From: Myxococcales bacterium
GTDB taxonomy: Bacteria > Myxococcota_A > UBA9160 > SZUA-336
Assembly: GCA_013215565.1 (NCBI GenBank)
Contig: JABSQV010000130.1
Span: forward strand, 8,880 to 72,879
Length of the DNA: 64,000 nucleotides
Reading direction: 5' to 3'
A model generated the notes under the pieces. The model was not told where the DNA came from. It saw nothing but the letters and a program-made list of their open reading frames with translations, and did no database searches. Each line of letters begins with the position of its first letter. Within the stretch, counting starts at the first letter, position 1. The position numbers were made by a program, and so were the translations under genes. Below, one piece after another: positions 1 to 64,000 of the stretch.

Positions 1-560
1 CGATCAGGTTCGCAATTCGGGAACTGAGTTGCCGCATCGTCCAGTAAAACTCGTCGGCGGTCACGTCGGTGTTGGGATCGGTGTTGCCGCTGAAGCTCAA
101 CACCGGGGTCACCAGGTTGCCGTTCTTGTACACATCGAAGGTGCCGCTCGGGGAGGCCATGATCACGTGGATGTGGATCGACTCCCAGGTCGCGCTCGCG
201 ATCGGTGTCGCGCTGGTCGCCACGACAACCCCATCGACCTGGATGGTGATGTTGTTGGTGCTGTCCTCGAATGACACACCACCAAGCAGCGTTCCCGACT
301 TTCCATAGCCGAGGACGTGTAGGTCGTTGCTGGTGTTGTTGGCGGGGTTCTTGAAGTGGTAGTGGAGCCAGAACTCGCTCTTGGCGGCCGTCCAGGCATG
401 CCGCGCCGAGTGGGTGCCGATGGCGCTCGCGTGGTTCAGCGCCCGATCGGTATTCGCGTTGGGCGTGTCGGTTGTGTAGGTCGGGGTCGTTCCCGAGGCG
501 ACGATGATCTCGTCGTCGGCGATGCGAAGCCCACCAAAACCAAGCTGACCGATGATGCTC
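1..560 (-). CDS. minor tail protein, 5' part; gene continues beyond window start; immediately downstream of tape measure
   Basis: Minus-strand ATG at ~558-560 with GGAAGGA SD 7 nt upstream; open frame to nt 1 translating MSIIGQLGFGGLRIADDEIIVASGTTPTYTTDTPNANTDRALN...; position after TMP typical of distal tail protein. Confidence 0.5.
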
Positions 561-571
561 ATGTGTCCTTC

Positions 572-3500
572 CTATGGGGTCCAGGCATTGAACCGCCCTC
601 TGGTGAATCCGACCTTCGCTCCCGAAGCCCGACGGATGATGCGCTTGACGCCGGTTGCCCGACCTCGTTGCATCGACTCTACTTGTACCGCGTCAAGCAG
701 GCGACCCTCAGCAACAACCATCACTTCGATGCGTTGCCCTGAGCCTCCTCCTGCAGCCGCCGCGCCTGCACCGAGGGCAGCGCCAGCCTGTGCAGGCCCC
801 GCGCGTCCACCAGCCATGCGGGCACGGTTCTCGTCCGCGTTGAGGACAGCCTCGCCGGGGTGGAGAACGGTGCGCATGGTTGCGGGCACGTATTGGATCC
901 CACTCGAGGAGCCCTTCTTGAACAGGCTCCCGATCGCTTCGCCGATGTCCTTGATGAACCCGGAGTCATCGGAGTCGAACCCTTTACCGCCCTTCTTGTT
1001 CTTTTTATCCTTGCCGCCAATGCCGGGAATGATGGCCACGATGGCCTTACCGATCTCCTTGCCGATCTGAAGGACAGACTCAAGGATGCCCTCGACCAGC
1101 GCGAACACGATCCGAGGCATCTTGCCGATCAGTTCGACGACGATCCCTTCTACGAGGGCGAAGACGATCTCTGGGAGCGCCTTGACGATCTCGACAACCA
1201 CCTCGGGGATCAACATCACGATCGCCGGGAGCAGCTCGGGCAGCGCGTTGGCCAGGGCGATGATGATGTTGGGGATCATGCCGATGATGGTCGTGATCAG
1301 GAAGGGGATCTCTCCCAGAATTGCGGCGATGAGCTGAGGGATGGCTTCGATGACGGAGACAACGATCTGCGGGACGGCTCGAACGAGCGCCATGACGATG
1401 CCTGGGATCCCAGCGATGACCGCGTGGATGATCGCAGGCAAGCTATCGATCAGGGCATCAAGGATCTGGGGGATCGCGCGAACGATGGCACGAATGATCT
1501 GGGGAATGCCCTCAAGGATCGCCGTGATGATGCTGGGCAAGGCTTTGAGTAGCTGGCGAACAAGCAGAGGAATCACGTCGATGATTGTGACGATCGAACC
1601 AAGCAGCGCGGTCACAAGGCCAGGGATGGCGTCGAGGATGGCTTTGAGCACACGGGGCAGTTCGGCGACGAGCCCCTCAACAAGCGCGGGAAGCGAAGCC
1701 GCGATCGACGCAATGAGATCAGGGATCCGCTCCCCCAGTCGCTCAATGATGATCGGCGCTGACTCTGCGACTTGCTCAACGAATGCAATCGCGGCATCGA
1801 CCATCTGATCGACCATCGCGTTGGTGTTCCCGGTCTCTCCGACCCCGCGCCCTACCTGGCCGCTCTCGATGAGGGCCGCGGTGATCTCTTTGGTCGTCGC
1901 GAGGATCCCTCGGAGCGAGATGTCCATGCCGGTCAGGGAGCTGACGAGACCAACGGCGGCACCGCTGGCCATGCCGAAGGCGTTGACCGCAGCCATGCCG
2001 ATGTCGCCGAACGCGGCGATCAGGGTCTGGCGCTTGTGCTGGGCGATCTGCTTGTCGAACTCGGCCTCGATCGCTGCTCGGGTCTCGGCCGACGCTTCGG
2101 TCAGCTCGGCGAGGGTGTTGAACTTGTCGATCTCCAGCGCCTCGACAACCGACACCTCCTGGGCGCGCAGATCGGCGAGAATGTCCCCAGCCTCCTTCTC
2201 GGCGTCGATGCGGATCTGGCGCAGCTCGGCCTGGTGCTCCTCCTCCTCCTTCTCTGCCTCGGCAATGAAGTTGGCGTTGACCTGCTGCAGCGCCTCGCGC
2301 CGGTTCTCCTCGATCTTCTGGGTCTCCTCACCCAGCTCTGTGGCGAGCCTGACCTCCTCGTCGAAGGCTTTGTTGACCTCCTCGATCTTTTTCTCGCGAG
2401 CGCGGAGGGCCAGCTCGATCTCGTCGTCGGCGATCTTGAGCGCGTCATCCCTGAGGCTTTGCATCAGCGCCTGGGTGGCCTCGGCCGCCTTCTGTCTGGC
2501 CTCGATCGCTGTCTTGGCGACATCCTCGATCGACCGATTCTCGGCCTGGTGCGCCTCAAGTTGGACCTGCTTGTTCTCTTGCAGGAGTCGCTGGGAGGCA
2601 GACGAGATCTCGTTCCGCAGTGCGACGGCTCGACGGCTCTCCTCGGTCCGCTTCGCAGTGAGTTGATCGATCGCGGCCTGGGCGTCCTGCATGTTCTGGA
2701 TGTCGTCGCGCCCCAGCTTGTTGGCGATGACTTGGCGCGCGATCGTGTCCTGGGTGTGCTGGTTCTTGTCCTCCATCGCCGTCGCCACTTCTTGGGCTGC
2801 GGCGATCTGCTTGTCGAGGATCTTGACGTTCTCGTTCAGGGCGTCGGCCTGTGCCCGGATGACCGTGATCCCGTCCTTGCCGCCCTTGCGGATCAAGTCC
2901 TCGACGGTGAGCAACTCCCCGCCCGACTCGATCAACTTGCCCTGGTTGATCTGCAGGCGAGCGGTCTCGACCGATAGGGCGAGGACAGCCTCAAGCCGTC
3001 GCCGCTGGGCATCGGTCAGCGACTCGTCGGTCTCCAGCGCCTTGCGCGCTGCCGCCTGTTGCTTCTCCAGAGCTGGGGCGAGGCGCTTCTCCTCGGCCTG
3101 GGCGAGCTGCTCGGCTTCTGCGGTCAGCCGCTCCTGGGCGGCGCGGAGGAGCTCGGTCTCATCGCGGGCGGCCTTGACCTTGCCGATGTAGATCGCGATG
3201 GCGGCGACCACGGCTGCGATGGCTGCGGCGATGGCGAACAAGCCACCCGTGCTGACCGTGAGAGTGACACCGAATGCCGTCACGGCTGTACCTGCAACAC
3301 CAAACGCGGCACCGAGGGACGTGACCGCGCCAGACATCGCAATGGCACCCGTGGTCACGAACAGCACACCCATCGCCAGCAGCACCTTCTCGACGTGACC
3401 GGACAGGAAGATGAACGCCTTGATCAGCGGGGACATCGCAGCGGTGAAGTCGACGGTCAGCTTGACCATTGTCACAAAGCTGTTGGCGATCTCGGTCGAG

Positions 3501-4759
3501 TTGTTGAGCAGGAACGTGGTGATGTCGCCGAGGGTGTCCTTGACGACCTTGGAGATGGCCCCCGACTCCGACTTGAGGGCGGCGCTGGTCTCGTTCAGGA
3601 CCAGTGGGATCGCAGCGATCATCTCGCGCAGTGGACCCTTGAACGTGTCGAAGGTCTCGATCAGGAGATCCTGCAGCGCCGAGATCATCACCTTGGCCTG
3701 GAACTGGACGGTCTCCCCAGTCGTGTTCCACATGTCCTCGGTCGTGCCCGCCGAGTCCTTCATGCTCTCGGTGAAGCCGACCAGATCGATCTGCCCGGTG
3801 CGGATCGCCCCGGTGAGCTTGGCGATGTTCGCGCCCGACCGCGCACCGAAGATGGTGATCGCATCGCTGGCGGTCAGACCCACGTCCGCCATCTTGCCCA
3901 TGATCTCGTTGAAGCTGTTGGTCTCCGGGTTGATGTCCTTGAGTTGGAGTCCGTACTTCTTGAGGGCGGCGGCCTGCTGGTCAGTGCCCTTGGCGGCCTG
4001 GATCATCGACATACGGAAGTTGGTGCCTGCGAGCGAGCCCTCCAGGCCCAGGTCGCGGAACGCGGCGACGGCGGCCGTGGTCTCCTCGATGCTCATGCCG
4101 AAGGACGCGCCGGCGGTGCCTGCGAACTTCATCGCCTCTCGGATCGACTCGAAATCCAACAGGGAGGATCGCATCGACTTGGAGAACACATCGACGATGC
4201 GGGTGCTCTGGGTCGCGTCCAGCCCGAACTGCTTCATGGTCGCGGCGACCAGGTTCGCCGAGTCGCCAAGCTGGGCGCCGTTGACCCCAGCGAACCGCAG
4301 GGCATCTCCTGCGGCCGTCATCGACTGCTCAGCGGACAGACCGGCACGGGCGAGCGCCTCAAGCCCTTCGCCGGCCTGGGTGGCGGTGAATTCAGTCGAG
4401 GCACCCAACTCCCGCGCCTTGTCGATCAGCGGCTGCAGATCCTCGCCCGTCTTGTTGGTGATGGCGCTGACCACAGCCATCTGGTGCTCGAACCCAGACC
4501 CGACCGCGATGCTCGCCACGCCGAATGCGGTCATCGCTGCCCCGGCGACCTTGAAGGCCGTGGAGACTCCGGACTGGACCCGGCTGGCGACATTGATCAT
4601 GCCGTCGCCGCTGATTTTCATCGTGCGGCCGGCGCGCGCCATCCCCTTCTGGAAGTCGTCGTCCTTGAAAAACAGGGTGACGAGGAGCTTCCCGACGTTG
4701 GTCGACGATGGCACTTTGAGTCCTCCTCTCCCGCCGAGTGTATCAGCCTCGGTCAGCAC
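572..4759 (-). CDS. tail tape measure protein (1395 aa)
   Basis: Very long ORF; N-terminal alpha-helical region with many IPxL/ALxE heptad-like repeats, central hydrophobic segments, long coiled-coil (EAEQLAQAEEKRL...); located after tail chaperones as in siphoviruses. Confidence 0.9.
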   Translation of the reverse strand: MLTEADTLGGRGGLKVPSSTNVGKLLVTLFFKDDDFQKGMARAGRTMKISGDGMINVASRVQSGVSTAFKVAGAAMTAFGVASIAVGSGFEHQMAVVSAITNKTGEDLQPLIDKARELGASTEFTATQAGEGLEALARAGLSAEQSMTAAGDALRFAGVNGAQLGDSANLVAATMKQFGLDATQSTRIVDVFSKSMRSSLLDFESIREAMKFAGTAGASFGMSIEETTAAVAAFRDLGLEGSLAGTNFRMSMIQAAKGTDQQAAALKKYGLQLKDINPETNSFNEIMGKMADVGLTASDAITIFGARSGANIAKLTGAIRTGQIDLVGFTESMKDSAGTTEDMWNTTGETVQFQAKVMISALQDLLIETFDTFKGPLREMIAAIPLVLNETSAALKSESGAISKVVKDTLGDITTFLLNNSTEIANSFVTMVKLTVDFTAAMSPLIKAFIFLSGHVEKVLLAMGVLFVTTGAIAMSGAVTSLGAAFGVAGTAVTAFGVTLTVSTGGLFAIAAAIAAVVAAIAIYIGKVKAARDETELLRAAQERLTAEAEQLAQAEEKRLAPALEKQQAAARKALETDESLTDAQRRRLEAVLALSVETARLQINQGKLIESGGELLTVEDLIRKGGKDGITVIRAQADALNENVKILDKQIAAAQEVATAMEDKNQHTQDTIARQVIANKLGRDDIQNMQDAQAAIDQLTAKRTEESRRAVALRNEISSASQRLLQENKQVQLEAHQAENRSIEDVAKTAIEARQKAAEATQALMQSLRDDALKIADDEIELALRAREKKIEEVNKAFDEEVRLATELGEETQKIEENRREALQQVNANFIAEAEKEEEEHQAELRQIRIDAEKEAGDILADLRAQEVSVVEALEIDKFNTLAELTEASAETRAAIEAEFDKQIAQHKRQTLIAAFGDIGMAAVNAFGMASGAAVGLVSSLTGMDISLRGILATTKEITAALIESGQVGRGVGETGNTNAMVDQMVDAAIAFVEQVAESAPIIIERLGERIPDLIASIAASLPALVEGLVAELPRVLKAILDAIPGLVTALLGSIVTIIDVIPLLVRQLLKALPSIITAILEGIPQIIRAIVRAIPQILDALIDSLPAIIHAVIAGIPGIVMALVRAVPQIVVSVIEAIPQLIAAILGEIPFLITTIIGMIPNIIIALANALPELLPAIVMLIPEVVVEIVKALPEIVFALVEGIVVELIGKMPRIVFALVEGILESVLQIGKEIGKAIVAIIPGIGGKDKKNKKGGKGFDSDDSGFIKDIGEAIGSLFKKGSSSGIQYVPATMRTVLHPGEAVLNADENRARMAGGRAGPAQAGAALGAGAAAAGGGSGQRIEVMVVAEGRLLDAVQVESMQRGRATGVKRIIRRASGAKVGFTRGRFNAWTP

Positions 4760-5118
4760 TAACCCGCTGGGTCAGCGCCTCCCGCCTTGCGTTGGGTCAC
4801 CGCGATGCCCGCGCGGTGGAACGCATGGAGCAGCCCCATCTCGGCGCGCTCGGGATTCTGCTCCTTCGCCTCTTCAAGCGAGAAGGACTTATCGTTGGGT
4901 CCACGTCGTCGCCGTCGTCGAGTCGGCCGGTCGTTATCAGCGACCTTGGAACCCGAATATCCGGCACCCAGCACAGAGAGGATGGGCTCGGCGACGAGGT
5001 TGATCAGTCCGACCTTGTGCCGCATGACGCACCGCGACTGGAGCGCGATGCTCTCCCAGCTATAGCGATCCAGCAGATCGTCGAGGTCGTGCCCGGATGC
5101 GATCAGCGCACCGAGCAC
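4759..5118 (-). CDS. putative tail assembly chaperone (gene directly upstream of TMP)
   Basis: 119-aa ORF whose stop overlaps TMP start; conserved position of tail assembly chaperone; no obvious slippery overlap with next ORF. Confidence 0.4.
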   Translation of the reverse strand: MLGALIASGHDLDDLLDRYSWESIALQSRCVMRHKVGLINLVAEPILSVLGAGYSGSKVADNDRPTRRRRRRGPNDKSFSLEEAKEQNPERAEMGLLHAFHRAGIAVTQRKAGGADPAG

Positions 5119-5138
5119 CTCCTCGATGTCTTCCGGCC

Positions 5139-5774
5139 CTACTCGCTTTGCCGGCTTCCCATCAGTTGCGCCACGAGGTCGGTCAGCCTTGCCCCCGACC
5201 GGGCTAAGAAAGGGACGAGGCCGGCGACCAACTCCTCTGCGGCGAACAGATCGGCCGCGTCGGACGCAGAGGTGCCGGTCTCATCGGCGAGTTTCTGGTT
5301 GGCCTGTGCAACCACGCCGGGGTGGGCGGCCTCGAACGCGTTGGCCAGTGCAGTCAGGACCGTTTCGCTGGATGCGAGTTGCACCAGCGCCTCGGCGATG
5401 GCGCCGAACCCGCCCTGCATCCTCGTCTGGATGTCGTCCCCATCGATCTGGACCTGGAGCAGCGTTTCGAGTTGACGGACCACTCTGATCTGGCCGCGCG
5501 CCGGGAGTGCCGACTTGCAGATGTAGCTGTTGCCGGCCGGGTCGAAGACCTCGATCGTGTCGGGCGGGTCGAGCTGATCGAACAGATCGCGCATCGCCTC
5601 GGCCGCTGATCGCAGCGTCATCTCGGCATCCGACTCCTCGTCGGGATCGAGCAGCTCGGCATCGAGTGCCTCGCCGGGCTGCTCGTCCAACTCGGCGTCG
5701 GACAGCTCGTCGGACAGCTCGTCGGTCTCGGCGCCCTTCTCGGGCTGGGCGGGTGTCGGGATATCGAGTCCCAT
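5139..5774 (-). CDS. putative tail assembly chaperone, highly acidic N-terminus
   Basis: ORF 5139..5804, probable start MGLDIPTP; DE-rich N-terminal third, position between major tail protein and TMP. Confidence 0.45.
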   Translation of the reverse strand: MGLDIPTPAQPEKGAETDELSDELSDAELDEQPGEALDAELLDPDEESDAEMTLRSAAEAMRDLFDQLDPPDTIEVFDPAGNSYICKSALPARGQIRVVRQLETLLQVQIDGDDIQTRMQGGFGAIAEALVQLASSETVLTALANAFEAAHPGVVAQANQKLADETGTSASDAADLFAAEELVAGLVPFLARSGARLTDLVAQLMGSRQSE

Positions 5775-5845
5775 GATGTCCTCCTGGGCCTCGGTGGGCC
5801 TCATTCGAGGTCACCGTATCCCAGAAGGGGTCCTGAGCACCAGGA

Positions 5846-6457
5846 TCAAAGCAGCCGCTCGACCTTGATCAGCTGAGCGTTGGTCGCGAGGGACACGCCC
5901 GCCCAGTCGGTGTCGGCCCGGAGCGCCTTGAAGTTGTATTCGAACTGGTGCTCGTCGTGGGTGAACGGCAGCGAGGTGTTGCCCTCACCAACGGCGCGCC
6001 AGACATAGACGTTCATGGTGTTCGAGGACTGGCACATCTGATGTTGGACGTGGAGCGCCACCTCGGTGACACAGGGCTCGCCGCCGAAAGTGAAGGTCTC
6101 GTCAGAGCCCGTCACGGTCGTGTTGCCCGCGCCCAAGGCGAAGGTCAGTGAGTCGAAGTTCCACTCGATGCTGGTCACCTTGACCATGACCGACTGGGAC
6201 TGGATGAAGGTCAGCTCGATCAGCTTGGGGTTGCCCTGCATGATGTCGCGTTGCTCGGAGGCGAACTCGACGGTGATGCCGTCTTCGGTGATCGCGCCGA
6301 CATCAACGGAGGGAGTGGAGCCAACGGCTCCGAGGAACAACCTCGCGGGACCAAAGCTGATGTCCTCGCGGGTGACGGTGGGGAGGTTCAGGGGCACGGG
6401 CACCCTCCTTGCGGAGTTTAGGGTCGAGGTGCGGTGCGCTTCGCCGAGCGTCGTCAC
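5846..6457 (-). CDS. major tail protein
   Basis: 203-aa beta-rich protein immediately upstream of chaperones/TMP; typical size and position. Confidence 0.55.
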   Translation of the reverse strand: MTTLGEAHRTSTLNSARRVPVPLNLPTVTREDISFGPARLFLGAVGSTPSVDVGAITEDGITVEFASEQRDIMQGNPKLIELTFIQSQSVMVKVTSIEWNFDSLTFALGAGNTTVTGSDETFTFGGEPCVTEVALHVQHQMCQSSNTMNVYVWRAVGEGNTSLPFTHDEHQFEYNFKALRADTDWAGVSLATNAQLIKVERLL

Positions 6458-6498
6458 GTGGACGATAGCACGGCGTGCCCCTGAGGGCTATTGCCCGA

Positions 6499-6963
6499 TT
6501 ATTTGGCGATGGCCTGGGCGGCCTCGATCTCCTCCTCGCTCATGTACGCCTCGGTGTTGATCTCGCCACACCCCCGGCAGATGATCTGCATGAAGCCGGG
6601 GGTCACCACGTCGGCGACCTGTTGCGCGATCGTCCGACACTGATCGTCATCGAGCGCGGCACCCGCGAGACTCACGCCCTCCAAAACAGCCTCGATGAGC
6701 TGCTCGGCGCCGACCCCGCCGACGCGGCTGTAGACAAGGTGGTCCTTGTACCTGATCCGCAGGATGTCGGTGCTCTGGTCGTACCAGGCCAGCAGGGCGT
6801 TGCACTTCTTGCAGTTCCACCGCGCGTCCTTCATGACCTTGCCAGAGTCCTCACGCTGGCTCCGCTCGCCTGGGAGGAACGCTCGACCCAGGGACGCGAT
6901 GTCGCGCTCCATCGCACCGATCCGGCGCTCCATCTTCTTCTCGGCGTTGGGGTCGTGGCTCAT
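6499..6963 (-). CDS. zinc-ribbon protein (CxxC...CxxC), Mu Com-like motif WNCKKCNALL
   Basis: Long ORF 6499..7542 is R/S/P-rich junk in its first 193 codons; protein-like sequence begins at MSHDPNAEKK; contains CKKC and CRGC pairs. Confidence 0.45.
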   Translation of the reverse strand: MSHDPNAEKKMERRIGAMERDIASLGRAFLPGERSQREDSGKVMKDARWNCKKCNALLAWYDQSTDILRIRYKDHLVYSRVGGVGAEQLIEAVLEGVSLAGAALDDDQCRTIAQQVADVVTPGFMQIICRGCGEINTEAYMSEEEIEAAQAIAK

Positions 6964-7184
6964 CGTGTCTCCGTGGTGACCGCGATCCTGAAGCTCTCGC
7001 CGCAGCCGGGGCAGTCGCCGGTCTTGTCTTCTGTGGTTCCGATCGTGTCGCGGATCGTTGTGGGGTAGACCCCCTCCTCGTCGCGGAGCCTCAGAACGAT
7101 CGACCGACACCCAGATGGGCACAGAACGATCGTGGTGGCCTTGGCGACATTCCTGCTCATCTCGATTCCGGGTCGGGTGCGCAT
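6960..7184 (-). CDS. small zinc-ribbon protein (CPSGC...CPGCGE)
   Basis: Protein-like part of ORF 6960..7301 starts MRTRPGIEMSRNV; two CxxC pairs 33 aa apart, Com-like arrangement. Confidence 0.4.
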   Translation of the reverse strand: MRTRPGIEMSRNVAKATTIVLCPSGCRSIVLRLRDEEGVYPTTIRDTIGTTEDKTGDCPGCGESFRIAVTTETR

Positions 7185-7192
7185 CGGAGCTC

Positions 7193-7621
7193 CTACGTGC
7201 CTGTGGCTGTGGTCGCGATCCACCGACCGCGCATGAACCAGGCGTCGAGGTTGTCGACGTGGCCCTCGACGGGTCGCTGGATCTCGCGCGAGACCCCGCA
7301 CATCGCGACCCCGGCCACAGCCAGCCGCGACTCATGCAAGACCTCGAAGGCGGTGTCGTAGATCTCGGCCGCCTGATCCAGCGACCGCTTGCTGTACCCG
7401 TACAGCTCGAACGTCTGCCCAGCGACGTACCCACCGCTCCTCGCGTTGCCCGACAAGAACTCAAACACCAGGATCGGACCCTCGCCGAGCTGCTCGATCG
7501 CCTTGGCGTCCTCGAGGCGAGAGCCGAACACCCGGCCGCCAACGAGCGTCTGGATCTCGTCGCTGCCCAGCAAGGTCTTCCGGATCAGGAGTCGAACGGT
7601 TCTGGTCTCTGCTCGTCCCAT
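7193..7621 (-). CDS. tail terminator / tail completion-like protein
   Basis: 142-aa protein in the head-tail joining block upstream of major tail; composition similar to DUF3168-type tail proteins (inference). Confidence 0.4.
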   Translation of the reverse strand: MGRAETRTVRLLIRKTLLGSDEIQTLVGGRVFGSRLEDAKAIEQLGEGPILVFEFLSGNARSGGYVAGQTFELYGYSKRSLDQAAEIYDTAFEVLHESRLAVAGVAMCGVSREIQRPVEGHVDNLDAWFMRGRWIATTATGT

Positions 7622-8169
7622 CAGATATTCAGCCCCGATCCCGGTCCGCGGGGAGTGAAGCGCAGGGCGGCCTTGGACCGAAGTCGGCTACCCAGCTCCT
7701 TGACGATGACTCGCATGGTCGCCTTCTGGGTGGCGGGCGCGGCCGCCGTGTTCCACAGAATGTCGCGACCCAGCATCACCCTGGTCCCCTTCACCACGTA
7801 GACAGCGTGAGGTGCGATCCCGGCATCGAGCTTGATCGCGAAATTGGGAGGCGACCGCGAGAAGTTGGTCCTGAGGGCGTTGAGCAATGTGCCCTTCTGG
7901 GTGTGGACCCGCATCTCGGGATTCAGGAGGGTCTTGTTGCTCGCCGCCGCGTGAATGCCGATGCTGCCGTGCCGCCGCGCGTAGGGGTGGCCCAGTCGGG
8001 CGAGCTGCTCGGGGCTGTGGTCCCGCAGGCTCATGTTCTTGCGGATCCTGCTCTCCAGCAGCCGACCCGCAACCTGCACCGCTGCCTCAGCCGCCTTCTG
8101 TTCGAGCGACCCGATCTTCTGTAGCTGCTGGATGGAGACATTCAGAGCGCCGGCATCGAAGTGCATCAT
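7621..8169 (-). CDS. head-tail joining protein (HK97 gp10-like position)
   Basis: Start MMHFDAG overlaps stop of upstream glycosyltransferase (aATGAtg); position in head-tail connector block. Confidence 0.4.
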   Translation of the reverse strand: MMHFDAGALNVSIQQLQKIGSLEQKAAEAAVQVAGRLLESRIRKNMSLRDHSPEQLARLGHPYARRHGSIGIHAAASNKTLLNPEMRVHTQKGTLLNALRTNFSRSPPNFAIKLDAGIAPHAVYVVKGTRVMLGRDILWNTAAAPATQKATMRVIVKELGSRLRSKAALRFTPRGPGSGLNI

Positions 8170-10868
8170 TCTGGCTGATCGTACCCCGGCTCGGTCTTCG
8201 GCGCTGGCGGGGTCCACTCGGGGAGCGCCATCGGCTCCCGATCCTCGCGTCGAGCGATCACGGGATGGGGAGGGGCGTACTTGCCCATGAACCGCTGCAC
8301 CTCAGAGCCTAGGCGATGGAACTGATGGGCGGGCTCCAGGCGCGCCATGCACTGATCGATCAGCTCGCGTGCCTCGCGAAGGTGGTGGAACGCTTTCTCC
8401 TTGAAAGGCAGGTACGAGGTGCCCGCGCAGGCGATGGCGCGATCGAGGCATTCGAGTCCCAGCTCAGTGTGCCCATCGTTCATGTAGTGCCACGCCAGGG
8501 AGACCCAGGCGCCGGGATTGTGGGGTCGCTCAGCGAGCTCCAATCTGAGGAGCCCCTCGTAGTGGTCCAGCTTCTCGCCCATGCGATCCTCGCCGAACGA
8601 CATCCCCCGGTGCTGCAGGACGAACGGGGCGTAAGCCCAACGGGGGTGCTGGTTGCGCGCGACCATCGCCGACCGGGCATTGTTGAAGCCCTCATGCACC
8701 CGACCGTCCATCCGCATCTCGGGCACCAGCTTGGTCATGCGCACCGAGTCGCTGATCGTGGGGGTCTCGTTCTCGGCGCGGTAGTTCGCGGTCTGCACCA
8801 GCCACCCTGACCGATCGCTCTCGGCCATCCGTCGAAGGGCGCGGGCGTCGGCCAGGTGCTCGTGGAGCCACTCATCGGGATCGAAAAAGAGAGCCCAGCC
8901 CAGGCCCTTGTGGTCCTCGGTGCCCTTCGCGGCGAGCAGGGAGTCGATCCCCGCGTTCCTCGCCTCGGCGATGTGATTGTCAAGCGGTTGGTGAACCCAC
9001 CGGCACCCGTGCTTCCAGGCCACCGCAGCAAGAGCATGGGACGGCCCGGTCGGGAACCAACCATCCTCACCGTCCTCGTACCCGCCAGGGTCGATGGACC
9101 TGTCGAGGCTCCCAGGCTTCATCGTCCAGAGTTTGTCATGCTCAGCCCACTCATCGGTCCAGACCAGCGCCGATGTGTCAATGACCCCGTGGAGCACATC
9201 GAGCCAACGGGCGATGTCTTCGGGCAACTCCTTGCCGTAGGTCAGCATGTGCAGCCCGATCCCGTTGCGCGGGTGCCACGCCTGCATCCTCATCGAGTCC
9301 TGCGACTCGGCGCCCAGACCTCGCCGGTCCCGATCCTGCGGTCGCATCAGCCCGTACCGCCGCAGACGGATCGAGGCGATCCGCGTGCTCTCGGGAGCGA
9401 AGTAGGGAGCCCAGGACGGCTGGTCCTTGAGCCACCCGCGACCGTCGAGTCGCCACAGTCGGGTCGCGTGAGTCGGTCCGCCCGTCCAGGTGTTGTCGTC
9501 GCCGAAGGGTGCATCGACCCTGCAGAGCCGACCCGTGTCCCAGTGGTGGACGAACGAGAGATCCCACGCCCTGACTCTCGGGTCGGGGTGAGAGCACAAC
9601 CTCAGAAGGTGGTCTCGGTTGACGCGGTCTTCGACCAGCTCATCCTTCTCCAGAGCCAGCGCCCAGGTGCCGCCGACCGACTGGGCCATCTCCATCAGCT
9701 TGCCGCGCTCGGCCGACACGTCCCGGTCCTTGTCCCAGACCTGCACTTTGACCGTGTTGTTGCCCTTGTGCCCGACCTTCGAACGAACCCACTTGCCGAA
9801 CTGCCTCGCGATGGCCTTGGCCGTGCCGCCGTCGCAGACCTTGAGCAGCGCCACCATGTCCTCGTCGAGGAGTTCCTGCTCGCGGGCCTGGGCGAACTCG
9901 GGGTCGCCCTGCATATCCAGCGGGTTGTTCAGCAGCAGGATCGCGAACCGGGGACACAGCTTCGATGCCCGTCGGAGGGACATCCGCAGGAGTTGCAGAT
10001 CGTGCCAGGTCTTGATCCCGCAGCGGTACACCGCGCAGATGGTCGGATCGTCGTCGGTGTCGTGCTTGTCGTAGAAGTCGATCCGCTCTCGGATCGATCC
10101 CGGCTTGCGATGACCCTGAGCCACGGGAGCCATGCTGCTGATGAAGCACCCCTCGACCACGGCCGTCCTGAAGCCAGCCCGATCGGCACGCAGGCACAGA
10201 TCAGACATCGCCCAGTCGCCCAACTTGGTGTCGAGGACGTGTCCGTCGTCGGCGACCAACTTCGCGACCAGCTCTGCCTTCATCATCACAGCCAGGCCGT
10301 CGACCTCATCGGCCGCACCGACCACGTCCTTGAAGTGCGAGGCGCGCGCCGCCGCGTACTCCTCGAGACCCATCGCCGCTTCCTCCTCGGTGAGAGGCAC
10401 GCGCTGGGATGGGTTGGCGCTCTGGTCGGTCACGGGTCCGACGATGCCGATGGCGCCGTAGCCCAGCGCGGGCATCTGCTTGTCGGTGCCGAGCAGGATG
10501 CTGGTCGGGAACATGCCCTGCTCCAGACCCTGCAACCACCCGATCGGCAGAACCGCGTCGGCGGAGATCATGACGACCCTTGGGGGCAGCTTCGCGCCTC
10601 GGACCACGTAGTCGAGCGCCTCCAGCTCGGTGCCCTCGAAATCGAGTCCCATGATCGCGCTGCCCTGCGGAGCCGTGACCCTGGCCGCGACCATCTCGAC
10701 GTGATCGCCGTACTCCCCGATCCCCACGGCAACGATGTGCGCGGTCTTGTCGCCGAGGGTCTGCATAACCGACAGGAGCTGGTTGGCGGCCTTCTCGGGG
10801 TCGTCGGTCGCGAACACGATCAGGTAGTCATACTCAGGGGCCGGTGGCCCGCTCTCGGTCTTGGTCAT
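8166..10868 (-). CDS. large multidomain glycosyltransferase (~900 aa) with C-terminal TPR-like region
   Basis: Probable start MTKTESGPP; N-terminal Rossmann-like segment YDYLIVFATDD, DxD-type acidic motifs, long helical C-terminus; embedded within virion structural operon. Confidence 0.6.
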   Translation of the reverse strand: MTKTESGPPAPEYDYLIVFATDDPEKAANQLLSVMQTLGDKTAHIVAVGIGEYGDHVEMVAARVTAPQGSAIMGLDFEGTELEALDYVVRGAKLPPRVVMISADAVLPIGWLQGLEQGMFPTSILLGTDKQMPALGYGAIGIVGPVTDQSANPSQRVPLTEEEAAMGLEEYAAARASHFKDVVGAADEVDGLAVMMKAELVAKLVADDGHVLDTKLGDWAMSDLCLRADRAGFRTAVVEGCFISSMAPVAQGHRKPGSIRERIDFYDKHDTDDDPTICAVYRCGIKTWHDLQLLRMSLRRASKLCPRFAILLLNNPLDMQGDPEFAQAREQELLDEDMVALLKVCDGGTAKAIARQFGKWVRSKVGHKGNNTVKVQVWDKDRDVSAERGKLMEMAQSVGGTWALALEKDELVEDRVNRDHLLRLCSHPDPRVRAWDLSFVHHWDTGRLCRVDAPFGDDNTWTGGPTHATRLWRLDGRGWLKDQPSWAPYFAPESTRIASIRLRRYGLMRPQDRDRRGLGAESQDSMRMQAWHPRNGIGLHMLTYGKELPEDIARWLDVLHGVIDTSALVWTDEWAEHDKLWTMKPGSLDRSIDPGGYEDGEDGWFPTGPSHALAAVAWKHGCRWVHQPLDNHIAEARNAGIDSLLAAKGTEDHKGLGWALFFDPDEWLHEHLADARALRRMAESDRSGWLVQTANYRAENETPTISDSVRMTKLVPEMRMDGRVHEGFNNARSAMVARNQHPRWAYAPFVLQHRGMSFGEDRMGEKLDHYEGLLRLELAERPHNPGAWVSLAWHYMNDGHTELGLECLDRAIACAGTSYLPFKEKAFHHLREARELIDQCMARLEPAHQFHRLGSEVQRFMGKYAPPHPVIARREDREPMALPEWTPPAPKTEPGYDQPE

Positions 10869-10960
10869 GTTTCGCCTCGCTGGCGTCAGGTTGCTACCCG
10901 TGTACCACGCTAGGGGTAGTCGGCTCAAGATCACGGGCTACGATGGCGATGGAGGTGCCT

Positions 10961-11605
10961 ATGTCCATCACGGGAATGTCTGACCGCCTGATCACGGTGA
11001 AGAGGCGATCGTCCGATGTGCTCACCCCGGTGGTCGCTGCCGCCTCGCACTCGGCAGATGTCCAGCCGCCCGTCGATAGCCACATCGAGGTCGCGATCAG
11101 CGGGGGCACCTCGAACACGGGGACCGTCACCGTGCTCGGGCTGGTCGGCGGGGTGCCTGACAGCGAGGTGCTGACCTTCAACGGGATCGCGCTCACCCAG
11201 GCCACGACCAAGCGGTTCGATGCGGGCGGGCTCGACACCCCCGCCTTCACCACGACGGATCTGACCGACGAGGCCACGGTCCCGACCATCACGGCCAGGT
11301 CGGTCGGCAGCGACGGATCGCGAGAGCACTCGGCGGCGACAGTCATCACCGATTGGCCAGCTCGGTTCGATCGGGGTCGGGCGAGCTGGCCCAACTCACC
11401 CGCTGGACGAGGGGCGGTTGAGAAAACCCGGTTCTACGTCGACTACACGACCGTGTGGGATCCCAGGCGCGGCGACGTGATCCTCGACCAGAGCAACGGC
11501 GACCAATTCAAGGTGCATGGCCAGCCAGACCTGCACGGTGCGAGCTTGACCCCCCACCACTGGGAGATCGAGGTTCGAGAGAACAAGGGCGCCGACGCGA
11601 ACTAG
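10961..11605 (+). CDS. hypothetical protein, divergent from glycosyltransferase
   Basis: ATG at 10961 with GGAGG SD 5 nt upstream; 214-aa Thr/Gly-rich beta-type protein; only plus-strand gene inside structural operon. Confidence 0.5.
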   Translation: MSITGMSDRLITVKRRSSDVLTPVVAAASHSADVQPPVDSHIEVAISGGTSNTGTVTVLGLVGGVPDSEVLTFNGIALTQATTKRFDAGGLDTPAFTTTDLTDEATVPTITARSVGSDGSREHSAATVITDWPARFDRGRASWPNSPAGRGAVEKTRFYVDYTTVWDPRRGDVILDQSNGDQFKVHGQPDLHGASLTPHHWEIEVRENKGADAN

Positions 11606-11693
11606 AACGGTACTTGCTGGCGAGCCGCGCATCGATGCGCGCGTTGACCAGGGTGGACTTGTACTGCTCGCGGAGGTTGTCGGTGTCGGTCAT
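11508..11693 (-). CDS. small hypothetical protein preceded by start-associated repeat
   Basis: ATG at 11693 abutting conserved repeat; N-terminal half protein-like (MTDTDNLREQYKSTLVNARIDARLASKY), C-terminal half low-complexity and overlapping convergent gene, so true extent uncertain. Confidence 0.3.
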   Translation of the reverse strand: MTDTDNLREQYKSTLVNARIDARLASKYRSSSRRRPCSLEPRSPSGGGSSSHRAGLAGHAP

Positions 11694-11757
11694 GATCTGC
11701 TCTCTGTTGGTAGGTCCATCCTACTTGGCAGATCACAGATTGGATACCGGCGAACCT
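11694..11757 (-). repeat. start-associated repeat, type A
   Basis: CTCTCTGTTGGTAGGTCCATCCTAC core then 18 bp then GGATACCGGCGAACC. Confidence 0.8.
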
Positions 11758-12358
11758 AGCTTTCCTTCGGGGCGTCCACGGGCTTCGGCTTCGGGGCGGG
11801 CTTCGGCTTCGGGCGCTTGGTCTTGGGCTTCGCTGGTGCCGGCTCGGCGGCGGCTGGCGCGGTCTTCGGCTTCGCGGCGGCCTGCGCCTGCGGTTGGGGA
11901 GCGAGGGCGACTGGGCGGCGCGGCACGCGCTCGGCTCGGCGCGGCTGGAAGGGGGCCATCAACTCCTTCGGCGTTTCGATGATCGCGCCGGGGTGAACGT
12001 CGAGGGCGGTCGCCCCCGATCCCTGGACGAGATGGTACACGGTGAAGGTGCCGTCGAACTTGGCGAGCGCCTTGGTCAGCTTTCCCTTGGGGGTGGGTTG
12101 CGAAGTCGTGATCACCAGTACCGCCTGGTCGACGACTCGGGAGACCTGACGGGCGAGGAATGCTTCATCCCCGCCATAGACGACCGTGACCCCAGTCCCG
12201 AGCAGCCGCTCACAGTCCTTGGACGAGGACAGGTCGACCACGCGCGCTCGGCCCCACCTCTTCTTGCCGTCGGCGTCGACGGCGAAGATCACGCCGCATC
12301 GGAGCAGCTCATCGCGTCGGGGGTGGGTCAGCGAGTCGATGAAGCCAAGACGTGGCAT
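11756..12358 (-). CDS. hypothetical protein with C-terminal Pro/Ala/Lys-rich histone-like tail
   Basis: ATG at 12358 with GGAGG SD; 200 aa; C-terminus PQAQAAAKPKTAPAAAEPAPAKPKTKRPKPKPAPKPKP resembles actinobacterial HupB/H1-like tails. Confidence 0.5.
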   Translation of the reverse strand: MPRLGFIDSLTHPRRDELLRCGVIFAVDADGKKRWGRARVVDLSSSKDCERLLGTGVTVVYGGDEAFLARQVSRVVDQAVLVITTSQPTPKGKLTKALAKFDGTFTVYHLVQGSGATALDVHPGAIIETPKELMAPFQPRRAERVPRRPVALAPQPQAQAAAKPKTAPAAAEPAPAKPKTKRPKPKPAPKPKPVDAPKES

Positions 12359-12388
12359 GGAGACCTCCGAGATCGCCAGGGTAACACG

Positions 12389-12739
12389 TCAGCCGCAGCT
12401 CCCGCCGAACCCGCAAATGGTGCATTGCTTGCAGGCGCCCATCTGTGCCATCTGGCCGCCGCACCCGAGATCTGGGCAGATGTCGACGATATCCGAGAGC
12501 TGCAACATCCCCAGCGCCGACACGCCCAGATCGAGCTTCGGCAGCTCGATCACCTCGGGCTCTACTGCGTGAGGCACGCGACCCAGATCACCATCGAGCC
12601 AGCTGTCCAGCTCGCGGGGCCAATTCTCGGCCTCGCCGTCTGGGGCCGTCCAGTCGTGGTCCCCGTCCTCATGCGGATCGCGGTGACATCGGCGCCCACC
12701 ATAGGTGCTGTCACATTGCGGGCGTGGGTGGGCGGTCAT
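12389..12739 (-). CDS. Cys-rich hypothetical protein
   Basis: 116-aa ORF, C-terminal CPDLGCGGQMAQMGACKQCTICGFGGSCG. Confidence 0.4.
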   Translation of the reverse strand: MTAHPRPQCDSTYGGRRCHRDPHEDGDHDWTAPDGEAENWPRELDSWLDGDLGRVPHAVEPEVIELPKLDLGVSALGMLQLSDIVDICPDLGCGGQMAQMGACKQCTICGFGGSCG

Positions 12740-12778
12740 GCTGGGCGGCTCCTGTCGGCGGGTATCGGGTTCGCGGGT

Positions 12779-13135
12779 CTACCCGATGCTCTCGGCCTCG
12801 AGGATCGCATCGACCAACTCCTCGTCGCCCATCTTGCTCCGACCCTTGATCTTCAGGGTCCGTGCGAGCTGGTTCCTGCTGCCCGACTCCATCGCCAGCA
12901 GCTCATCGCGGCGGGACGGCTCAGCGGTCTTCTTGGGCTCAGTCTTCTTGGGCTCGGGCTTGACGGCCTCGACCTCGACGAACCCGTGCAGCCGCTTGAG
13001 GATCGCAACGGTCGCGCGATGGTTGACGGCGACGCGGACCTTGCCGCCATCCACGGCGATCAGCTCGACGTTCTCGGACGCGGTCCGAATGATCTTCCTG
13101 TCTCTTGCGCGCGCTTGGCGCTCCATCACGAACAT
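12779..13135 (-). CDS. hypothetical protein with C-terminal Rho_N/SAP-like motif
   Basis: C-terminus MESGSRNQLARTLKIKGRSKMGDEELVDAILEA matches Rho termination factor N-terminal-like helix-hairpin pattern. Confidence 0.5.
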   Translation of the reverse strand: MFVMERQARARDRKIIRTASENVELIAVDGGKVRVAVNHRATVAILKRLHGFVEVEAVKPEPKKTEPKKTAEPSRRDELLAMESGSRNQLARTLKIKGRSKMGDEELVDAILEAESIG

Positions 13136-13143
13136 GGGATCTC

Positions 13144-13785
13144 CTATGAGCCTGGGGCGAAGGGTCGAATGAGGCCACCGAGGATCAGGCTGACATCGGG
13201 CGGCAGATATCCGCGTCCCGATCCACCAGCCCCAACGCCGGCGCCGGCAACACCGGCCGCCAACTTGTAGCTGTACTGCCCGATCTTCTCCGAGTCGAGC
13301 CCCAGCTTGGACCCGCCAGTGTTGAAGCGGTAGGCAGCGAGAATGGTCGCGGCACCACAGAGGGCAACGAGGTTCTCATCCCCAGCGGCCCACCCCGCCG
13401 TGTGGGTGACCTCGATGTGCTGTCGGCCGCAGGGCAGGGAGAACGGAGCCCCGGCGCTGGTCTTGAAGCAGAGGAGCCCCATCGGGCGGGGGCGGCCCAG
13501 GTAGTAGGTGTCGGCATCTTGGACCGTGCCGTCGAACTTCACCTCGGTCACCCCGGTGGCGAGGACCACGGGGTACTGAACGAGCCAGAAGCCCTCGGTT
13601 CCGAAGTCGAGGACATCGTAGGTCTCGGTGTACGAGGTCGGGTCGGTGTCGGTGAGTTGGAACAGACCGAAGAAGTAGGCGTTGACCCCAGCGACGATCG
13701 TGGTCAGGCGAGCGTCATGGGTCGTGTCCGCAGCGGGGATCCGCAGCTCCTCTTTGACCTTCGCCAGTGTGGTGAATCCTGCCAC
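13144..13785 (-). CDS. head-tail connector protein (gp6-like)
   Basis: N-terminus MAGFTTLAKVKEELRIPAADTTHDARLTTIVAGVNAYF is the characteristic head-tail connector/gp6 signature (LxxVKxxLRI..D..D..L). Confidence 0.6.
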   Translation of the reverse strand: MAGFTTLAKVKEELRIPAADTTHDARLTTIVAGVNAYFFGLFQLTDTDPTSYTETYDVLDFGTEGFWLVQYPVVLATGVTEVKFDGTVQDADTYYLGRPRPMGLLCFKTSAGAPFSLPCGRQHIEVTHTAGWAAGDENLVALCGAATILAAYRFNTGGSKLGLDSEKIGQYSYKLAAGVAGAGVGAGGSGRGYLPPDVSLILGGLIRPFAPGS

Positions 13786-13794
13786 GAACTACTC

Positions 13795-14193
13795 CTACGC
13801 GGCGGCTGCGCGTGCCTCGCGAATGCGGATCTGGAGTTGCTCGCGAGACCCAGCGCCCGAGACCTTGAGATCCTTGGCCTTGACCTGCAGCTCGCGGAAT
13901 GTCAGGGCGGAGAGATCCTCGCCCATCGTCTTGTCCCACATGTTGGTCACGTCCCGCCACCGACCAGTGCGGCGGGCGTTCTCGGCAGCGGCTTCGAACT
14001 GCGTACCGATCGGGAAGAAGATGGTCATGTAGTTCTGACCGTTGGGGTGCTTGATCCGCTTCGCCTCGATGTTCGCGGAGTAGCTGTTGAATCGGGGCTT
14101 GGCGCTCGACTCGATCGGGACGATCGTGTGGACCATCACGCGATGGTAGGTGCCTTCGGCGGGCGGTGTGTCCATCGGTACGGGTACGGGCAT
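13795..14193 (-). CDS. hypothetical protein with C-terminal Rho_N/SAP-like motif
   Basis: C-terminus LSALTFRELQVKAKDLKVSGAGSREQLQIRIREA. Confidence 0.5.
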   Translation of the reverse strand: MPVPVPMDTPPAEGTYHRVMVHTIVPIESSAKPRFNSYSANIEAKRIKHPNGQNYMTIFFPIGTQFEAAAENARRTGRWRDVTNMWDKTMGEDLSALTFRELQVKAKDLKVSGAGSREQLQIRIREARAAAA

Positions 14194-14208
14194 CTGGCCT
14201 CCTGGGAT

Positions 14209-14292
14209 TGGTTGCGGTGGCGGGACTCGAACCCGCGGCCTCCAGAATATGAACCTGGCGAGCTACCAACTGCTCCACACGCGCCATCGCAG
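14209..14292 (-). tRNA. tRNA-like element, anticodon loop TTCATAT (CAT, Met-like); 5' acceptor strand does not pair
   Basis: RC reads ...TGGAGCAGTTGGTAGCTCGCCAGGTTCATATTCTGGAGGCCGCGGGTTCGAGTCCCGCCACCGCAACCA: good D arm, anticodon arm, T arm GCGGG-TTCGAGT-CCCGC and CCA, but no complement of 3' acceptor CACCGCA at the 5' side. Confidence 0.45.
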
Positions 14293-14394
14293 ATTAGCAT
14301 GGGTCTGCAGATCAGACCATGTAGGGGGCAGCGTGCCCCGAGTCGATCAGGGCATCGTTGACCGAGACCGCTGCCGGATCGGAGCTCCAAGATG

Positions 14395-14492
14395 TGGCGG
14401 GAGGTTGGGGGATTCGAACGCCCACCCCCTTTCGAGGGCCTCGACCTCTGGGTCGTGGACGGCACGCCAACACCGCTACGGACCGCCCGCCA
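14395..14492 (-). tRNA. second tRNA-like element (TTCGAAT T-loop and CCA), cloverleaf not resolvable by eye
   Basis: RC contains GGGCGTTCGAATCCCCCAACCTCCCGCCA and a 7-bp acceptor pairing TGGCGGG/CCCGCCA, palindromic TCGAGGCCCTCGA possible variable arm; fold uncertain. Confidence 0.3.
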
Positions 14493-14569
14493 CGATCCCA
14501 TCCTAACGCAGAGGCGCCCGCTCCAGCGGGATGCCGAGGCGGGCGCAACACCTAAACAGGGTGTCAGGT

Positions 14570-15547
14570 CTAGGCAGCGATCCCGACGAGGATGGCGGCA
14601 CCCAGGGTGTTGGCGAGGGTGAGCGCGCCGTCCCAGAAGATGTCGAACTCGTCGAACTGGCTCGAGGACTTCGCCAGCGGCATCACGGTGAGCGGGGTCA
14701 ACTCGGCGATGTAGCAGTAGCGGGTGTTGACCACGATGATCGCGGTCGTCACGGATCCGCTGTAGGCGGTGACCTTGGTCCCGTTGAAGGTCAGCACATC
14801 GGGCATGCCCGTCGTGGTGATTAGGGGGATCCCATCGTAGGTCCGGACGCGGAAGCCGGCCGCGATCTCGACCATGTCGTTGAACTGCTGCTGAGCCTGG
14901 AGCTGCGCGTTCAGGAGTCGCCGACCCTTGCGGCTGGCGAGGATGACGAGATCGGATCGGTTGCCCGAGCCCTTCACCGCGTCGATGGTCTCGTCCAGCT
15001 TGTCGAGGGTGAGCGCGTCACCGGTCACCGTCGTGGTCTGCAGGATGATCTGCGAGGCGGTGGCCTGGGTGAGCGTGATCAGCCCATCGAACTGGTCGGC
15101 GTCGATCGCGATGTCGCCCGTGACCAGGCCGTCCTCGAAGGTCTCGGAGAAGTCGCCGGTCCGCCCGACGATCTCACCGGCGAGCACGTCGCCGTAGGAG
15201 CGCCCGGTGGCCTGCAGCTTGCGAGTGACCTTGCCGCGAACGATCAGGGTCTTGCACGGGAGCGAGACCTGCACATACGTGCCGGTGCCCTCGGTGGGCT
15301 CCGTGGTGTCGTCGATCCACTCGGCCGAGGAGCCGGGGGTGCGCCGGTTGATGTACTCGGCGTTGCCCGACATCGGCTTGCGGGGCAAGACGGCGGCCGT
15401 TCCCAGTTCCCGATGATGGATCTGCTGGACGGTGCGGTTGATGTTCGTCTGGAGCAGGACGGTGCCAGCACCAGCGACGTTGAGGGCTCGTTCGAAGCGT
15501 TGACGGCGCGCCGGATCGAAACCTGCGAAAGCGGGGGAATTGCTCAT
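14570..15547 (-). CDS. major capsid protein
   Basis: 325-aa protein directly downstream of protease/scaffold ORF and upstream of connector; composition typical of HK97-fold capsid proteins. Confidence 0.65.
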   Translation of the reverse strand: MSNSPAFAGFDPARRQRFERALNVAGAGTVLLQTNINRTVQQIHHRELGTAAVLPRKPMSGNAEYINRRTPGSSAEWIDDTTEPTEGTGTYVQVSLPCKTLIVRGKVTRKLQATGRSYGDVLAGEIVGRTGDFSETFEDGLVTGDIAIDADQFDGLITLTQATASQIILQTTTVTGDALTLDKLDETIDAVKGSGNRSDLVILASRKGRRLLNAQLQAQQQFNDMVEIAAGFRVRTYDGIPLITTTGMPDVLTFNGTKVTAYSGSVTTAIIVVNTRYCYIAELTPLTVMPLAKSSSQFDEFDIFWDGALTLANTLGAAILVGIAA

Positions 15548-15574
15548 GATGGGTTCTCCGTAAGGAGCCCCTGG

Positions 15575-17668
15575 CTACTGCCAGGTGGCGCGCTCGTTGG
15601 GGTCGGTGATGATGCCGTCGTGCTCGGCGGCGACGAGGAGGGCGTGGAGTCCCTGCTCAAGGCGGACACGCTGCTCCCCGGCGAGGCCGGTGCGCGTGGT
15701 CAGCTCGGGAACGAGCTGCTGGGCGACGGCGGCCAGTGCCGGCGCGTCGGTGCGGGCGCGACCGATGAGGGTGTCATAGGCACCCTGGGCAGCGGGACCG
15801 TCGGGGATGGCCAGCGCGGAGCGGCCGACCCGGTTGGGGCGAGCGCACATCGCGGCGAGGGCATCCTCGGACGCCTTGGCGCGGGCGACGGCGGCGGCGG
15901 CCTGGTTGCGCGCTTCGGCGACCTGGGTGGGCGCGGCGCGGTCGGCCGGCGCGGGATCGGCAGTGCCGCTCGCCTTGAGCGCCGCGATATCGGTCAGCAT
16001 GGGAGCCAACGCCGCGTCGAGCAGGCTGCGGAAAGCCGCGAGGGTTTCTTCATTGACGGGCATCGCATGCTCCTCGGACGAATCGCCTTGATTGGCGATA
16101 GGTGAACTTGGGTCCGGTGGCGCGCTTCTCCGAGCGTCGACACCGATGGTAGCCGACTCGGCGCTCTCGCGCGAGTCGGCAGGTACAGATGTTGCCTCGG
16201 GCGCCGGGGTCACGGTGTGCTTCAGCGCATCCTGAACCGCAGGTCCGAGAGAACCGGTCGCCGCCGCTAGAACGGCCTCGGCTACTGCTTCCTCGGGAGC
16301 GTCGGCATCCCAGGAAACGATCACTCGACCGTCACGAACCTCGGAGCGGGCACAGGCCGCCTCGATCTGTTCGTAGGTGTTGTAGATCTCGCCCTCGGAC
16401 TCGGGCTCGGCGCGCGCGGCGGGGACATCGTCCCCATCCTTGTCGGCCTTGGCTCCGATCGGGGCGTCGTAGTCACCCTCCTCGGCCTCCTTGGAGAGCG
16501 ACTCATCGGCACCGGGATCGTCGCCGACCAGCTCGCCGGGCTCAAGGTCGTCCACGGTGCGGCCGCCCTTCAGGTATTGGTAGATCACCGTGTTCGGCGT
16601 GACCTCGGCCGCGACCACATGCCGCTCACCGAACTGCATCGCCACGCCGCTGTCATCGGTGACCACTGCGAGGAAGCCCTCATCGGCTTCGCCCTCGGCA
16701 ACGCGCTCGGTGAGGATGTCCCTGACCCGTTCGGCAACCGCTGGGGTGGTGAAGACTCGGGTGCCGTTGCCCAGGTGCTCGATCATCCGCTTGGCGCGGA
16801 CCTCGTAGGCGCTCCGCTCGATGGCGGTCCGCAGCTGAGTGATCGCGTTGGCGTCAGGGTTGGCCGGCGCTCGGGTGACGGCCAGGTGGTCGAGGTCGAC
16901 ACCCTGAACGATGACCCGCTCGACATCCCCGTCCTCGTTCTGGAGGATCTGCAGCTGGGTGAACCAGCCGCCGATGCTCTGCCCGATGATCTCTCCGCGC
17001 TTGACCCGCTTGAGGAGTGAGGCGGCAGCGATCTCGCTCGCATCGCGGTCGGCGACGACTTCTGGGATCGGGATGATCTCCATCGTGGCGCGCAGGAGGA
17101 AGTGGGTCTCGCTCTCGTTGTGTGGAGCTCGGACCTGATCCCCATCGACGGGGATGACCTCAGCGTGGACCGTCCGACCGATGATCTCGTCCCACTCGAT
17201 GGGTCCGCTCATGCCTCGATTGTGTCGCGGCAGGTACGGGATCCCGCCACCGACGATCATCTGACCCGCCATCATCTTGAGGGCGCGGAGGGACATCTCG
17301 GTCCCGTAGAAGTCGACCGAGGTGCTGCTGGCGATGCCTGCAACGAGCTGGCGACCGAACGCCTCTTCATCAGCGGTCCCCGGCTCCCCGGTCGCTGTCG
17401 GGTCGAGCAGGATCCCCTCGCCGTCGTCATCGATCACCCGCTCGGGGGGATCCACGAACGAGGTGCGGGCACTGGCCTCGACATCGAGCTGGACGGCGTT
17501 CGCCGAGAGTTGGATCGTCCCACCCTCAACAGATCGGGCGCTGGACTGCATCGGGACCGTGAACGGCACCCGGCAGCGGATCGTCCAATACGCCTGACCC
17601 TCGGCCGTGCGACCCGTCGGGGTGTTCCAGTCAAGACCAGCGAGGAAGGCGAGATGTGGCGCGCTCAT
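15575..17668 (-). CDS. prohead protease fused to scaffolding-like C-terminal region (697 aa)
   Basis: N-terminal block FYGTEMSLRALKMMAGQ...HNRGMSGPIEWDEIIGRTVH resembles HK97-type prohead protease; long acidic/Ala-rich helical C-terminus; position between portal and capsid. Confidence 0.55.
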   Translation of the reverse strand: MSAPHLAFLAGLDWNTPTGRTAEGQAYWTIRCRVPFTVPMQSSARSVEGGTIQLSANAVQLDVEASARTSFVDPPERVIDDDGEGILLDPTATGEPGTADEEAFGRQLVAGIASSTSVDFYGTEMSLRALKMMAGQMIVGGGIPYLPRHNRGMSGPIEWDEIIGRTVHAEVIPVDGDQVRAPHNESETHFLLRATMEIIPIPEVVADRDASEIAAASLLKRVKRGEIIGQSIGGWFTQLQILQNEDGDVERVIVQGVDLDHLAVTRAPANPDANAITQLRTAIERSAYEVRAKRMIEHLGNGTRVFTTPAVAERVRDILTERVAEGEADEGFLAVVTDDSGVAMQFGERHVVAAEVTPNTVIYQYLKGGRTVDDLEPGELVGDDPGADESLSKEAEEGDYDAPIGAKADKDGDDVPAARAEPESEGEIYNTYEQIEAACARSEVRDGRVIVSWDADAPEEAVAEAVLAAATGSLGPAVQDALKHTVTPAPEATSVPADSRESAESATIGVDARRSAPPDPSSPIANQGDSSEEHAMPVNEETLAAFRSLLDAALAPMLTDIAALKASGTADPAPADRAAPTQVAEARNQAAAAVARAKASEDALAAMCARPNRVGRSALAIPDGPAAQGAYDTLIGRARTDAPALAAVAQQLVPELTTRTGLAGEQRVRLEQGLHALLVAAEHDGIITDPNERATWQ

Positions 17669-17774
17669 GCGGACTCCCTAACCTCCGTCAAAGCGGGGTT
17701 GTGGTTGTCATCGGCAGAGGGTGCGCCTCATCGGGCGTCGTCCCGGCCAGACTAGCCCCCTCCCATAGGTCTCG

Positions 17775-20417
17775 TCAAACAGGCGGTCGGTTCCCGCCAG
17801 ACAGCGGAACGGCTCGGCCGGCGTTCACCTCGTCCCTGGTCCACATGACCAAGACACATCGGCACCGGCCTCCGCACTCGGTCGCCCCACCGGGCATCGT
17901 GGACAACTGCGACACGGGAACGAACCCTCGGGCGCCCTCGATCGAGCAGGTCGGGCACATGCGGTTGTCCCCGACGTTGACCCACTCGACCATCCACTCG
18001 ACGGCGGCGGGTTGACCGTCTGGGCCAGTCCCGGCCTCGGCCGATCCGTCGAGCAGCCCCTCGGTGAAGCTCTGGTTCGACAACTCGACCAGCTTGCCCG
18101 ACCAGTTGCTGATCCGGTGCTTCTGAGACTCCATCACCGCGCCGATCGAGAGCAAGACCTCCTCGGCGCTCGCACCAGCGGTGAGGCCGACCGGGGCCGG
18201 CTTGACCGCTCGGGCGTTGAGTGCGGATCGGGTCTGACCATCGTCGGTCACAGCTCCGACCACGGCGGCAAGACTCGCTCGCAGATCGGCGATCAGCCCG
18301 CCGGGGTCGCAGAGGAAGCGCATGGCGCGATCCCCGTAGGCGGCCGACCGGGCATCGATGTCCTCGAGGACGGGCAGGCCGGTGAAGTTCGCGGCAGCAT
18401 CGCGACCGATCCGACCCACATCGCGGTAGACCCCGCTGGTCGACAATGCCCAGTCGGTCTCCAGCTTGTCGAGCGCGCGACCGATCGCCTGGGTCAGACC
18501 CAAGGCGTCGTCGGAGTCGAAGTTGGTGGTGTACCGAGAGGAGACCGCGGTGAGCACATCTCGGGTGGCTTGGTCGTACAGAGGTTCGACCCTCCGCGCA
18601 TATTGGGCGGTCTGCTCCCACAGCTCGGAAAGCTGCAGCGTCCGAACGTTGGCGAACATCCCGCGCGGTTGCCACTCGCTCGGGAGGTCATCGATCAGCG
18701 CCCGCTGCTGGATCTCAGCGCGCACCTCGCCGGGGGCTTCATCGTCCTCGGGGTTCTCGGTCCCCGCCCCTGGGTCATCGACCGACCCTCCGCCTCCGCC
18801 ACCGCCGCCGCCGCCGCCGCTGGGAGGGGTGTCGTCATCGTCATCAGGATCTGGATCCTGGCCGAGGACGTTGGCGATGATACGCTCGGCGCTGACGAGG
18901 AGCTGGAGAGGGACTGGACCCTGAGGTGTGTCGACGGTCGCGATGTCGCCGCCACCGAGCGGGGGCTGGCCGATCTCCTTCCTCGCCTCGTTGCGAGTGA
19001 GTAGACCCTCCTGAACCAAGGCGACCAGCGTGTCGGCTACTTCCTTACGCTCGGCTGGGGTCAGCTTCTCGTCGCGGTCGAACCTGAAGCGGACGGGCGC
19101 CCCAGAGTTGCCCTGAGCGTCGAGCACCAGCGGCAAGATCCTGGCGTTGATCTTGCCCTCGATCAGTTCGAGGATCGGGTTGATGAGGTGAGAGGATCCG
19201 ACCTCAAGCTGCACCTGGCCGACGGCGCGCGGGATGTCCTCGCTCGCTCCCATCTCGACGGGCATGACCCCGAACACTCGCCAGATCGTGCGGCGAACGT
19301 CCTTGACCACGTTGATGAAATCCACGTCCTTGTTCGAGCGGCGCAGCTCGACCCACTTGGCGCCCGTGGCGGTCGGGTCAGCCGATGTGACCACGCGGAT
19401 CTTGTGGTCCTTGCCCCGCATCTTCTGCAGGTCGGCCTTGGCCGCCTCGGCCGCCATCCCGGCCAGGCCGGTGAGAACGAGAATGCCGGGAGGGATCTCG
19501 TCGGCGTCGAAGGTGAGCATGGTGTGCTCAGCCTGTCGCAGCATCGTGGTAATCTCGTTGAGGATCGTTTCGATGAGCGGCACGCCCTCGACGCCGCTGG
19601 TGTTGGCGAACATCCGCAGGTAGACGATCTGCCTGGGCGAGAAGAGGGGGTTGATGGTTGGGGTGCCATCGTGCTGAGCGATCTGCCCGAGTTGCTCCGG
19701 GGACAGCACCTGGGGAACGATCGCCCCGGTCCCGAGAAGATCTTGCTGGTAGCCCATCACCCGGCCGTGGGTGTCGACGAGAGGTCGGATGTCCCCACCT
19801 CGCAGCGCGACCAGCTCCTCAAGTTTGTCGCCGACCCCGGTTGTGATCCGACCTGTCTCCTCGTCGGTCTCCATCGAGGTGTCAAACACGTTCTCGATAA
19901 CCCCGGCATCGAAGACCAGCAGGTCGGTGATCCACTTGGTCATCACCTCTTGCCAGGTCTCACCGTCCTCGTTGGGCGCCTGCAGGAACCGCTCGGCTTG
20001 CTGGGCGGCATCGAGCGCGGACTCATACCCCGCCTCGGCCGGGTCCAACTCGGGCTTAATCATGTTGCCCCAGGTCGCGACCCGACGGACGATCGCGTCG
20101 ATGGCTGCTCGGACATCGGGTGAGCGTTGGTAGACCAGCCAGAGCTGCTCGGTCGTCAGGACGCGGTTGACCCGACCCTGCTGGTAGCTGGTGTCGAGAC
20201 CAAAGAGGGCAGACCCCGCCGACCGACCAACTCGGTCTCGGGTGTCGAGCATCGGTCGGCTGTGACCGGCTGCGCCCTGCATCCAGAGACCACCGGGCTT
20301 CTCAGCCTTCTTTCGTCGGAGTCGAACCACGCCGGTGGTGTTCGTTGCGAGGACGCGGACGGTCATGTTGTGAGCCCTCCCTGCCTGCGAAGGTAGCACG
20401 GCAGCGGGAGTGCTCAC
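17775..20417 (-). CDS. portal protein with C-terminal MuF-like head morphogenesis domain (880 aa)
   Basis: Size and position downstream of terminase region; internal D5/G11 linker (PDPDDDDDTPPSGGGGGGGGGGG); C-terminal CPTC...C cluster typical of MuF/SPP1 gp7-like domains. Confidence 0.7.
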   Translation of the reverse strand: MSTPAAVLPSQAGRAHNMTVRVLATNTTGVVRLRRKKAEKPGGLWMQGAAGHSRPMLDTRDRVGRSAGSALFGLDTSYQQGRVNRVLTTEQLWLVYQRSPDVRAAIDAIVRRVATWGNMIKPELDPAEAGYESALDAAQQAERFLQAPNEDGETWQEVMTKWITDLLVFDAGVIENVFDTSMETDEETGRITTGVGDKLEELVALRGGDIRPLVDTHGRVMGYQQDLLGTGAIVPQVLSPEQLGQIAQHDGTPTINPLFSPRQIVYLRMFANTSGVEGVPLIETILNEITTMLRQAEHTMLTFDADEIPPGILVLTGLAGMAAEAAKADLQKMRGKDHKIRVVTSADPTATGAKWVELRRSNKDVDFINVVKDVRRTIWRVFGVMPVEMGASEDIPRAVGQVQLEVGSSHLINPILELIEGKINARILPLVLDAQGNSGAPVRFRFDRDEKLTPAERKEVADTLVALVQEGLLTRNEARKEIGQPPLGGGDIATVDTPQGPVPLQLLVSAERIIANVLGQDPDPDDDDDTPPSGGGGGGGGGGGSVDDPGAGTENPEDDEAPGEVRAEIQQRALIDDLPSEWQPRGMFANVRTLQLSELWEQTAQYARRVEPLYDQATRDVLTAVSSRYTTNFDSDDALGLTQAIGRALDKLETDWALSTSGVYRDVGRIGRDAAANFTGLPVLEDIDARSAAYGDRAMRFLCDPGGLIADLRASLAAVVGAVTDDGQTRSALNARAVKPAPVGLTAGASAEEVLLSIGAVMESQKHRISNWSGKLVELSNQSFTEGLLDGSAEAGTGPDGQPAAVEWMVEWVNVGDNRMCPTCSIEGARGFVPVSQLSTMPGGATECGGRCRCVLVMWTRDEVNAGRAVPLSGGNRPPV

Positions 20418-20441
20418 ACGGAGAGGCGCCGATGTCGAGGA

Positions 20442-21101
20442 CTAGGCGGCTTCGACGAACAGGACTTTCGAGCCCTTGATGCTGCGGAGGGTCGCGGTGA
20501 CGCCGAGGATTTCGCAAGCGTGGCGGGCCGCGCCGCGCGTGGTGTAGAAACGACGGTACTTGCGGGCGGTGGTCGGGAACTCAAGGGCGGCCATGGTCTC
20601 TTCGGTCGCCTGGCCATCGAAATCGCGGATGATGGCCTTCAGCCTGTCTTCCCAGGAGAGGTTCTTTATCGCGTTCTTGCGCCAGCTGCGGACGCGGGTC
20701 TCGACGGTGACGATGGCGCGATCGATGATGGCGATGCCGATGACGAAATCGTTGGCGAGCGTTCCGACGCGCTGGGCGAAGTCACTGTCGGCGCCGTAGA
20801 CGGCGAGGCGGGTGACGAGGACGGCGCGCTGGGCGTCGAGGCTCTTGAGGGACGCGACGATGCTGTGGTCGCCGTGCTCCATCGGCATGTTGTTCGTGCC
20901 GGCGCAAGTCGTCTGGGTGGTGAAGTCGTTGTGGCGGTTGAGCGTTCCGTTGCTGACCTTGATGTCATCGCGGAGGCAGGCGCCGCAGGTCGCGCGGACG
21001 GGGTTCGAGGCGCTGACGCGGCGACCGGAGCGCGCTTCCCAGCGAGCGTTGAGGTCGTTGTCGTGGCGGAGGGCGCTGGGGCGGCGGGCGATGCGGGTCA
21101 T
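20442..21101 (-). CDS. hypothetical protein (possible HNH-like nuclease)
   Basis: ATG at 21101 abutting conserved repeat; CGAC...C and EHGDH motifs. Confidence 0.45.
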   Translation of the reverse strand: MTRIARRPSALRHDNDLNARWEARSGRRVSASNPVRATCGACLRDDIKVSNGTLNRHNDFTTQTTCAGTNNMPMEHGDHSIVASLKSLDAQRAVLVTRLAVYGADSDFAQRVGTLANDFVIGIAIIDRAIVTVETRVRSWRKNAIKNLSWEDRLKAIIRDFDGQATEETMAALEFPTTARKYRRFYTTRGAARHACEILGVTATLRSIKGSKVLFVEAA

Positions 21102-21175
21102 GACTTGCTCTCTGTTGGTAGGTCCAATTTACAGGAGTACCCGCTGGTTGTGAACCACTTTCGAGATTAATCGCC
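21102..21175 (-). repeat. start-associated repeat, type A variant (GGTAGGTCCAATTTAC)
   Basis: core abutting ATG 21101. Confidence 0.7.
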
Positions 21176-21321
21176 TACTTCCTTGGTTTTATTTTGAGAG
21201 CTGCATACCGAAGTTGGAACGTCTGGTCTCGCTCGGTGGTTTCAAGCGGCTCGCGATCTTTCTCGTATCGCTCGCTCTGACGCGGTGAGAGAGCGCGCCG
21301 AGAGCCGCGCATCGACCGAGA

Positions 21322-21516
21322 TCAGTCCAGATCGCCCAGTCGCTTGTCGACGCTCACAGACCCAGTAGGGTCGATCTGGATCTCCGGAATCAAGACCGAC
21401 GCGGCAGACCTGATCCGCGACCGCTCGCGCTTCTCACCCATGCGCTGGCCGATGACGACCCCCCACCCGAATCCAGCAACGAGCCCGACCACGAACCCGG
21501 CGATCAGCTCACCCAC
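21322..21516 (-). CDS. small membrane protein (GTG start)
   Basis: GTG overlapping stop of upstream ORF (GTGGGTGA); hydrophobic LIAGFVVGLVAGFGWGVVIG. Confidence 0.35.
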   Translation of the reverse strand: MGELIAGFVVGLVAGFGWGVVIGQRMGEKRERSRIRSAASVLIPEIQIDPTGSVSVDKRLGDLD

Positions 21517-21844
21517 GGGGCAGCTCGTAGACAGCCCACTGATCCTTGACCTCGCAGGCCGCAACACAGATGGGCGGGTTCTCGGTCTCAAGCAGGAAGT
21601 GCCGACACTGGTGGTCGTGATCCGAGAAGGGGCATACGTCGAGCTTCGCCGCGATGACTTTGCACTGCTGACCCGCCGACGGGTGAACGAGGTCGGCCGG
21701 GAGACCGAGGTGGTCTGGAATGCCGTCGTGGTAGAGCACCTCGATACCCTCTCGACTCACACCCTTCTCTCGCGGGATGACGTTCGCCCGATCGCTGGGG
21801 CGGCTTCGGAACCAGAGTGTGTCAACGCCCATCGGGGCCTCCAT
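21509..21844 (-). CDS. Cys-rich hypothetical protein
   Basis: 111-aa ORF with CKV...CPF...C...C residues. Confidence 0.4.
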   Translation of the reverse strand: MEAPMGVDTLWFRSRPSDRANVIPREKGVSREGIEVLYHDGIPDHLGLPADLVHPSAGQQCKVIAAKLDVCPFSDHDHQCRHFLLETENPPICVAACEVKDQWAVYELPRG

Positions 21845-22022
21845 CGTTGGTTGGTGGTATCGGTTTCAGCTCGTCGCCCTCAGCCTCTTCCTCGGGATCG
21901 AACCCGAAGACGAGGCGACAACACGAGGCACACATCCCGTGGCTGACGATCGCATCGGCGGGCAGCGGATCGGGGACCGCGTCCTCGCCGGCCTGGCACC
22001 AAGCGCAGATGAAGGTCGACAT
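21822..22022 (-). CDS. small zinc-binding protein
   Basis: Protein-like region MSTFICAWCQAGEDAV...CASCCRLVF; start overlaps upstream stop. Confidence 0.35.
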   Translation of the reverse strand: MSTFICAWCQAGEDAVPDPLPADAIVSHGMCASCCRLVFGFDPEEEAEGDELKPIPPTNDGGPDGR

Positions 22023-22396
22023 CAGACCAGCTCGGGACTGTAGACATCGCGCCAGTCGCCGCGAGCGATGGACTCGACGAGCTTGGTGATCGCGAGTCGG
22101 TATCGGATCACGTCCTCGAGGACATCGCCCGACCAATCGACCTCGATGTCGAACGCCTCGATGCCGTCGACGTTGCCGTCCTTGTCGATGACCTCGATGG
22201 CGACGACGATGGCGCGGACGCCCTCCCATCCGGGGGTCGCATAGAAGTGGATGATCTGATCGGGGCGGCCGATCCGGGTCACCGCGATGCTACCGACCAG
22301 CGGGTGCTCGATGTCGATCCGCCAGTCGTTGACGGCCTTGGTCATCGCGACGAGCGGGCGGATGGTGTCGTTCAGGTAGCTGGCGGTCACGGTCAT
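22022..22396 (-). CDS. hypothetical protein
   Basis: ATG at 22396 (MTVTASYL) abutting variant B repeat. Confidence 0.5.
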   Translation of the reverse strand: MTVTASYLNDTIRPLVAMTKAVNDWRIDIEHPLVGSIAVTRIGRPDQIIHFYATPGWEGVRAIVVAIEVIDKDGNVDGIEAFDIEVDWSGDVLEDVIRYRLAITKLVESIARGDWRDVYSPELV

Positions 22397-22445
22397 GATG
22401 TTCTCTCTGTTGGTGTCTCCAAGGTACTGGGTGTACCCACTCACT
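22397..22445 (-). repeat. start-associated repeat, type B with GGTAC-N5-GTACCC
   Basis: CTCTCTGTTGGTGTCTCCAAGGTACTGGGTGTACCCAC. Confidence 0.7.
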
Positions 22446-22499
22446 GTAAACCACGATCACCCAACTTCTCGCCCATCAGCTCGACTGATACCAAGCAGC

Positions 22500-22976
22500 A
22501 TGGCGCCCACGAACAAGCAGCTCAACGACCGGCGAAAGCGGCGAAAGAACAGCAAGGCGAACGATGTGCTCGGCGAGCTGCTCGACTGGCAGCGGCCTCT
22601 GTTGATCCGCTGGCTGTTCGCCCAGGTCTGGAACAAGCACCAGCCCCAGGGGATCCAGCAGCGGACGAAAGATTACGCCCGCGAGGTCGCGACCGATCTG
22701 CTGGCGACGATGGATCTCGACATCATGGCGACCACGCCGCGGGGTCTGGAGAACGACCCCAAGTGGACCGATGCCCTCGGCGCCGTGTCGTCGTTCGACG
22801 CCCAGCGGCGCTGGCTCTGGATCGCGGTGCTCGTTGAGCAGACCGATCCGCCGCCCCAGGTTCGTGACCAGCTCTCGCGGCTGGGGTTGCTCTACGCAGA
22901 TATGGTCCGACAGCAGGCCGCGAACAAGGCGGGGTGGATCATCGGCGTGGGCTGGAAGGACGGAAAGAAACGATGA
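22500..22976 (+). CDS. hypothetical basic protein, co-oriented with methyltransferase
   Basis: ATG at 22500 (MAPTNKQLNDRRKRRKNSK); divergent from 22396 gene. Confidence 0.45.
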   Translation: MAPTNKQLNDRRKRRKNSKANDVLGELLDWQRPLLIRWLFAQVWNKHQPQGIQQRTKDYAREVATDLLATMDLDIMATTPRGLENDPKWTDALGAVSSFDAQRRWLWIAVLVEQTDPPPQVRDQLSRLGLLYADMVRQQAANKAGWIIGVGWKDGKKR

Positions 22977-23677
22977 CCCAGATCAGGCTGTTCAACGCGC
23001 CCACCCCACCCGGCCTGCCTCCCGGCATCGATCTGCGATGCTGTGATGTGGTTGACCTCCTCACCTCGCTCGATGAAACGCCCGCATTAGTGATCGCTGA
23101 TCCGCCGTGGACCTACAACCAAGCTCCGCCCAGACTTCCCGGCGACCAACCCATGAACGCCTCGGAGCACTACGATGGGCTCCCGGTGAGTGTGATCCGG
23201 GACCACTTCGCGCTCATCCCCAAAGGGTGCCCACGCCTTGCTCTGTGGGCGACGTGGCCGGTGTTCCTCCCTGAGTGGGATCTCAAACTCAAAAGGTGGG
23301 GCCGCCCGATCACTGGTGGTGCATGGTTCAAAAGCGACCCAAACGATGAAGGCCACTATGGTCCTGGTTTTCACTGGTCAGGGTGCAGCGAGCCCGTGCT
23401 GATTTACACGAAAGGCACAGCGTACTGCGATAGATCGTCACCGCTCCGAAACGCATGGCATGAGGCTCCGGGGAAGCACAGCCGAAAGCCCGTCGGGTGG
23501 ATGCGGCAGTGGGTGCGACGTTGGACCAAGCCTGGGGATCTCGTCCTCGATATGTACGCGGGGCTCGGCTCGGTCGCCGAGGTCTGTCTACTTGAGGAGC
23601 GGCGCTACATCGGTGCCGAGCTGGACCCAGCTCGACATCGGGACGCGCTGGGTCTGCTCGCCCAGGTCAGGCTCTAG
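22973..23677 (+). CDS. N6-adenine DNA methyltransferase, MT-A70-like (DPPW)
   Basis: ALVIADPPWTYN catalytic motif; start overlaps upstream stop. Confidence 0.7.
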   Translation: MTQIRLFNAPTPPGLPPGIDLRCCDVVDLLTSLDETPALVIADPPWTYNQAPPRLPGDQPMNASEHYDGLPVSVIRDHFALIPKGCPRLALWATWPVFLPEWDLKLKRWGRPITGGAWFKSDPNDEGHYGPGFHWSGCSEPVLIYTKGTAYCDRSSPLRNAWHEAPGKHSRKPVGWMRQWVRRWTKPGDLVLDMYAGLGSVAEVCLLEERRYIGAELDPARHRDALGLLAQVRL

Positions 23678-23980
23678 GAGCGGTAGCCGTGGGAGTCGGG
23701 CGGGGAGCTACGTCCACATATGCCCGCCTACGCTGCGACTGATACACTTGACCGGCCCGCCGCCGTCGAGGCACCTTCCCCGCTGGGAAGCGGCGGCGGG
23801 CTCTTCGGCGTCCGCGTCGTCGTTGACGACTGCCTGCCACAAGGTGAGGCGCGGCTAGTGTCGACGACGGACGAGGCGCGACTCGTGAACATTGGGGCCG
23901 CCGATGAGTGAACAAAAAACAGCAATTGAGAAGTTACGGAAACAATGGCGAAAGGAGGGCCGCCAGAAGATTCGCACTTA

Positions 23981-24205
23981 TCAGAAGGGCGGGATCACGA
24001 TCCTCACGCAAGAAGTGCGGCGGCGATCGTCATAGGCGATGCGCATGGCGCGCGACTCAGCGAGGAGGGCGCGCGACTCAGCGAGCAGCTCGGCGTAGGT
24101 CGGGGCGGGCTCGACATCGAACTCGGAGAGCCAGTGACCGTCAGTGGTCAGCGTGGTCCCTTTGGAGTCGTCAGCGGAGGGGGCGGTCGGTGTGCGTGTC
24201 GGCAT
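23981..24205 (-). CDS. hypothetical protein
   Basis: ATG at 24205 abutting conserved repeat; contains tandem LLAESRA duplication. Confidence 0.45.
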   Translation of the reverse strand: MPTRTPTAPSADDSKGTTLTTDGHWLSEFDVEPAPTYAELLAESRALLAESRAMRIAYDDRRRTSCVRIVIPPF

Positions 24206-24268
24206 GATGTTCTCTCTGTTGGTAGGTCCATCCTACGCGGCAGAGAGTCGATTGGACACCGGCAGACC
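24206..24268 (-). repeat. start-associated repeat, type A
   Basis: core plus GGACACCGGCAGACC box at 18-bp spacing. Confidence 0.8.
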
Positions 24269-24600
24269 TAAGTTTCTGGGGACTCTTTTCGCAGGTTGAC
24301 CTCGGCGACCCTGGTGACGTGCTCGACCAATCCGACCACTCGCTGCTGTCTCCTCGATGCTCGATCGACCATCCAGTCCTGAACCGTGCCCTTCTTGACG
24401 ACATCGGCACCGCGCCGGATCTGCCATCGCCGGTAGTCGATCATCGCCTGCACGTTGGGCTCGCTGTCGAGCCCCCCGATCATCCAGCCCTCGTCATCCC
24501 CCTCGCCAGGGAGCCATGTGATCGCTCGTTGGTCAGTCGACAAGGTCACCTCCTGCGCGCTGGTATCGGGTTCCGTGGTGGGCGGTGAGCCTGACGGCAA
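24268..24600 (-). CDS. hypothetical protein
   Basis: 110-aa ORF. Confidence 0.35.
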   Translation of the reverse strand: MPSGSPPTTEPDTSAQEVTLSTDQRAITWLPGEGDDEGWMIGGLDSEPNVQAMIDYRRWQIRRGADVVKKGTVQDWMVDRASRRQQRVVGLVEHVTRVAEVNLRKESPET

Positions 24601-24635
24601 GCGGTGTTTGGCGATACCTCTGGGCGAGGTGAACG

Positions 24636-25106
24636 ATGCCCAAGAACCCGAGAGCCTGCAAAATGTCTGGAGATGAAGACTGTCCGTGGCTCACCCTGAT
24701 GACCATGATCGAGCAGTACGAGACCTTGGCGGCCGTCCCGGTGATCACGACCGGCCCCAGCGCCAAGATCGCGCTGATGCACGTCCGCAGCCTGCAGAGG
24801 TTGTCCGACGCGCTCGATCTGTGCATCGATCACGTCGGTGGGTGGAAGACCGAGATGTTCGGAGCCTGGCCCACCTACGACATCCGAGGCAAGCTGCTCC
24901 GCAAGTCGATGCAGCTCATCGGTGCCGCTGTGGTCGCTCGCAAACTGGCCGAGCACGCCCGAGCTGGGAACAAGCGCGCGGCCAGGGCGACCTTGCACGG
25001 CGGGGTGACCAACGAGTTCATCCGCTTCCTCAAGGACGCGGCCCAGGACGAGGAGATCGTCGCCGACGTGGCGTTCAACCCCGGCGGCCCCGTGGCCGAG
25101 GCGTAG
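24636..25106 (+). CDS. hypothetical protein (first gene of plus-strand accessory cassette)
   Basis: 156-aa protein-like ORF; opposite-strand 472-aa ORF is its shadow. Confidence 0.45.
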   Translation: MPKNPRACKMSGDEDCPWLTLMTMIEQYETLAAVPVITTGPSAKIALMHVRSLQRLSDALDLCIDHVGGWKTEMFGAWPTYDIRGKLLRKSMQLIGAAVVARKLAEHARAGNKRAARATLHGGVTNEFIRFLKDAAQDEEIVADVAFNPGGPVAEA

Positions 25107-25107
25107 C

Positions 25108-25629
25108 ATGGGCGACCAGGACAGGTACACGGGGTGGGACTCGATCCTTGGTGCGTTGAAAGGGTTCGGTCGGTCGGCCGAGGCTGCGGGCAAGTCTGTG
25201 GACAAGCTGGCGAGGGCAGCATCGCCAGCCGCCTCCCCGGTCGAGCAGATCCGCAGGGCGCTCGGTGGTGGGTCCGAGCTGCGCAAGATCGTGGACAGCG
25301 CGGGGTGGAGTTTCTGGGAGCGAGGCGAGCGGCCTGAGAAGCTGCGGCACTCCGACGTGTCGATGCAGACCAACGCGGCGGGAGACCGCAGCGGGATCTG
25401 GGTCGGCAAGTTGCTGATCGCATCCTTCTCGGTGTCGTGTTTCGAGACCGAGAAGGGCATGATCGTCATCGACTGGGAGACCGTGTCGCTTGAGGTCATG
25501 CCGGGGGCGACCGAAGCCAGCGAGCGATCCGCTGCCGTCATGGCCGACTCGCTCAGGCGGATCGGCATGACCGAGGAACAGATCACAGCCACGCTCTTGG
25601 AGCACGGCATCATTTGGGAGCAAGAATGA
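25108..25629 (+). CDS. hypothetical protein
   Basis: 173-aa ORF, 2-nt spacer from upstream gene. Confidence 0.5.
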   Translation: MGDQDRYTGWDSILGALKGFGRSAEAAGKSVDKLARAASPAASPVEQIRRALGGGSELRKIVDSAGWSFWERGERPEKLRHSDVSMQTNAAGDRSGIWVGKLLIASFSVSCFETEKGMIVIDWETVSLEVMPGATEASERSAAVMADSLRRIGMTEEQITATLLEHGIIWEQE

Positions 25630-26168
25630 GAGCATTGATGGATCAGGTCCGCGAATTCCACACGGTGGGTCAACTCGGGATCGGGGAGCCCTGGACGGTC
25701 ATCGACGATGGCGACGAGGCGGCCGAGATCGCTGCCGTCGCCGAGGTGCTCGATGGGGAGGCCAGGCTGCTGGCGCGCATCGGCAAGGGCACCCTGGCCC
25801 TGAGGGCGCGGCTGATGGTCGAGGAGTTGGCCGAGACCCTGGACGCGATGGCTCGGGGAGATGTCGTCGAGGTCGCTGACGGCCTGGCCGATCTGGCCTA
25901 TGTCACCGCTGGTACGGCCATCGAGTTTGGGATCCCGCTCGACTTGGTGAGCGACGAGGTTCAACGGTCCAATATGGCTAAGTTCCCGCCCTGTTCCTCA
26001 TGCCTCGGAACGGGCACCGGGGATGTTGGAGGGCTGACCCCTTGTCACGCCGAGGGGTGTTGCAACGGAAACGTCCGCGTCCTCGACGAGAACGGCAAGG
26101 TGCAGAAACCCGAAGGGTGGACCCCGCCCGATATCGCTGGGGTGATGGAGGCGAGCCGTGGGATCTGA
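25626..26168 (+). CDS. MazG-like nucleoside triphosphate pyrophosphohydrolase
   Basis: MRALMDQVREFHTVGQ...EELAETLDAMARGD...ADGLADLAYVTAGTAIEFG matches MazG/HisE-type NTP-PPase helices; C-terminal Cys cluster; ATGA overlap with upstream. Confidence 0.65.
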   Translation: MRALMDQVREFHTVGQLGIGEPWTVIDDGDEAAEIAAVAEVLDGEARLLARIGKGTLALRARLMVEELAETLDAMARGDVVEVADGLADLAYVTAGTAIEFGIPLDLVSDEVQRSNMAKFPPCSSCLGTGTGDVGGLTPCHAEGCCNGNVRVLDENGKVQKPEGWTPPDIAGVMEASRGI

Positions 26169-26442
26169 AACACTGACGTTCGAATGGACCGACAGGCGGC
26201 AGATGGGCAAACGAGATCGTGAGGCGAGGTTGTCCTCGCTGATCTCACGCCCAAATGGCGCGCTCCGCTCAGAGATCATCAAGGAATGCTTTGGCGTCTT
26301 ACCCACCGCCAGGCAGGCGCGTTCCCATGCGCTGCAAAGTGCATCCAGGGTCATTCGACGCGATCTGTTGAACCTCAACATGCGCATTGAAAGGGTTAGG
26401 GAGCCCGTGAGAGATGTTCGCTACATTGGTAGGCGAACTTGA
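26158..26442 (+). CDS. hypothetical protein
   Basis: 94-aa ORF. Confidence 0.35.
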   Translation: MGSETLTFEWTDRRQMGKRDREARLSSLISRPNGALRSEIIKECFGVLPTARQARSHALQSASRVIRRDLLNLNMRIERVREPVRDVRYIGRRT

Positions 26443-26999
26443 CCTGCATCATCGGACTGGTCGAAGACGACAAGGTCTACCTCGGTGGCGACAGCGCCGG
26501 GGTGGATGGGAACTGGAACGTGACCCTGCGAGCTGACAAAAAGGTCTTCAAGCGGGACGGATACTTGATCGGCTTCACCACATCGTACCGGATGGGGCAG
26601 GTGCTTCAGTACATGGCGACTCTCCCAACACCGCCCGATCCGTCGACACTATCTGACACCGACCGCTTGGACTGGCTGATGGAGTTCATGGTGGTCGAGT
26701 TCGTGGAGTCGATCCGAAAGGCGTTCGACAAAGCTGGCTACACCAAGATCGAGAATAGCCGCGAGGAGGGCGGCCAGTTCCTCGTTGGCGTCAACGGACG
26801 CCTGTTCTGCATCGGTTCAGACTTCCAGGTCGGGGAGTCGATGGCTGGGTTCGATGCTGTGGGCTCTGGAGCGACCTACGCGATCGGAGCGATGGCGGTC
26901 TCTCGACGCAAGCCCATCAACCGGATCAAGCAAGCCCTGGCAGTCGCCGAGCAATTCAACGCGGGTGTACGGGGACCGTTCATCGTGGTTCACGGTTGA
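26439..26999 (+). CDS. HslV / proteasome beta-type Ntn-hydrolase peptidase
   Basis: TTG start overlapping upstream stop gives (M)TCIIGLVEDDKVYLGGDS with Thr1 nucleophile; GSGATYAIGAM equals HslV GSGGxYA motif. Confidence 0.6.
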   Translation: MTCIIGLVEDDKVYLGGDSAGVDGNWNVTLRADKKVFKRDGYLIGFTTSYRMGQVLQYMATLPTPPDPSTLSDTDRLDWLMEFMVVEFVESIRKAFDKAGYTKIENSREEGGQFLVGVNGRLFCIGSDFQVGESMAGFDAVGSGATYAIGAMAVSRRKPINRIKQALAVAEQFNAGVRGPFIVVHG

Positions 27000-27212
27000 C
27001 CGTGCTGGGTGATACCATCCAGTGCCCATCGTGAAGGCGAAGGCATCCCCGAAGCGGCGTTCCTGCCCGACCCCCTCTCTGTTGGTACTAAGCGGTGTGG
27101 GAGGGCAGGGACGTCCAACCTCTGGTCGAGGGGTCGGCGCGCGGAACGGGTCATCGCGAACAGCTACACCAGCGATGTGCGAGGAGCCCAGTAAGTCGCG
27201 CCGGCCCTGAGA

Positions 27213-28946
27213 TCAGAGCGCCGAGTACGAGCCACCCTGTTGCAAGAGGTCGTAGGCGATCCGGTCGTAGACATCGGCCAGGCGGAAGTGGTCGGCGGCG
27301 CTGCCTTCATGCCAGACGATCCGGCCCTTGTCCTCGTTGAGCACTCTGACCGGGGCGCGCATCTGATCGCTCCATCCGAGCACGGTGAACACGTCGGCGG
27401 GGAACGTGCGGCGCCTCTCCTGAATGTCGGCGAACGACACATCGAACACGGCCGTCCTGTCCACCCTGACTTCTTGGATCCGGTACTTGAGTTGCATCCC
27501 GTAAGGCAGCGCACCAACTCGCGGTGTCGGGAAGAACCGACAGAGCCAGACCTGGGCGCCCCCGTTGTTGATGAAGTAGTCCCTCAGCTCTTGCGCCTTG
27601 TGGGTCTCGGGCTGGGCGTCGATCACGCATGACTTGACGTGGTAGCGGATCAGCGCATCCTGCACCTCGTCGAAGGTGCGGCACGCCTGCACCAGCACAG
27701 CTCGGCGCACCGGGGGCAGGCTCGCGTCGGGCTTGCCGTTCTGGCCCTTGGCGGCCTCGATGACGCTGATGGACAGGTTCATCACCGAGCCCACATCGAT
27801 CCCCGCGGTCACGGTCAGCCGTCGATATTGGTCCCCGCCCGAGTAGTCGAGGTTGTCCCCGATGGCGGCGGCCTCCAGCATCGACTGGTCCAGCCTCGCC
27901 CCGGAGTACTCGAATGGGATCCCCAGCACCGAGCAGTAGAACGCGGCGAGCTTGGTCGGGTCGCCCTGCGCCTTGAGCCACTCCAGGTACAGGTCGGTGA
28001 GGCGCTGAGACAGGACATCGAGTCGCGACATCCAATAGCCGCGTGTCGAGCCCTCCCCCTCGGCGACCCAGAGTGCTCCAGCAGCGACCCGATCGAAGGG
28101 CTCGGTGCATCGCCGACACACGGGTCGGATGTCGGGGCCGCCCTCCCAGTTGCCCTGGACGTGGTTGTGGGCCTGGGCGCCCGCCCACCCCTTGTGGTCG
28201 CGAGGCAACCACTGCCCAGTGCCCTCGTCCCTTCGGACCACGTTGATGAACCAGTCCACGGGCTGGCGCTCGCCACAGTGTCCGCACTGCATGTACCAGC
28301 GACGGCGATCGCTCTCATCGTAGAGGCGCGAGATCCCGACGTTGGGCAGCGTCGGGTTCCCCAGTCGGATCATCTGGGGGTAGGGGCTCTCTCTGAGTCG
28401 GTCCTTGGCCTTGGCGAGGTTCTCTGGATCGCAGTGGTCGAACTCGTCCACGATCAGCAGGTCGGCCGAGAACTCCACGAAGTCGCCGGGGGTGTTCGAT
28501 CCGAGGAACAGCATCGAGCCCGCGCCGAACTTCTTGAGCTTCAGGCTCCCCGTCCTCGCCTTCTTGGCCTTTTCGTTGCCCATGGTCATGCCGCCGGGGC
28601 ACCGCTCACGGTATGCGGGCACGAATCGCAGGAGGGGATCCACCCGCTGCTTCACGAACCGATCTCGGATCGAGTAGGTCGGAAGCACATAGGCAACGAT
28701 GCGACCTTGCCACCCAGCCTTCTGAAGCGCGATCTGGACCGACAGTTCGGACATCCCTGTCTGCACGGCCTTGCGGATCACCCAGTCGTTGCAGTTGGCG
28801 GCATCGGCGTACAACTCGATGAGGTACGGCTTGTCGACGAACGACATTGGCGTGCCGCGAGTCGATTGATGATGCGACAGCGCGAGACCCAGGACGGGAT
28901 GCTCGGCAGAGAGCTTCGCCATCGTCGAGTGGTACTGGTCGAGCAT
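27213..28946 (-). CDS. terminase large subunit (lambda GpA-like)
   Basis: KAVQTGMS Walker-A variant resembling lambda gpA KSARVGYS; LLIVDEFDH Walker B; 577 aa; first gene of leftward late operon. Confidence 0.8.
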   Translation of the reverse strand: MLDQYHSTMAKLSAEHPVLGLALSHHQSTRGTPMSFVDKPYLIELYADAANCNDWVIRKAVQTGMSELSVQIALQKAGWQGRIVAYVLPTYSIRDRFVKQRVDPLLRFVPAYRERCPGGMTMGNEKAKKARTGSLKLKKFGAGSMLFLGSNTPGDFVEFSADLLIVDEFDHCDPENLAKAKDRLRESPYPQMIRLGNPTLPNVGISRLYDESDRRRWYMQCGHCGERQPVDWFINVVRRDEGTGQWLPRDHKGWAGAQAHNHVQGNWEGGPDIRPVCRRCTEPFDRVAAGALWVAEGEGSTRGYWMSRLDVLSQRLTDLYLEWLKAQGDPTKLAAFYCSVLGIPFEYSGARLDQSMLEAAAIGDNLDYSGGDQYRRLTVTAGIDVGSVMNLSISVIEAAKGQNGKPDASLPPVRRAVLVQACRTFDEVQDALIRYHVKSCVIDAQPETHKAQELRDYFINNGGAQVWLCRFFPTPRVGALPYGMQLKYRIQEVRVDRTAVFDVSFADIQERRRTFPADVFTVLGWSDQMRAPVRVLNEDKGRIVWHEGSAADHFRLADVYDRIAYDLLQQGGSYSAL

Positions 28947-29138
28947 TCACCAAAGGTGCCGCCCAGCCCGACCGAAGTCAAGATGGGCGGCCTCATTGGG
29001 TTGTAGATGGAGCGACGAGGTCGGGCCTGCTCCGCCTTTCCCTGGGGGGTACCCAAGGCCCCACTACCGGGTCATCGCCCGATCACCGTAGCATGGGCCA
29101 ACGTGGTACACCAATCAGGGACGCCCAGGAGGTGCAGA

Positions 29139-29735
29139 GTGTCGAAGGCAGCGAAGGCAGAGCCAGTCGAGGAAGACCAGGCCGCGAAGTGGGTCAAACG
29201 AGAGTTGCTTGAACCCTGGGTCGGCAACCCCCGCGACAATGAGAAGGCGGTCGACCCGGTGGCGTTGTCGATCGAGCGGTTCGGGTTCGGAGCTCCGATC
29301 GTCGCGTGGAAGCCCGAGACCCCCATGGTTATCGCTGGGCACACTCGGCTCAAGGCCGCGACCAAGCTGGGCCTCGCCGAGGTACCTGTCCGCTGGATGT
29401 CGCACCTGACCGAAGCAGAGGCGAAGGCACTCGCCCTGGCCGACAATCGACTCGGTGAGTTGGCCGACTGGAACTTCGAAGGGCTGCAGGGAGAGATCCA
29501 GGCCCTCGCTGAGCAGGATGTCGACCTGTCGGGTCTGGGTTGGGCCGGCAACGAGTTGGAGGTGCTCAAAGGCAACCTCGAACAGTTCCTCCCGAAGCAG
29601 AAGCCGAAGCCGCCGAAGTCGTTGGAGTCTGAGCACTACATCGAGATCCGCTGCACCAACGAGCGACTGAATGAGATCCAGGATCAACTGCTCGCCTGGG
29701 ACGGTGAGGAAGACATCGAGGTACAGATCGCATGA
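29139..29735 (+). CDS. ParB-like nuclease domain protein
   Basis: GTG at 29139 with AGGAGG SD; NPR...GHTRLKAA ParB/Srx motifs. Confidence 0.6.
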   Translation: MSKAAKAEPVEEDQAAKWVKRELLEPWVGNPRDNEKAVDPVALSIERFGFGAPIVAWKPETPMVIAGHTRLKAATKLGLAEVPVRWMSHLTEAEAKALALADNRLGELADWNFEGLQGEIQALAEQDVDLSGLGWAGNELEVLKGNLEQFLPKQKPKPPKSLESEHYIEIRCTNERLNEIQDQLLAWDGEEDIEVQIA

Positions 29736-30580
29736 CCACCCCAGGCACCGAGCGCAACGTCAAGCAGGCCGAGAGGTTCGTCCAAGAGCACGATGGTCGA
29801 GTGACCTTCCAAGGCAAGTGCGAGGGCGAGGCGTGGCAGAAGCAGCTCCGAGATCGCTACCTGCATGAGGGCGCGCCGCCCGTCGACTTGAAGCTCAAGC
29901 GAGCCCGCGTGATCCCCGTCACCCGTCGACTCGCCGAACACATCATCTTCAAGTACGAGTGGCTCGGCACGATGGTGTCGACGGGTCGCCACTACGGGAT
30001 CTTCTTTGGTCCCTACTGCGCTGGGGTGACCTGCTCAGGCGTTGGATGCACTGGGGGCACCAACACGGCGAAGATGTTCGGCATGGAGACTCAGGAGATG
30101 TTGACCTTCGCCAGAGGGGCATGCGTCCACTGGGCACCAACGGGGGCCAACTCCAAGTTGGTGTCGTGGTCCTGCCGTCACCTCGCCGAGCACGGTCGGC
30201 TGACCGTCGCCTACGCAGATACCGACGCTGGGGAGATCGGGACAATCTACCAGGCGTGCGGTTGGACCTACATCGGCAAGGGCAGCTCGACGCGGCAGTG
30301 GGTCAGTCCCGAGGGCAAGATCCTCGATCAGAAGACCCCCGGCAACCTCGTTGAGCAGCGGGGGTTCCCGTCGAACAGCGGCGGCTGGCTCAAAGGTCAG
30401 CGCGCCCAGTGGGTTCAGGCGATGAGGGACGCGGGCTGGGTCGAGCAGATCACGAACCCGAAACACCGGTACGTTAAGGTGCTCCGGAAGCGGGACAAGG
30501 AACTGCATGCCCGGATCGCGGACATGGCGCAGCCCTACCCGAAGCGAGTGGGCACCTCGGCGGCCGCCGCCTCTCAGTAG
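29732..30580 (+). CDS. hypothetical protein (282 aa)
   Basis: Overlapping start with ParB gene; Cys/Gly-rich central region. Confidence 0.45.
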   Translation: MTTPGTERNVKQAERFVQEHDGRVTFQGKCEGEAWQKQLRDRYLHEGAPPVDLKLKRARVIPVTRRLAEHIIFKYEWLGTMVSTGRHYGIFFGPYCAGVTCSGVGCTGGTNTAKMFGMETQEMLTFARGACVHWAPTGANSKLVSWSCRHLAEHGRLTVAYADTDAGEIGTIYQACGWTYIGKGSSTRQWVSPEGKILDQKTPGNLVEQRGFPSNSGGWLKGQRAQWVQAMRDAGWVEQITNPKHRYVKVLRKRDKELHARIADMAQPYPKRVGTSAAAASQ

Positions 30581-30612
30581 AGGCGGCGGCGGATGGATTC
30601 TCGCCAACCCTT
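30575..30612. terminator. bidirectional factor-independent terminator hairpin
   Basis: GCCGCCGCCTC-TACT-GAGGCGGCGGC perfect 11-bp stem immediately after stop of 29732..30580 and downstream of leftward mini-ORF. Confidence 0.55.
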
Positions 30613-30690
30613 CAGTCGTTGTTGATGACCTTGACAGAGTCAGCGTAGGGCGTGACGATCTCAAAGCTGGTCGATGTTCGTCGTGGTCAT

Positions 30691-30753
30691 TGTCTGCTCT
30701 CTGTTGGTAGGTCCAATATAGAGGATCGACATCTCATTGGATACCGGCAATCC
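30691..30753 (-). repeat. start-associated repeat, type A, orphan copy before 9-codon ORF
   Basis: core GGTAGGTCCAATATAG plus GGATACCGGCAATCC. Confidence 0.75.
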
Positions 30754-30756
30754 AGG

Positions 30757-30990
30757 TTATTCCCCGATCATTTCCGACCGCCGAGAAATCTGTGCGTCCA
30801 TCGCGTCGAGTACCTCGTCGAGATCCAGGCGGCCCCATTGGTCCACCAGCATGGCCGAGACGCCGTCATACCACCCCTCGCGGGTGTATTCGGCGATGTC
30901 GTCGTCGGTCATGGCGGCAATGATGTGGGCGGCGGCGGCCTCATCGTCGTCGGTCATGGCGGTAAGGGCTTCGGTAGTGGTGGCGGTCAT
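30757..30990 (-). CDS. small acidic hypothetical protein
   Basis: ATG at 30990 abutting conserved repeat; MTATTTEALTAMTDDDEAAAAH. Confidence 0.45.
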   Translation of the reverse strand: MTATTTEALTAMTDDDEAAAAHIIAAMTDDDIAEYTREGWYDGVSAMLVDQWGRLDLDEVLDAMDAQISRRSEMIGE

Positions 30991-31053
30991 GTTGTCCTCT
31001 CTGTTGGTAGGTCCATCCTACTTGGAGATCCGCGACTTGGATACCGGCCAACT
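30991..31053 (-). repeat. start-associated repeat, type A
   Basis: core plus GGATACCGGCCAACTC. Confidence 0.8.
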
Positions 31054-31072
31054 CGGTTTCACCCGACTTTAT

Positions 31073-31642
31073 TTAGACGACGGCATCGCCGAACGGCTCG
31101 ATGTCTCGGGCATCGCCGTGGTGGACCAGCGTGTTCTCCGGCCAGGGCACTGCCTCGAGTTTCCGCAACCTCGGCTTGGGAGCATCGAGAGTGTGCCTCC
31201 ACTCGCCCTGCTTGCTCTTGGGTCCGAGGGTGATTCGCCGAGAGGCCATCCCAGCGTGCGGACCCTTGCAGCCGAACGACCTCTGAAGGAGCCACAACCA
31301 CGCGGCAGCTCGGGCGGGGCCTGGGTCCATCTTGGGGAGCTGCTTGCGGAGTTGGATCCAGGTCTCGACCTGTTCGGCGTCGTTGCCAGCGTTCCACGGG
31401 TTCATCTCGAACCCGAGATCGAACCCACCAACGATGTGCGACCACGCCTCGCCCCATGGGCCAACCTCACAGAGCATCACCGCGTCGGCACCCTCACCAG
31501 CTCGCAGCCCCAGCGACTCAAGGATCGCCCTCGCGTACTTGCGTTTGGCTCCCTGGTACGAGACTGGGGGCACGGCCCGGGCACCGCCGATCAGACGTAG
31601 GGTCACGGCGGCCGATCCACAGCACAGCTCGACCCACTTCAT
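31073..31642 (-). CDS. hypothetical protein with FxGxG-like motif (possible SAM-binding methyltransferase-like)
   Basis: MKWVELCCGSAAVTL then YQGAKRKYARAIL; translationally coupled to lipoprotein gene (TGATGA). Confidence 0.4.
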   Translation of the reverse strand: MKWVELCCGSAAVTLRLIGGARAVPPVSYQGAKRKYARAILESLGLRAGEGADAVMLCEVGPWGEAWSHIVGGFDLGFEMNPWNAGNDAEQVETWIQLRKQLPKMDPGPARAAAWLWLLQRSFGCKGPHAGMASRRITLGPKSKQGEWRHTLDAPKPRLRKLEAVPWPENTLVHHGDARDIEPFGDAVV

Positions 31643-32349
31643 CAGAGCGCCAACGTCCTGATGGCGTGCTCGGTGAGTCCCTGATCGTAGCTCGGGGCGC
31701 AGATGTCCTGGTGGACCCCGCCGGCCAAATTGGCGACCTCGATCTGGGACCAGCCGACCTGCTGGGCGGTCGGGCACAGCGGATCACCGCTGACGATGGA
31801 CGAGAGCATCACCCGATCGGTGTAGGACAGCGCCTCGGCCATGAAGGCGTTGGCGGAGATGGACTCATCGCTGTGGGCCGAGAGGACGACGATGCTCAGT
31901 GTCGATCCGGGCCTGACGATCTCATGCCTGCGCAGGGTCGCGAGGATCATCGACATCCCCTGATCGGATGCAGCCCCGAGCCCAAGGACGACGGCCTGGC
32001 CCAGCTCGGCCGGATCGTCGCTGCCCCAGACCCGCGCCTCGATCTGCGAGCTGTTGCCGGTGATGACCGTCGCGGTCCAGTCGACGCCTTCCAGCTCGGC
32101 GACCAGCGAGGGGATGGCCTCGGCGAGTCGATCCTGCTCGTATGCCCACCCTCCGACATCGACCGAGAACAGCAGATCGACCGGGTGGACGATCTGCTCA
32201 CCCGTGCCGGTGTCGACATCGGTATCGACATCGGTATCGGCATCGGTATCGGCATCGGCGACGGGTTCGGTCGGGGTCTTGCCGATGACGGGCTCGACCA
32301 GCTCGGGTGCAGAACACCCACCCAGTAGCAACGTGATCAGAATTCTCAT
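31642..32349 (-). CDS. secreted lipoprotein with (D-A/T/V) repeat linker
   Basis: MRILITLLLGGCSAPE signal peptide with LLGGC lipobox; DADTDADTDVDTDVDTG repeat. Confidence 0.6.
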   Translation of the reverse strand: MRILITLLLGGCSAPELVEPVIGKTPTEPVADADTDADTDVDTDVDTGTGEQIVHPVDLLFSVDVGGWAYEQDRLAEAIPSLVAELEGVDWTATVITGNSSQIEARVWGSDDPAELGQAVVLGLGAASDQGMSMILATLRRHEIVRPGSTLSIVVLSAHSDESISANAFMAEALSYTDRVMLSSIVSGDPLCPTAQQVGWSQIEVANLAGGVHQDICAPSYDQGLTEHAIRTLAL

Positions 32350-32371
32350 GACGGCCTCCCAGACCTTCGAT

Positions 32372-32686
32372 TCAAAGGGAATGTACTCGGCGAGGCAGGA
32401 GGCGCGCGAGGTAGAGCGCCATGGCAGTGGGTTGCCATGCTGGATGGGTGAGCATGATCGCCCCCAGGTCGTCGAGCGCGGTGAAGTCCCACTCCATATT
32501 GGTGATCTTCATCTCGACGGTGTGCGGGAAGTCGATGACGCTCTCGGCTGTAGTCGACAGCCCGAGACCAGGCCAGGTCGGTCTCGAATACGAGGATCGG
32601 ACCAGAGGTGATTCACCAATCTGGTACCAGTCGCCCTTGCCGTCGCTGATCGTCAGGGTGCTCACGGCCCGCTCCTCGGTGGCCAC
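32372..32686 (-). CDS. hypothetical protein
   Basis: 104-aa ORF. Confidence 0.4.
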   Translation of the reverse strand: MATEERAVSTLTISDGKGDWYQIGESPLVRSSYSRPTWPGLGLSTTAESVIDFPHTVEMKITNMEWDFTALDDLGAIMLTHPAWQPTAMALYLARLLPRRVHSL

Positions 32687-32832
32687 ATCTGCTTGGTATC
32701 AGTATCGACGATCAGCGATCGACCACCTCGCAGGACGACGGCGACGATGCTGGTCCGCTCGCTCCACTCGACCACCCGGGAAACGAACGTGTTGGGATAC
32801 GCCTCGGCGACCACCTCAAGCGCGATGGTCAT
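32662..32832 (-). CDS. small hypothetical protein
   Basis: Protein-like part MTIALEVVAEAYPNTFVSRVVEWSERTSIVAVVLRGG of ORF 32662..33153. Confidence 0.3.
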   Translation of the reverse strand: MTIALEVVAEAYPNTFVSRVVEWSERTSIVAVVLRGGRSLIVDTDTKQMWPPRSGP

Positions 32833-32855
32833 CGGGGGCTTGGCATTGTCAGCCC

Positions 32856-32958
32856 TCACGGGAGCCGCTCGAGGACGTAGACCATCGAGTCGAACAGGAC
32901 GAACAGGGCGAGGGCGGAGACCAAGATGGCCATGGTGATCTTGTAGGCGCGGGTCATG
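32856..32958 (-). CDS. 33-aa single-pass membrane peptide
   Basis: ATG overlapping stop of NTase gene (cATGAtg); MTRAYKITMAILVSALALFVLFDSMVYVLERLP. Confidence 0.35.
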
Positions 32959-33646
32959 ATGCTTCCCTGATGATGTTGATCTCGATGTTGAGGTTTCGTC
33001 CCAGGATCTCATCGCGGCCAGGGTCTGAGCGCGGGTCGAAGATCCAGCCAGGGTGGCCCTGCCTGAGGGCGATGTCGATGTCGCCCTTGAACCCTCGCGG
33101 GTCCAGGCCGAAGGTCGCGGTGTACTTCTTGAACCGCATCGAGCCGATCTCATGCATCGGGATCAACTCCCGCGCCCGCAGGTCATCGAGCGCGCCGCGG
33201 ACTGCCATGAGCACAGCCCCGTCGGTCGCGACCGCGCAGGCGCGCACATCGAACCGCGCGATGGCATCGGCGACCGACTTGCACTGGATCAAGTCGACCT
33301 CGCCGACGCTGGGCACCAGCAGCTTGGCTCGGTGCTCGCTGGGCGTGCTCTCGGAGTTGGGCGACTGGGTGGCCCCTGCAAGCTGCAGCAGATCGAACAC
33401 CTCGCCGAACGCCTTCCCCGGCATGAAGAGGTCGAGGTCACAGGTGAGGGTGTCCATCCCGAGCAGGGCGCGAGCGACAGACCCGCCGGCGACCGCTCCC
33501 CGATGTCGACGGCCGACGATGCCGAGGAGCGCGTTGACTCGCTGCCTCAGGATGCGCACCGGCTCCATCGATCGCCAGTGTGCGATCCGAAAGAGGCGAT
33601 GGAGCTCGATGTCGACGGTTCGGCAGCTGGTCGGGTCGAGGTTCAT
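32954..33646 (-). CDS. minimal nucleotidyltransferase-fold protein (Pol-beta superfamily)
   Basis: GGSVARALLGMDTLTCDLDLF equals GS-x12-DxD nucleotidyltransferase signature; 230 aa. Confidence 0.5.
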   Translation of the reverse strand: MNLDPTSCRTVDIELHRLFRIAHWRSMEPVRILRQRVNALLGIVGRRHRGAVAGGSVARALLGMDTLTCDLDLFMPGKAFGEVFDLLQLAGATQSPNSESTPSEHRAKLLVPSVGEVDLIQCKSVADAIARFDVRACAVATDGAVLMAVRGALDDLRARELIPMHEIGSMRFKKYTATFGLDPRGFKGDIDIALRQGHPGWIFDPRSDPGRDEILGRNLNIEINIIREAS

Positions 33647-34119
33647 GACTGGGGCTCGCGGTCGACGGGGATGTCGGGAGGGCTGTGGTTGAAGTTGAAG
33701 TGCCCCGGCGGGTCGAGGTAGTCGAGGCGACGGGCGGCCGCCTTGAGGGACTTGGCTGGGGTGCGCTTGATCAGGTCAATGATGACGGCCTTGGCGAGAT
33801 CGGTGTCCTGCTCCATCGCGTCGGGCCACCCGCCAGGGCAGCACTCGGTGTTGATGCAGTGGGCGGCACCCGCGTCCAGCATCTCCTCGACCAGGGCGAG
33901 GAGAGCCTTCTTGGTGACGGCGCGGCTCATCGGAGTGCCAGCCTTGCCGCGACGCAGCCAGTCCCAGACCTCGTTCGCTCGACCGGTGAACACGATCGTG
34001 CCGTCGGGCTCGCAGATGTGGTGCTTGCCCGTCGACTCGGAGTCGGTAGCTCGGTAGTGGAACAGGCCGAGGATCGACAGGACGTCGTTCAGGGTGTAGC
34101 TGGGATCAGCCTTCAACAT
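33643..34119 (-). CDS. hypothetical protein
   Basis: Protein-like from MLKADPSYTLND; Cys pairs HHICEP and CINTECCPGG. Confidence 0.45.
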   Translation of the reverse strand: MLKADPSYTLNDVLSILGLFHYRATDSESTGKHHICEPDGTIVFTGRANEVWDWLRRGKAGTPMSRAVTKKALLALVEEMLDAGAAHCINTECCPGGWPDAMEQDTDLAKAVIIDLIKRTPAKSLKAAARRLDYLDPPGHFNFNHSPPDIPVDREPQS

Positions 34120-34318
34120 CGGACACCTCGTAGGGCTCGACAGCGCCGCAGGGGCATCCGTCATCGGTGATGGTCTCGTGGCACTGGGTGCAGACGACCG
34201 ACTCGGCGAGCAGCTCAAGGCGCTGGTCCTCATCGAATCGGATGTGGACCGACTGGTCACAGTCGCCGTAGTCGTAGGAGCCGCAGATGTCGCAGCCGTA
34301 GGGATTGGGGTTGAGCAT
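34106..34318 (-). CDS. small Cys-rich protein
   Basis: MLNPNPYGCDICGSYDYGDCDQ...CTQCHETITDDGCPCG. Confidence 0.45.
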   Translation of the reverse strand: MLNPNPYGCDICGSYDYGDCDQSVHIRFDEDQRLELLAESVVCTQCHETITDDGCPCGAVEPYEVSDVEG

Positions 34319-34674
34319 TAGAGGCAGTCTCCGCCGAGGATGAAGGACTCGATCGTGGCGCTGCCGTACCCGTCGCCCTCAAAGGTCATGATGGCGCGGC
34401 CTTGACGCCGACGGAACTCGCGCTTGACGACCTTGAGGTCGGCCTGGACATCGGCGAACGTGTAGGTCTCGGTCTTCTCATCGTAGGAGGTCACGACGGT
34501 CGTGGTGACGCCCTCGGCGACACCCGAATCACGCGCGGCAGCAACGGCCGCGTTGTTGTCTTCGGACACGTAGTTGATGGCGGCGAGCCAGGCGGTCTCG
34601 ACCGACTTGAACACGCCGAGGTTCCCGTCTTCGGAGCCGCGAAGTATATAGACTGCTTTGTTGCGCTTCGACAT
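34318..34674 (-). CDS. hypothetical protein
   Basis: ATG at 34674 (MSKRNKAVYILRG) abutting conserved repeat; repeat-embedded ATG at ~34701 is in frame (MDLPTERHT-MSKR). Confidence 0.5.
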   Translation of the reverse strand: MSKRNKAVYILRGSEDGNLGVFKSVETAWLAAINYVSEDNNAAVAAARDSGVAEGVTTTVVTSYDEKTETYTFADVQADLKVVKREFRRRQGRAIMTFEGDGYGSATIESFILGGDCL

Positions 34675-34738
34675 TGTGTGCCTCTCTGTTGGTAGGTCCA
34701 TCCTATCGGAGTACCCATCTCTTGTATACCGGCAAACC
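34675..34738 (-). repeat. start-associated repeat, type A
   Basis: core plus GTATACCGGCAAACC. Confidence 0.8.
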
Positions 34739-34903
34739 GAGGTTTCTCGGTGCCTTTCTCGGATTCTAGCGACCGTTGGTCTCGACGTAGAAGGAGCAGA
34801 GGCCGCCGTCGATGCTCGGGTGGAAGTTCCAGCCCTCGTCATCCCGCTTGTCGATCGTGCCGACTTCGATGCCGTCTAGGTCGTTTCCTCGATTTAGGCA
34901 GCG

Positions 34904-35342
34904 GAACCCCAAACCCTCACCTGGCCGCTGAACCCTCGGGTCTCGAACAGGTCGCGCCTGGACCGCAGAGTGCGAGTCAGCGACTCGCGGCGGGCGGACT
35001 CGATGTCCAACTCGACCATGATCTCTTTGACGGTCATCGAACCGACACGGCCCAGCAACTCAACGACGCGGGCGCGGAGGGTGCCCGACTTGGCGCGCTT
35101 CTTCGGCTCGGGCGTGCCCTTGCCGAACTGCTTGCCGGCCCCGGTCAGAACCCAACCTGGTAGATGAAGTGACCGTCAATGAGCTTGGCTTCGGAGAGCT
35201 GCTCGATGACCGACAGGCTGTGCTTGAAGACGATTCCGTCCGTCGGGTGGTACAGCTCGGCGCTGCCCGTCTGGCCGCCGTCGGGGAGGCCCAGCCATCT
35301 TGCAGGAGGGCGAGGGCTGTGCGGGCTGCTTTCGTGAGGGTC
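34904..35342 (-). CDS. winged-helix DNA-binding protein, interrupted by two apparent frameshifts
   Basis: ATG at ~35342 abutting repeat gives MTLTKAARTALALLQDGW. High-GC3 coding then continues in -1 frame (GGQTGSAELYHPTDGIVFKHSLSVIEQLSEAKLIDGHFIYQVGF). It continues again in the third frame (GKGTPEPKKRAKSGTLRARVVELLGRVGSMTVKEIMVELDIESARRESLTRTLRSRRDLFE) ending ~34904. Shifts occur at C/G runs. Confidence 0.3.
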
Positions 35343-35405
35343 ATTGTCTGCTCTCTGTTGGTAGGTCCATCCTACTGGTCTTCCAGTGGAATGGATACCG
35401 GCAAA
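35343..35405 (-). repeat. start-associated repeat, type A
   Basis: core plus GGATACCGGCAAACC. Confidence 0.8.
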
Positions 35406-35557
35406 CCTGACTTTCTCGGTCAGACCTCGATTAGTGCGTGCCCCTCGATCTGCAGCCCTGCATCGGCGAGCGCCTTCGCCCAGAGGCTCGCCCTGCCGCG
35501 GCCTGCTCACCGGGGGCCAGCTCGCTCAGAGCTGACCGATGCACGTACCGCGAGAAC

Positions 35558-35739
35558 CCGACCTGCTTCACAGCTCGGCGAGCGCCCGCCGCCGCTTTGG
35601 GCGGAGGGTGCTTCCCCCAACGATGTCCGGCCCGCCCTCGGGGATCTTCATGCGATCCCTGCGCTTGGGATCAACCTCGCGCTGGGACAGCTTGCTCGCG
35701 GTGTCGGGCACGTTACCCCTGGCCTTGTCCTCACTTTTC
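35558..35739 (-). CDS. small basic protein
   Basis: MPKKSEDKARGNVPDTASKLSQREVDPKRRDRMKIPEGGPDIVGGSTLRPKRRRALAEL; not in ORF table because under 60 aa threshold region. Confidence 0.35.
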
Positions 35740-36125
35740 TTCGGCATCGGATTCCTCTTGGCACTCCGAGCATATCGGATCGGAGTCGTCTTCGGGAGGG
35801 TCGACCATCGTGCCGCACTCGATGCACTCCACGCGCATCGGGATCCCGTCGAGCGCGTCGGCCAGCCCCAAGGGGGACGAGACCTCGCCGAGCAGCACCC
35901 CGCCGGCCTGGGCCAGGTAGCCCGTGACCTTCAAGAACCCGTCGGCCTCGTCGGGACCGCTGAAGCCCCGCCAGCTCGTTCGGGCCGGGTAGGCATCGGT
36001 GACTGTGCCGTCCTCTTCCTCCTCGAGGACGATGCACATCCCGAAGAGGTGCAGCGAGCGGTTCACCCACCACAGCAGTCCCGAGTCCCTGAATGCCTCC
36101 CACGGCTTGCGTTCGATGTTTCCGC

Positions 36126-36129
<4 letters not shown>
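35731..36129 (-). CDS. hypothetical protein with C-terminal zinc ribbon
   Basis: Start MSGNIERKPWEAF; VECIECG...CSEC. Confidence 0.45.
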
Positions 36130-36458
<329 letters not shown>

Positions 36459-36628
36459 CTCCTCACGGAAGCAGCCGGGGTGGCTGGGAGACAGTCACCC
36501 GCGCACCCCGACCTCGTTCTGGTGTTCGAGCGGGAAGTCGTCCGCCCGAGGAGAGGCGTGCCCTCTCCTCGCCGAGTTGTTGCGAACAATGGCGAAGCCC
36601 GCGACCCACATCGGCCAGGTCATCGGCA

Positions 36629-37326
36629 TCATCCCTCAGAGCCCTGGGCCACCGACTCGCAGACCGACTGGATCTGCTTGTCGAGGTCAGCGTGGGCTGT
36701 GCCCTCAAGCGCAGCCTTGAACGTCCCGCTCTCGGTCACCTCGCCGAGAGGACCGCTATCGACCATGTTCGCCCTCACGGCGATGTAGGCATGACCGTCG
36801 AAGGCGAGCAACTCGGCGAGTTTGCGCAGCAGGTGCTCCTCGGCACCGGGGGGCAGGGTCTGCAGGACGTAGATGCAGATCACGGTGTCGTACCGCTCAC
36901 GGTGGAGACCCTTGTCTCGGTGATTCGGATCCCAGCCTCGGCGGTTGCGCCTTTGGAGAGCAGCCCGTGGGTCGCGTTCTCCATCCACATGCGTTCGATG
37001 ACCTCATCGGTCAGGTCGTCCGAGATCGTGTCCCAGACCAGGACGCGGACATCGCCCCAGACGGTCGCCCTGATCGGCTCGTAGATCAGCCCAGTCCAAC
37101 TCGCCTCGAACTGCACTGGCGGCGGGGGCTCGATGGTGAAGGCGCCGGTCGCCTCGATGGCCCTGATCTTCTCGAACAGGAGCATCAACTCGATCGAGCG
37201 GATGCAGACCATCCACTCACAAGCCACCATCTCGTCGTCGGTCTTGTAGACCCGGTACGCCTTGGCGTTGAGGAGCAGCCCGACCACGTTGATCGGGAGT
37301 GGGATCGCTGGCAGCAGGCTCATCAA
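36629..37326 (-). CDS. SAM-dependent methyltransferase-like protein, apparent frameshift near 36890
   Basis: C-terminal frame YDTVICIYVLQTLPPGAEEHLLRKLAELLAFDGHAYIAV equals class I MTase motif; N-terminal part in ORF 36880..37326; frames overlap 36880-36988. Confidence 0.35.
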
Positions 37327-37622
37327 TGTGCCAACCCCTTGACCACTTCGGTGTGACCCGCCTCGGCCTGCTCGCGGGTGCAGTAGCGGCGACCGATGTG
37401 ATCGAACTCATCGCTCTCACCGAATACCATGGTCTCGTAGAGCACGGGTGCCGCCCCGCGTTGGAAGGCATGATCGATCCCGAGAAACACGGTCGAGACC
37501 ACGACCTCGGGCGCGACTTCAGTCCGAGCTACGGTTCGGCGATCAACATCGTTGAACCAAGCCGCCCACTTGAGCGCGTCGGGCTCGGCAACAGGAACGC
37601 CGTCCACCTCGATGTAGTACAT
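37323..37622 (-). CDS. hypothetical protein
   Basis: Protein-like from MYYIEVDGVPVAEPDALKW. Confidence 0.45.
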   Translation of the reverse strand: MYYIEVDGVPVAEPDALKWAAWFNDVDRRTVARTEVAPEVVVSTVFLGIDHAFQRGAAPVLYETMVFGESDEFDHIGRRYCTREQAEAGHTEVVKGLAH

Positions 37623-37624
37623 GC

Positions 37625-38266
37625 TCACGACGCCGCCCCAGCCCAGCCGGCGTCGTCGCCGTCGGTCGGCTCGGTCGACTTGGTGGCGGCCGAGAACGTG
37701 CCGTCGGTGAACTCCGAGAGCGGTCGGCAGTGGATCCCGCTGGGGCCTGAGTAGACCACGCCGGGACATCCGTCGATCGGGTTGTCGCGGCACTCGATGG
37801 TGCAGGGACCGATGACCGTGTAGGTCTCGCCATCGGAGTGCGTCCACTCGCTGCCCTGTGCGGGCTGTTCGCCGACCGTCCTGAACAGCCGCAGTCCCTC
37901 ACGGACCTTCCGTCGGAGCTCCGACGCGGTGTCGTCCCGAGTGAGGTCGCCATGACTCGGGCCAGGCACGACGCTGCCGTCCTTCATGCAGAACAGGCCG
38001 TCCCAGAACACGTCCTGTGTGCCGTCGCGATGCCTCACGGCGACACACGGGGTGAGCTGGTACAGGCAGACGGCGCCGACGCTCTTGGCGAACTTGCCGA
38101 CCAGCGTGCCCATCTTGGTCGCGCCCTCCTCGATGGGTTGCCCCGACGCGATCCGTGAGGCCGCGGTGGACATCTCACGGTGGTCACGGAACTCCTCGGG
38201 CACGTCCTCGATCGGGACGCCGACGTGCTTGGAGAAGATCTCGCTGAGATTGGTGACGTTCTGCAT
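37625..38266 (-). CDS. hypothetical protein (213 aa)
   Basis: Protein-like composition. Confidence 0.5.
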   Translation of the reverse strand: MQNVTNLSEIFSKHVGVPIEDVPEEFRDHREMSTAASRIASGQPIEEGATKMGTLVGKFAKSVGAVCLYQLTPCVAVRHRDGTQDVFWDGLFCMKDGSVVPGPSHGDLTRDDTASELRRKVREGLRLFRTVGEQPAQGSEWTHSDGETYTVIGPCTIECRDNPIDGCPGVVYSGPSGIHCRPLSEFTDGTFSAATKSTEPTDGDDAGWAGAAS

Positions 38267-38311
38267 GCTGCCTCCTGCGCCCAGGTATCGGTCAGAGCGC
38301 CTCGCCGTGAG

Positions 38312-38506
38312 TCAGAAGGGCGCGACGGTCTTGGGCGGGTCGAACGGAACGGCGTCGGCCCAGAGGCGATCGAACTCACGGCGGGTGCAGCGAGGGCACT
38401 GGTACAGCTTGAAGGACGACGTGAACCCGATCGCCCTCTCGGCGAGGCAGTGGCGCCCACAGGCGTAGCAGGCATCGATCTTGGTCAGGGTGTCGAGCGG
38501 GATCAT
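38312..38506 (-). CDS. small zinc-ribbon protein
   Basis: CYAC...C...CPRC. Confidence 0.45.
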   Translation of the reverse strand: MIPLDTLTKIDACYACGRHCLAERAIGFTSSFKLYQCPRCTRREFDRLWADAVPFDPPKTVAPF

Positions 38507-38519
38507 CGGCTCTCTGTAA

Positions 38520-38756
38520 TCAGGCCGGCTCGACGACGGTGATGATCAGCTTCACCGGGACGGCAGGGATCTTGGCTGTCTCCTTGAACTCCCAAGCGTT
38601 GTTGGTGCGGTTGGCCGCGCTGGTCGCCTGACCGCGCTTGTTGAAGATCTGGGCACGCTCGAACGGCACCCACTTGGTCGAGCCGCTGTTCTTGTTCAGA
38701 TACCAGAGCCCGTCCTCGTTGCGGACAGCCCACGCCTCGCGAGTTGGTGCGCTCAT
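38520..38756 (-). CDS. hypothetical protein
   Basis: Protein-like from MSAPTREAWAVRNEDGLWYL. Confidence 0.4.
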   Translation of the reverse strand: MSAPTREAWAVRNEDGLWYLNKNSGSTKWVPFERAQIFNKRGQATSAANRTNNAWEFKETAKIPAVPVKLIITVVEPA

Positions 38757-38929
38757 TCGACGATCCCTCTTCGAACACTCTCGGTGCCCATCCAGTGTCC
38801 AGACATCCGAGCGAGGGCGAGCAGGGCGACGGCGCCGAGCCCGTAGAAGTAGAAGCCCAGCACCAACGTCATGAAGTAGGCCGTGTCGACAAGCCAGGGT
38901 GTCCATTCATCTCGATCGTCGCTGCTCAT
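38753..38929 (-). CDS. small membrane protein
   Basis: MSSDDRDEWTPWLVDTAYFMTLVLGFYFYGLGAVALLALA. Confidence 0.35.
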   Translation of the reverse strand: MSSDDRDEWTPWLVDTAYFMTLVLGFYFYGLGAVALLALARMSGHWMGTESVRRGIVE

Positions 38930-39285
38930 CCGATGATCGTCCCGCCCCTCAGCAGGGCCTCGCCGATGGGCGGCAGCGGCACGGGCTTCGGCTTGCCGCC
39001 GACCAGTCGCCACACCTCGTACCGTGAGCCATCGCGGCGCTGATGCAGATCGACCTGGATGCCGCAGCGTGGGATCTGCGCCTGGCCCATGGGGCTGGCC
39101 TGGGCGACCTCGAGGAGATGGCGTAGGGTCTTGGTGTCGGCGATGAAGATCCGGTCACCGGGGTCGTCTGGGCCGCCTGTGGTCACCCTGCGAAGCAGCT
39201 CATCGGTCCCCGGCTTCTGCAGCGGGTTGGGGTTCACCTTGGGTGCGATCTGCGGATGCAGGATCCCCTGTTCGTCGCTGCCCAT
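38926..39285 (-). CDS. hypothetical protein
   Basis: 119-aa ORF. Confidence 0.4.
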   Translation of the reverse strand: MGSDEQGILHPQIAPKVNPNPLQKPGTDELLRRVTTGGPDDPGDRIFIADTKTLRHLLEVAQASPMGQAQIPRCGIQVDLHQRRDGSRYEVWRLVGGKPKPVPLPPIGEALLRGGTIIG

Positions 39286-39307
39286 GTTCTGCTTCCTCTC
39301 TATGAAG

Positions 39308-39369
39308 TGGTGGGTCCAGCAGGACTCGAACCTGCGACTCTCGGCTTAAAAGGCCGGTGCTCTAAACTC
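39308..39369 (-). tRNA. tRNA-Lys(UUU)-like 3' fragment (D-stem 3' half through CCA); no complementary 5' acceptor strand
   Basis: RC reads TTAGAGCACCGGCCTTTTAAGCCGAGAGTCGCAGGTTCGAGTCCTGCTGGACCCACCA. Anticodon loop CTTTTAA, T arm GCAGG-TTCGAGT-CCTGC, CCA present. Upstream lacks GGGTCCA and a full D arm. Confidence 0.4.
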
Positions 39370-39751
39370 TGTCCTCTGGTATCGCCTCATCGGTCTGAGC
39401 GTCAGCCGCTCGGTGCATCTCCTCCAGCCGACGCTCAAGCTCACGGAGGGGCAGGCCGGTCAGATCGACCATCTCCTGGGTGACGGGGAACACGGGGAGC
39501 TTCAACCCGTCGTCGTACTGGAGCCAGTTCGTGGCGCCGCGGACGAGTCGTGGCGCCCGTCTGGTCGAGGCGAGCTTGGCGGCGACGGGCTCTGCTCGCT
39601 GATCGGGCCAGGGCTCCTCACCCGCGAGGTACAGCCGATGCCGCAGTTGGTAGACCTCGGATTCGAGGCGTGCATGCTCACGGCGATGGATCGTGTATTC
39701 GAGCCACCAGATGATCGAGACCGCGATGGCGCTGCACAGGAACTGGGTCAT
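39362..39751 (-). CDS. membrane-anchored hypothetical protein
   Basis: N-terminal TM FLCSAIAVSIIWWL. Confidence 0.45.
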   Translation of the reverse strand: MTQFLCSAIAVSIIWWLEYTIHRREHARLESEVYQLRHRLYLAGEEPWPDQRAEPVAAKLASTRRAPRLVRGATNWLQYDDGLKLPVFPVTQEMVDLTGLPLRELERRLEEMHRAADAQTDEAIPEDRV

Positions 39752-40173
39752 TCGATCTTGACCTCGGCGAGTCGGCGCTGGGCAGCGATGAGGCGATCGG
39801 TCTGCTCTGCCGCGAACCGCTGCAGCTCCAGTCGGTCAGCGATGAGCGCCGAGACCTCGTCGTAGCCGAACTCCTCATGCAGGTTCGACTCGCCGCGCTT
39901 CTCCATCGAGGCGATGTCCCTCGGCGAGAGCTTCAGCGAGGGCAGGCCGGTCTTGGGTGGTGGGGTCAGCAGATCGCACGCCGCCTTGGCGCCGAACGCG
40001 GACTCGTAGTCACCCCCGACTGCCACGCCGCTGGGCATGGGCTCGAACACCCTCCAACTCCCACCGAGCTGCTCGACCGTCCAGCCATCGACTCGCTTCC
40101 AGTCACCCGCTTGGTCCTGTGTCCAGATCTCGCTCAGTCTCCAGATCTCGCTCAGTCCCAATCCCATAGCCAC
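39748..40173 (-). CDS. hypothetical protein
   Basis: Contains 18-bp tandem duplication encoding LSEIWRLSEIW. Confidence 0.45.
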   Translation of the reverse strand: MAMGLGLSEIWRLSEIWTQDQAGDWKRVDGWTVEQLGGSWRVFEPMPSGVAVGGDYESAFGAKAACDLLTPPPKTGLPSLKLSPRDIASMEKRGESNLHEEFGYDEVSALIADRLELQRFAAEQTDRLIAAQRRLAEVKIE

Positions 40174-40292
40174 TCCTTCAGCTTGGCGGCGACGACCGCG
40201 ACACCGATCACCGTCAGTAGGACGGTGGCCGTCAAGACGAACCCAGCGTCGATCTCCAGCTCACCCGGCGCTCGGGGCACCGATCCACTCAT
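40152..40292 (-). CDS. small membrane peptide
   Basis: MSGSVPRAPGELEIDAGFVLTATVLLTVIGVAVVAAKLKEWLWDWD. Confidence 0.3.
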   Translation of the reverse strand: MSGSVPRAPGELEIDAGFVLTATVLLTVIGVAVVAAKLKEWLWDWD

Positions 40293-40294
40293 GC

Positions 40295-40621
40295 TCACGG
40301 CTTCACCTGAGTCACCTTGTGCGGCTGCACGTTGTAGAAGAATGCCCACTCGACGCTGCCGAGAGGACCGATGTACCCGATCGCCGGCGTGGGTCTCCAG
40401 AACGGCCACCCGTCCCACATCCCGACGTGGAGAACCTCGAACGTGGAGAACCCCGACGGGCAGTACCGCCACCCCTCGGGGTCATCGTTCATCTTGAGGA
40501 TGGTCTCCCAGCCTCGCCGCGCGTGGTCGGCATTGACCGCATTGTGCTGAGTGTGATCGTAGTCGCGATCGACGGGGCCGAGGAACTCACCCTCACGGAC
40601 GGTGACGGTTCTGGTCTTCAC
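40295..40621 (-). CDS. hypothetical protein (GTG start)
   Basis: GTG overlapping upstream stop (GTGA); Trp-rich C-terminus. Confidence 0.4.
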   Translation of the reverse strand: MKTRTVTVREGEFLGPVDRDYDHTQHNAVNADHARRGWETILKMNDDPEGWRYCPSGFSTFEVLHVGMWDGWPFWRPTPAIGYIGPLGSVEWAFFYNVQPHKVTQVKP

Positions 40622-40872
40622 GGCGACAGGTCCGCCAGCTTGTAGTGCGGGGTGTGGTAGTCGACCGGGTGCTCGCTCTCGGTGGCCTGGCCCTGGATCT
40701 TGCCCCAGGACACCGTGAGGGGATCGTGGAGATCGATCGACTCGCCATCCTCGCCCTCCAGCTCGGTGTTCCACGACTTGAGGCGCTCCTCGGCATCGGC
40801 GCGCGCTGCCTCTTCGGACACGTGGGCGGTGAAGCCCTCCTCCTCGTCGTATGCGAACCATTGCTTGCCCAT
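40618..40872 (-). CDS. acidic hypothetical protein
   Basis: ATG at 40872 preceded by variant B repeat with GGGTAC-N5-GTACCC. Confidence 0.45.
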   Translation of the reverse strand: MGKQWFAYDEEEGFTAHVSEEAARADAEERLKSWNTELEGEDGESIDLHDPLTVSWGKIQGQATESEHPVDYHTPHYKLADLSP

Positions 40873-40920
40873 GATGTCTCCAAATTTGCGGTGAGCGACG
40901 GGTACTGGATGTACCCACTC
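40873..40920 (-). repeat. type B element with GGGTACTGGATGTACCC palindrome
   Basis: palindrome ~40900-40916 upstream of ATG 40872. Confidence 0.6.
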
Positions 40921-40935
40921 GGGGATGGGGTTGAG

Positions 40936-41217
40936 TTAATTGCCAGAGGCGACGGGTCTGGGCCACACGGTCTTCAACCGGACCTCTCGACTATCGCTCC
41001 CAAAGTTGTGATCGCCATACACCAGTGTGTCGCCGTCCCAGCCCTTGATCCGACGTTCATCGGTTTGGACTTCACGCGCCTCGGCGTGGTCGGTCATCAT
41101 CTCGCTCGAAACGATGTCATGGACGCTCGACTTGGCGCGCACCTCGCTCTCGGCCAACACGTAGGCCGACACCTGAATGTCCACGCGGTAGAGCTTCATC
41201 GGTTTGGACCGACGCAT
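40936..41217 (-). CDS. hypothetical protein
   Basis: 93-aa ORF. Confidence 0.4.
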   Translation of the reverse strand: MRRSKPMKLYRVDIQVSAYVLAESEVRAKSSVHDIVSSEMMTDHAEAREVQTDERRIKGWDGDTLVYGDHNFGSDSREVRLKTVWPRPVASGN

Positions 41218-41471
41218 TCGAGGTCGTCGAGGTAGCCGTAGGCCAGGTAGCAGGTCGTGCCGTCTTCAAGCGTCACCCTCCACAGCCCAGGGATGAAGCC
41301 CGAGCCGCCGTGGACGTTCTTGGGGTTGACCACAGGCTCCCACTCGGCGATCGGGTCGTCGGTGATCTGATTGGCGACGTTGGGTCCGATGGAGATCAGG
41401 ATCGCTACACACCCAGCCATGAACAGGCCGATGGTGGCCGCGATGCTGATCCGAAGCTGTTGGCTCGTCAT
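41196..41471 (-). CDS. membrane protein
   Basis: ISIAATIGLFMAGCVAILISIG TM segment. Confidence 0.45.
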   Translation of the reverse strand: MTSQQLRISIAATIGLFMAGCVAILISIGPNVANQITDDPIAEWEPVVNPKNVHGGSGFIPGLWRVTLEDGTTCYLAYGYLDDLECVGPNR

Positions 41472-41513
41472 GACGCCCTCCTGCTGGGAGGTATCGGTCT
41501 GCAGGCGCTGCCG

Positions 41514-42014
41514 TCAGTCGGTCGAGTCGGGCTTGGGCGCTGGCCGCCTGAACCCAGCTCTGGCACCGTACCTGACTCGCCGGCGCAGGGTGTCGCCGAG
41601 AGCCTCTTGCATCAGATCCGGATCGATGACGACCTGGACCACGATGCTCTGGGCAGATCCGTTCCTCACCCAGCCCTGCCGACCGCCGCGCATGGGTGCC
41701 CCGGTCGCGGGCGAGATCGTTGGCTCTCGCCGTCGGACCTCAAGGTGTTCGATGAGGTGCTCGTAGGCCGAGATCACGTGGAGCGACCGCTTGCCGCGCA
41801 GGGCGAGCTCCATCTCAGTCGCACCTGGCCCAGCGAGGTCGGGATGGCACTCCTTCATCAGCTCGCGGTAGCGCGACTTGAGCGGTCCCGACTTCCAGTG
41901 GTCGAGCAGAGTGGCGGCCTCAGTGTACAGCTTGCACTTGCCGAGGGGTGGCGGCTCGATCTCCATGACGGCGATGGCCTCCTCCAACGTCATCTCGGCA
42001 CGACCCGTTGTCAT
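41514..42014 (-). CDS. J-domain (DnaJ-like) protein
   Basis: YRELMKECHPDLAG contains the HPD tripeptide in J-domain context. Confidence 0.6.
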   Translation of the reverse strand: MTTGRAEMTLEEAIAVMEIEPPPLGKCKLYTEAATLLDHWKSGPLKSRYRELMKECHPDLAGPGATEMELALRGKRSLHVISAYEHLIEHLEVRRREPTISPATGAPMRGGRQGWVRNGSAQSIVVQVVIDPDLMQEALGDTLRRRVRYGARAGFRRPAPKPDSTD

Positions 42015-42133
42015 TTCGCGCGCCCATCCCCATCGGTGCGCGACTCCTCAGGCCCCAACACCCAGATGGTCGGTCCAACCTCGTCATCGGACAGCGCATA
42101 GGTGCGCGACTCCAGGCAGTGCGGCATCCGCGA

Positions 42134-42973
42134 CTATTCCCCTCCGGCCGCCTTCTTGGGCAGCTCGACTACCTCACCACCCTGATGGAGCCCGTCCTGA
42201 TCGACTTGCTCCCGCGTGACCAGCGCGCCGAGGATCGCGGACAGCTCCAGCGTGTCCTCGTACATCGCGGTCACGGTTGACGTATTCGCCTGCTTGGCCA
42301 TGCGCACCCTCACGGTCTCGACGATCCCGCCACCCATCGCAGTCTGAGCCGGGGGCAGCAGAATGTCCGCCAGCTCGTTGCGAGCGCGCAGGAACCCAGG
42401 CAGGTCGCGCATCGACAAGGTGGCCTCGCCTTTCGCGACCTTCTGGGCAAGCGTCCCGATCGCCGCATCCAGCAGGCCGAGGTGTCGGTGGGCGGTGACC
42501 TGATTGTCATCCCGCTCCAGCAGGTGCCTCTTGACGGTCTTGGCTGCTTGACCCTGCCGCCCAGGCTTGGGCGCGACCTCGTTCGGCAGGAAGGGCACCG
42601 ACATATTGGCTTCGACCGCAGCGACCTCACGCTGTCCCCAACGACCCAGGTACTTGGTGCGATATACGCGCATGGCGATTGCCTGCGCTGTCCCACCCAG
42701 CTCCTCAACGCGGCTGATCCAGTCGTTGCGCTTCTTCCACGATCTGATCGTCGAGTCGGATCGATGAACTGCGGCAGCAGCGACTCGGTAACTCCGCTTT
42801 CCCTCGTCCTGCATCGCCCAGAGCAGTAGGGCTCGGTGTTCGTGGGCACGCTCTCCGGGGTGCTTTTTCGACTTGATCCTGATGTCGAGAGAGCTGGGTT
42901 TTGAGGCCGACAATGCGGGCGCGGACTGTTGGTTTTTGCTCTTTGCTGCGCTCTTGGTCTTGGTCTTCGACAT
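42134..42973 (-). CDS. HTH DNA-binding protein (280 aa)
   Basis: Start MSKTKTKSAAKSK; helix-turn-helix RSYRVAAAAVHRSDSTIRSWKKRNDW. Confidence 0.5.
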   Translation of the reverse strand: MSKTKTKSAAKSKNQQSAPALSASKPSSLDIRIKSKKHPGERAHEHRALLLWAMQDEGKRSYRVAAAAVHRSDSTIRSWKKRNDWISRVEELGGTAQAIAMRVYRTKYLGRWGQREVAAVEANMSVPFLPNEVAPKPGRQGQAAKTVKRHLLERDDNQVTAHRHLGLLDAAIGTLAQKVAKGEATLSMRDLPGFLRARNELADILLPPAQTAMGGGIVETVRVRMAKQANTSTVTAMYEDTLELSAILGALVTREQVDQDGLHQGGEVVELPKKAAGGE

Positions 42974-43082
42974 CGGGTTGTCCCTGCTCGCTCCAATTCT
43001 ATCGCGATCTGGGCGAGCCTGCGCTGAGCCGCGCGATGGGTGCGCGGTTTCGCGCACCGGGTGCGAGATCATCGCGCACCCG

Positions 43083-43568
43083 TCATCGGATCTCATCCAC
43101 CGTCCAGTCCTTCGGCACCGTGCCCTCTGACCACAGCCACTCGACCGCAGCCTTGATCACGTCCGCGTGGCAGCTCTGCGGAGCACACCAGCACCCGAGA
43201 GAGATCCCATCGAGAGTGAGCGAGTACCGCATCACCTTGGACAGCTCAGCCTCAACCTCGGGAGCGTGTGTCGCCATCTCCTGCCAGAGCCATCGCTGGT
43301 AGCGTCCGATGCAGTCGTCCCGCCCGTTGCAGTCCTTGAGCTTGAATGGGTTGGCGAGCGGCGACCTCGGGTAGAGGAGTGCCTTGCGTCCACGCATCCC
43401 GCGACCGACGTAGTGCCAGTGAGGGGTGGGCCAGGTCGAGATCGGGTGCTTGACGTTGACCACGTGGATGATGGGCTTCGGATCGGCCCGTCGCTGCTCG
43501 ATCCGCTTCGCGCGGTCTTCTGCCATCTGCTGGAAGTTCACACTGCCTCCACGCCGTCGAGCTGGCAC
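43083..43568 (-). CDS. hypothetical protein (GCWCAPQSCH motif)
   Basis: 161-aa ORF with CWCxPxxCH motif. Confidence 0.45.
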   Translation of the reverse strand: MPARRRGGSVNFQQMAEDRAKRIEQRRADPKPIIHVVNVKHPISTWPTPHWHYVGRGMRGRKALLYPRSPLANPFKLKDCNGRDDCIGRYQRWLWQEMATHAPEVEAELSKVMRYSLTLDGISLGCWCAPQSCHADVIKAAVEWLWSEGTVPKDWTVDEIR

Positions 43569-43819
43569 CAGCGGACGAACGCGGTGCGGGTGATCAGGAT
43601 GTCGGACCCGTTCCGCAGATGGAGCTCCAGCTTGACGACCTCGAGGATCGGGATCGGGGTGAAGCGGACGATCCGATGCATCAGGAAGCCCGCCGAGGAC
43701 AGCACCCCACGCCGAGGCGCCTTCTCGGCCTTGCCCATGCGGTGCCAGATCCCAACGATGAGGTACACCCCGGTCGAGTTGCTGAACCGGTCGCCGATGT
43801 CGATCTGCTCAACCCTCAT
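43538..43819 (-). CDS. hypothetical protein
   Basis: Protein-like from MRVEQIDIGDRF. Confidence 0.4.
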   Translation of the reverse strand: MRVEQIDIGDRFSNSTGVYLIVGIWHRMGKAEKAPRRGVLSSAGFLMHRIVRFTPIPILEVVKLELHLRNGSDILITRTAFVRWCQLDGVEAV

Positions 43820-44036
43820 CGGCGTACTCAGGCAGGTGCTTGCAGCACTCGCAGATCCACTTCCCCGAGCGGTAGACCCACCCCTCCGCGATGGCCTGTT
43901 CGGCGACCTGCCTTTCCGTGTTGCCCTCGGACGCACACCCCGAATTGGCGTGGCAGTCCTCATCGCTGCAATCGACGAAGATCTCGATCAGCACCTCTCG
44001 GGTCAGGTGCTTCAGGGCGCCCCTCGGTACAGACAT
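43809..44036 (-). CDS. Cys-rich hypothetical protein
   Basis: DCSDEDCHANSGC...CECC. Confidence 0.4.
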   Translation of the reverse strand: MSVPRGALKHLTREVLIEIFVDCSDEDCHANSGCASEGNTERQVAEQAIAEGWVYRSGKWICECCKHLPEYADEG

Positions 44037-44341
44037 CACCAGTCTCCGATCTCGGACTTGGCCTCGGCCACCAACGCGGCCACCTGCTCCTCGAGCCACC
44101 CGGCCATGTGGGTGCGCAGCTCCTCGGGGATGATCCAGTCGGGGGTCTTGGTCTGCTTCAGCTTCAGCCCGATCTGGTTCTCGTCCCTGAGTCGAACGGC
44201 GACCTGGGCGAACTGGGCCGCGCGGGTGAGCAGCTCTCGCCGTCGCCGGGAGTCGTTGTCGCGCCGGTAGAGTTGATCGCTCACCAGATTGATCAGCTCC
44301 TCGACATCGGTGGGCGGCAGTGCGGGTTTGGCTTTGGGCAT
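44036..44341 (-). CDS. hypothetical protein
   Basis: ATG at 44341 (MPKAKPALPP) with GAGAGG SD; upstream part of ORF 44036..44542 is translation of the inverted repeat. Confidence 0.45.
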   Translation of the reverse strand: MPKAKPALPPTDVEELINLVSDQLYRRDNDSRRRRELLTRAAQFAQVAVRLRDENQIGLKLKQTKTPDWIIPEELRTHMAGWLEEQVAALVAEAKSEIGDW

Positions 44342-44384
44342 GTTGGTCCTCTCAGAATGGGATGCCCTGTTCGAGGGCGCTCCA

Positions 44385-44587
44385 ATGAGCCATCTGGTGA
44401 CACCGACAGACCGATACCAATAGGCAGAGGTGAGGTTGCGGGCCTTGGTCTTGGCTTCGCGCTCGATGCGCTCGGTGCGCTCCCGCTCCTCACGGAGTCT
44501 CCGCTGTCTCTCGGTCAGGGGTTTTCGGCGTCCCATGCTCACCTCTGCCTATTGGTATCGGTCTGTCGGTGTCACCAGATGGCTCAT
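44385..44587. repeat. perfect 50-bp inverted repeat, arms 44385-44434 and 44538-44587, 103-bp spacer
   Basis: ATGAGCCATCTGGTGACACCGACAGACCGATACCAATAGGCAGAGGTGAG and its exact reverse complement, seen directly. Confidence 0.85.
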
Positions 44588-44784
44588 GCCGCGTACTTCG
44601 CGAACCAGCACGGGGAGCAGACACAGATCACGATGGCCTCCCCAGACACCTTGGCGCGGTCTCTGACCTGCCGCTTGGGCATGAGACCGATCGGCCTGAA
44701 CCCTGCGAGCGAGCCCGCCTGGGTCGGGAACTCCAGCAGTCGGTGCTGGCACTCTCGACACCAGAGCAGCTCATTCGGCAGCAT
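44584..44784 (-). CDS. small zinc-ribbon protein
   Basis: MLPNELLWCRECQH...CVCSPC; stop codon lies inside right IR arm. Confidence 0.4.
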   Translation of the reverse strand: MLPNELLWCRECQHRLLEFPTQAGSLAGFRPIGLMPKRQVRDRAKVSGEAIVICVCSPCWFAKYAA

Positions 44785-45088
44785 CGGTCTCGGTCTCGGT
44801 CTCGGGGATCTCGACCCACCCGTGGTGTTGGGCGACGGCCTCGGCCAGGTCGACGGCGCGCTCGAACTGATCGGCACCTCGCTCGACCTGATCGACGAAC
44901 CGCTCGCCCTCCTTCTCCACCAGCGCGTAGCCCTGGGTGGCGATGGCGCCGGCGATCCCGTTGAGCACATCGGCGGCGTGCCTGATCTGGGTCAGAGCGT
45001 TGCCCGCTCGCATCAGACCCTCGCCGGCCTTGTCCATCGCGGTCAACCCTTTTTTGCTGGCGTCACCAGCTCTGCCTCTGAGACTCAT
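44771..45088 (-). CDS. hypothetical protein
   Basis: Protein-like from MSLRGRAGDASKKG. Confidence 0.4.
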   Translation of the reverse strand: MSLRGRAGDASKKGLTAMDKAGEGLMRAGNALTQIRHAADVLNGIAGAIATQGYALVEKEGERFVDQVERGADQFERAVDLAEAVAQHHGWVEIPETETETDAAE

Positions 45089-45486
45089 CGCTGCCCTCCC
45101 TGCTTGCGGGTCCACCACTGGTCGTGCATCCCAGCTGCCGAGAACATGTTCTCCCACTCGGACCAGATCCCACGTCGAACGCGATGGTGGGTCCGGTTGA
45201 CGCGGCGCTGCCACCAGCGAAGGACGGGGCTGGTCGCTCCCTCCTCGATGGCATCAAGCACCCAGAGTCGGCCACCCTCGCGCTCGACCATATGGGCGAT
45301 CTTGTTGATGATCTCCTCAGGCCAGAGTTGTTGCTCCATTCGACCGTCGCCAGCCTGGGCGATGGGCGAGCGGTCGAGAAAGGGGACGTGCCCGTTGTGG
45401 CGAGCGAGGATCGAGAGCGCGATCTGGCGACGATGCCAGAGCACACCCTGAGGGGCGACGATGAGGATTGGGCGGCGGGCGGGCAT
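45085..45486 (-). CDS. hypothetical protein
   Basis: 133-aa Trp-rich ORF. Confidence 0.45.
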   Translation of the reverse strand: MPARRPILIVAPQGVLWHRRQIALSILARHNGHVPFLDRSPIAQAGDGRMEQQLWPEEIINKIAHMVEREGGRLWVLDAIEEGATSPVLRWWQRRVNRTHHRVRRGIWSEWENMFSAAGMHDQWWTRKQGGQR

Positions 45487-45514
45487 GTGAACCTCGATGG
45501 GCTGGGGTGGGCGG

Positions 45515-45847
45515 TCAGAAGGGGGCGGTCATATCTTCTTGGGTGATCTGGAAGGTCGCGTCACCAGCAGAGGCGCGAGAGCTGCGCTTGGTGAGGATGA
45601 TCTCGCCCGCGTCGGCGTTGATCCGCAGCTCGAGCCCCAGCTCGGAGAGCAGGATGAACACAGCCGGCCAGGGCGGAACGCGCTTCTCGGCACCCGTGGC
45701 GAAGGAGCTGATCGTCTGTTTGCGGAATCCCAGGTGCTCTCCGAGCTTGACGGAGCTCCGACCGGGCTCGGCCTCGATCCATCTGCGGCGCAGCTCGGCG
45801 AAGATCCAGTTGCGGGGTCGACCTTGCTGGGTGGGCTTCGCGGTCAT
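45515..45847 (-). CDS. XRE-family HTH DNA-binding protein
   Basis: LGEHLGFRKQTISSFATG Cro/CI-type HTH; ATGA overlap with sigma gene. Confidence 0.5.
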   Translation of the reverse strand: MTAKPTQQGRPRNWIFAELRRRWIEAEPGRSSVKLGEHLGFRKQTISSFATGAEKRVPPWPAVFILLSELGLELRINADAGEIILTKRSSRASAGDATFQITQEDMTAPF

Positions 45848-46401
45848 GCTGCTCCTTGCTCTCTTGTGCGGTCCCGCAGCTTGCGGAGTCGCCAGTTGCG
45901 AGCGGCTCGGGTGATCCCGAGCTTCTCGTTGATGTCCTCGGTCGACCAGTCCTCGAGGACGGTCTGCATCGCGACCGTCTGGGTCTCGTTGGCGATGGTG
46001 TACAGCTCGGCGACCCGCTGGTTCGCATCGTGGTGGCGCTCGAACATGGTGACCAGATTGCACATCGGGTCCATGGACGTGACCTTGGTGCGCTGCCGCT
46101 GCTCGATCCCCACGTTCCGCGAGCGCACCCGCAACAGGCGCAGCCGGGTCAGGCTCGCCCGCGACTTGATCCAGGACCTGCAGCCCTGGGACGAGCAGTA
46201 GGGGCACGGCCTGGCCTTGTCGGAGCGCGTCGGGTCGAACAGATCGAACGCGGTGACGAGATCGAGGCAGAGATCCTGCTGGAAGTCGTTGGGGTCGATC
46301 CCGCGAATGCGGAACATGTTCGCGCGGCTGTACCGCTCGATGGCTTGGGCGTGCTGCAGGATGAAAACCCATGCCGGGTTCTCGGTTGTTGGGCGGGTCA
46401 T
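45844..46401 (-). CDS. sigma-70 family minimal sigma factor (regions 2 and 4)
   Basis: DLCLDLVTAFDLFDP region-2-like and STEDINEKLGITRAARNWRLRKLRD region-4 HTH; ATG at 46401 followed by repeat and GGGTAC-N5-GTACCC palindrome. Confidence 0.5.
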   Translation of the reverse strand: MTRPTTENPAWVFILQHAQAIERYSRANMFRIRGIDPNDFQQDLCLDLVTAFDLFDPTRSDKARPCPYCSSQGCRSWIKSRASLTRLRLLRVRSRNVGIEQRQRTKVTSMDPMCNLVTMFERHHDANQRVAELYTIANETQTVAMQTVLEDWSTEDINEKLGITRAARNWRLRKLRDRTREQGAA

Positions 46402-46850
46402 TAGTCGCTGTCTCTCTCTGATGGTTGGGCGGATGGTAACAGATTGTGGGTACGAGGTGTACCCGGATCCCGCGACCTTTCCGGCATCGAAGACCAGAGC
46501 GGGAAGGGTGGGGCATAGCCGCGAGTTTCGATCCAGAGATGGATCATCCCGCCGCGTGCTGCCGCCGAGGGTGTGGGGCCTCCGTCGAGCAGTCGTCGGA
46601 GGCAGTGACTCACGATCGGATCGTTGCAGTGCTCGACGTAGAAGTCCCTGATCTCTTGTCGGATCCTGGGCCACCGTCGCGCCCACCGTCGCATGGTGTC
46701 GATGTCCCATCGGGTCAGACCGCCGTCGCCCTGCAGGGTGTCGATCAGCGCCTCGGCCAGCTTCTCCATCGGCTCCCATCGAGCGATCTCGGTGAGCGGG
46801 GCGATCTCCAGGGAGAGCATGATCAAGCTGGCTGGATCTCCCTTCACCAC
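46401..46850 (-). CDS. hypothetical protein; 3' end uncertain (reads through repeat)
   Basis: N-terminal two thirds protein-like (MVKGDPASLIMLSLEIAPLTEIARWEPMEKLAEALIDTLQGDGG); GC3 collapses before the repeat, true stop or frameshift probably near 46500. Confidence 0.3.
   Translation of the reverse strand: MVKGDPASLIMLSLEIAPLTEIARWEPMEKLAEALIDTLQGDGGLTRWDIDTMRRWARRWPRIRQEIRDFYVEHCNDPIVSHCLRRLLDGGPTPSAAARGGMIHLWIETRGYAPPFPLWSSMPERSRDPGTPRTHNLLPSAQPSERDSD
46402..46470 (-). repeat. start-associated repeat variant plus GGGTACGAGGTGTACCC palindrome
   Basis: CTCTCTCTGATGGTTGGG then palindrome ~46448-46464. Confidence 0.65.
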
Positions 46851-47071
46851 CCACCTCCATCATTGTCGATATCGATGTCGCACACCTCGTAGTCGGGATC
46901 CGTGCCGCCATCGTCACCCACGGCGTGCGAGCCGTCCTCGGCGCACCTCATGACAGAGAGCGTTCCGCCTCCGCTGAATAGCCACAGGGTATCGGGCCAG
47001 GTCTTGGCGAGGCGCCTCAGGGCGGCGATGGCCTTGGCTTCCTCGGGGGTCAGGTCGTCCTCGTCGATCAT
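46844..47071 (-). CDS. acidic hypothetical protein
   Basis: 75-aa ORF. Confidence 0.4.
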   Translation of the reverse strand: MIDEDDLTPEEAKAIAALRRLAKTWPDTLWLFSGGGTLSVMRCAEDGSHAVGDDGGTDPDYEVCDIDIDNDGGGW

Positions 47072-47162
47072 GCTGCCACCGACCGCATGAAGACCGGATC
47101 GGTCGCCCCGCCGAACTGGGAGCGGATGATGGCCTCAACCACCGGGGGCGGGACGCTGTTCA

Positions 47163-47426
47163 TTAGTTCGACCCCAGGTAGTCGATGAGGCGCTGCCGCG
47201 TTTCTGTGGGATCGTTCTGCCCTGCGGAGTCGGCCGGGATGTACACGTCCCACCAATCGAGCACCCACGCCTTCTTGTACATCGCATGGGTGATGAACAT
47301 CCGCCCGCCGCGTGCGGTGTAAACACACACCTCGGTGAACCTTCCGTCACTTGCTCGCGGACCGACGTGCTGGTCAACGACCCGCGCGCCAAACTCCCTG
47401 AGCGCCTCTGCCATCAGCTCCTTCAT
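47163..47426 (-). CDS. hypothetical protein
   Basis: 87-aa ORF, stop abutting VWA gene start. Confidence 0.45.
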   Translation of the reverse strand: MKELMAEALREFGARVVDQHVGPRASDGRFTEVCVYTARGGRMFITHAMYKKAWVLDWWDVYIPADSAGQNDPTETRQRLIDYLGSN

Positions 47427-47428
47427 CG

Positions 47429-48958
47429 CTACCTCCTCGGCACGACATTCGCCGCGCCTCGCTCTTTGTCATCGTGATTCTTGAGGTCGACGACCTCATC
47501 GCAGATCTCGCGCATCGCACCTGTGATCGAGCCCCTGGCGACCGTGAGCCCGAAGACCCGCATTCCGGTCTCCTCGCGGCGCCTGGCCAGCTCGGCCATC
47601 ACCGAGCTGCTCGCCGAGGCGTGCCCGTCGGTCACGAACACGATGTCGGAGCGGTCGTCGGCGGCCTGACCGTTCAGGGCGTACTTGAGGGGCGGGTTGA
47701 AATCGGTTCCGCCGCCAACGCGAGCGGTCACCAACTCCAGCGCGATGTCGGCGGGGCCACCGAGTGCGGTCTCGCCTCGGGTTCGACCCGTGTAGGTGTC
47801 GACATCGACGCGATAGGCGCGCCTCTTCTCGTCGAGGCGATGCACGCTGCAGACCCCACCGTTGAACCCGATGAAGGTCACGGCCCGCTTCTCCTTGATC
47901 GCGGTCTGCATGCAGGAGAGGGCGATGGCGCAAGCCAGCTGATGAGGTTGACCCGACATCGATCCCGAGCGGTCGAGCAGGACGGTCATCGGACCACGAC
48001 CCAGCACCTCGGTCCCGTCGAGCGCGTACTGGAGCAACGACCGCTCGACGACCTTCGCCAGAGTGAGGAGGCGCAGCTTGGGGTGCCGCAGTCCAACGAG
48101 CTGGGACGGGAGTACTCGGGACAGATCTGCGCCGCGCTCGATGCTGACGACCTCAGTGCGGGCGTCGGTCGTGCGGACCCGCTTCTTGGATGCTGCGATC
48201 CGCTGGATGCGTCCCGCCCTGCGGATCACGTCCCGGAGTCGCTTGTTCGACATCAGGTGCTCGGCGAGCTGCATGCGACCCGTGTCCTCCTTCTGGGAGT
48301 AGCCGGGAGGTGCAACTTCAAGACCGGGGGACAGACCGGAGAGTCCGGACTTGACCTCGACGATCTCCTCGTTCGCCTTCTCGGCGGCATCGCGCATCGC
48401 CGCCCGCATCATATCGACGGCTGTGGGCAGATCGCTCTCCTCACCGTTCTCGTCGAGGACGGGATCGTTGAGCTTGTCCCAGTCGCCATCGAAATCCTCG
48501 TTCTGGTCCTCGTCCTTCATGATGTCGGCGAGCTGCTCGCTGGCCGCCCTCATCATCGAAGCAGAGGCGATGGCCGCGAGATCGGGATCGCCGACAACGC
48601 GGGAGGCCAGCTCGGTGAACTCGGGGAGCTGCGAGAGCGCCTCATGCAGCGTCGGAACCCAGCGCGGGCACTTCGGCTCATCGAGCTTGGCGGGCTCGTT
48701 GTACAGTCGCGAGAAGACCTCGGTGCCGAGAGCGTCGGCCGTCGAGTGTGCGAACGACCGAACGCGGGCGACGGCGTTCTTGTTGTCCTCCTGCTCGACC
48801 AGGCCCTCCTCGATGACCTTGGAGGTCTGCAGGATCGCGTTGCCTACGGCCTTGCTGCGGTCACGTCGGATCTCAAACAGCAGGCGCTGCCACTCGCTGG
48901 TGTCGTAGGCGAGCTTGGCGTGGGTGCTGGTCTCGGCGGGCTTGCGTTTCGCGGACAT
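47429..48958 (-). CDS. von Willebrand factor A (VWA) domain protein
   Basis: ATG MSAKRKPAE abutting repeat; C-terminal VLLDRSGSMSG (DxSxS MIDAS) ... VFVTDGH. Confidence 0.6.
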   Translation of the reverse strand: MSAKRKPAETSTHAKLAYDTSEWQRLLFEIRRDRSKAVGNAILQTSKVIEEGLVEQEDNKNAVARVRSFAHSTADALGTEVFSRLYNEPAKLDEPKCPRWVPTLHEALSQLPEFTELASRVVGDPDLAAIASASMMRAASEQLADIMKDEDQNEDFDGDWDKLNDPVLDENGEESDLPTAVDMMRAAMRDAAEKANEEIVEVKSGLSGLSPGLEVAPPGYSQKEDTGRMQLAEHLMSNKRLRDVIRRAGRIQRIAASKKRVRTTDARTEVVSIERGADLSRVLPSQLVGLRHPKLRLLTLAKVVERSLLQYALDGTEVLGRGPMTVLLDRSGSMSGQPHQLACAIALSCMQTAIKEKRAVTFIGFNGGVCSVHRLDEKRRAYRVDVDTYTGRTRGETALGGPADIALELVTARVGGGTDFNPPLKYALNGQAADDRSDIVFVTDGHASASSSVMAELARRREETGMRVFGLTVARGSITGAMREICDEVVDLKNHDDKERGAANVVPRR

Positions 48959-49020
48959 CGGACTCTCTCTGTTGGTAGGTCCATGGTACACAATGACTGG
49001 GTACACCACAACCCCGACGC
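48959..49020 (-). repeat. start-associated repeat variant (GGTAGGTCCATGGTAC ... GGGTACACC)
   Basis: core abutting ATG of VWA gene. Confidence 0.7.
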
Positions 49021-49049
49021 AACGGATGATCGGCGTCGGGGCTCGACTT

Positions 49050-50195
49050 CTAGAAGCGGAGGCGGGACTTCAATTCGAGGGCGATCCGCTCGCGCATGGC
49101 GTCGATCTTCTGCGAGCACTCGAGGACACGGCTCGTCTGGTTGAGCAGCCCGATCTGGTCGCTGTATGCCTCAAGCATATCGGCCGCGCCGGTCGCGGCG
49201 AGCAGGAACGCCTGGCCCTTGGCGGCGAAGTCAACCTTTCGGTATTCGGCCGTCGCGAGATCGAGCGCCTTGCGCGCCTTGCTGATGTCGGGATCGATCA
49301 ACTTGGTGATCGCCGCGTCAACACTCGCGCGCTGGTCGGGCTCGTCCCAGAGGCAGTCGGAGAGGATGTCGAGATCTTCACGGGTGGCGACGGCGCGACC
49401 GTTGAGGAGCGCGTGACCCTTGATCAGTTTGATGGCCTTGCACCAGCGTCGATCGCTGACCACGATCTCATGGTCCATGGCGAGTTTCTCGCGCAGGTCG
49501 AGCACCGCGTCGATGACGGCATCGACGTTGACGGCTGCGGTCTGGGTGCGCAGGTCGTTGACTTGCTCGATGGTCAGCGAGGCCGTGATCTTCGGCTCAT
49601 CGGACGAGGACAGCAGACCGCGCAGCTTGTCGCGGTCGCTGATGTACCCGACCCACCGACGCAGGACGAACCGGTCGAACAGCGCGCCGAGGCTCTCGTC
49701 CTCGGGGAGCTCGTTCGACGCACCGACCATCATCTCCAACGGGATCGAGATCCGCTGGCCGCCGTTGTCGAACTGGCGCTCGTTGATGGCGGTCAACAGA
49801 CCGTTGAGGATCGCGCTGTTGGCTTTGAAGATCTCGTCGGCGAAGGCGACGGTCGCCTCGGGCAGATACCCAGCGGTGACGCGGCGGTACTGATCCTGCT
49901 CAAGTCCCTGCAGGCTGATCGGTCCGAAGACCTCCTCGGGGACGGTGAACTTGGTGAACAGCAACGACCAGGGCGTCCCGCCGAGGGCGGCCGTCAGGGC
50001 GTTGGTCAGCGCGGACTTCGCCGTGCCGGGAGGGCCGAGGAGCAGGACGTGCTCGCCCGCGAGCAAGGCGACCAGCAGGCAGGTCACCTCGCGGCTGCGC
50101 TCGATGAAGGCGCGGTCGAGGTCGACGCGCAGGTCTTGGAGCGCGGCGAGGGTGGTGGGGGCGGTCTGGGCGGTCAGGGCGGCTGGGGCGGTCAT
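49050..50195 (-). CDS. MoxR-family AAA+ ATPase
   Basis: HVLLLGPPGTAKS Walker A, ATVAFADEIFKANSAILNGLLTAINERQF Walker B/sensor typical of MoxR; ATG abutting variant B repeat. Confidence 0.7.
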   Translation of the reverse strand: MTAPAALTAQTAPTTLAALQDLRVDLDRAFIERSREVTCLLVALLAGEHVLLLGPPGTAKSALTNALTAALGGTPWSLLFTKFTVPEEVFGPISLQGLEQDQYRRVTAGYLPEATVAFADEIFKANSAILNGLLTAINERQFDNGGQRISIPLEMMVGASNELPEDESLGALFDRFVLRRWVGYISDRDKLRGLLSSSDEPKITASLTIEQVNDLRTQTAAVNVDAVIDAVLDLREKLAMDHEIVVSDRRWCKAIKLIKGHALLNGRAVATREDLDILSDCLWDEPDQRASVDAAITKLIDPDISKARKALDLATAEYRKVDFAAKGQAFLLAATGAADMLEAYSDQIGLLNQTSRVLECSQKIDAMRERIALELKSRLRF

Positions 50196-50280
50196 TTCGA
50201 TGTCCTCTCTGTTGGTGTGACTCCAAGGTAGAGGAGTCAAGCTCGAATGGATACCCATTAATCGGGTACTCCACCAAGAA
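50196..50280 (-). repeat. start-associated repeat, type B
   Basis: CTCTCTGTTGGTGTGACTCCAAGGTAG ... GGATACCC ... GGGTACTCC. Confidence 0.65.
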
Positions 50281-50360
50281 AGTTGGGCGGGTGGCTCACC
50301 TCGCCATCGCCCCCGGAGTGCTCTCCGGCGACGCGGCGATCTCGGTCTCGGGTCTCTGTA

Positions 50361-51575
50361 CTACGCGGCGGCTTCGGGCGCGGCCTCGACCGGGGCGGGG
50401 GCGGGCGCGTCCAGCTTGGTGAAGACGACGGTGGTCCCGCCCTTCTTTTTGGACAGGCGACCGCGCAGGTTCACCTCGGTCAGGGTCGCGCCGGCGTGGC
50501 GGGTCCAGAACGTGCGGTACTTGCCAGCCCACTCGGGAAACCCGGAGTCGGCGAGCTGCTCGACGGTCAGCTCCATGCCGTGCTTGTCGATGGCGGCTTT
50601 GATCTGGGTCTTCAGCTTCTCGCTTACACCCCGCGCCTTGCGCTTGCCATCGCCCTCGTCCTTCGCGAGTCCGAGGAGCGCGTTCGCCTGCTCGACGGCA
50701 TCGTCGATCTCGGTCTCCAGCTCGCCGAGTCCCAGGTGCAGGCTCTCGGAGTACAACTCGGCATAGGACTTGAGGGTGCGCAGCTCACCGAGCGCCTTCG
50801 CCAGGGAGTCGGCGCGCGGGCGTTGCTCTTTGGACTTCTTGGTCCAGTCGGCGAGGCGCTCGCGGATCCCGGCGAGGCTCTCGCTCGGGACCTTCTTGCC
50901 GTCGGCGACGTTGCCCATCAGGAAGTTCTTGGCCGCGCCGCCGATGCTGGTGCGGCTGGCCTCGGTGTCGGAAACGTGGGTGATGTGCAACGCGCTGTCC
51001 CCGATCTTGCTGACGATGCGGGCGAGCTTCTCGACATCGTCCTGGTGCTGCTTCGGGACGTAGTAGATCCCGCCCGAGTGCTGACGGACCGAGAATGCGC
51101 CGAACGCCTTGAGGGGCGCCTGGATGAGCACGGGGCGGATGAAGTCGTGGTCGAGGTACGTCCGGTCGCTGTCGGCCTGGGCGATGAAGCGGGTCGCCTC
51201 TTCGGTCTTGCCGACGGTCGTCCACTTGTCCATGGCCTTGTCGAACACGACGGTATCGACCTGCTCCCACCTGACCTCTTTGTCGTTGACGCGCTTGTGG
51301 GTCAGGATGCCGACCATCAGCGAGTCGGCGTCCTCGAACACGACCTCGGTGCGGTAGCGCGCCGCGTTGCCGCGTCCCTGCTTCCAGCTTCGGGCCGTGT
51401 CGCGGATCTCGGACACGCTGTTGAGATCGGGGACCACGCTCGGGTTCTCGCCTTCGGACTTCAGGATCTTTCGCAGTGCGGCGGGGGTCGTCTTGGTGTT
51501 GAAAAGATCCCACCAGACGAGGGCGCCGAGGCCGAGGGCCAGGTTGTCCATCATCTGCGTTTTGTCGGTCGTCAT
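50361..51575 (-). CDS. hypothetical protein (404 aa), first gene of leftward early operon
   Basis: ATG MTTDKTQMM abutting repeat; C-terminal Lys/Gly-rich tail. Confidence 0.5.
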   Translation of the reverse strand: MTTDKTQMMDNLALGLGALVWWDLFNTKTTPAALRKILKSEGENPSVVPDLNSVSEIRDTARSWKQGRGNAARYRTEVVFEDADSLMVGILTHKRVNDKEVRWEQVDTVVFDKAMDKWTTVGKTEEATRFIAQADSDRTYLDHDFIRPVLIQAPLKAFGAFSVRQHSGGIYYVPKQHQDDVEKLARIVSKIGDSALHITHVSDTEASRTSIGGAAKNFLMGNVADGKKVPSESLAGIRERLADWTKKSKEQRPRADSLAKALGELRTLKSYAELYSESLHLGLGELETEIDDAVEQANALLGLAKDEGDGKRKARGVSEKLKTQIKAAIDKHGMELTVEQLADSGFPEWAGKYRTFWTRHAGATLTEVNLRGRLSKKKGGTTVVFTKLDAPAPAPVEAAPEAAA

Positions 51576-51600
51576 CGTGTGCCTCTCTGTTGTTGTTTGG
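51576..51600 (-). repeat. start-associated repeat, truncated variant
   Basis: CCTCTCTGTTGTTGTTTGG abutting ATG 51575. Confidence 0.5.
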
Positions 51601-51825
51601 CATGAGGAAGGTCGCATCTGCTGCGTACACTTGCAACCAGGATCGGGAGGTTATTTCTAGGTTTCGTGGAAACCCCGTTGGACTGATGGCTTCTCACGAT
51701 CAGGACGCGAGGGTCGGTCGTATCCTCCTGCCGGAGGGCGAGTTTCGATGCCGCGCCTCTGAGGTTTCGGGTTGTGCTCGTACCCACTCCATGTGTACCT
51801 TGGCGTCACCAACAGAGAGGTCACC
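51576..51825. promoter_or_regulatory. divergent early control region with GGTTTCGTGGAAACC palindrome
   Basis: 250-bp spacer between leftward (51575) and rightward (51826) starts; perfect 6-3-6 palindrome at ~51661-51675; plus-orientation copy of start repeat at 51790-51825. Confidence 0.45.
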
Positions 51826-51967
51826 ATGGCAACGTCAGCCCACTACACGCTCGCCAGCATCCCGATGGACAAGCAGGTCAAGCAGCTCCTCCCCGCCTGC
51901 CCCGCCGCTCGACGGGATCGCGAGAGCGCGGATCTACTTGCGCGCCAAGGCGGCGGCGGAGGGCTGA
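51826..51967 (+). CDS. small hypothetical protein, apparent +1 frameshift in C-run
   Basis: MATSAHYTLASIPMDKQVKQLLPACPAA then high-GC3 continues in another frame to TGA at 51967. Confidence 0.3.
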
Positions 51968-52003
51968 CCGAGAAAACCAAGATTGGTGGTTGTGGTTCAC
52001 TTC

Positions 52004-52042
52004 TCCATTCTGTACCTTGGACCTACCAACAGAGAGGACAGC
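52004..52042 (+). repeat. start-associated repeat in plus orientation
   Basis: GTACCTTGGACCTACCAACAGAGAGGACAGC before ATG 52043. Confidence 0.7.
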
Positions 52043-52231
52043 ATGTACACGCTCCGCAACCCCGCAGCCATCTCCACCGGCCACACCCACTACGTGACCT
52101 ACGAGCCCCAGACCGACGGCACCGTCGTTGTCACTCGGGACGATTGTGTCATGAACACGATCGAGACCATGAGCCTCGATTCGGCACGAGCCGACTACCA
52201 TAGGCGCATCGCTCTCGGCTATAGAGCCTGA
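52043..52231 (+). CDS. small hypothetical protein
   Basis: ATG abutting plus-orientation repeat GGACCTACCAACAGAGAGGACAGC. Confidence 0.5.
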   Translation: MYTLRNPAAISTGHTHYVTYEPQTDGTVVVTRDDCVMNTIETMSLDSARADYHRRIALGYRA

Positions 52232-53572
52232 CGAGGCGAACGCCAACCGAGCGAAGCAGGGCATGCCGGCCTTGTCGAACCTCGGGCCCGGCCGTCTGAC
52301 CATCCGGCCCGCCCCGCGTGCCGTGGGGTCGGGTGCGCCTCCGACGAACCCCGCGGCTCGGACCTCGAGGAGGGCAACTGCATCGAGCTGGTCATGGAGC
52401 TCCATCGCCTCCCTCGACCGTCGCCAGTGTCGGGGGTGTGCTCGCGGTGTCGCCAACTCGGCGAGAACGTGGACCCCCAGGTGGCTCGTCCGCACCACAG
52501 CGACCCGACCCGACCACGCCGGCCGCTGGGCCGCCCACAGCTCGACGGCGCGCCCAGCGTCCGCCAGGGCGCGATTGTCGAAGGGCGCGTCGGTGAACCC
52601 GTCGAGGTCGACCGCGAGCCAGCGAGTCTCCACGGGCTCCCATCGAGCGGGCACCCAGCGCCCGTGAACCTCTCGCCAGCTCGACGGGGCCATCCCATCG
52701 AGCCCGACGAACAGATCGGGGAGATGTGCGAGCGGGATCCCGGAGCGGTCGGCCTGACGGCTGCTATCGATCAGCGTTCCCCACGCCCGGTCGGTGCCGA
52801 GACCCCGTTCGGCTGTTCGGAGGACCGTGAGCAGGCCGGTCGACCGTGAGGGAGAGTAGCGGACTCCTCTCGGTCCTCTTCGCCCGAGGAGCACGGAGAC
52901 ACGGCGAGCGGTGCGCTCCTGGATGTGTACTGTATCAATGCCCCGATCCAGATCTGGGCGAGGGGCTCGTCCGCGAGAGCGTCTGAGCTGTACCCGACCC
53001 CGATATCGCCGCCAGTACCCCGACGCCTCGCAACCGAAGCAGACGGCCGATCCCGTCTGCCCTCCCGCGTTGGGGTAGAGCGCCATCGACGGGTTCCGAT
53101 CATCGTGCCAGGGGCAGCATGTGATCGACTTGGGTCCACGCTCGATGGGCACGACCTCGATCCAGTCGTCGGTGTCGTCGTCGGTGTCGTCGTCGGTGTC
53201 CGACCACGATGAGCATGCCTCGATCGCGTTGGGGTCGACCAGGAGATGCTGACCCCAGGTCCGACCCGCTCGGTCGCGCAACTCGACTCCCATCTCCCTG
53301 GCCTCGTTGATGTGGACCGACGCCCACCCGAGGACATCGCGGACCAGATTCCAGGCGGTCCGCGCCGTCGCATAGGCGACCCCGCTCTCATGCCTGAGGT
53401 AGCTGATCGACAACTCGGTGTACCAAGACCCGGCGACGAGCTGCCGACGGTGGATCGCGATCCGCCTCAGCAGGCACCGCACCGCGTGCCCGCATCGCTC
53501 ACCGACCTCGGCGAGCAAGGTGTCGAGCTGCTGGCACAGATGTGCAACGGTGGGCGAGGGCGTGGGCGTCAA
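52230..53572 (-). CDS. primase-polymerase (PrimPol-like) protein with CHC2-type zinc finger; 3' end uncertain
   Basis: CCPWHDDRNPSMALYPNAGGQTGSAVCFGCEASGYW zinc-binding motif; RWLAVDLDG and SHLGVHV motifs of archaeo-eukaryotic primase fold; antisense orientation inside rightward module; central R-rich stretch suggests indel. Confidence 0.45.
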
Positions 53573-53845
53573 GGGCGACTCTGGATCTGCTCCGTTGTAT
53601 CAGGAGTGCCGCGCCGATCGCGAGAGGGTTTACGGACTGATCGGGTTCGCGATATACCGAGGGTGTCTGAAAGCCTGTCCTGGGCGGGACAAACTGAACG
53701 ACATCTCTTGCGCCTCTTCTGACTGCCTGGGCGGCTCGTTGGGAGGGGCGCTCTGGGTTGTGCGAACAGTTTTTGTCCGAGCTGGCATTCGGTCCGAGCC
53801 GTTCACCGATACTCTGTGATCAGAAATATAGACAGAGTGTGATCG

Positions 53846-55294
53846 ATGACATCGTTGGTTAGGAGGCACCACCGCTATGACGGTGACGTGCCTGGCGTGC
53901 CCATGCTCGCCATGATGATCTCAAATTCGGAGAGAGGCCGCGCCGCGTGCCCACTCCGCTGGTGGTTCGGCTACGGCGAGGGGCTCGTCACCTCGCTCGA
54001 TGAGCCGCCCCTCAGGTACGGGGGAGCGTGGCATCAGCTCCTCGAGGATATGCACCGCTGGTGGATGATCCGCGATGAGCCCTACCCCTCGAACGGTCAT
54101 CGGGTGTGCTGCTGGTGCGTTGGGAACGGGCAGACTGTTTCGGTGACGTGCCATGAGTGCAAGGGCTGGGCGACCGGCCCCGCCGACCGGGCACTGCAAG
54201 CCTGGATCAAGTTGGAGGGTGACGAGAAGATCGAACCCGGCCAGGCCGCGCTCGATCACCAGCGCCTCTGCCGCGCGTGGGAGGGCTACACGCACACCTA
54301 CGGCTTCGGGCCGCTGCAGAAGTTGAAGCCGATCGGGGTGGAGCTCCGATTCGGCGTGCCGATCCTGAACCCGTCGACCTCGACCGTCTACCGGCCGAGC
54401 CTGTGGATGATCCGCGAGGGTCAGACGATGCGGGTCGCCCGTACATCCGAGGCGAACGGTCCCAACGCGGTTCAGGTCCGATGGCCCTGGTACTACGCCG
54501 TGACCCTCGACCTGCTGTTGGTCGATCGCGAGGATCCCAGAGAGCTGTGGCTCTGGGAGGGCAAGACGGCGAAGTCGCCGACGCGGAGGATGCACAACCT
54601 CTCGCTGGATCCCCAGGTGCAGGGCTACTCCTGGGCGATCAATCACGCGGTCAAGGCGGGGCTGATCGAGGGCGTGCCGAGAGATGCACGACTGGCTGGG
54701 TACGTGTTCGATGTCGTGTCCAACAGCATGCAGCACGATCCGAAGCAGCTCGCTCCCAAGAAGGTCAAGGTGCCGCACCCCGAGACCGGGGAGCCCTACA
54801 AGGAGAAGGGTCGGTGGGTCTACGAGATCGGCGGCGACGGTCAGCCCATCGAGCGGTCGCCGGGGTTGTCGATGTCGAAGCAGTCGGCACCGCCGTCGTG
54901 GCGGTTCGCCAACGAGTTGGACCGACTGGGGCTCGACCGCGGCCCCTATGAGGATCACATGCTCGACCTGATGGAGAGGGTCGACACGAAACTCTACCAA
55001 CGCAACTGGAGCACCTGTGGACCCGAGGTGGTCGACCGATTCGGGCATGAGGTCTACGGGGTCGCCCGCCGCCTCGCCGAGATGCGACGGTCGGCGGCGA
55101 CGGCGACGACGCCCTACGAGATCGCCCAGCGATTCCCGCGCGTGCCCATCTGCACCCAGCCGGGTGGCGGGTGCTCGTTCACCGGACCGTGCCTGCAAGA
55201 TGGCGATCTGGTCCGCAACAACTTCAAGGTCCGTGATCCGACGCGATGGGTGCCCGCATCCAGCATCGGTCAGGACGACCTGATCCCGACCTAA
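53846..55294 (+). CDS. Cas4/RecB-family PD-(D/E)XK exonuclease with Fe-S Cys cluster
   Basis: WYYAVTLDLLLVDREDPRELWLWEGKTAKS (D..D/ExK) and C-terminal CTQPGGGCSFTGPC plus N-terminal CPLRWWF. Confidence 0.55.
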   Translation: MTSLVRRHHRYDGDVPGVPMLAMMISNSERGRAACPLRWWFGYGEGLVTSLDEPPLRYGGAWHQLLEDMHRWWMIRDEPYPSNGHRVCCWCVGNGQTVSVTCHECKGWATGPADRALQAWIKLEGDEKIEPGQAALDHQRLCRAWEGYTHTYGFGPLQKLKPIGVELRFGVPILNPSTSTVYRPSLWMIREGQTMRVARTSEANGPNAVQVRWPWYYAVTLDLLLVDREDPRELWLWEGKTAKSPTRRMHNLSLDPQVQGYSWAINHAVKAGLIEGVPRDARLAGYVFDVVSNSMQHDPKQLAPKKVKVPHPETGEPYKEKGRWVYEIGGDGQPIERSPGLSMSKQSAPPSWRFANELDRLGLDRGPYEDHMLDLMERVDTKLYQRNWSTCGPEVVDRFGHEVYGVARRLAEMRRSAATATTPYEIAQRFPRVPICTQPGGGCSFTGPCLQDGDLVRNNFKVRDPTRWVPASSIGQDDLIPT

Positions 55295-55311
55295 CAAAGG
55301 AGAAGAGAACC

Positions 55312-56115
55312 ATGATCCTCAATTTCGAACGAGCGGGGGACATTGACACGTCCAACCTGCATTACAAGATCCTGCTGTACGGTAAGTCCGGCGCGGGGAA
55401 GACCTACGCGGCGGCCACGGCTCCGAACTGTTGCTTCCTCCTCACCGAGCGAAACGGTCAGCAGTCGATCCGCATCAGCAACCCCGACGCGGTGATCGCC
55501 TACTGCCCGACGGCCGAGAAGGTCCGCGCGTTCATGCGGATGGCCGTCAAGGGCGAGCTGCCCGACGGGATCCGCACCATCGTGCTCGATGGGCTGACCG
55601 AGCTGCAGAAGATCTTCCAAGACGAGATCCTCGCCGGCAAGGACGCTCAGAACCGGCACATGACCAAGCAGGATTGGGGCACCCTCACCGAGAAGATGCG
55701 CCTGTTCATGCGGACCCTCCGCGACCTGGAGTACCACGTCGTGGCCACCGCGCTCTCGGACGAGTCCCAGGCCGACGGCGACGGCGCGATCCGCTACGTC
55801 CAGCCCTCGTTCTCCGGTCGCAAGCTGCCGCAGGAGATCGCCCAATTCTTCAACGGGTGCGGGTACGTCTTCAAGAAGGCGAAGGCGGACGAGAACGGCA
55901 AGGAAGAGATCTTCCACCGGATCATGTTCGACGGCCCGTCCCGCTTCACGGTGAAGCCGTGCTATCCCCTGGGCGGCATTCAGGAGCCCGATCTGTCGAC
56001 GTGGTTCGACCAGCTCGCGTCCGCTGGGGCGCCCGACAAGGCCGGCAAGGCCGACAAGACCAAAACCAAGACCAAGGCCGGCAAGGCCGAAGATTCCAAA
56101 GGAGTTGCAGCATGA
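55312..56115 (+). CDS. Sak4-like RecA-fold ATPase (AAA_24)
   Basis: ILLYGKSGAGKT Walker A; IVLDGLTEL Walker B; typical phage annealase partner. Confidence 0.65.
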   Translation: MILNFERAGDIDTSNLHYKILLYGKSGAGKTYAAATAPNCCFLLTERNGQQSIRISNPDAVIAYCPTAEKVRAFMRMAVKGELPDGIRTIVLDGLTELQKIFQDEILAGKDAQNRHMTKQDWGTLTEKMRLFMRTLRDLEYHVVATALSDESQADGDGAIRYVQPSFSGRKLPQEIAQFFNGCGYVFKKAKADENGKEEIFHRIMFDGPSRFTVKPCYPLGGIQEPDLSTWFDQLASAGAPDKAGKADKTKTKTKAGKAEDSKGVAA

Positions 56116-56666
56116 TCATCGATCCCAACAGCAGTGGAGGCGTCGGCAAAGGGCGCAAGGTGTTCCACGGCGTCGGTCTCCGACGCTGGGAGAGCAGCAC
56201 CGGGACCCCCATCCTCGACATCGGCCTGGTCGTGCTCAAGGACATGGAGGGCGACGGCAACGAGAACCTGCAGTGCCGCGCGCGGTTCTTCCTCACGGCC
56301 AACGCGGGCTGGCGCCTGGGCAACTTCGCCAAGGCGTGCGGTCACGGCGAGCCCTTCGACGCCTTCGACGACGACGCCATCGCCAAGTTCATGGCGAAGG
56401 GTCCGATGATCGCGACCGTCGAGATGGAAGAGTACCAGGGCAACTCGTACCCCCGCCCCGGCAAGTGGGCGTCCTACTCGGGCGCCGAAGATCCCGAGTG
56501 GGCCGAGATGATCCAGAACGCCGAAGCCAAGTTCGCCGAGTGGGTCGAGAAGCAGGAAGAGGAGCACGGGGGCAGCAGCTCCTCGGGCAGCAGCTCGGGC
56601 GGCTCGTCGAGCAGTGGCGGCTCGACGGGCGGCGGTGGCGGCCCAGACTCAGACATTCCATTCTAA
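56112..56666 (+). CDS. single-stranded DNA-binding protein with Gly/Ser linker and C-terminal DIPF tail
   Basis: C-terminus GGSSSSGSSSGGSSSSGGSTGGGGGPDSDIPF equals SSB acidic tip motif D-I-P-F. Confidence 0.5.
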   Translation: MIIDPNSSGGVGKGRKVFHGVGLRRWESSTGTPILDIGLVVLKDMEGDGNENLQCRARFFLTANAGWRLGNFAKACGHGEPFDAFDDDAIAKFMAKGPMIATVEMEEYQGNSYPRPGKWASYSGAEDPEWAEMIQNAEAKFAEWVEKQEEEHGGSSSSGSSSGGSSSSGGSTGGGGGPDSDIPF

Positions 56667-56679
56667 TCCTGAGGTGCCT

Positions 56680-57117
56680 GTGCGCGTCTGCAACACATGT
56701 GGCGAAACCAAGCCGGTGGGTGACTTCTACGCGAGGCCACGCACCAAATGCAAGGAATGCCACAAAGAGGCGGTGCGCGCACGACGCCAGAGGAGCCCGG
56801 ATCGTGCTCGATCATACGACCGGGCGCGAAGCGTTCTGCCGCATCGGGTGGAAGCACGAAAGACCTACCAGGGAACGCCTGCCTTTCGTGCCAGCCACAA
56901 TCGTGCCACCAGGCGGTGGCAGGCTAAGAACCCAGAGAAGCGAGCCGCACACATAGCTGTTGGGAACGCTGTCCGTGACGGCTTGTTGCAGCGGCGTCCA
57001 TGCTCTGAATGCGGATCGTCGCCAGCACAGGCGCACCATGATGACTACTCCAAGCCTTTGGTTGTTCGCTGGCTTTGCAAGCCCTGTCACGACACCGAAC
57101 ACGCTAGGAGCCTGTGA
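56680..57117 (+). CDS. HNH endonuclease with N-terminal zinc ribbon
   Basis: GTG with GAGGTG SD; CNTCGE...CKEC then AHHDDYSKP...RWLCKPCH. Confidence 0.55.
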   Translation: MRVCNTCGETKPVGDFYARPRTKCKECHKEAVRARRQRSPDRARSYDRARSVLPHRVEARKTYQGTPAFRASHNRATRRWQAKNPEKRAAHIAVGNAVRDGLLQRRPCSECGSSPAQAHHDDYSKPLVVRWLCKPCHDTEHARSL

Positions 57118-57743
57118 TGCCCTCGCTCGGTATCGATCCCGCAAAGACCGGAGCCATGCTCCTCGGCGAAGGCGCTCAGGCCCTCGCCGCGGTCTGTTGG
57201 AGACAGCGGGGCGTCGGCGAGGATGCGGTGTTCGATGTCGCGGCCTGCGGCGTCCACACCGAAACCGTGACCCAGACTCACGGATTACTCACGGCTCACG
57301 CCATCGCGTGTTTCGCGGTCGAGTACCTGCAGCCCTGGATCATCGGCGGGGGTATCTCGCGGGTCGCCTGTGAGGATGTCTACGTGGGCCAGAACGCGCG
57401 CGGGTCGCTCGGGCTGGCGAAGTTCGCTGGCGGCCTTGTTGGACCTCTCGGCGCATGGACTCGATCAGGGAAGCCCGAATGGGCGACGGCGGGGCAGTGG
57501 CGCAAACCCAGCTTCCGTCGAAGCTGGTGGAAACTGCAAGCCGTCGCCGCCGGGAAGTGCGCCAGCAAGATCGTGGCGAAGCGAACTGGCGAAGAGGTGA
57601 TGCCGAAACGGGAGGCCGCCAAGCGGGAGAGCCTGTTGGTGATGCCGAAGCTGGTGACCGATCTCGATGTGCTCCTCCAACGGCTGGGGCGCACCGACCA
57701 CCTGACAGATGCCGCAGGGGTGCAACGGTGGGCGACCCTGTAG
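57114..57743 (+). CDS. RuvC-like Holliday junction resolvase
   Basis: MPSLGIDPAKTGAM N-terminal RuvC motif, DHLTDAAGV C-terminal acidic motif. Confidence 0.55.
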   Translation: MMPSLGIDPAKTGAMLLGEGAQALAAVCWRQRGVGEDAVFDVAACGVHTETVTQTHGLLTAHAIACFAVEYLQPWIIGGGISRVACEDVYVGQNARGSLGLAKFAGGLVGPLGAWTRSGKPEWATAGQWRKPSFRRSWWKLQAVAAGKCASKIVAKRTGEEVMPKREAAKRESLLVMPKLVTDLDVLLQRLGRTDHLTDAAGVQRWATL

Positions 57744-58816
57744 ACCTTTGCCGTCGGTGTCGGTATCGGGGTCTGCAGCCCGCGCGCCCGACCTACGACC
57801 AATGCAACCGAGACAATCTTGTCGCTGTTGATCCTGTGGTCAGCAAGTGGCGGACGCTCAACTTCAACACGCCTGGATCATCCGGGTGCCCAGGTTGGAG
57901 GAATGGAGGAGCAGCGATAGAAGTGGGACCGGTCAGAGTTGAGGATGTGGTCGAGGCGACCAAGCGAGGTCTGGATTGGTACGTCCTCCTTGAGAACCGC
58001 ACCACCAGAAAAGCCTTCTACAAGGCCGAGGGTGGCGGTGGGTTGAATGGCAAGAACAGGATCTCCTACGGAGCCACCGGATCCAAGGGCATCTTCAAAA
58101 ATGATGTGTCGCTCACCTACGTGGTCAAGAAGCTCCACGAGAAACTCGGCGGGCACTACAAACACGTCGCCTCGACCGAGCCGCTCGCGGCGATCCTCGC
58201 CAAGCGGGCGAGACCCCAGACCCGAGAGGAGCGCCTCGCCGAGCTGAGCAAGTTGAACCGTGGCACCCTCCGCATCCTCTGCGCCCAACTCAAGGCGAAG
58301 CCCAAGGGGCAGAACGGGAAGTGGGAGATGGTCGACGCGCTGATGGATGTCTTCGACGACAATGCCCCGAAGTCATCTGCTCGGGTTCGTCGGTCAACGA
58401 TGGCGAAGACCCGAGAGCATCGGTCAAGCCCTATCTTCTCGGAGCTGTCCCCACGGGATCAGCGGGTCGCCGAGCTGCGAGGCATGGCGGAGAGGATCCT
58501 TCGCAAGATGGCCAGACTGGTCGGGGCGGAGACTGTCGGCCTGTCCAAGGAGGGCATCATCGAGGTGCTGATGGATGGGGTGAAGCGCCCGCTGCGGGAT
58601 CGACTCGCCGGCACCACGATGAGGGAATCCACCAAAGAGGGTCTCTACACGACGGCGGCACGCGAGGGATGGGATCTCCACGATGTCGAGGAGAGCTTCA
58701 TCGACATCTGGGACTCCAGGCGGGTGAACCTCTACACGGATCAGCAGGGCAGGCTCTGGGTCGTGGCGATCCCGCGCGAGGACGGCCAGAAGCCACTATT
58801 CGGTCTCGTTCACTAG
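57728..58816 (+). CDS. hypothetical protein with N-terminal CxxC zinc ribbon
   Basis: GTG overlapping RuvC stop; DLCRRCRYRG. Confidence 0.4.
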   Translation: MGDPVDLCRRCRYRGLQPARPTYDQCNRDNLVAVDPVVSKWRTLNFNTPGSSGCPGWRNGGAAIEVGPVRVEDVVEATKRGLDWYVLLENRTTRKAFYKAEGGGGLNGKNRISYGATGSKGIFKNDVSLTYVVKKLHEKLGGHYKHVASTEPLAAILAKRARPQTREERLAELSKLNRGTLRILCAQLKAKPKGQNGKWEMVDALMDVFDDNAPKSSARVRRSTMAKTREHRSSPIFSELSPRDQRVAELRGMAERILRKMARLVGAETVGLSKEGIIEVLMDGVKRPLRDRLAGTTMRESTKEGLYTTAAREGWDLHDVEESFIDIWDSRRVNLYTDQQGRLWVVAIPREDGQKPLFGLVH

Positions 58817-58842
58817 CCGATACCAAGGCCCAGAGAGGAACG

Positions 58843-59232
58843 ATGCCGAAGCCCACACCCATCGAAGTCCAGTTCATCTGGGAGACCTGGCGGCAGACCC
58901 GCCCTCGTCCGAACCTCTGCAGGTTCACCAAGGATCGGGACAAGCTGATCAAGGCTCGCCTCGAGCTGGGGTACTCGGCGACCGATCTGGTCGCACTGGT
59001 CCGCTACATGACCGAGAGCAATGACAGCCTCCCCCGCTGGATGCGAGGGGACAACCCGCGCAAGAAGTCCTACATGGACCTCGACAACCTCTTCCGCGTC
59101 GGCCAGCTCGGCAAGCGCGTCGAGGCGGCCCTCATCTGGATCGAGGAGTTGGAGAAGCAGTCGACGCCCGACGCCTCGAACCCCTGCGGTACCGAGCTGG
59201 GTCCGATGGGTCGCTTCGGGCGCGGTTCATGA
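58843..59232 (+). CDS. hypothetical protein
   Basis: ATG with GGAGGA SD. Confidence 0.45.
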   Translation: MPKPTPIEVQFIWETWRQTRPRPNLCRFTKDRDKLIKARLELGYSATDLVALVRYMTESNDSLPRWMRGDNPRKKSYMDLDNLFRVGQLGKRVEAALIWIEELEKQSTPDASNPCGTELGPMGRFGRGS

Positions 59233-62200
59233 GTCAGAGCCAGGCGTGGATCGCCAACGTCAAGTCGAGGACCCTGACGACCGTCGCCCCAACCCTCGGC
59301 CTCAGGCCGATGCGAATGAACAGCTACGGACCGTGCCCAGCCTGCAGCGAGTCCCAGCGAGGTAGCGACGATCGGCGCGGTGCCATCGGAGCGGCGAAGG
59401 ACAAGCGCGGTTGGCGCTGCCATCGGTGCAACGTCAAGGGCGATGCCGTCGACCTGATCGCGTGGGTCAAGTACGGCAAGGGCTCCAGTGACCTCACCGG
59501 GGGTGAGTGGCACGAGATCCGCGACTGGTGCAGCGATGAAGGGTGGTGCGACTCAGCTGCCGCTGGCGGCGAGGGCAGAGCCAAGACCCGCTCGGCGGGG
59601 TCGTTGGTTCAGGGGCTCATGGGTCAAGACCGCAGACGCGATCGTTCCCCCAGCGTGCCCAGCGACAGCCCTCCGAAGGAACGATCGGGGAACGGTGGCC
59701 CGTTCGCGTGGCGGGAAGGTCTCGCCGAGGAGTGTGCGATTCGACTTCTAGGAGCCTCGCGGTCGGTGGCGACCGAGCTCCCAGAGCGACTCAACCCCGA
59801 GCCCGACGCCTGTGCCGACGCGGTGATGCAGTACCTGCAGGAAGGTCGGATGTTCACCCTCGACACGATCAAGGAATGGGGTCTCGGCTGCATCCAGGTC
59901 AAGGGCGAGCCCTGGCTGACGATCCCACTCCGAGATCACAGCGAGAGGGTTGTAAACGTCCGTTTCCGCAGCGTCCCCCCAGCCAAGAAGGCGTACCGAG
60001 TCTGCCCTGGCCGACCGCTGCCCCTGTTCGGCGCTGACCGACTGGGGATGGATCTCGGCTCCCCGGTGCTGGTCACTGAGGGGGAGCTCGATGTCATCGC
60101 CATGTGGCAGTACGGCTACCAGGTGAGCGTGGTCAGCGGGACCGCTGGGGCATCGACCTGGAAGGACGAATGGCTCGATGCCCTGGAAGCCTATGAGGGG
60201 TTCACCCTGCTCTCGGACAACGATGATGCGGGCAACGCCCACGCCAAAGCCTTCGCCGAGAAGATAGGGCTTGACCGATGCTCTCGGGCGATCCTCCCGC
60301 GCAAGGATGCGGGGCAGTGCCTCATCGACGAGATCCCGGTCGAGAGCGTCGGCCGGTGCATCGAGTTGTCTCAGCCGATGTTCGGGATCAAGTTGAAGCG
60401 GGTCGACGCCTACGAGGGCGATCTCCAACGACTGATCGACAACCCTGAGGAGTTGGTCGGCCGACCCACGGCATCGAAGGCGATCAACCGCTCGCTCGGA
60501 GGGTGGCGGCCTGGTCTGATCATCCTCGGTGGTGACACCGGTCAAGGTAAGGCCCAGCCTGTCGACGAACCGGTGCTGACCCCAAGCGGAAAGTGGGTGC
60601 CCATCGGATCTCTATCTCCAGGCGATAAGGTGGTGGCCGTTGACGGCAAGCCCACCAAGGTGTCAGGCGTGTTCCCGCAAGGGGTGCGAGAGATCCGAGA
60701 GGTGGAATTCAGCGACGGTACTCGCGTGCGTTGTGATCGCGAGCATCTGTGGTCCGTTCGAACCGACACACACGTAAGGCGAGGCCAGGCTGGGAAGGTG
60801 ATCACGATCGACGAGATCGCTTCCTCACTTCGCGGAGATGGTGGTCGATACCGCTGGCGCGTTCCGCTGGCTGACCCTACGGACAGGCCCGACACTGACC
60901 TCCCACTCGATCCCTACGTGTTGGGTGTCCTGCTTGGCGATGGGAGCACGACGCGCCGCGCCGTGGTGTTCACAAGCGCAGATTCAGAAGTTATCGACGG
61001 GGTGCGAGCGCGGCTCCCTGCTGGTCATCGAATGTCTGTGTCCGACACCCCCAGTAAGGCAAGGCGGTGCAACATTGCGGCCGGAACCGCTGATCGAAAC
61101 CAAGTGACCCACGCACTTCGCGGCCTTGGGGTCTGGGGTAAGCGCGCCCGCGACAAGTTCGTACCTGAGACCTACCTGATGGGTTCCGTGAACCAAAGAT
61201 TGGAGTTGTTGCAAGGGTTGATGGACACCGACGGCTACGCCTCAACGAAAGGATGGTGCATCTTCACAACATCGTCTGAAAAGCTGGCTCAAGGCGTGCG
61301 CGATCTGGCCCACAGCCTCGGCGGCTCGACTCGGACAAATACCAAGATCCCAACCTACAGATACGGAGGGAAGAAGCATCAAGGATTGCTCGCCCACAAT
61401 GTGATCGTGGTGCTTCCCAATGGCCTACACCAGCGCATGTTCACCATCGAGCGGAAGCGAGACAGGATCAAACGAGTCTGGAAGCCGATGCGAAAGATCG
61501 TGGCTGTACACGATGCTGGCAAGGCCGAATGTGTGTGCATCGCGGTCGACCATCCGAAACATCTCTACGTGACTCGCGGGTGGATCGTGACCCACAACAC
61601 AACGGCGGGCACCTGGGCATGCTGGGAGGATTGCAGGCGCGGCACCCCGACCATGATCACCAGCTTTGAGAACAGGCCCGTCGCCGCGATCCAGAAGTTG
61701 CTCCGGATGCAGCTCGGCGGGGACTTCCTCAGAGTGACACCCGACGAGAGGCGCGAGGCGCTCCGCGAGCTGGGGCACATGCCGTTGCACGTCGTTGACC
61801 ACTACGGGCAGATCGAGCCCAAGGTGTTGATGGAGAGCATTCGGTACGGCGCCCGCCGGCTCGGGGTGAAGATGGTGCTGGTCGATCATCTGGGGTTCTT
61901 GGTGAGCCCTGACGCGGACGATGAACGCCGAACCATCGAGGCGGTCATCCGCGCCCTCGCCCTCACGGCCTATACCTACGGGGTGACCATCTTCCTCGTC
62001 TGCCACCCCAAGACCCTGGAGCGTGGACAGACGGTGCCCACCATGAACGACTTTAAGGGGGCGTCGGCGATCAAGCAGGATGCATCAGAGGTCATCATCA
62101 TCGAGCGCGATCCGCCGCGTCCGAATGCCAAGCCGCCCCGCGATTGGCCGGCGGCGATCTGGCACTTCACAAAGGTGCGGTCGGAGTTTGGTATTCCTGG

Positions 62201-62309
62201 ATCGAAGGCAACTCTGGCGTTCGGCCCGCTGTCGTGCAGGTACGCCGATGCCTGGGAGCTACTGCCCGACGCATCGGGTGGGCAACTGCTGATCGTCCCG
62301 CCGACTTAG
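59229..62309 (+). CDS. primase-helicase (CHC2 zinc finger + TOPRIM + DnaB-like P-loop helicase) containing an intein
   Basis: CPACSE...WRCHRC zinc finger; VLVTEGELDVIAMWQYG...LLSDNDDAGN TOPRIM; Walker A GDTGQGK/TT split by intein; RecA-like helicase motifs after. Confidence 0.8.
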   Translation: MSQSQAWIANVKSRTLTTVAPTLGLRPMRMNSYGPCPACSESQRGSDDRRGAIGAAKDKRGWRCHRCNVKGDAVDLIAWVKYGKGSSDLTGGEWHEIRDWCSDEGWCDSAAAGGEGRAKTRSAGSLVQGLMGQDRRRDRSPSVPSDSPPKERSGNGGPFAWREGLAEECAIRLLGASRSVATELPERLNPEPDACADAVMQYLQEGRMFTLDTIKEWGLGCIQVKGEPWLTIPLRDHSERVVNVRFRSVPPAKKAYRVCPGRPLPLFGADRLGMDLGSPVLVTEGELDVIAMWQYGYQVSVVSGTAGASTWKDEWLDALEAYEGFTLLSDNDDAGNAHAKAFAEKIGLDRCSRAILPRKDAGQCLIDEIPVESVGRCIELSQPMFGIKLKRVDAYEGDLQRLIDNPEELVGRPTASKAINRSLGGWRPGLIILGGDTGQGKAQPVDEPVLTPSGKWVPIGSLSPGDKVVAVDGKPTKVSGVFPQGVREIREVEFSDGTRVRCDREHLWSVRTDTHVRRGQAGKVITIDEIASSLRGDGGRYRWRVPLADPTDRPDTDLPLDPYVLGVLLGDGSTTRRAVVFTSADSEVIDGVRARLPAGHRMSVSDTPSKARRCNIAAGTADRNQVTHALRGLGVWGKRARDKFVPETYLMGSVNQRLELLQGLMDTDGYASTKGWCIFTTSSEKLAQGVRDLAHSLGGSTRTNTKIPTYRYGGKKHQGLLAHNVIVVLPNGLHQRMFTIERKRDRIKRVWKPMRKIVAVHDAGKAECVCIAVDHPKHLYVTRGWIVTHNTTAGTWACWEDCRRGTPTMITSFENRPVAAIQKLLRMQLGGDFLRVTPDERREALRELGHMPLHVVDHYGQIEPKVLMESIRYGARRLGVKMVLVDHLGFLVSPDADDERRTIEAVIRALALTAYTYGVTIFLVCHPKTLERGQTVPTMNDFKGASAIKQDASEVIIIERDPPRPNAKPPRDWPAAIWHFTKVRSEFGIPGSKATLAFGPLSCRYADAWELLPDASGGQLLIVPPT
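60552..61598 (+). mobile_element. 349-aa intein with LAGLIDADG homing endonuclease inserted in helicase P-loop
   Basis: Begins after GGDTGQGK, ends IVTHN followed by +1 Thr restoring GKTT; two LAGLIDADG blocks (LGVLLGDGS, LQGLMDTDGYAS); locally lower GC. Confidence 0.7.
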
Positions 62310-62369
62310 CGATCCGGCGCCGTCACCGATACTACCTGGCGTTCCCAAAAAACAACCGGAGGGACAGCC

Positions 62370-63350
62370 ATGATCGTTGATTTCACAGTGGCGGGCGAGG
62401 GGCTCGCTCGACTCACCAAACTGACCCCACGTGTCGACCCCGGCACCGAGGAGCGCCGCATGTGGGATATCGATCTCGTTGCCGTGCTCGATAACGAGGG
62501 TGCCGCTGTCCTGCAGTCGGGGATCCCGCATGCGCAGGACTACCTGTCCCGCGCGACTAGCAAGATCGCCAGCGCGGTCATCAAGGTCAAGCCGGTCGCG
62601 AAGGAGATCGGGCTGACCCTCCAGAGCAACAAGGGCGTGATGGTGCTCGACAAGGTGGCCGGCGAGATCCGGTCGCTGCAGCTCAACCTCACCGACCGAG
62701 CGCAGGGCTACACGGCCCGCATCCGAATCCACGCCCTCGACCGCAAGCAGTCGGCCGACCTCTTGATGGTCCAGGGTAAGACCGTCGCCGTGACCGTGGA
62801 CCCCCGCCAGCAGCCCCTACCGCTCGAACGCGGGGCGAGGGTCGGGGACGTTGTCTCGGCCCGCCTGGCCGACGGCAACGACGTGTATGGGCTCTACCGA
62901 GGTGAGCGCGATGGAGGTCACCTCGTCGACGACTTCGGAGTCCTCTACCCCGCCGAGGAGATCATCTCGTCGCTGGTCATCGAGGACGAGGGTGGGGTCC
63001 TCGCTGCCCAGTACGGCGAGGAGGCCAGCGACAACGGCACCCCGACGTGGCGCAACATCGTGGTCGCCCTGTCGAAGGCATTCGCCCGAGGCGCCCCCGG
63101 AATCCGCAAGGCCAACAACGCCTGGGTCCTCACCGAGCAGGTCGTGGACGATGCCATCGCGCTGGGCCTGCCTGACGGCGGGGTCGACGACGACAAGGAG
63201 AAGCCGCTTGCGGAGATGAGCCGTGAGGAGCTCCGAGAGGTCTGCCGCGGAGAGGGGATCAAGGGATTCTCCAAGATGAGTCTCGACCGCCTGCGTGCCG
63301 CGATCACCGCAGCTCGCGAGGTCCGTGAGTCGGGAGCCTCCAATGGCTGA
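62370..63350 (+). CDS. hypothetical protein with C-terminal Rho_N/SAP-like motif
   Basis: C-terminus EMSREELREVCRGEGIKGFSKMSLDRLRAAI. Confidence 0.5.
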   Translation: MIVDFTVAGEGLARLTKLTPRVDPGTEERRMWDIDLVAVLDNEGAAVLQSGIPHAQDYLSRATSKIASAVIKVKPVAKEIGLTLQSNKGVMVLDKVAGEIRSLQLNLTDRAQGYTARIRIHALDRKQSADLLMVQGKTVAVTVDPRQQPLPLERGARVGDVVSARLADGNDVYGLYRGERDGGHLVDDFGVLYPAEEIISSLVIEDEGGVLAAQYGEEASDNGTPTWRNIVVALSKAFARGAPGIRKANNAWVLTEQVVDDAIALGLPDGGVDDDKEKPLAEMSREELREVCRGEGIKGFSKMSLDRLRAAITAAREVRESGASNG

Positions 63351-63621
63351 TGAGAAATGCACCACCGTTGGGCTCGATGTCGAGAGCCTCTCACGGTCGG
63401 TCGAAGACCCGCGACTCTCCTCCCTGCTTTCGAGCGGGTGGGAGGTCGTGGCGGCCTTGACCGTCGTGGACGGCAAGGGCGAGCCTGAGTTGCGGCTCGT
63501 ACTGCGACCGCCGCGCAAGTGGCTGCGGCAGGTCATCGTCGGAGGGATCGTTGCTGGGGTCGTGGGTGGTGCGGTGTTCTGGCTGCTCTCTGAGCTGCCT
63601 CAACTCACCATCGGACTCTAG
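63343..63621 (+). CDS. small membrane-anchored protein
   Basis: C-terminal TM VIVGGIVAGVVGGAVFWLL. Confidence 0.4.
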   Translation: MADEKCTTVGLDVESLSRSVEDPRLSSLLSSGWEVVAALTVVDGKGEPELRLVLRPPRKWLRQVIVGGIVAGVVGGAVFWLLSELPQLTIGL

Positions 63622-64000
63622 CCGATCCGGCCCCAGACCTCGATGCGGTAGCCGAGCGTGTTGGACCCATCGTCATTAACGAGATCGATGATCTTGTTGG
63701 TGCCGCTGACGACCATCGCGTCGGCTACCGGGTCGTAGAAGATCCGCATGCTTCCTGGGGGCAACTTGATTCCGGCGGCCGTGCCGAACAGGTTCGTGAA
63801 CCCGTTGGCGGCATTCGCGTTGACGGTCAGACCGCTCGCCGAGCTGGACGCCTTGTGCTCGATGAAGATGAGTAGGGTGTCGGTCAGCGCCGTGGCAACG
63901 TCGTGGGCGTCGAGCGCCGTCTGGAGATCGATCGAGACCGTCGCGCTGGTTCCGATCTCGGCGGTGCCGGCGTCGTCGGTATCCTGGGCAAACAGGCCGG
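63620..64000 (-). CDS. 3' end of a leftward gene that begins beyond the window
   Basis: Open minus-strand frame to window end, C-terminus ...GSNTLGYRIEVWGRIG. Confidence 0.45.

What the first reader, a model, noticed from the sequence alone, without database searches (positions are those of the whole stretch)
44385..44587. Perfect 50-bp inverted repeat flanking a 103-bp spacer in the early region
Arms ATGAGCCATCTGGTGACACCGACAGACCGATACCAATAGGCAGAGGTGAG are exact reverse complements. That degree of identity in a 64-kb window implies recent formation or selection. The right arm covers the stop of gene 44584..44784 and the left arm lies just upstream of the ATG of 44036..44341. The structure could form a ~50-bp stem-loop or cruciform in RNA or DNA. 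Candidate functions: replication origin, packaging or recombination site, strong terminator/attenuator, or a MITE-like miniature element footprint.
Basis: seen in the sequence. Interest (0 to 1): 0.65.

Follow-up and report, generated by a model that had tools for sequence, protein, structure and literature searches.

The report
Perfect hairpin repeat around gene start
An uncultured deep-sea phage carries a real, perfect 50-bp inverted repeat that brackets the start codon and first 34 codons of a small gene; it most likely arose as an inverted copy of the neighbouring ribosome-binding region, and there is only equivocal evidence that the bracketed piece flips.

Summary
Arms 44385-44434 and 44538-44587 are 50/50 complementary, 103 bp apart, and have no other copy in the window. 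Independent assemblies from 15 or more samples contain the repeat, so it is not an assembly artefact.

The 103-bp "spacer" is not non-coding. On the minus strand it starts with ATG and its 34 codons use this phage's codon pattern. The arms are AT-richer and look non-coding. The upstream arm holds gene A's stop codon and the next ORF's Shine-Dalgarno sequence. The downstream arm is its inverted copy, sitting after codon 34. Without that copy the ORF would encode 44 aa and end in gene B's ribosome-binding site.

I found no promoter, intrinsic terminator, Rfam family, GC-skew turn, target-site duplication, second copy or Ser/Tyr recombinase. The local proteins have no homologues.

Three contigs from other samples show the spacer flipped, but only at contig ends. 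My MEGAHIT-like simulation produces the same flipped junctions from an unflipped genome at low coverage, in 1-14% of junction-bearing contigs.

Best reading: an inverted-duplication scar. It gives a very stable mRNA hairpin that buries a ribosome-binding site, and it is a recombination substrate. A true inverton remains possible at about 0.2-0.35. Interest is modest.

The parts
44538..44587 (-). Upstream arm as read on the coding (minus) strand: ATGAGCC...GGCAGAGGTGAG. It contains the last base of gene A's final sense codon, gene A's stop (TGA, 44584-44586, in an ATGA overlap), a 12-codon mini-ORF (MSHLVTPTDRYQ*) and, at its inner end, the Shine-Dalgarno GAGGTGAG of the next ORF. Probably the original copy.
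   Evidence: GC is 54% against 64.6% for the window. No reading frame scores as coding. SD-like GAGG/GGAGG motifs lie 5-9 nt before most neighbouring starts.
44435..44537 (-). The 103-bp segment between the arms. Its base 2-4 on the minus strand is ATG (44536-44534), followed by 33 more codons (MGRRKPLTERQRRLREERERTERIEREAKTKARN). It is genuine sense-strand coding sequence in the window's orientation. If flipped, TTG replaces the ATG and the frame stays open but reads antisense-type codons.
   Evidence: The codon-usage log-likelihood of sense over flipped reading is 18.0; true gene windows give 15.1 +/- 6.2 and 99.8% are above 0. The coding score is 0.39 per codon, like genes A and B. AF2 models it as a helix with pLDDT 80-86.
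44385..44434 (-). Downstream arm, the exact reverse complement of the upstream arm. It is read in frame as LTSAYWYRSVGVTRWL within the 166-aa ORF. Probably the inserted inverted copy.
   Evidence: Composition is non-coding-like (score -0.18, GC 54%). Strain L011 has a SNP here (window 44398) that is absent from the other arm.
44342..44384 (-). A 43-nt tail between the downstream arm and gene B's ATG, containing gene B's own Shine-Dalgarno (GAGAGGA). Read directly after codon 34 of the spacer, as if the downstream arm were absent, it gives WSALEQGIPF followed by TGA inside that Shine-Dalgarno. That would be a normal end for a 44-aa gene.
   Evidence: Sequence and frame translations and scores.
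44584..44784 (-). Gene A, 66 aa, a CxxC...CxCxxC small protein with no homologues. Its stop codon lies in the upstream arm.
   Evidence: (NCBI NRA04350.1, HRU00_17315).
44036..44536 (-). The 166-aa ORF as called by Prodigal in unflipped contigs: spacer codons, then arm-encoded linker, then gene B. Its 3' part (44036-44341) is the 101-aa gene B with its own RBS, which is how NCBI annotates it.
   Evidence: No homologue in 5.8 billion or 1.84 billion protein libraries apart from itself. AF2 gives pLDDT about 40 across residues 51-75, the junction region.
53846..56115 (+). The phage's own homologous-recombination genes: a PD-(D/E)XK nuclease (53846-55294) and a Sak4-like AAA_24 annealase (55312-56115). 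These are the enzymes that could flip the segment, since no invertase is present.
   Evidence: phrog_124, 5e-30.

Best explanation
The 50 bp carrying gene A's stop codon and the next gene's ribosome-binding site (upstream arm, 44538-44587, minus strand) has been copied in inverted orientation. The copy sits 103 bp downstream, right after codon 34 of a small gene that once encoded about 44 aa. This made a 203-bp cassette that appears in every assembly of this phage examined here.

Shown: the repeat is real and unique. The arms look non-coding and the upstream one carries a stop codon and a Shine-Dalgarno sequence. The segment between the arms is true coding sequence in the orientation seen in the window. 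The insertion fuses the 34 codons, through 31 linker codons, in frame to the 101-aa gene B.

Inferred: which arm is the original. Also inferred are the consequences.
(a) In the polycistronic minus-strand mRNA the arms pair into a perfect 50-bp helix. The helix buries the ribosome-binding site of the long frame and is an ideal substrate for double-strand-specific RNase III. Gene B would then be made mainly as the 101-aa protein from its own ribosome-binding site just past the helix. The long form would be made only when ribosomes coming from gene A and the arm's mini-ORF open the helix.
(b) In DNA the identical arms are a substrate for homologous recombination or template switching, by the phage's Sak4-like annealase and PD-(D/E)XK nuclease or by host RecA. 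A minority of genomes may therefore carry the 103 bp flipped.

I read it as a tolerated structural scar with effects on its own transcript and DNA. I do not read it as a dedicated origin, terminator, mobile element or enzyme-driven switch.
For: The repeat is exact, sharp-edged and unique.

It is present in 15 or more independent assemblies, with the k-1 break pattern in Logan contigs.

The arms have GC 54%, in the lowest 5.5% of 50-mers, and no frame scores as coding. The spacer, gene A and gene B score as coding.

The upstream arm has the normal anatomy of an intergenic junction in this phage: a stop codon, then GAGG-type SD 5 nt before ATG.

With the downstream arm removed, the spacer frame runs 10 more codons to a TGA inside gene B's SD.

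Every contig that crosses the whole cassette has the window's orientation, including a 78-kb one.

One strain has a SNP in one arm only, so the arms are not being kept identical.

The RNA fold gives -166.7 kcal/mol, z = -11.7.

No Ser/Tyr recombinase was found in the window or in precomputed Pfam hits for the rest of the genome. There is no sigma-70-like promoter or terminator, no Rfam family and no skew turn.
Against: No relative of this phage exists in any library searched. The ancestral arm-less state is therefore inferred from reading frames alone, over 10-16 codons, which is statistically weak.

There is no microhomology at the junctions to suggest how the duplication arose.

Three contigs from three samples (L004, L009, L018) carry the flipped spacer next to gene B. 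That is 3 of about 15 junction observations in small contigs. My simulated artefact rates for an unflipped genome are lower: 10-14% at 2x, 3-4% at 3x and 0-1.4% at 4x or more. Real flipping, and possibly a selected switch, is therefore not excluded.

That the cassette appears in every sample could reflect selection rather than a clonal population.

The RNA effects are predictions. No transcript data were available.
Confidence: 0.45

Rival explanations
1. The cassette is an invertible DNA segment, an inverton inside or at the 5' end of a gene. Recombination between the arms flips the 103 bp. In the window's orientation the arm's ribosome-binding site meets an ATG and 34 good codons, giving the 166-aa protein. 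In the flipped orientation it meets TTG and antisense-type codons, so only the 101-aa protein is made. Flipping would be driven by the phage's Sak4-like/PD-(D/E)XK system or host RecA rather than by an invertase, and it produces population heterogeneity.
For: Three contigs from three different samples have the spacer flipped relative to gene B (L004, L009, L018). This is somewhat more than my simulated artefact rates predict. Many contigs end inside the cassette. The cassette is symmetric: both orientations put a start codon at spacer base 2 and keep the frame open. The phage encodes its own recombination proteins.
Against: All flipped contigs stop in or at the upstream arm, and none shows the matching flipped left junction (0 of 10). 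Every contig crossing the whole cassette is unflipped. The flipped contigs are low-coverage pieces from assemblies whose small contigs often have unrelated ends. A multi-k assembler makes the same flipped junction from an unflipped genome. There is no invertase or integrase, no promoter in the segment, and the flipped reading makes no plausible protein. One strain has diverged arms. A 103-bp loop is short for synapsis of double-stranded arms.
Confidence: 0.25
2. The repeat is a selected RNA element. The 50-bp helix in the operon mRNA is an RNase III processing site and translational gate that separates gene A's message from the downstream genes. It also makes translation of the long frame depend on ribosomes arriving from gene A. 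The DNA does not flip.
For: The arms lie on the transcribed strand between two co-directional genes. The helix is predicted to dominate the fold. It sequesters the Shine-Dalgarno and start of the 166-aa frame. Gene A's stop overlaps an ATG (ATGA) that opens a 12-codon mini-ORF running through the arm to 13 nt before the ATG. Gene B keeps its own ribosome-binding site just outside the helix. RNase III cutting of long perfect duplexes and its use by phages T7 and lambda are established knowledge (my own, not tested here).
Against: Natural RNase III and regulatory hairpins are shorter and imperfect. A perfect 50-bp match is what a recent duplication gives, not what RNA selection requires. There are no homologues, so covariation cannot be tested. 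There is no transcript evidence. The mini-ORF and the ATGA overlap could be chance.
Confidence: 0.2
3. The 203 bp is a miniature inverted-repeat transposable element (MITE) or an IS remnant inserted between gene A and gene B.
For: It has long terminal inverted repeats with sharp outer boundaries, arms that are AT-richer than the genome, and a total length typical of MITEs.
Against: There is no target-site duplication (flanks ...GCGGC | TGGAG...). There is no second copy in the ~78-kb genome. There were no exact hits with 50-, 39- or 23-nt arm probes in IMG/VR, JGI metagenomes or 185,579 species genomes. The interior has the phage's own codon usage and a start codon served by an arm-borne SD. 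There is no transposase in the genome.
Confidence: 0.04
4. The repeat is a DNA-level functional site: a replication origin, a packaging (pac/cos) site or a cruciform target for a structure-specific nuclease.
For: A 50-bp perfect repeat can extrude a cruciform. A weak terminase-small-subunit-like HTH protein lies 1.3 kb downstream. There is a shallow local dip in cumulative GC skew between 44 and 45.5 kb.
Against: The skew dip is broad, is not centred on the repeat and is not the global extremum. There are no iterons or AT-rich tract. The replication genes and the divergent transcription point are at 52-62 kb and the large terminase at 27-29 kb. The site lies inside a translated operon. Contigs do not end systematically at a fixed position in it. 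There is no protelomerase or Rep protein.
Confidence: 0.05
5. The repeat itself is an assembly artefact, a collapsed hairpin or chimeric read.
For: Low-coverage contigs from these samples do contain misjoined ends.
Against: Identical arms and spacer are recovered in independent per-sample assemblies from 15 or more samples, including contigs of 78 kb and 12.5 kb. They are also recovered in an NCBI MAG contig and implied by the k-1 break pattern in Logan contigs of two runs.
Confidence: 0.01

Closest known systems
Invertible DNA segments / invertons (Hin, Gin, Cin systems; PhaseFinder-type invertons; intragenic invertons of Chanin et al., PMC10028968; gene-altering programmed inversions, PMC9881135; putative viral invertons, PMC13501310)
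   Same: Inverted repeats bracket a short segment whose orientation would decide what is translated downstream. Flipped and unflipped junctions are both found among environmental contigs.
   Different: No Ser/Tyr recombinase lies nearby or anywhere in the genome. The arms are far longer (50 bp, perfect) than typical recombinase sites. The segment is very short (103 bp) and has no promoter. The flipped state encodes nothing sensible. The flipped evidence is confined to contig ends and can be reproduced as an assembler artefact.
RNase III processing hairpins in phage polycistronic mRNAs (T7 early and late sites, lambda sib and N-leader; from my own knowledge)
   Same: An intercistronic stem-loop on the transcribed strand of a co-directional phage operon, with the downstream gene keeping its own ribosome-binding site.
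   Different: Known sites have stems of about 20-30 bp with internal loops and small apical loops. This one is a perfect 50-bp stem with a 103-nt loop that contains a start codon and 34 codons. No cleavage or conservation data exist.
Recombination between closely spaced inverted repeats without a dedicated enzyme (RecA-independent strand-switch rearrangements on plasmids, Bi and Liu 1996; flip-flop of chloroplast inverted repeats; from my own knowledge)
   Same: Identical inverted repeats, no invertase, and a recombination-proficient replicon (Sak4-like annealase with PD-(D/E)XK nuclease). The expected outcome is a minority of flipped isomers.
   Different: Those cases were shown experimentally and usually involve longer repeats or spacers. 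Here the flipped isomer is not proven.
Miniature inverted-repeat transposable elements, including mycobacteriophage MPME elements
   Same: A short element bounded by inverted repeats inside a phage gene array.
   Different: There is no target-site duplication, a single copy, native codon usage in the interior, and arms five times longer than MPME's 11-bp repeats (from my own knowledge).

Membership tests
Site-specific invertible segment (inverton) | Inverted repeats flanking the segment | tested here: met
   50/50-nt arms, 103 bp apart.
Site-specific invertible segment (inverton) | A cognate serine or tyrosine recombinase encoded nearby or in the same genome | tested here: not met
   No catalytic motifs in six-frame translations. 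No Resolvase, Phage_integrase or Recombinase hits among about 84 ORFs scanned with Pfam and PHROGs. None in precomputed Pfam hits for the rest of the ~78-kb genome.
Site-specific invertible segment (inverton) | Both orientations coexist in the population, with both junctions of each | tested here: inconclusive
   Flipped right junction in 3 contigs (L004, L009, L018), flipped left junction in 0 of 10, and all crossing contigs unflipped. Simulation shows 1-14% artefactual flipped junctions from an unflipped genome.
Site-specific invertible segment (inverton) | The segment carries a promoter or alternative coding sequence, so that each orientation has a defined output | tested here: not met
   No sigma-70-like promoter. 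Only one orientation has sense-type codon usage and an ATG.
MITE / IS-derived element | Target-site duplication flanking the terminal repeats | tested here: not met
   The flanks GCGGC and TGGAG share no direct repeat.
MITE / IS-derived element | Multiple copies in the same or related genomes | tested here: not met
   Single copy in the genome. Zero hits in three public collections with 50-, 39- and 23-nt probes.
Intrinsic (Rho-independent) terminator | GC-rich short stem-loop followed by a U-tract | tested here: not met
   The stem is followed by UGGAGCGCCC. No terminator-like site lies in 43800-45200.
RNase III processing site | A double-stranded RNA stem of about 20 bp or more in a transcript | tested here: met
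   A predicted 50-bp perfect stem on the coding strand. That the region is transcribed is inferred from the co-directional genes.
RNase III processing site | Cleavage in vivo, or conservation of pairing among relatives | not testable with these tools
   No transcript data, and no homologous loci in any collection.
Replication origin | Skew inflection, iterons or AT-rich unwinding element, and an adjacent initiator gene | tested here: not met
Protelomerase target (telRL-type palindrome) | A contiguous palindrome without a spacer, plus a protelomerase gene | tested here: not met
   A 103-bp non-palindromic spacer. No protelomerase-like hit.
Rfam MIR1437 (the only Rfam hit) | Score at or above the family's gathering threshold | tested here: not met
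   57.5 bits against a threshold of 168. This is a generic long-hairpin match to a plant miRNA model.

The most novel reading that the evidence does not exclude
A lytic phage with no invertase uses a perfect 50-bp inverted duplication of a ribosome-binding site as a recombinase-independent flip-flop. Its own Sak4-type recombination machinery flips a 103-bp cassette carrying the start codon and first 34 codons of an early gene. A minority of genomes in each burst therefore make only the short (101-aa) form of the protein. This would be an intragenic inverton in a virus, driven by homologous recombination.
Probability: 0.2. Interest if true: 0.6.

Novelty: new member of a known kind. Interest (0 to 1): 0.33.

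Why it matters
If the segment really flips, this would be a clean, minimal case of phase-variable protein coding in a virus without a dedicated recombinase. It would be relevant to current searches for viral invertons in metagenomes.

If it does not flip, the value is mainly cautionary. A 50-bp inverted repeat is enough to make short-read assemblers emit "flipped" contigs at low coverage. Orientation differences between metagenomic contigs therefore cannot be taken as evidence for inversion without read-level support.

Either way the cassette shows how a single inverted duplication can fuse two small phage genes and place a very stable hairpin over a ribosome-binding site.

Tried and rejected
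Searches for relatives, all empty or uninformative:
- Nucleotide searches of the region against 50,697 phage records, near and distant modes: no match.
- tblastn of the 166-aa ORF: no match.
- TerL is only 25% identical to any cultured phage.
- Arm probes in IMG/VR, JGI metagenomes and GTDB genomes: 0 hits.
- Protein-guided locus searches with gene B, the VWA protein and DUF4326: no relatives, or only distant DUF4326 hits (38% identity or less).
- Homologue searches for the 166-aa ORF and for a hypothetical arm-less gene A + spacer + tail fusion: only self hits.
- A concatenated query of seven neighbouring proteins failed, swamped by 8000 word candidates.

Hypotheses rejected:
- Origin of replication.
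- Terminator or promoter.
- Known RNA family.
- tRNA-linked integration site.
- MITE.
- Protelomerase site.
- Retron-like element; no reverse transcriptase appeared among the reported Pfam/PHROG hits.

Other readings set aside:
- I considered taking the three flipped contigs as proof of inversion. I set this aside after the simulations and after finding unrelated sequence at the ends of several small contigs.
- I considered that both arms were inserted into a once-continuous gene A + spacer ORF, because the frames fit. This needs an ATG and a matching SD to arise by chance, so it is less parsimonious than a single inverted duplication.
- Fold-back priming as the origin is not supported by any microhomology at the junctions.

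Full report
**1. Observation**

Reading 43900-45000 and running the repeat finder confirm the arms at 44385-44434 and 44538-44587. They are 50 nt long, 100% complementary and 103 nt apart. With up to 3 mismatches the 50-mer occurs only at these two places, and 100 dinucleotide shuffles gave none. It is by far the longest and best inverted repeat in the window; the next is 36 nt at 81%. No piece of an arm longer than 12 nt recurs in the window or in the two loci covering the rest of the genome. Complementarity stops abruptly at all four arm boundaries.

**2. Context**

- The window is 64.6% G+C and belongs to a tailed phage. It has a large terminase (27213-28946), a portal (17775-20417), a tape measure (572-4759) and a primase-helicase with a LAGLIDADG insert (59229-62309).
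- Genes from about 52 kb down to 27 kb are on the minus strand, so the minus strand is the coding strand at the repeat.
- The phage has no close relative. There is no nucleotide match in 50,697 phage records, and TerL is 25% identical to the nearest cultured phage.
- Exact-product look-ups place the locus on a 78,129-bp contig and on many smaller ones named BOEU19-1_SAMN...; on Logan contigs of two SRA runs; and in an NCBI MAG labelled Myxococcales bacterium (HRU00_17310/17315).
- From the names I infer that these are SPIRE-style per-sample assemblies of the Station ALOHA 4000-m sediment-trap metagenomes of Boeuf et al. 2019. That study used TruSeq Nano libraries, 150-bp paired reads and a NextSeq (PMC6575173). 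SPIRE assembles with MEGAHIT defaults (PMC10767986). This link is inferred, not verified.

**3. The repeat is real**

- Identical arms and spacer are present in independent assemblies from at least 15 samples, including contigs of 78 kb, 12.5 kb and 7 kb.
- Logan contigs (k = 31) stop exactly 30 nt into the arm on either side. That is what a true inverted repeat longer than k produces.
- One strain (L011) has a single substitution in one arm only (window 44398), giving 49/50. The arms are therefore not being continuously homogenised.

**4. Anatomy on the coding strand**

The order on the coding strand is gene A, upstream arm, spacer, downstream arm, 43-nt tail, gene B.

- Gene A (44784-44584, 66 aa, Cys-rich) ends with a TGA that is bases 2-4 of the upstream arm. 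The arm starts ATGA, which also opens a 12-codon mini-ORF (MSHLVTPTDRYQ*).
- The arm ends with GGCAGAGGTGAG. GAGG/GGAGG motifs 5-9 nt before the start codon are the norm for neighbouring genes.
- The spacer begins C-ATG. A start codon therefore sits 5 nt after that Shine-Dalgarno, and the remaining 102 nt are exactly 34 codons (MGRRKPLTERQRRLREERERTERIEREAKTKARN).
- The frame continues through the downstream arm (LTSAYWYRSVGVTRWL) and the 43-nt tail into gene B (MPKAKP..., 101 aa, own SD GAGAGGA). Prodigal therefore calls a 166-aa ORF (44536-44036) in these contigs, whereas NCBI annotates the 101-aa form.

**5. Coding tests**

I trained a codon table on 19 confident genes of this phage.
- The spacer read in the window's orientation beats the flipped reading by 18.0 log-likelihood units. 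True gene windows of the same length give 15.1 +/- 6.2, and 99.8% are above 0.
- Per-codon scores are 0.39 for the spacer, 0.27 for gene A and 0.26 for gene B. No frame of either arm scores above -0.18, and the 5th percentile of true coding windows is -0.07.
- The arms have 54% G+C, in the lowest 5.5% of 50-mers; the spacer has 67%.
- So the "spacer" is a piece of gene, in its native orientation, and the arms look like intergenic DNA.
- Read straight after codon 34, as if the downstream arm were absent, the tail gives WSALEQGIPF and then a TGA inside gene B's Shine-Dalgarno. That is the usual way small genes abut in this operon.
- The most economical history is therefore a single inverted duplication of the 50-bp gene A-stop/RBS junction, inserted after codon 34 of a 44-aa gene. 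This inference rests on frames over 10-16 codons and cannot be checked against relatives.
- An AF2 model without an alignment (mean pLDDT 64.7) shows a confident helix for the spacer-encoded residues (pLDDT 80-86). It shows a disordered stretch (about 40) across the end of the arm-encoded residues, the tail and gene B's first residues (residues 51-75). This is compatible with the history above but is weak evidence.

**6. What it is not**

- Not a promoter or intrinsic terminator: no sigma-70-like promoter and no terminator-like site in 43800-45200, and the stem is followed by UGGAGCGCCC.
- Not a known RNA family: only a sub-threshold hit to a plant miRNA hairpin model, 57.5 bits against 168.
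- Not tRNA-linked: no tRNA in the window.
- Not an origin: no skew inflection at the repeat. The cumulative skew has a broad shallow local dip with its minimum near 45.35 kb, and the global extremes lie elsewhere. There are no iterons.
- Not a mobile element: no target-site duplication, and no other copy anywhere.
- No recombinase: no serine or tyrosine recombinase, transposase, protelomerase or reverse transcriptase was detected.
- No homologues: gene A, the spacer ORF and gene B have none in 5.8 billion or 1.84 billion proteins.

**7. Does the segment flip?**

Evidence for flipping:
- Three contigs from three samples carry the spacer in the opposite orientation next to the downstream arm and gene B. 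They are L004 (SAMN09710604, 5.9 kb), L009 (SAMN09765715, 520 bp) and L018 (SAMN09765698, 2.2 kb).
- Many small contigs end inside the cassette.

Evidence against reading these as real:
- All three flipped contigs stop in or at the upstream arm.
- None of 10 contigs covering the left junction is flipped.
- Every contig that crosses the whole cassette is unflipped: L001, L002, L003, L011, L013, plus three further contigs carrying the 166-aa product.
- Reads internal to the cassette say nothing about orientation. A de Bruijn graph with k < 50 merges the two arms.

Simulation. I wrote a simplified MEGAHIT-like assembler: k = 21...141, minimum count 2 with mercy k-mers, tip clipping, and contigs carried forward between k values. 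I ran it on reads simulated from an unflipped genome. The figures below are flipped junctions against unflipped junctions, in contigs of at least 400 bp (first run) or 500 bp (second and third runs).

| Run (call) | 2x | 3x | 4x | 5x | 7x |
|---|---|---|---|---|---|
| Error-free reads (72) | 2 vs 17 | 3 vs 65 | 0 vs 81 | – | – |
| 0.3% errors (73) | 3 vs 18 | 4 vs 90 | – | 0 vs 95 | – |
| 0.3% errors, paired ~350-bp fragments, fragments with both arms 90% depleted (78) | – | 1 vs 34 | – | 1 vs 85 | 1 vs 71 |

- In addition, several small contigs in these assemblies begin with sequence unrelated to the phage: L003 nt 1-191, L017 nt 1-31, L019 nt 1-24 and L018 nt 1-11. Misjoined ends are therefore common.
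- The observed 3 flipped of about 15 junction observations in small contigs is at or somewhat above the simulated artefact rate. L004 in particular is not from the lowest coverage class.
- I therefore put the chance that flipped molecules really exist at a few percent or more at roughly 0.35-0.4. I do not count the contigs as proof.
- If flipping occurs, the likely agents are the phage's PD-(D/E)XK nuclease (53846-55294) and Sak4-like annealase (55312-56115) or host RecA, not an invertase.

**8. How it most likely works**

Shown: the structure, its authenticity, the coding status of the parts and the absence of the listed rival features.

Inferred:
- (a) Origin as an inverted duplication of the RBS junction.
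- (b) In the operon mRNA the arms form a perfect 50-bp helix (311-nt fold -166.7 kcal/mol, z = -11.7). The helix hides the Shine-Dalgarno and start of the long frame and should be cut by RNase III (established enzyme specificity, from my own knowledge). Gene B would then be expressed mainly from its own ribosome-binding site. The long frame would be translated only co-transcriptionally, or when ribosomes terminating gene A re-initiate on the arm's mini-ORF and melt the helix.
- (c) In DNA the arms are a substrate for occasional flipping.

I give this [quoted passage not shown] reading 0.45. I give a recombination-driven invertible cassette with biological meaning 0.25, and a selected RNA processing or translation element 0.2. 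A MITE gets 0.04, an ori/pac/cruciform site 0.05, and an artefactual repeat 0.01. These readings partly overlap, so the figures are separate estimates rather than a partition.

**9. Comparison with known systems, and novelty**

- It resembles invertons in layout but fails two defining tests (no recombinase, no defined output in the second orientation), and a third is inconclusive.
- It resembles phage RNase III sites in position but not in size or perfection.
- It resembles enzyme-independent inverted-repeat recombination substrates in principle.
- It is not a MITE.

I rate it a new member of a known kind: a long inverted duplication or hairpin in a phage genome. The unusual feature is that it brackets a translation start.

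Interest is modest (0.33). The most novel reading not excluded is a recombinase-independent intragenic inverton in a virus (probability about 0.2, interest if true about 0.6). The decisive test is read-level orientation counting in the source SRA runs, which these tools could not do.

Noticed in passing
window 59229-62309 (+): The 1026-aa primase-helicase ORF (Toprim_2 ... DnaB_C) has LAGLIDADG_3/Hom_end hits at residues about 647-717, between the two enzyme parts. This looks like an intein with a homing endonuclease.
   Followed up: no
window 47429-51617 (-): A module of VWA protein (47429-49009), MoxR-like AAA ATPase (bpMoxR, 49050-50258) and DUF6744 protein (50361-51617) lies 3-7 kb upstream of the repeat in the same gene array. 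This is an unusual cargo for a phage.
   Followed up: no
window 53846-56115 (+): A PD-(D/E)XK nuclease next to a Sak4-like AAA_24 single-strand annealing protein, meaning the phage has its own homologous-recombination pair.
   Followed up: partly
window 22934-23677 (+), and other ORFs of alignment A1 whose coordinates were not resolved: An N6/N4 DNA methylase domain at 22934-23677. Elsewhere among the scanned ORFs there are Mom-like DNA-modification, ParB-like, MazG-like pyrophosphohydrolase and HslV-like peptidase hits.
   Followed up: no
L020 (5726-13305) and L021 (9164-18513), beyond the two ends of the window: The sequence past the window's end runs into the same tail-gene series (574-aa, about 165-aa and 62-aa products, among others) that follows the tape-measure gene past the window's start. 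The ~78-kb contig therefore looks like a complete, circularly permuted genome. It was binned into a Myxococcales MAG at NCBI.
   Followed up: partly
L003 nt 1-191; L017 nt 1-31; L019 nt 1-24; L018 nt 1-11: Several small per-sample contigs start with sequence that does not match the phage at all. These are chimeric ends or junk at contig tips, a warning about structural inferences from these low-coverage assemblies. L003's 191 nt could alternatively be a mosaic junction in a variant strain.
   Followed up: partly
window 44398 (strain in L011, contig of 12,517 bp): A single-base difference in the downstream arm only. It changes T to P in the 166-aa frame (protein P0003) and makes the repeat 49/50 in that strain.
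   Followed up: yes
window 36355-36407 and 53165-53200: Perfect short tandem repeats inside the gene array: GGCTCG x 8.8 and a 12-mer (GTCGTCGGTGTC) x 3.
   Followed up: no
window 43083-43568 (-) and 42134-43096 (-): A DUF4326 protein and a 279-320-aa protein with a transposase/resolvase-type HTH (HTH_23/HTH_28, below threshold; weak small-terminase PHROG hit) lie 0.8-2.3 kb downstream of the repeat. The HTH protein has no catalytic recombinase domain.
   Followed up: partly

What the first reader, a model, noticed from the sequence alone, without database searches (positions are those of the whole stretch)
47429..51575. Phage-encoded MoxR AAA+ ATPase / VWA-MIDAS protein pair with a 404-aa partner
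Three consecutive leftward genes, each with its own start repeat. The 404-aa unknown ends in a K/G-rich tail. The MoxR-type ATPase carries GPPGTAKS and MoxR sensor residues. The 509-aa protein has a C-terminal VWA domain (DRSGSMSG MIDAS). MoxR-VWA pairs are chaperone or remodeling modules and appear in some anti-phage systems. Placement at the head of the early operon suggests a host-takeover or anti-defence role.
Basis: partly seen in the sequence, partly recalled or inferred. Interest (0 to 1): 0.7.

Follow-up and report, generated by a model that had tools for sequence, protein, structure and literature searches.

The report
Phage MoxR–VWA–DUF6744 three-gene remodelling module
Three neighbouring early genes of an uncultured phage encode a RavA-like AAA+ motor, a ViaA-like adaptor with an intact metal-binding site and a DUF6744 protein. 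The same trio recurs next to each other in many unrelated phages and mobile elements, so it is probably one machine, most likely acting on DNA-bound proteins, and nobody has studied it.

Summary
Window 47429-51575 (minus strand) carries three genes of 404, 381 and 509 aa, each preceded by a copy of a phage-wide start cassette. gpB is a MoxR ATPase whose AAA+ module matches E. coli RavA (PDB 3nbx, E 1e-61) with all catalytic motifs, but it has no LARA domain. gpC is ViaA-like, with a C-terminal VWA domain and a complete MIDAS (D329, S331, S333, T418, D444). gpA belongs to Pfam DUF6744.

Every DUF6744 locus with enough flank (about 14 independent lineages) has a bpMoxR gene and a VWA gene on the same strand within about 5 kb. 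These include a cultured Moorella phage, an Actinomadura contig and an Ammonifex prophage. The gene order is permuted (A-B-C, B-C-A, B-A-C). Bacillus phage 0305phi8-36 and the haloarchaeal virus HVTV-1 carry all three genes, but apart.

DUF6744 has no confident fold match in the PDB and no conserved catalytic residues. Its only recurrent fused domains bind nucleic acids (HARE-HTH, Rho_N/HeH, zinc finger).

Best reading: a mobile-element MoxR-VWA ternary remodelling module with a DNA-linked third subunit. An anti-defence role is untested and gets no direct support (no PADLOC hit). This is a new variant of a known kind, of moderate interest.

The parts
50361..51575 (-). gpA, 404 aa, a DUF6744 family protein. 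The core is residues ~16-292 (two alpha/beta subdomains plus a three-helix bundle). A small C-terminal domain spans 319-389 with predicted secondary structure H-E-H-H-E-E-E, followed by a KKKGG patch and an Ala/Pro/Glu tail.
   Evidence: Pfam DUF6744 1.5e-6. A profile search finds 1729 representatives. AF2 model: pLDDT 74.7 for the full protein and 89.1 for the N-terminal 219 aa. Conserved positions are G17, G42, P49, R147, R164, G168, G169, Y171, Y172, V173 and L279.
49050..50195 (-). gpB, 381 aa, a MoxR-type AAA+ ATPase. Its RavA-like AAA+ module spans residues 20-287 and a ~90-aa helical C-terminus follows. It has no LARA domain.
   Evidence: bpMoxR 5e-57, AAA_5 and AAA_lid_8. RavA NCBIfam 2e-71, 241.5 bits, below the 681-bit equivalog cut-off. 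PDB 3nbx RavA 1e-61 over RavA residues 14-291.
50013..50036 (-). Walker A / P-loop GPPGTAKS of gpB (residues 54-61)
47429..48958 (-). gpC, 509 aa, a ViaA-like cofactor. The N-terminal ~320 aa are helical with an acidic stretch (DQNEDFDGDWDKLNDPVLDENGEESD). The C-terminal VWA domain spans ~325-446.
   Evidence: VWA_2 2.2e-6. ViaA NCBIfam 9e-14, partial and below the cut-off. PHROG 24053 9e-35. Homologs in Moorella and Bacillus phages are annotated as VWA or chaperonin subunit.
47960..47974 (-). MIDAS DxSxS motif (D329-R-S331-G-S333) of gpC. The remaining MIDAS ligands are T418 and D444.
   Evidence: the motif is conserved in nearly all VWA proteins linked to the trio
51576..51643 (-). Start cassette upstream of gpA. 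This is a degenerate copy with core ACAACAGAGAG at 51583-51593.
50196..50265 (-). Start cassette upstream of gpB: GGTATCCA ... TACCTT ... CCAACAGAGAG, then 9 nt, then ATG.
48959..49025 (-). Start cassette upstream of gpC: ...GTACCATGGACCTACCAACAGAGAG, then 6 nt, then ATG.
49010..49043 (-). GC-rich hairpin directly after the gpB stop codon, followed by UUGUGGUGU. It resembles an intrinsic terminator.
   Evidence: RNA fold -23.2 kcal/mol, z -2.9

Best explanation
The three genes encode one ATP-driven protein-remodelling machine carried by mobile elements. It is a MoxR-VWA 'ternary' module whose third subunit is a DUF6744 protein.

Proposed mechanism:
- gpB forms a RavA-like AAA+ ring and supplies ATP-powered pulling or remodelling. 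This is inferred from homology; all catalytic motifs are present.
- gpC docks on gpB through its ViaA-like N-terminal and middle region. Its C-terminal VWA/MIDAS site holds an acidic side chain of a target protein. This is inferred from MoxR-VWA systems studied elsewhere.
- gpA is the specificity or tethering subunit, or the dedicated client. It is a non-enzymatic scaffold that in many relatives is fused to DNA-binding modules. The machine therefore most likely acts on DNA-bound protein complexes during the intracellular early or middle phase (replication, recombination or transcription set-up), not on the virion.

What is shown: the identity of the three domains, intact motifs, the tight and order-permuted linkage of the trio across unrelated elements, and the DNA-binding fusions.

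What is inferred: physical interaction, ring formation, the client, the DNA context and the timing.
For: 1. Domain identities and intact Walker A and B, sensor and MIDAS residues.

2. Linkage. DUF6744, bpMoxR and a ~470-630 aa VWA gene lie on the same strand within about 5 kb in all of these loci:
- the window, L001, L005, L006, L013, L015, L019, L020, L021 and L018
- the cultured Moorella phage MTATph1 (CDS0119, CDS0115, CDS0114)
- three further unrelated loci: an Actinomadura contig, an Ammonifex prophage-like element and a 122-kb element. In these the genes form tight operons in the orders B-C-A and B-A-C.
RavA-like MoxR genes are rare in phages: 30 of 50,697 records match gpB. The linkage cannot be chance.

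3. Only the trio travels between lineages. The clade-specific neighbours p148, the sigma-like p185 and p110 are absent from the Moorella, Actinomadura, Ammonifex and 122-kb loci.

4. Co-occurrence without adjacency. Bacillus phage 0305phi8-36 has ORF046, ORF063 and ORF066. The haloarchaeal virus HVTV-1 has genes 25, 57 and 59.

5. DNA link. Among 115 DUF6744 representatives the only accessory domains are HARE-HTH (6), Rho_N (6), HeH (1), a phage DNA-binding zinc finger (1) and DUF4357 (1).

6. Context. In all the phages examined the module sits among replication, recombination and transcription genes: PDDEXK exonuclease, Sak4/AAA_24, Toprim-DnaB, RecU, a small sigma factor, DnaN, RNR and RecQ. 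In the window it lies about 18 kb from the nearest packaging gene, the large terminase, and further from the structural genes.

7. No catalytic signature in DUF6744. The conserved positions are Gly, Pro, two Arg and aromatic residues, which fits a binding or scaffold role.

8. Literature. MoxR-VWA pairs act as chaperone plus adaptor. Ternary systems add a third, specificity-giving protein (PMC7159879). RavA-ViaA interaction and the RavA domain map are described in PMC9489729 and PMC4124505.
Against: - No interaction, ATPase activity or expression data exist for any member.
- The window's own gpA lacks the HARE-HTH, HeH or Rho_N module. Its C-terminal domain shows no profile similarity to HARE-HTH and is modelled with low confidence. 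DNA association of this particular protein is therefore extrapolated.
- Only about 13% of the relatives scanned carry a recognisable DNA-binding domain.
- Much of the linkage sample comes from one broad clade of related siphoviruses, where synteny partly reflects shared ancestry.
- Some phage MoxR-VWA pairs (Campylobacter, Aphanizomenon, faecal contigs) have no detectable DUF6744 within 7 kb. The third subunit is therefore not universal.
- Placement among early genes is weak evidence of function.
Confidence: 0.5

Rival explanations
1. Virion or tail assembly chaperone. As with ATV p618 (MoxR) and p892 (VWA), the pair would fold or assemble structural proteins, and gpA would be an assembly client or scaffold.
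For: This is the only experimentally studied viral MoxR-VWA pair. ATV p618 binds p892 and virion or tail proteins, and its ATPase is stimulated (PMC4124505). ATV and SMV MoxR genes are weak tblastn hits of gpB. Jumbo-phage MoxR-vWA pairs have been proposed to assist virion assembly (PMC7824862).
Against: - The trio lies in the replication, recombination and sigma-factor block. It is about 18 kb from the large terminase gene and further from the structural genes.
- The same kind of context is seen in the Moorella, Bacillus, Aphanizomenon and metagenomic relatives.
- DUF6744 relatives carry DNA-binding domains, not structural ones.
- The module also occurs in an Actinomadura contig with a ParA-like gene and with no structural-gene Pfam hit among the genes called in the 21-kb stretch examined.
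Confidence: 0.12
2. Conflict system. The trio would be an anti-defence or host-takeover device, or a defence or superinfection-exclusion system carried by mobile elements, analogous to the MoxR-vWA ternary conflict systems.
For: - gpB's best Pfam hit is bpMoxR, a family defined from MoxR-vWA-beta-propeller ternary conflict systems.
- The architecture (MoxR, vWA and a third conserved protein) matches the ternary theme (PMC7159879; PMC12839542).
- The module is confined to phages, prophages and other mobile elements, and is expressed from its own promoter-like cassettes in the early region.
Against: - There are no PADLOC hits for any of the three proteins.
- No effector domain (nuclease, peptidase, TIR and the like) is fused to the VWA protein or to DUF6744.
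- The VWA domain is C-terminal as in ViaA, rather than an N-terminal vWA followed by effector domains.
- The trio is a fixed core block in every member of the phage clade, not a variable island.
- gpB is more similar to RavA than to anything else with a solved structure.
Confidence: 0.2
3. Cofactor-insertion or enzyme-activation chaperone, as with CoxD/CoxE, NorQ/NorD, CbbQ/CbbO or BchI/BchD. The pair would mature a phage or host metalloenzyme, with gpA as the insertase or the client.
For: This is the commonest documented role of MoxR-VWA pairs (list in PMC7159879). The Moorella and Ammonifex VWA proteins hit VWA_CoxE. A cupin-like gene (dTDP_sugar_isom or FdtA hits) recurs a few genes downstream in L005, L019, L020 and L021, and an Asp/Arg-hydroxylase cupin lies next to the pair in L001. 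RNR genes lie nearby in the Moorella phage.
Against: - No cupin or metalloenzyme gene is detectable beside the trio in the window.
- The putative client enzymes are not conserved with the trio across lineages.
- DUF6744 has no conserved His, Cys, Asp or Glu that could bind a metal.
Confidence: 0.08
4. gpA is merely a syntenic neighbour. The MoxR-VWA pair would work alone like RavA-ViaA, for example at the membrane or on respiratory complexes, and DUF6744 would have an unrelated function.
For: E. coli ravA-viaA is described as a two-gene operon (PMC9489729). Several phage MoxR-VWA pairs lack a detectable DUF6744 nearby. In HVTV-1 and Bacillus phage 0305phi8-36 the DUF6744 gene lies 8-15 kb from the pair.
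Against: Adjacency is kept with three different gene orders in unrelated elements, with overlapping stop and start codons in L027 and L029. Every DUF6744-bearing genome examined also has the pair. Only the trio is shared between the window's clade and the Moorella, Actinomadura and Ammonifex elements.
Confidence: 0.08

Closest known systems
E. coli RavA-ViaA (MoxR AAA+ ATPase plus VWA cofactor)
   Same: gpB aligns with the RavA AAA+ module over RavA residues 14-291 (E 1e-61), with the same Walker A and B, sensor and lid (AAA_lid_8) features. gpC matches the ViaA profile over its middle region and the start of the VWA domain. Like ViaA, it has the VWA domain at the C-terminus. The two genes are adjacent and co-oriented.
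   Different: gpB is 381 aa against 498 aa and lacks the LARA domain and the RavA C-terminal hit. Both proteins score far below the NCBIfam equivalog cut-offs (241 against 681 bits; 51 against 500 bits). The module is phage-borne, and a conserved third gene (DUF6744) is attached that is not part of the two-gene ravA-viaA operon as it is described. There is no indication of the LdcI, Nuo, Frd or membrane roles.
MoxR-vWA-centric ternary conflict systems (VMAP, iSTAND, FtsH and beta-propeller types; Kaur et al. 2020, PMC7159879)
   Same: Three-component logic: a MoxR ATPase, a vWA protein and a conserved third protein encoded together. gpB hits the Pfam family bpMoxR derived from these systems (5e-57).
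   Different: The third component here is DUF6744, not a VMAP, iSTAND, FtsH or beta-propeller protein. The vWA protein carries no effector domains. The module is found in phages and mobile elements as a core early gene block rather than in the chromosomes of multicellular bacteria. A full-text search for 'DUF6744' returned no paper.
Acidianus two-tailed virus p618 (MoxR) / p892 (VWA) and other viral MoxR-VWA pairs (jumbo phages; haloarchaeal siphoviruses)
   Same: A virus-encoded MoxR ATPase paired with a VWA-MIDAS protein. In the haloviruses Hardycor1 and HVTV-1 the pair also sits in the replication and accessory module (PMC7911831). HVTV-1 additionally encodes a DUF6744 protein.
   Different: The ATV proteins are virion-associated and act in extracellular tail growth. 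The jumbo-phage vWA is fused to a metallopeptidase. Sequence similarity of gpB to ATV or SMV MoxR is low (about 32-36% over under half the protein). None of these reports mentions a DUF6744 partner.
Moorella phage MTATph1 CDS0119, CDS0115, CDS0114 and Bacillus phage 0305phi8-36 ORF046, ORF066, ORF063
   Same: The same three families occur in cultured phages. Moorella: DUF6744 5.6e-61 to Pfam, ATPase 45% identical to gpB, VWA 33% identical to gpC, all within 4.2 kb. Bacillus: all three lie on one strand within 13 kb.
   Different: These are very different, much larger phages (176-219 kb) of Firmicutes. The genes are annotated only as 'hypothetical protein', 'ATPase' or 'putative metalloprotein chaperonin subunit'. 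The Moorella DUF6744 is the minimal 301-aa core without gpA's C-terminal domain.

Membership tests
MoxR AAA+ ATPases (RavA-like) | Walker A GxxxxGK[ST] and Walker B hhhhDE | tested here: met
   GPPGTAKS at 54-61 and VAFADE ending at 121. Both align to the RavA motifs.
MoxR AAA+ ATPases (RavA-like) | AAA+ sensor and arginine residues, and the RavA-type lid domain | tested here: met
   GASNELPE, LFDRF and SDRRW align with identical RavA segments. AAA_lid_8 2.3e-20.
MoxR AAA+ ATPases (RavA-like) | Hexameric ring and ATP hydrolysis | not testable with these tools
   Needs biochemistry or cryo-EM.
RavA proper (NCBIfam equivalog NF010054) | Full-length match above the equivalog cut-off, including the triple-helical and LARA domains | tested here: not met
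   241.5 bits against a cut-off of 681. The match covers profile positions 13-303 of 498 only. There is no LARA or RavA C-terminal Pfam hit. The protein is 381 aa.
VWA-MIDAS cofactors of MoxR ATPases (ViaA-like) | VWA fold with a complete MIDAS (DxSxS...T...D) | tested here: met
   VWA_2 2.2e-6, above the gathering score. D329, S331, S333, T418 and D444 are conserved across homologs.
VWA-MIDAS cofactors of MoxR ATPases (ViaA-like) | Gene adjacent to and co-oriented with the MoxR gene | tested here: met
   There are 91 nt between the gpB stop and the gpC start. The same pairing is seen in all related loci.
ViaA proper (NCBIfam equivalog NF008230) | Full-length match above the equivalog cut-off | tested here: not met
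   51.5 bits against a cut-off of 500. Only profile positions 217-367 match.
DUF6744 (Pfam PF20529) | Score at or above the Pfam gathering threshold over the ~314-position model | tested here: met
   27.8 bits against 27, covering positions 22-300 of 314. Relatives score up to 207 bits. A profile built from gpA homologs recovers Pfam-annotated members.
MoxR-vWA ternary conflict systems (Kaur et al. 2020) | Third component is a VMAP, iSTAND, FtsH or beta-propeller protein | tested here: not met
   gpA hits only DUF6744. Its model is alpha/beta plus a helical bundle, with no propeller or NTPase fold.
MoxR-vWA ternary conflict systems (Kaur et al. 2020) | vWA component fused to variable effector domains | tested here: not met
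   gpC ends with the VWA domain and has no other Pfam domain. The same holds in the relatives examined.
Known anti-phage defence systems (PADLOC-DB v2) | Any component matching a defence-system HMM | tested here: not met
   0 families at E <= 0.01 for all three proteins.
Viral MoxR-VWA virion-assembly chaperones (ATV p618/p892 type) | Proteins present in virions or encoded with structural genes | tested here: inconclusive
   Gene placement is among early replication and recombination genes, not structural genes. Virion content cannot be tested here.

The most novel reading that the evidence does not exclude
DUF6744-MoxR-VWA is a previously undescribed fifth class of MoxR-vWA ternary system, and one specific to mobile elements. 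In this reading it is a DNA-tethered AAA+ remodeller that phages, prophages and archaeal viruses use to strip or reshape DNA-bound host or phage proteins. Targets could be nucleoid or silencing proteins, RNA polymerase or replication factors. In the window's phage clade this might prepare the template for the adjacent phage sigma factor, which could read the repeated start cassettes.
Probability: 0.3. Interest if true: 0.72.

Novelty: new variant of a known kind. Interest (0 to 1): 0.55.

Why it matters
MoxR-VWA pairs are widespread and poorly understood, and for most of them the client is unknown. Here a conserved, co-transferred third protein offers a direct handle on what a viral RavA/ViaA-like machine acts on. 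Its recurrent DNA-binding fusions point to nucleoprotein remodelling, a role that none of the MoxR-VWA systems listed in the papers read here is reported to have. The DUF6744 family is large (about 1,700 clusters at 50% identity), almost wholly metagenomic and uncharacterised. Two cultured phages, Moorella MTATph1 and Bacillus 0305phi8-36, carry the trio, so the idea can be tested at the bench. If the module is core to early development in a large clade of environmental siphoviruses, it would add a new step to phage takeover biology.

Tried and rejected
- Megablast of 47429-51700 against 50,697 phage records gave no match, so the phage is not a close relative of any deposited one.
- tblastn of gpA against the phage collection gave no match. 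Homologs in cultured phages appeared only through profiles or intermediate sequences.
- PADLOC gave nothing.
- PDB sequence search found nothing significant for gpC or for the DUF6744 profile.
- The AFDB50 Foldseek library was unavailable.
- The search for related loci failed with wide alignments. It found nothing in the GTDB genomes with either query, because the search is limited by the patterns it can derive.
- The word-indexed homolog search with the 56-sequence profile returned only 6 proteins.
- hhalign of gpA's C-terminal domain against HARE-HTH showed no relation. The winged-helix idea therefore rests only on low-confidence predicted secondary structure.
- Aphanizomenon gp148 and Bacillus ORF071, which sit next to MoxR genes, are not DUF6744 by profile comparison.
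- P0132, an apparent MoxR-DUF6744 fusion, joins MoxR residues 1-221 (no lid) to DUF6744 residue 159 onwards. It looks like a chimera or a deletion, so I did not use it as Rosetta-stone evidence.
- The sigma-70 consensus scan found no promoter in 46500-53000. The hairpin after gpA is not significant (z -1.6).
- The extra conserved genes p148, p185 and p110 were tested as possible fourth components. They are restricted to one phage clade and were rejected.

Full report
**What is in the sequence**

The window is a 64-65% G+C phage genome. It encodes a tape measure protein (572-4771), a major head protein (14570-15574), a portal (17775-20441) and a large terminase (27213-28946), all on the minus strand. 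From 53846 on the plus strand it encodes a PDDEXK exonuclease, a Sak4/AAA_24 annealing protein and an intein-bearing Toprim-DnaB primase-helicase.

The source is a 78,129-bp metagenomic scaffold binned with a Myxococcales MAG. The region of interest has no close relative among 50,697 deposited phage records.

The finding's three genes are real. gpA is 50361..51575 (404 aa), gpB is 49050..50195 (381 aa) and gpC is 47429..48958 (509 aa). An independent gene caller gives identical lengths.

**The three proteins**

gpB is a MoxR AAA+ ATPase.
- Pfam hits are bpMoxR 5e-57, AAA_5 and AAA_lid_8.
- Its AAA+ module aligns with E. coli RavA (PDB 3nbx) at E 1e-61 over RavA residues 14-291.
- The Walker A (GPPGTAKS, 54-61), Walker B (FADE), GASNELPE, DR and SDRRW segments are all conserved.
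- It is not RavA itself. It scores 241 bits against an equivalog cut-off of 681, is 117 aa shorter and has no LARA domain (RavA domain map from PMC4124505).

gpC is ViaA-like.
- It has a helical N-terminal two-thirds with an acidic stretch.
- It matches the ViaA profile partially (9e-14).
- Its C-terminal VWA domain has a complete MIDAS (D329, S331, S333, T418, D444), which is conserved in nearly all homologs linked to the trio.

gpA just passes the Pfam threshold for DUF6744 (27.8 against 27 bits). Membership is nevertheless secure. A profile of its homologs finds 1,729 cluster representatives (561 at E <= 1e-10), many of them annotated DUF6744.

**The start repeat**

Its approximate consensus is tTGCCGGTATCCAA, then 16-18 nt, then TAGGAT-GGACCTACCAACAGAGAG, then 5-8 nt, then ATG.

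The 11-mer core occurs 16 times with at most 1 mismatch, against 1.4 expected. Thirteen of the copies sit directly before an ATG, including one before each of the three genes; the gpA copy is degenerate.

A stable hairpin follows the gpB stop codon. The three genes therefore look like individually driven units rather than a plain polycistron.

gpA is not strictly the head of the leftward genes. A CHC2 zinc-finger ORF (51878..53572) lies upstream on the same strand. It is homologous to the gene that precedes DUF6744 in a related phage (3e-30).

**The key comparative result**

I fetched the genomic context of every gpA relative the tools allowed. In all loci with enough flank, a bpMoxR gene and a 470-630 aa VWA gene lie on the same strand within about 5 kb.

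The loci fall into three groups:
- Nine lineages of environmental siphovirus-like contigs, down to about 20% gpA identity: L001, L005, L006, L013, L015, L018, L019, L020 and L021.
- The cultured Moorella phage MTATph1 (CDS0119, CDS0115, CDS0114).
- Three unrelated elements reached through the Moorella protein: an Actinomadura genome contig, an Ammonifex prophage-like element next to a serine recombinase, and a 122-kb element carrying Mom, methylase and RuvB genes.

Gene order differs between lineages. It is A-B-C in the window, B-C-A in the Actinomadura and Ammonifex loci, B-A-C in the 122-kb element, and divergent in L005. Stop and start codons overlap in L027 and L029.

The other conserved neighbours in the window's clade are p148, a Sigma70_r2-like p185 and p110. 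They do not travel with the trio outside that clade.

Bacillus phage 0305phi8-36 (ORF046, ORF063, ORF066) and the haloarchaeal virus HVTV-1 (genes 25, 57, 59) encode all three families but not adjacently.

RavA-like MoxR genes occur in only 30 of 50,697 phage records. The association is therefore far beyond chance, and permuted adjacency is the classic signature of a functional module.

The reverse does not always hold. The Campylobacter, Aphanizomenon and some faecal-contig MoxR-VWA pairs have no detectable DUF6744 within 7 kb.

**What DUF6744 may do**

The AF2 model shows four parts:
- two alpha/beta subdomains, with pLDDT 89 when modelled alone
- a three-helix bundle
- a small C-terminal domain modelled at low confidence
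- a disordered tail

Across 73 diverse members the conserved positions are glycines, a proline, two arginines (R147, R164) and aromatic residues in an 'R..GG.YYVP' hairpin. No acidic, His or Cys constellation is conserved, which argues for a binding or scaffold protein rather than an enzyme.

The most informative clue is domain accretion. Among 115 representatives, the only accessory domains are HARE-HTH (6), Rho_N (6), HeH/LEM (1), a phage DNA-binding zinc finger (1) and DUF4357 (1). They occur at either terminus. The one MoxR-DUF6744 'fusion' looks like a chimera, and I discount it.

The window's gpA lacks these modules. Its own C-terminal domain shows no profile similarity to HARE-HTH.

**Mechanism proposed**

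By analogy with studied MoxR-VWA systems (RavA-ViaA, ATV p618/p892, CbbQO and others; PMC7159879, PMC9489729 and PMC4124505), I propose the following:
- gpB forms an AAA+ ring.
- gpC bridges the ring to a target through its MIDAS site.
- gpA provides specificity or tethering, or is the dedicated client.

Two observations suggest that the target is a DNA-bound protein complex during the intracellular phase. One is the DNA-binding fusions in relatives. The other is the constant placement among replication, recombination and transcription genes in very different phages.

My confidence by step:
- about 0.85 that the three genes form one functional module
- about 0.7 that the MoxR-VWA chaperone-adaptor logic applies
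- about 0.45 that the machine acts in a DNA context
- about 0.5 overall

The rivals are given with the results that would refute them: virion assembly chaperone, conflict, defence or anti-defence system, metal-cofactor chaperone, and mere synteny. None is excluded. PADLOC gives no hit, there is no effector domain, and the trio is a core rather than a variable gene block.

**Novelty**

Viral MoxR-VWA pairs are known:
- Bacillus phage 0305phi8-36 carries the annotation.
- The ATV pair has been studied experimentally.
- Haloviruses carry such pairs.
- Jumbo phages carry such pairs.

MoxR-vWA ternary systems with VMAP, iSTAND, FtsH or beta-propeller third components have also been described.

A DUF6744 third component is not mentioned in any paper of the searchable library. 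The module's restriction to mobile elements and its DNA-binding fusions set it apart from those classes. I file it as a new variant of a known kind and score interest at 0.55. The domain annotation itself is ordinary. The conserved trio is a useful and testable lead, and two cultured phages are available for experiments.

Noticed in passing
window, minus strand: 11710, 21118, 22413, 24222, 30707, 31007, 34692, 35361, 48975, 50215, 51593; plus strand: 51809, 52026: A conserved cassette of about 60 bp precedes at least 13 genes. It has a -35-like GGTATCCA, a -10-like TAGGAT or TACCTT, then GGACCTACCAACAGAGAG and an ATG 5-8 nt later. It looks like a phage-specific promoter plus a short leader with the ribosome-binding site. 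The sigma-70 consensus scan finds no promoter in this region. A further copy at 27085 is not followed by an ATG.
   Followed up: partly
window 45844-46401 (-), with 46401-46847 (-) and 45515-45847 (-): The 185-aa gene three genes downstream of gpC is the homolog of genes that hit Sigma70_r2 in related phage contigs (L001, L015, L019, L020). It has no Pfam hit of its own at E <= 0.1. With its flanking 148-aa and 110-aa genes it forms a block conserved in all members of this phage clade. A phage sigma factor could be what reads the repeated start cassettes.
   Followed up: partly
window 51878-53572 (-) and 51826-52231 (+): A CHC2 zinc-finger (DnaG-type) ORF lies upstream of gpA on the same strand. 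It is homologous over residues 28-448 to the 484-aa gene that precedes DUF6744 in L015. It has no stop codon for a further ~100 codons, so it runs antisense across two small plus-strand ORFs that each carry a full start cassette. Codon-position G+C suggests that the plus-strand 62-aa ORF (52043-52231) is the coding one there. The arrangement is unexplained.
   Followed up: partly
window 59229 to ~62300 (+): The primase-helicase gene (Toprim_2 plus DnaB_C, 1026 aa) also hits LAGLIDADG_3 weakly. Relatives in other contigs are about 660-680 aa, which suggests an intein or homing-endonuclease insertion.
   Followed up: no
window 47163-47431 (-): The 87-aa ORF downstream of gpC starts 2 nt after the gpC stop codon, and a GAGGAGG ribosome-binding site lies inside the end of gpC. 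This suggests translational coupling. The ORF has no homolog in the related loci and no Pfam hit.
   Followed up: partly
L022 (HVTV-1, KC117377) 9815-10966; EF583821 175474-176307: DUF6744 is also present in haloarchaeal tailed viruses: HVTV-1 gene 25 (Pfam 3e-19) and its close homologs in HVTV-2, HCTV-1, HCTV-5 and HCTV-16. It is also present as ORF046 of Bacillus phage 0305phi8-36. All are annotated 'hypothetical protein'. HVTV-1 and Bacillus phage 0305phi8-36 also encode a MoxR-type AAA ATPase and a VWA protein elsewhere in the genome; the other four haloviruses were not checked for the pair.
   Followed up: partly
L005, L019, L020, L021 (downstream of the VWA gene); L001 756-3824: A ~180-200 aa cupin-like gene (dTDP_sugar_isom or FdtA hits) recurs a few genes after the VWA gene in several related contigs. 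A ParB_N plus Asp/Arg-hydroxylase protein precedes the MoxR gene in L001. No counterpart was detected in the window.
   Followed up: no
P0132 (metagenomic protein, 541 aa): An apparent fusion of a MoxR N-terminal half (58% identical to gpB residues 11-216, without the lid) to the C-terminal 60% of a DUF6744 protein. It is probably an assembly chimera or a deletion derivative of adjacent genes in B-A order.
   Followed up: yes

What the first reader, a model, noticed from the sequence alone, without database searches (positions are those of the whole stretch)
60552..61598. LAGLIDADG intein in the Walker A loop of the primase-helicase
The P-loop reads GGDTGQGK|AQPV...IVTHN|TTAGTW; removing 349 aa restores GDTGQGKTT. 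Two LAGLIDADG motifs and a GC drop (runs of tct/cta/gat codons) mark a homing element. The intein starts with Ala rather than Cys/Ser, so it would use a class 3-type or non-canonical splicing route (block F WCIF).
Basis: partly seen in the sequence, partly recalled or inferred. Interest (0 to 1): 0.6.

Follow-up and report, generated by a model that had tools for sequence, protein, structure and literature searches.

The report
Class 3 intein splitting phage helicase P-loop
A self-splicing, mobile protein insert (an intein with its own homing endonuclease) interrupts the ATP-binding loop of a phage primase-helicase; it is real and well preserved, but it is a typical member of the already described "class 3" inteins.

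Summary
Window 60552-61598 (+) is a 349-codon in-frame insert in a 1026-aa Zn-ribbon/Toprim/DnaB-like primase-helicase (59229-62309). Removing it restores GDTGQGK|TT. In the aligned set of homologues, 29 have nothing at this site and 4 carry an orthologous insert starting AQPV.

It is a full-length class 3 intein. It has Ala1, block B D62-x-x-H65-x-W67, block F Cys329, block G T347-H348-N349 and Thr+1. These residues align with the catalytic residues of the solved class 3 DnaB P-loop inteins (6bs8, 6rix) and are 58-59/59 conserved among relatives. The nested endonuclease has two LAGLIDADG motifs. D130, K202 and D227 align with PI-SceI D218, K301 and D326. The AlphaFold model (pLDDT 96) superposes on PI-SceI (TM 0.75-0.77).

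GC3 is 0.68 against 0.84±0.04 in other genes, so the insert is compositionally foreign. A related phage pair (extein DNA 98.9% identical) differs by a precise 1026-nt intein presence/absence.

"WCIF" lies in the endonuclease domain. The true block F is ECVC329IAV, and the W of the WCT triplet is W67.

Splicing and homing are inferred, not shown. This is a new member of a known kind, of low to moderate interest.

The parts
59229..62309 (+). Precursor gene: 1026-aa primase-helicase with an intein (stop codon included).
   Evidence: ORF list. Pfam Toprim_2 at aa 282-360, DnaB_C at aa 842-962, LAGLIDADG_3 at aa 656-710. The identical protein is on record on two metagenome scaffolds.
59229..60551 (+). 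N-extein (441 aa). It holds a Cys4 zinc ribbon (CPAC at nt 59334, CHRC at nt 59418), a Toprim primase core (nt 60072-60308), a linker, and the first half of Walker A (GDTGQGK, nt 60531-60551, with Lys at -1).
   Evidence: Collinear with 29 intein-free homologues up to the GK.
60552..61598 (+). Class 3 intein, 349 aa (Ala1 to Asn349), with a nested LAGLIDADG homing endonuclease.
60552..60590 (+). Block A (AQPVDEPVLTPSG). Ala1 is non-nucleophilic.
   Evidence: A1 in 56/59 and G13 in 59/59 relatives. 'GK|AQP' junctions recur in many host proteins.
60717..60758 (+). Block B (GTRVRCDREHLWSV). It holds D62, His65 (position 10) and Trp67 (position 12, the W of the WCT triplet).
   Evidence: Aligned to H65/W67 of 6rix and 6bs8. 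H65 in 59/59 and W67 in 58/59 relatives.
60906..60944 (+). LAGLIDADG motif 1 (block C), with the catalytic-position Asp130.
   Evidence: D130 in 58/59 relatives. Aligns to PI-SceI D218.
61146..61169 (+). Block D region (ARDKFVPE) with Lys202.
   Evidence: K202 in 58/59 relatives. Aligns to PI-SceI K301.
61197..61238 (+). LAGLIDADG motif 2 (block E), with Asp227.
   Evidence: D227 in 59/59 relatives. Aligns to PI-SceI D326. Pfam LAGLIDADG_3.
61521..61574 (+). Block F (KAECVCIAVDHPKHLYVT). Cys329 (nt 61536-61538) is the predicted initiating nucleophile.
   Evidence: Aligned to Cys124 of MchDnaB-1 and the block F Cys of Msm DnaBi1. C329 in 59/59 relatives.
61578..61598 (+). Block G (GWIVTHN). It holds Thr347 (the T of the WCT triplet), His348 and the terminal Asn349.
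   Evidence: All three residues in 59/59 relatives. Aligned to T143-H144-N145 of 6rix.
61599..62309 (+). C-extein (236 aa plus stop). Thr+1 (nt 61599-61601) is the Walker A Thr and the acceptor nucleophile. The rest of the RecA/DnaB-like helicase core follows (DnaB_C hit at nt 61752-62114).
   Evidence: Residue +1 is T in 43, S in 13 and C in 2 of 58 relatives.

Best explanation
The segment is a full-length class 3 intein nested in the Walker A loop (GDTGQGK|T) of a T7-gp4/twinkle-type primase-helicase. The host is an uncultivated tailed phage of about 78 kb.

Likely mechanism:
1. The 1026-aa precursor is translated with a split, and presumably ATPase-dead, P-loop.
2. The HINT domain folds. 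Cys329 (block F position 4) attacks the Lys(-1)-Ala1 peptide bond, activated by His65 and positioned by Trp67 and Thr347. This forms a thioester branched intermediate.
3. The N-extein is passed by transesterification to the hydroxyl of Thr+1.
4. Asn349 cyclises, helped by His348, and releases the intein.
5. An O-to-N acyl shift makes the native Lys-Thr bond. The result is an active 677-aa helicase with GDTGQGKTT.
6. The freed 349-aa intein is a PI-SceI-like monomeric LAGLIDADG endonuclease. During co-infection it is expected to cut the intein-less P-loop coding sequence of related phages. Recombinational repair then copies the intein in (homing).

What is shown here: the exact insertion, the conservation of every catalytic residue, the predicted fold, the foreign composition, and the presence/absence polymorphism in relatives. 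What is inferred from characterised homologues: the chemistry and the endonuclease activity.
For: - Exact in-frame 349-aa insert whose removal restores Walker A. In the aligned set, 29 homologues have 0 residues at the site and 4 others have a 338-346-aa insert starting AQPV and ending THN|T/S.
- Sequence hits to solved class 3 inteins: MchDnaB-1 (6rix, E=5.7e-12) and Msm DnaBi1 (6bs8, 2.1e-11). H65, W67, C329, T347, H348 and N349 align to their H65, W67, block F Cys and T-H-N.
- The class 3 definition in PMC2807308 and PMC5050341 is a non-nucleophilic residue 1, a WCT triplet at B12/F4/G5, and Thr/Ser at +1, mostly in ATPase P-loops. All of these are met.
- In a 59-sequence alignment: H65 59/59, W67 58/59, C329 59/59, T347/H348/N349 59/59, A1 56/59. 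Residue +1 is T or S in 56/58 and residue -1 is K in 45/58.
- AlphaFold2 model with pLDDT 96.4 and pTM 0.93. Foldseek's top hits are PI-SceI (TMq 0.75-0.77, E=2e-18). The HINT part hits 6riy, 6rix and 6bs8 at 28-31% identity.
- Endonuclease residues D130, K202 and D227 are conserved in 58-59/59 and align to PI-SceI D218, K301 and D326.
- Foreign composition: GC3 z = -4.5.
- Mobility in relatives: P0016 (intein+) and P0012 (intein-) have 99.8% identical exteins. They differ at 22 of 2001 nt and by a precise 1026-nt insertion. Two synonymous changes lie in codons +1 and +2 at the junction.
- Phage context: tape measure, major head, portal and TerL genes, plus a replication module with a PD-(D/E)XK exonuclease and an AAA_24 protein.
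Against: - No experiment: neither splicing nor DNA cleavage was observed.
- No intein-free allele of this particular phage is known. The nearest intein-free extein is only 63% identical.
- The five orthologous inteins are only 47-56% identical to each other, about as divergent as their exteins. Long vertical residence with repeated loss therefore fits as well as repeated homing.
- The endonuclease could be inactive despite its conserved motifs.
- The prototype MP-Be DnaB intein could not be retrieved for a direct comparison.
Confidence: 0.9

Rival explanations
1. It is a splicing-competent class 3 intein whose endonuclease is no longer active. It would then be a resident, vertically inherited passenger that persists only because imprecise loss would destroy the P-loop.
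For: The orthologous inteins in this helicase family are as divergent as their exteins (47-56% vs 44-60% identity). No intein-free near-identical allele of this phage was found.
Against: D130, K202, D227 and the glycine framework of both LAGLIDADG motifs are 58-59/59 conserved across relatives in many hosts. The endonuclease domain is modelled at high confidence. GC3 is still far from the host value. A near-identical intein+/intein- pair exists in a sister lineage.
Confidence: 0.2
2. It is a class 2 (KlbA-like) Ala1 intein. Thr+1 would attack the N-terminal junction directly, with no block F thioester intermediate.
For: Ala1 is also the hallmark of the KlbA class 2 inteins (PMC2807308).
Against: The complete WCT triplet is present and essentially invariant. 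According to PMC2807308, the KlbA inteins are precisely the N-nucleophile-lacking inteins that fall outside the WCT group. Block B here is DxxH-x-W as in Msm DnaBi1 (PMC6195587), not the standard TxxH. The nearest solved relatives are experimentally class 3.
Confidence: 0.03
3. It is a conserved, non-spliced domain insertion, or a decayed intein pseudogene like Arthrobacter FB24 Arth_1007. In that case the 1026-aa protein is the final product or is non-functional.
For: None beyond the absence of experimental proof of splicing. Decayed class 3-like inteins are known (PMC3196547, abstract).
Against: The aligned set contains 29 homologues with no insert. The insert splits the Lys and Thr of Walker A, in the only replicative helicase found in the replication module. 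Every splicing residue is intact and the reading frame is open. The Arthrobacter case has Gly1 and a WDT triplet, not WCT.
Confidence: 0.02

Closest known systems
Mycobacterial DnaB-b P-loop class 3 inteins: Msm DnaBi1 (PDB 6bs8/6own), Mle DnaB, MchDnaB-1 (PDB 6rix/6riy)
   Same: Ala1, and Asp62/His65/Trp67 with identical numbering. Block F catalytic Cys, and a T-H-N C-terminus. Ser/Thr at +1 is the Walker A hydroxyl residue. The insertion lies between the GK and S/T of the P-loop of an SF4 replicative helicase. These are the best PDB sequence hits (E about 1e-11), with 28-31% identity over the HINT part.
   Different: They are mini-inteins of 139-145 aa that have lost the endonuclease, and they sit in bacterial chromosomal DnaB. 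The intein here keeps a complete LAGLIDADG endonuclease and sits in a phage gp4-type fused primase-helicase.
Mycobacteriophage Bethlehem DnaB intein (MP-Be DnaB), the class 3 prototype (PMC2807308)
   Same: It is phage-borne and full length with an endonuclease domain (341 aa). It has His65/Trp67, a block F Cys (Cys320), Thr339, Asn341 and Thr+1. The obligate block F nucleophile mechanism was defined on it.
   Different: It starts with Pro1 after Gln-1, rather than Ala1 after Lys-1. Its sequence could not be retrieved here, so the percentage identity is unknown.
'GK|AQP...THN|T/S' Ala1 class 3 inteins in PhoH, SNF2/HepA-like helicases, RecG, DnaB, terminases and AAA_24 proteins of phages and bacteria
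   Same: 34-47% identity over the whole 349 aa, including the endonuclease. They share the same N-terminal AQP(V/L)D signature, WCT triplet and P-loop target. Annotated phage examples include Serratia phage BUCT660 helicase (40.9%), PhiPA3 gp233 and the Mycobacterium phage Alice helicase.
   Different: They sit in different host proteins. The four inteins at the same site in primase-helicase homologues are closer (49-53%) and form a site-specific allele group.
PI-SceI (Sce VMA1 intein) and other bifunctional intein-endonucleases (PI-PfuI, Tli/Pho VMA)
   Same: The same two-domain architecture, a HINT domain plus a monomeric double-LAGLIDADG endonuclease. TMq is 0.75-0.77. The catalytic D218/K301/D326 equivalents are present.
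   Different: PI-SceI is a class 1 intein (Cys1) of 454 aa, with about 17% identity, in a eukaryotic V-ATPase host.
KlbA class 2 inteins
   Same: Ala at position 1.
   Different: According to PMC2807308, KlbA inteins fall outside the WCT group and use the standard block B Thr and His. Here the WCT triplet, Thr+1 and a DxxH block B are present.

Membership tests
Intein (HINT self-splicing element) | In-frame insertion in a conserved host protein, absent from orthologues, with exact collinearity of the flanks | tested here: met
   In the aligned set, 29 homologues have 0 residues at the site, and the flanks read GK|[TS]T. A DNA-level precise 1026-nt presence/absence is seen in the P0016/P0012 pair.
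Intein (HINT self-splicing element) | Splicing blocks A, B, F and G, a C-terminal His-Asn, and a Ser/Thr/Cys at +1 | tested here: met
   H65, H348 and N349 are invariant and Thr is at +1.
Intein (HINT self-splicing element) | HINT fold | tested here: met
   The predicted model has pLDDT 96.4. It matches PI-SceI, MchDnaB-1, Msm DnaBi1, gp41-1, Npu DnaE and hedgehog Hint domains. This is a prediction, not a solved structure.
Intein (HINT self-splicing element) | Protein splicing actually occurs (ligated exteins plus free intein) | not testable with these tools
   Needs expression and SDS-PAGE or mass spectrometry.
Class 3 intein | Non-nucleophilic first residue | tested here: met
   Ala1. A1 in 56/59 relatives.
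Class 3 intein | WCT triplet: Trp at block B position 12, Cys at block F position 4, Thr at block G position 5 | tested here: met
   W67, C329 and T347 align to W67, C124 and T143 of 6rix (residue numbers from PMC7664689). They are 58/59, 59/59 and 59/59 conserved.
Class 3 intein | [quoted passage not shown] | tested here: met
   Thr+1, which is the Walker A Thr.
Class 3 intein | Obligate block F Cys forming a thioester branched intermediate | not testable with these tools
   Needs C329A, N349A and T+1A mutants and thiol-lability assays as in PMC2807308.
Class 2 (KlbA-type) intein | Ala1 without the WCT triplet, a standard block B Thr/His, and direct attack by the +1 residue | tested here: not met
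   The WCT triplet is present, block B reads DxxH, and +1 is Thr.
LAGLIDADG (double-motif, PI-SceI-like) homing endonuclease | Two LAGLIDADG motifs, each ending in a conserved acidic residue, plus the block D Lys | tested here: met
   D130, D227 and K202. Pfam LAGLIDADG_3 scores 39.1 bits against a cut-off of 22.5.
LAGLIDADG (double-motif, PI-SceI-like) homing endonuclease | Site-specific cleavage of the intein-less allele, and homing | not testable with these tools
   The evidence is indirect only: sporadic distribution, an intein+/- pair with junction-adjacent synonymous changes, and foreign GC3.
SF4 phage primase-helicase (T7 gp4 / twinkle type), the host protein | Zn ribbon, Toprim primase and a DnaB/RecA-like helicase with Walker A, all in one polypeptide | tested here: met
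   CPAC and CHRC zinc-ribbon motifs, Toprim_2, DnaB_C, and a restored GDTGQGKTT. Homologues are labelled 'twinkle protein'. There is about 26% identity to annotated phage DNA primase/helicases.

The most novel reading that the evidence does not exclude
The intein may be more than a selfish passenger. It could be a conditional switch on phage DNA replication. Cys61 lies next to the block B Asp/His, and Cys327 lies two residues before the catalytic Cys329. These are semi-conserved (41/59 and 29/59). They could form a reversible disulfide or a metal site with Cys329, as Cys48-Cys118 does in Msm DnaBi1. Helicase maturation would then be held back under oxidative or zinc stress in the infected cell.
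Probability: 0.1. Interest if true: 0.45.

Novelty: new member of a known kind. Interest (0 to 1): 0.2.

Why it matters
For annotation, the gene should be called as one intein-containing primase-helicase with a mature product of 677 aa. It is not a 1026-aa protein of odd architecture or a fusion.

For intein biology, it adds a well-preserved, endonuclease-bearing Ala1 class 3 intein at the SF4 P-loop ("DnaB-b"-equivalent) site in a gp4-type phage helicase from an uncultivated phage lineage. Together with four orthologous alleles and a natural intein+/intein- pair, it fits the published idea that phages spread class 3 inteins between P-loop ATPases.

It could also serve as a source of a compact splicing domain that needs only Thr at +1 for protein engineering.

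It does not change what is known about how inteins work.

Tried and rejected
- **Megablast of the gene against 50,697 phage records:** no match. The phage has no close cultured relative. The spliced extein reaches only about 26% identity to annotated primase/helicases.
- **IMG/VR scan with the intein:** only 26-33% identical full-length relatives, plus one 41% partial match. No close allele was found.
- **Retrieval of the class 3 prototype from Mycobacterium phage Bethlehem (AY500153, 26-50 kb):** only a class 1 intein in gp52 (C...GN|S) was found, with no similarity to ours. The direct comparison was dropped and the solved class 3 inteins were used instead.
- **NCBIfam:** only sub-threshold hits, to intein-containing DnaB, RecA and GyrA models and to ordinary DnaB/DnaG helicase and primase models.
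- **'WCIF' as block F:** rejected. It lies at aa 235-238, inside the endonuclease domain.
- **Class 2 chemistry, conserved non-spliced insertion, and pseudogene:** all rejected (see the rival explanations).
- **Other inteins or HINT/LAGLIDADG domains in the large genes scanned in the window:** none found.
- **Model coordinates:** not available to scripts, so Cys-Cys and Cys-scissile-bond distances could not be measured.
Full report
**1. The observation**

The window holds one long ORF at 59229..62309 (+) of 1026 aa. Translating 60510-61640 gives ...PGLIILGGDTGQGK AQPVDEPV...RGWIVTHN TTAGTWACWEDC....

A script placed the insert at aa 442-790, which is nt 60552-61598 and 349 aa. Removing it gives GDTGQGKTTAGTW, an intact Walker A.

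Pfam finds Toprim_2 (aa 282-360) and DnaB_C (aa 842-962) in the flanks. Inside the insert it finds LAGLIDADG_3 (E=9e-10, above the gathering score) and Hom_end.

The GC drop is real.
- GC is 59.7% in the insert against 65% and 64% in the flanks.
- GC3 is 0.676, against 0.796 and 0.835 in the flanks and 0.843±0.037 in 349-codon windows of 13 other genes (z = -4.5, below the minimum of 0.722).
- A/T-ending codons are 32% against 19% (p = 3e-6).
- The specific "tct/cta/gat runs" are not much of a signal: 4 TCT, 2 CTA, and GAT not enriched.

**2. Is it an insertion relative to homologues?**

I searched the spliced 677-aa extein against the protein database. It returned 179 homologues, nearly all of 630-770 aa and without LAGLIDADG domains. 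It also returned the identical 1026-aa protein and four other long proteins of 969-1043 aa.

A MAFFT alignment of 34 of these shows a clean pattern.
- 29 have zero residues between GK and [TS]T.
- The five long ones carry 338-349 aa at exactly this point.
- All five inserts start AQPV and end THN, followed by T or S.

For four of the five intein-bearing proteins, the nearest extein relative is intein-free. The exception is the most divergent one, P0111, whose nearest relatives are all about equally distant.

P0016 (intein+) and P0012 (intein-) have 99.8% identical exteins. At the DNA level (loci L003 and L004) they differ at 22 of 2001 extein positions and by a precise 1026-nt insertion at GGAAAG|ACG. 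Two of the 22 differences are synonymous changes in codons +1 and +2, right at the junction.

By a hand Poisson estimate, about 0.07 differences are expected in those 6 nt. The clustering is therefore unlikely to be chance, with the caveat that the interval was chosen after seeing the data. It looks like co-conversion, or a target-site change linked to homing.

**3. What kind of intein?**

A sequence search of the PDB puts three class 3 mini-intein entries on top: MchDnaB-1 (6rix, E=5.7e-12; 6riy) and Msm DnaBi1 (6bs8, E=2.1e-11).

The printed alignments pair:
- the query's E-H65-L-W67 with their H65-Q-W67;
- ECVC329IAVDHPKHLY with RC(124)VEVDNPAHLY;
- T347-H348-N349 with T143-H144-N145.

The papers define class 3 by three features: a non-nucleophilic first residue, the Trp/Cys/Thr triplet at block B position 12, block F position 4 and block G position 5, and Thr/Ser at +1. 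They also state that most such inteins sit in ATPase P-loops of helicases and terminases (PMC2807308; PMC5050341).

Msm DnaBi1 has Ala1, Asp62, His65, Trp67, a block F Cys, T-H-N and Ser+1. It sits in the DnaB P-loop at "site b" (PMC6195587; PMC4760082). The window's intein has the same residues with the same numbering in the N-terminal half.

A database search with the intein itself found 274 relatives at 29-47% identity. They are embedded in PhoH, DnaB, SNF2, RecG, terminase, AAA_24, IstB-like and dCTP-deaminase proteins. Mapping their junctions shows the recurring pattern GK|AQP(V/L)D...THN|T/S.

| Residue in the 59-sequence alignment | Conservation |
|---|---|
| H65, C329, T347, H348, N349 | 59/59 |
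| W67 | 58/59 |
| A1 | 56/59 |
| +1 is T or S | 56/58 |
| -1 is K | 45/58 |

So class 3 membership is met on every sequence criterion. The class 2 (KlbA) signature is not met.

W235-C236-I237-F238 follows the second LAGLIDADG motif, inside the endonuclease domain.

**4. Structure**

AlphaFold2 with the 59-sequence alignment gives a confident model (pLDDT 96.4, pTM 0.93).

Foldseek against the PDB puts PI-SceI first (E=2e-18, TMq 0.75-0.77). Next come the Tli/Pho VMA and PI-PfuI inteins, then I-DmoI for the endonuclease part. The class 3 inteins 6riy, 6rix and 6bs8 match the HINT part at 28-31% identity.

HMMER aligns D130, K202 and D227 with PI-SceI D218, K301 and D326. To my knowledge these are the PI-SceI catalytic residues; that statement rests on established literature and was not tested here. 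They are 58/59, 58/59 and 59/59 conserved. The endonuclease therefore looks intact.

**5. Context**

The identical protein lies on two ENA metagenome scaffolds of 78 kb and 21 kb. It is flanked by a PD-(D/E)XK exonuclease, an AAA_24 ATPase and many small ORFs with no family match.

The window also encodes a tape-measure protein, major head protein, portal and large terminase (PHROGs). It has no tRNAs. It is a tailed phage genome, and the intein sits in its replication module.

There is no DNA-level match among 50,697 phage records. The extein is only about 26% identical to annotated phage primase/helicases. IMG/VR holds only distant intein relatives.

**6. Mechanism**

This section is inferred from the characterised class 3 inteins.
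1. The precursor has a split P-loop and should be ATPase-inactive.
2. Cys329, in a Cys-His-Thr arrangement with His65 and Thr347 and packed by Trp67, attacks the Lys(-1)-Ala1 bond. This gives a thioester branch.
3. The N-extein moves to the hydroxyl of Thr+1.
4. Asn349 cyclises, assisted by His348.
5. An O-N shift forms Lys-Thr and restores GDTGQGKTT.
6. The freed intein acts as a homing endonuclease on intein-less alleles during co-infection.

The foreign GC3 and the intein+/intein- pair support mobility. However, the orthologous inteins are as divergent as their exteins. Long residence with repeated loss therefore cannot be excluded, and the endonuclease may be inactive in this copy (rival, about 0.2).

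**7. Comparison and novelty**

It works like the mycobacterial DnaB-b inteins and the phage Bethlehem prototype, and on sequence criteria it belongs to the same class. It differs from the solved members in keeping its endonuclease and in its host protein, a phage gp4-type fused primase-helicase.

The five alleles at this site are closer to each other (47-56% identity; 49-53% to the window copy) than the window intein is to relatives in other hosts (at most about 44% over the full length). They therefore form a site-specific allele group known only from metagenomes.

This is a new member of a known kind. Class 3 inteins in helicase P-loops of phages are the textbook case, so a specialist would not be surprised.

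The one open and more interesting possibility is redox- or metal-conditional splicing through the semi-conserved Cys61 and Cys327 next to the active site, by analogy with Msm DnaBi1. This is untested.

**8. Verdict**

Confidence in the intein call is about 0.9. Interest is 0.2.

Noticed in passing
window 47432-51617 (-): Three adjacent phage genes encode a VWA_2-domain protein (47432-49009), a bpMoxR-type AAA+ ATPase (49053-50258, Pfam E=5e-57) and a DUF6744 protein (50364-51617). This is a MoxR-vWA type module inside a phage genome.
   Followed up: partly
window 56614-57117 (+): A 167-aa Cys-rich ORF ends in ...[24 protein letters not shown], which looks HNH-like. It could be a free-standing endonuclease in the replication module. 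It has no Pfam hit and is not in the ENA gene calls.
   Followed up: partly
L003 1501-4527 vs L004 314-2314: This is a natural intein+/intein- allele pair of a related phage primase-helicase. The extein DNA is 98.9% identical (22/2001 differences) and the insertion is a precise 1026 nt. Two synonymous differences lie in codons +1 and +2 at the junction, and the downstream DNA is 99.4% identical.
   Followed up: yes
window 60732-60734 (Cys61) and 61530-61532 (Cys327): Two extra cysteines flank the splicing active site and are semi-conserved in the family (C61 41/59, C327 29/59; position 62 is Cys in 30/59). They are possible disulfide or metal partners of the catalytic Cys329, as described for Msm DnaBi1. 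Distances could not be measured.
   Followed up: partly
proteins P0190-P0240, junctions: The same Ala1/WCT intein family is also inserted in dCTP deaminases, at ...RLEGK|ALALDT.... This is a Lys(-1) site that is not a P-loop.
   Followed up: no
L005 1578-3296 (-), Mycobacterium phage Bethlehem gp52: The annotated 'phosphoesterase' carries a class 1 intein (EGNHD|CSWT...LTGN|SRA, with a penultimate Gly). It is unrelated in sequence to the window's intein. The class 3 'MP-Be DnaB' prototype was not found in record region 26-50 kb.
   Followed up: partly
window 59229-59232: The primase-helicase start codon overlaps the stop of the upstream 129-aa gene (ATGA-type overlap), which suggests translational coupling within the replication operon.
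   Followed up: no
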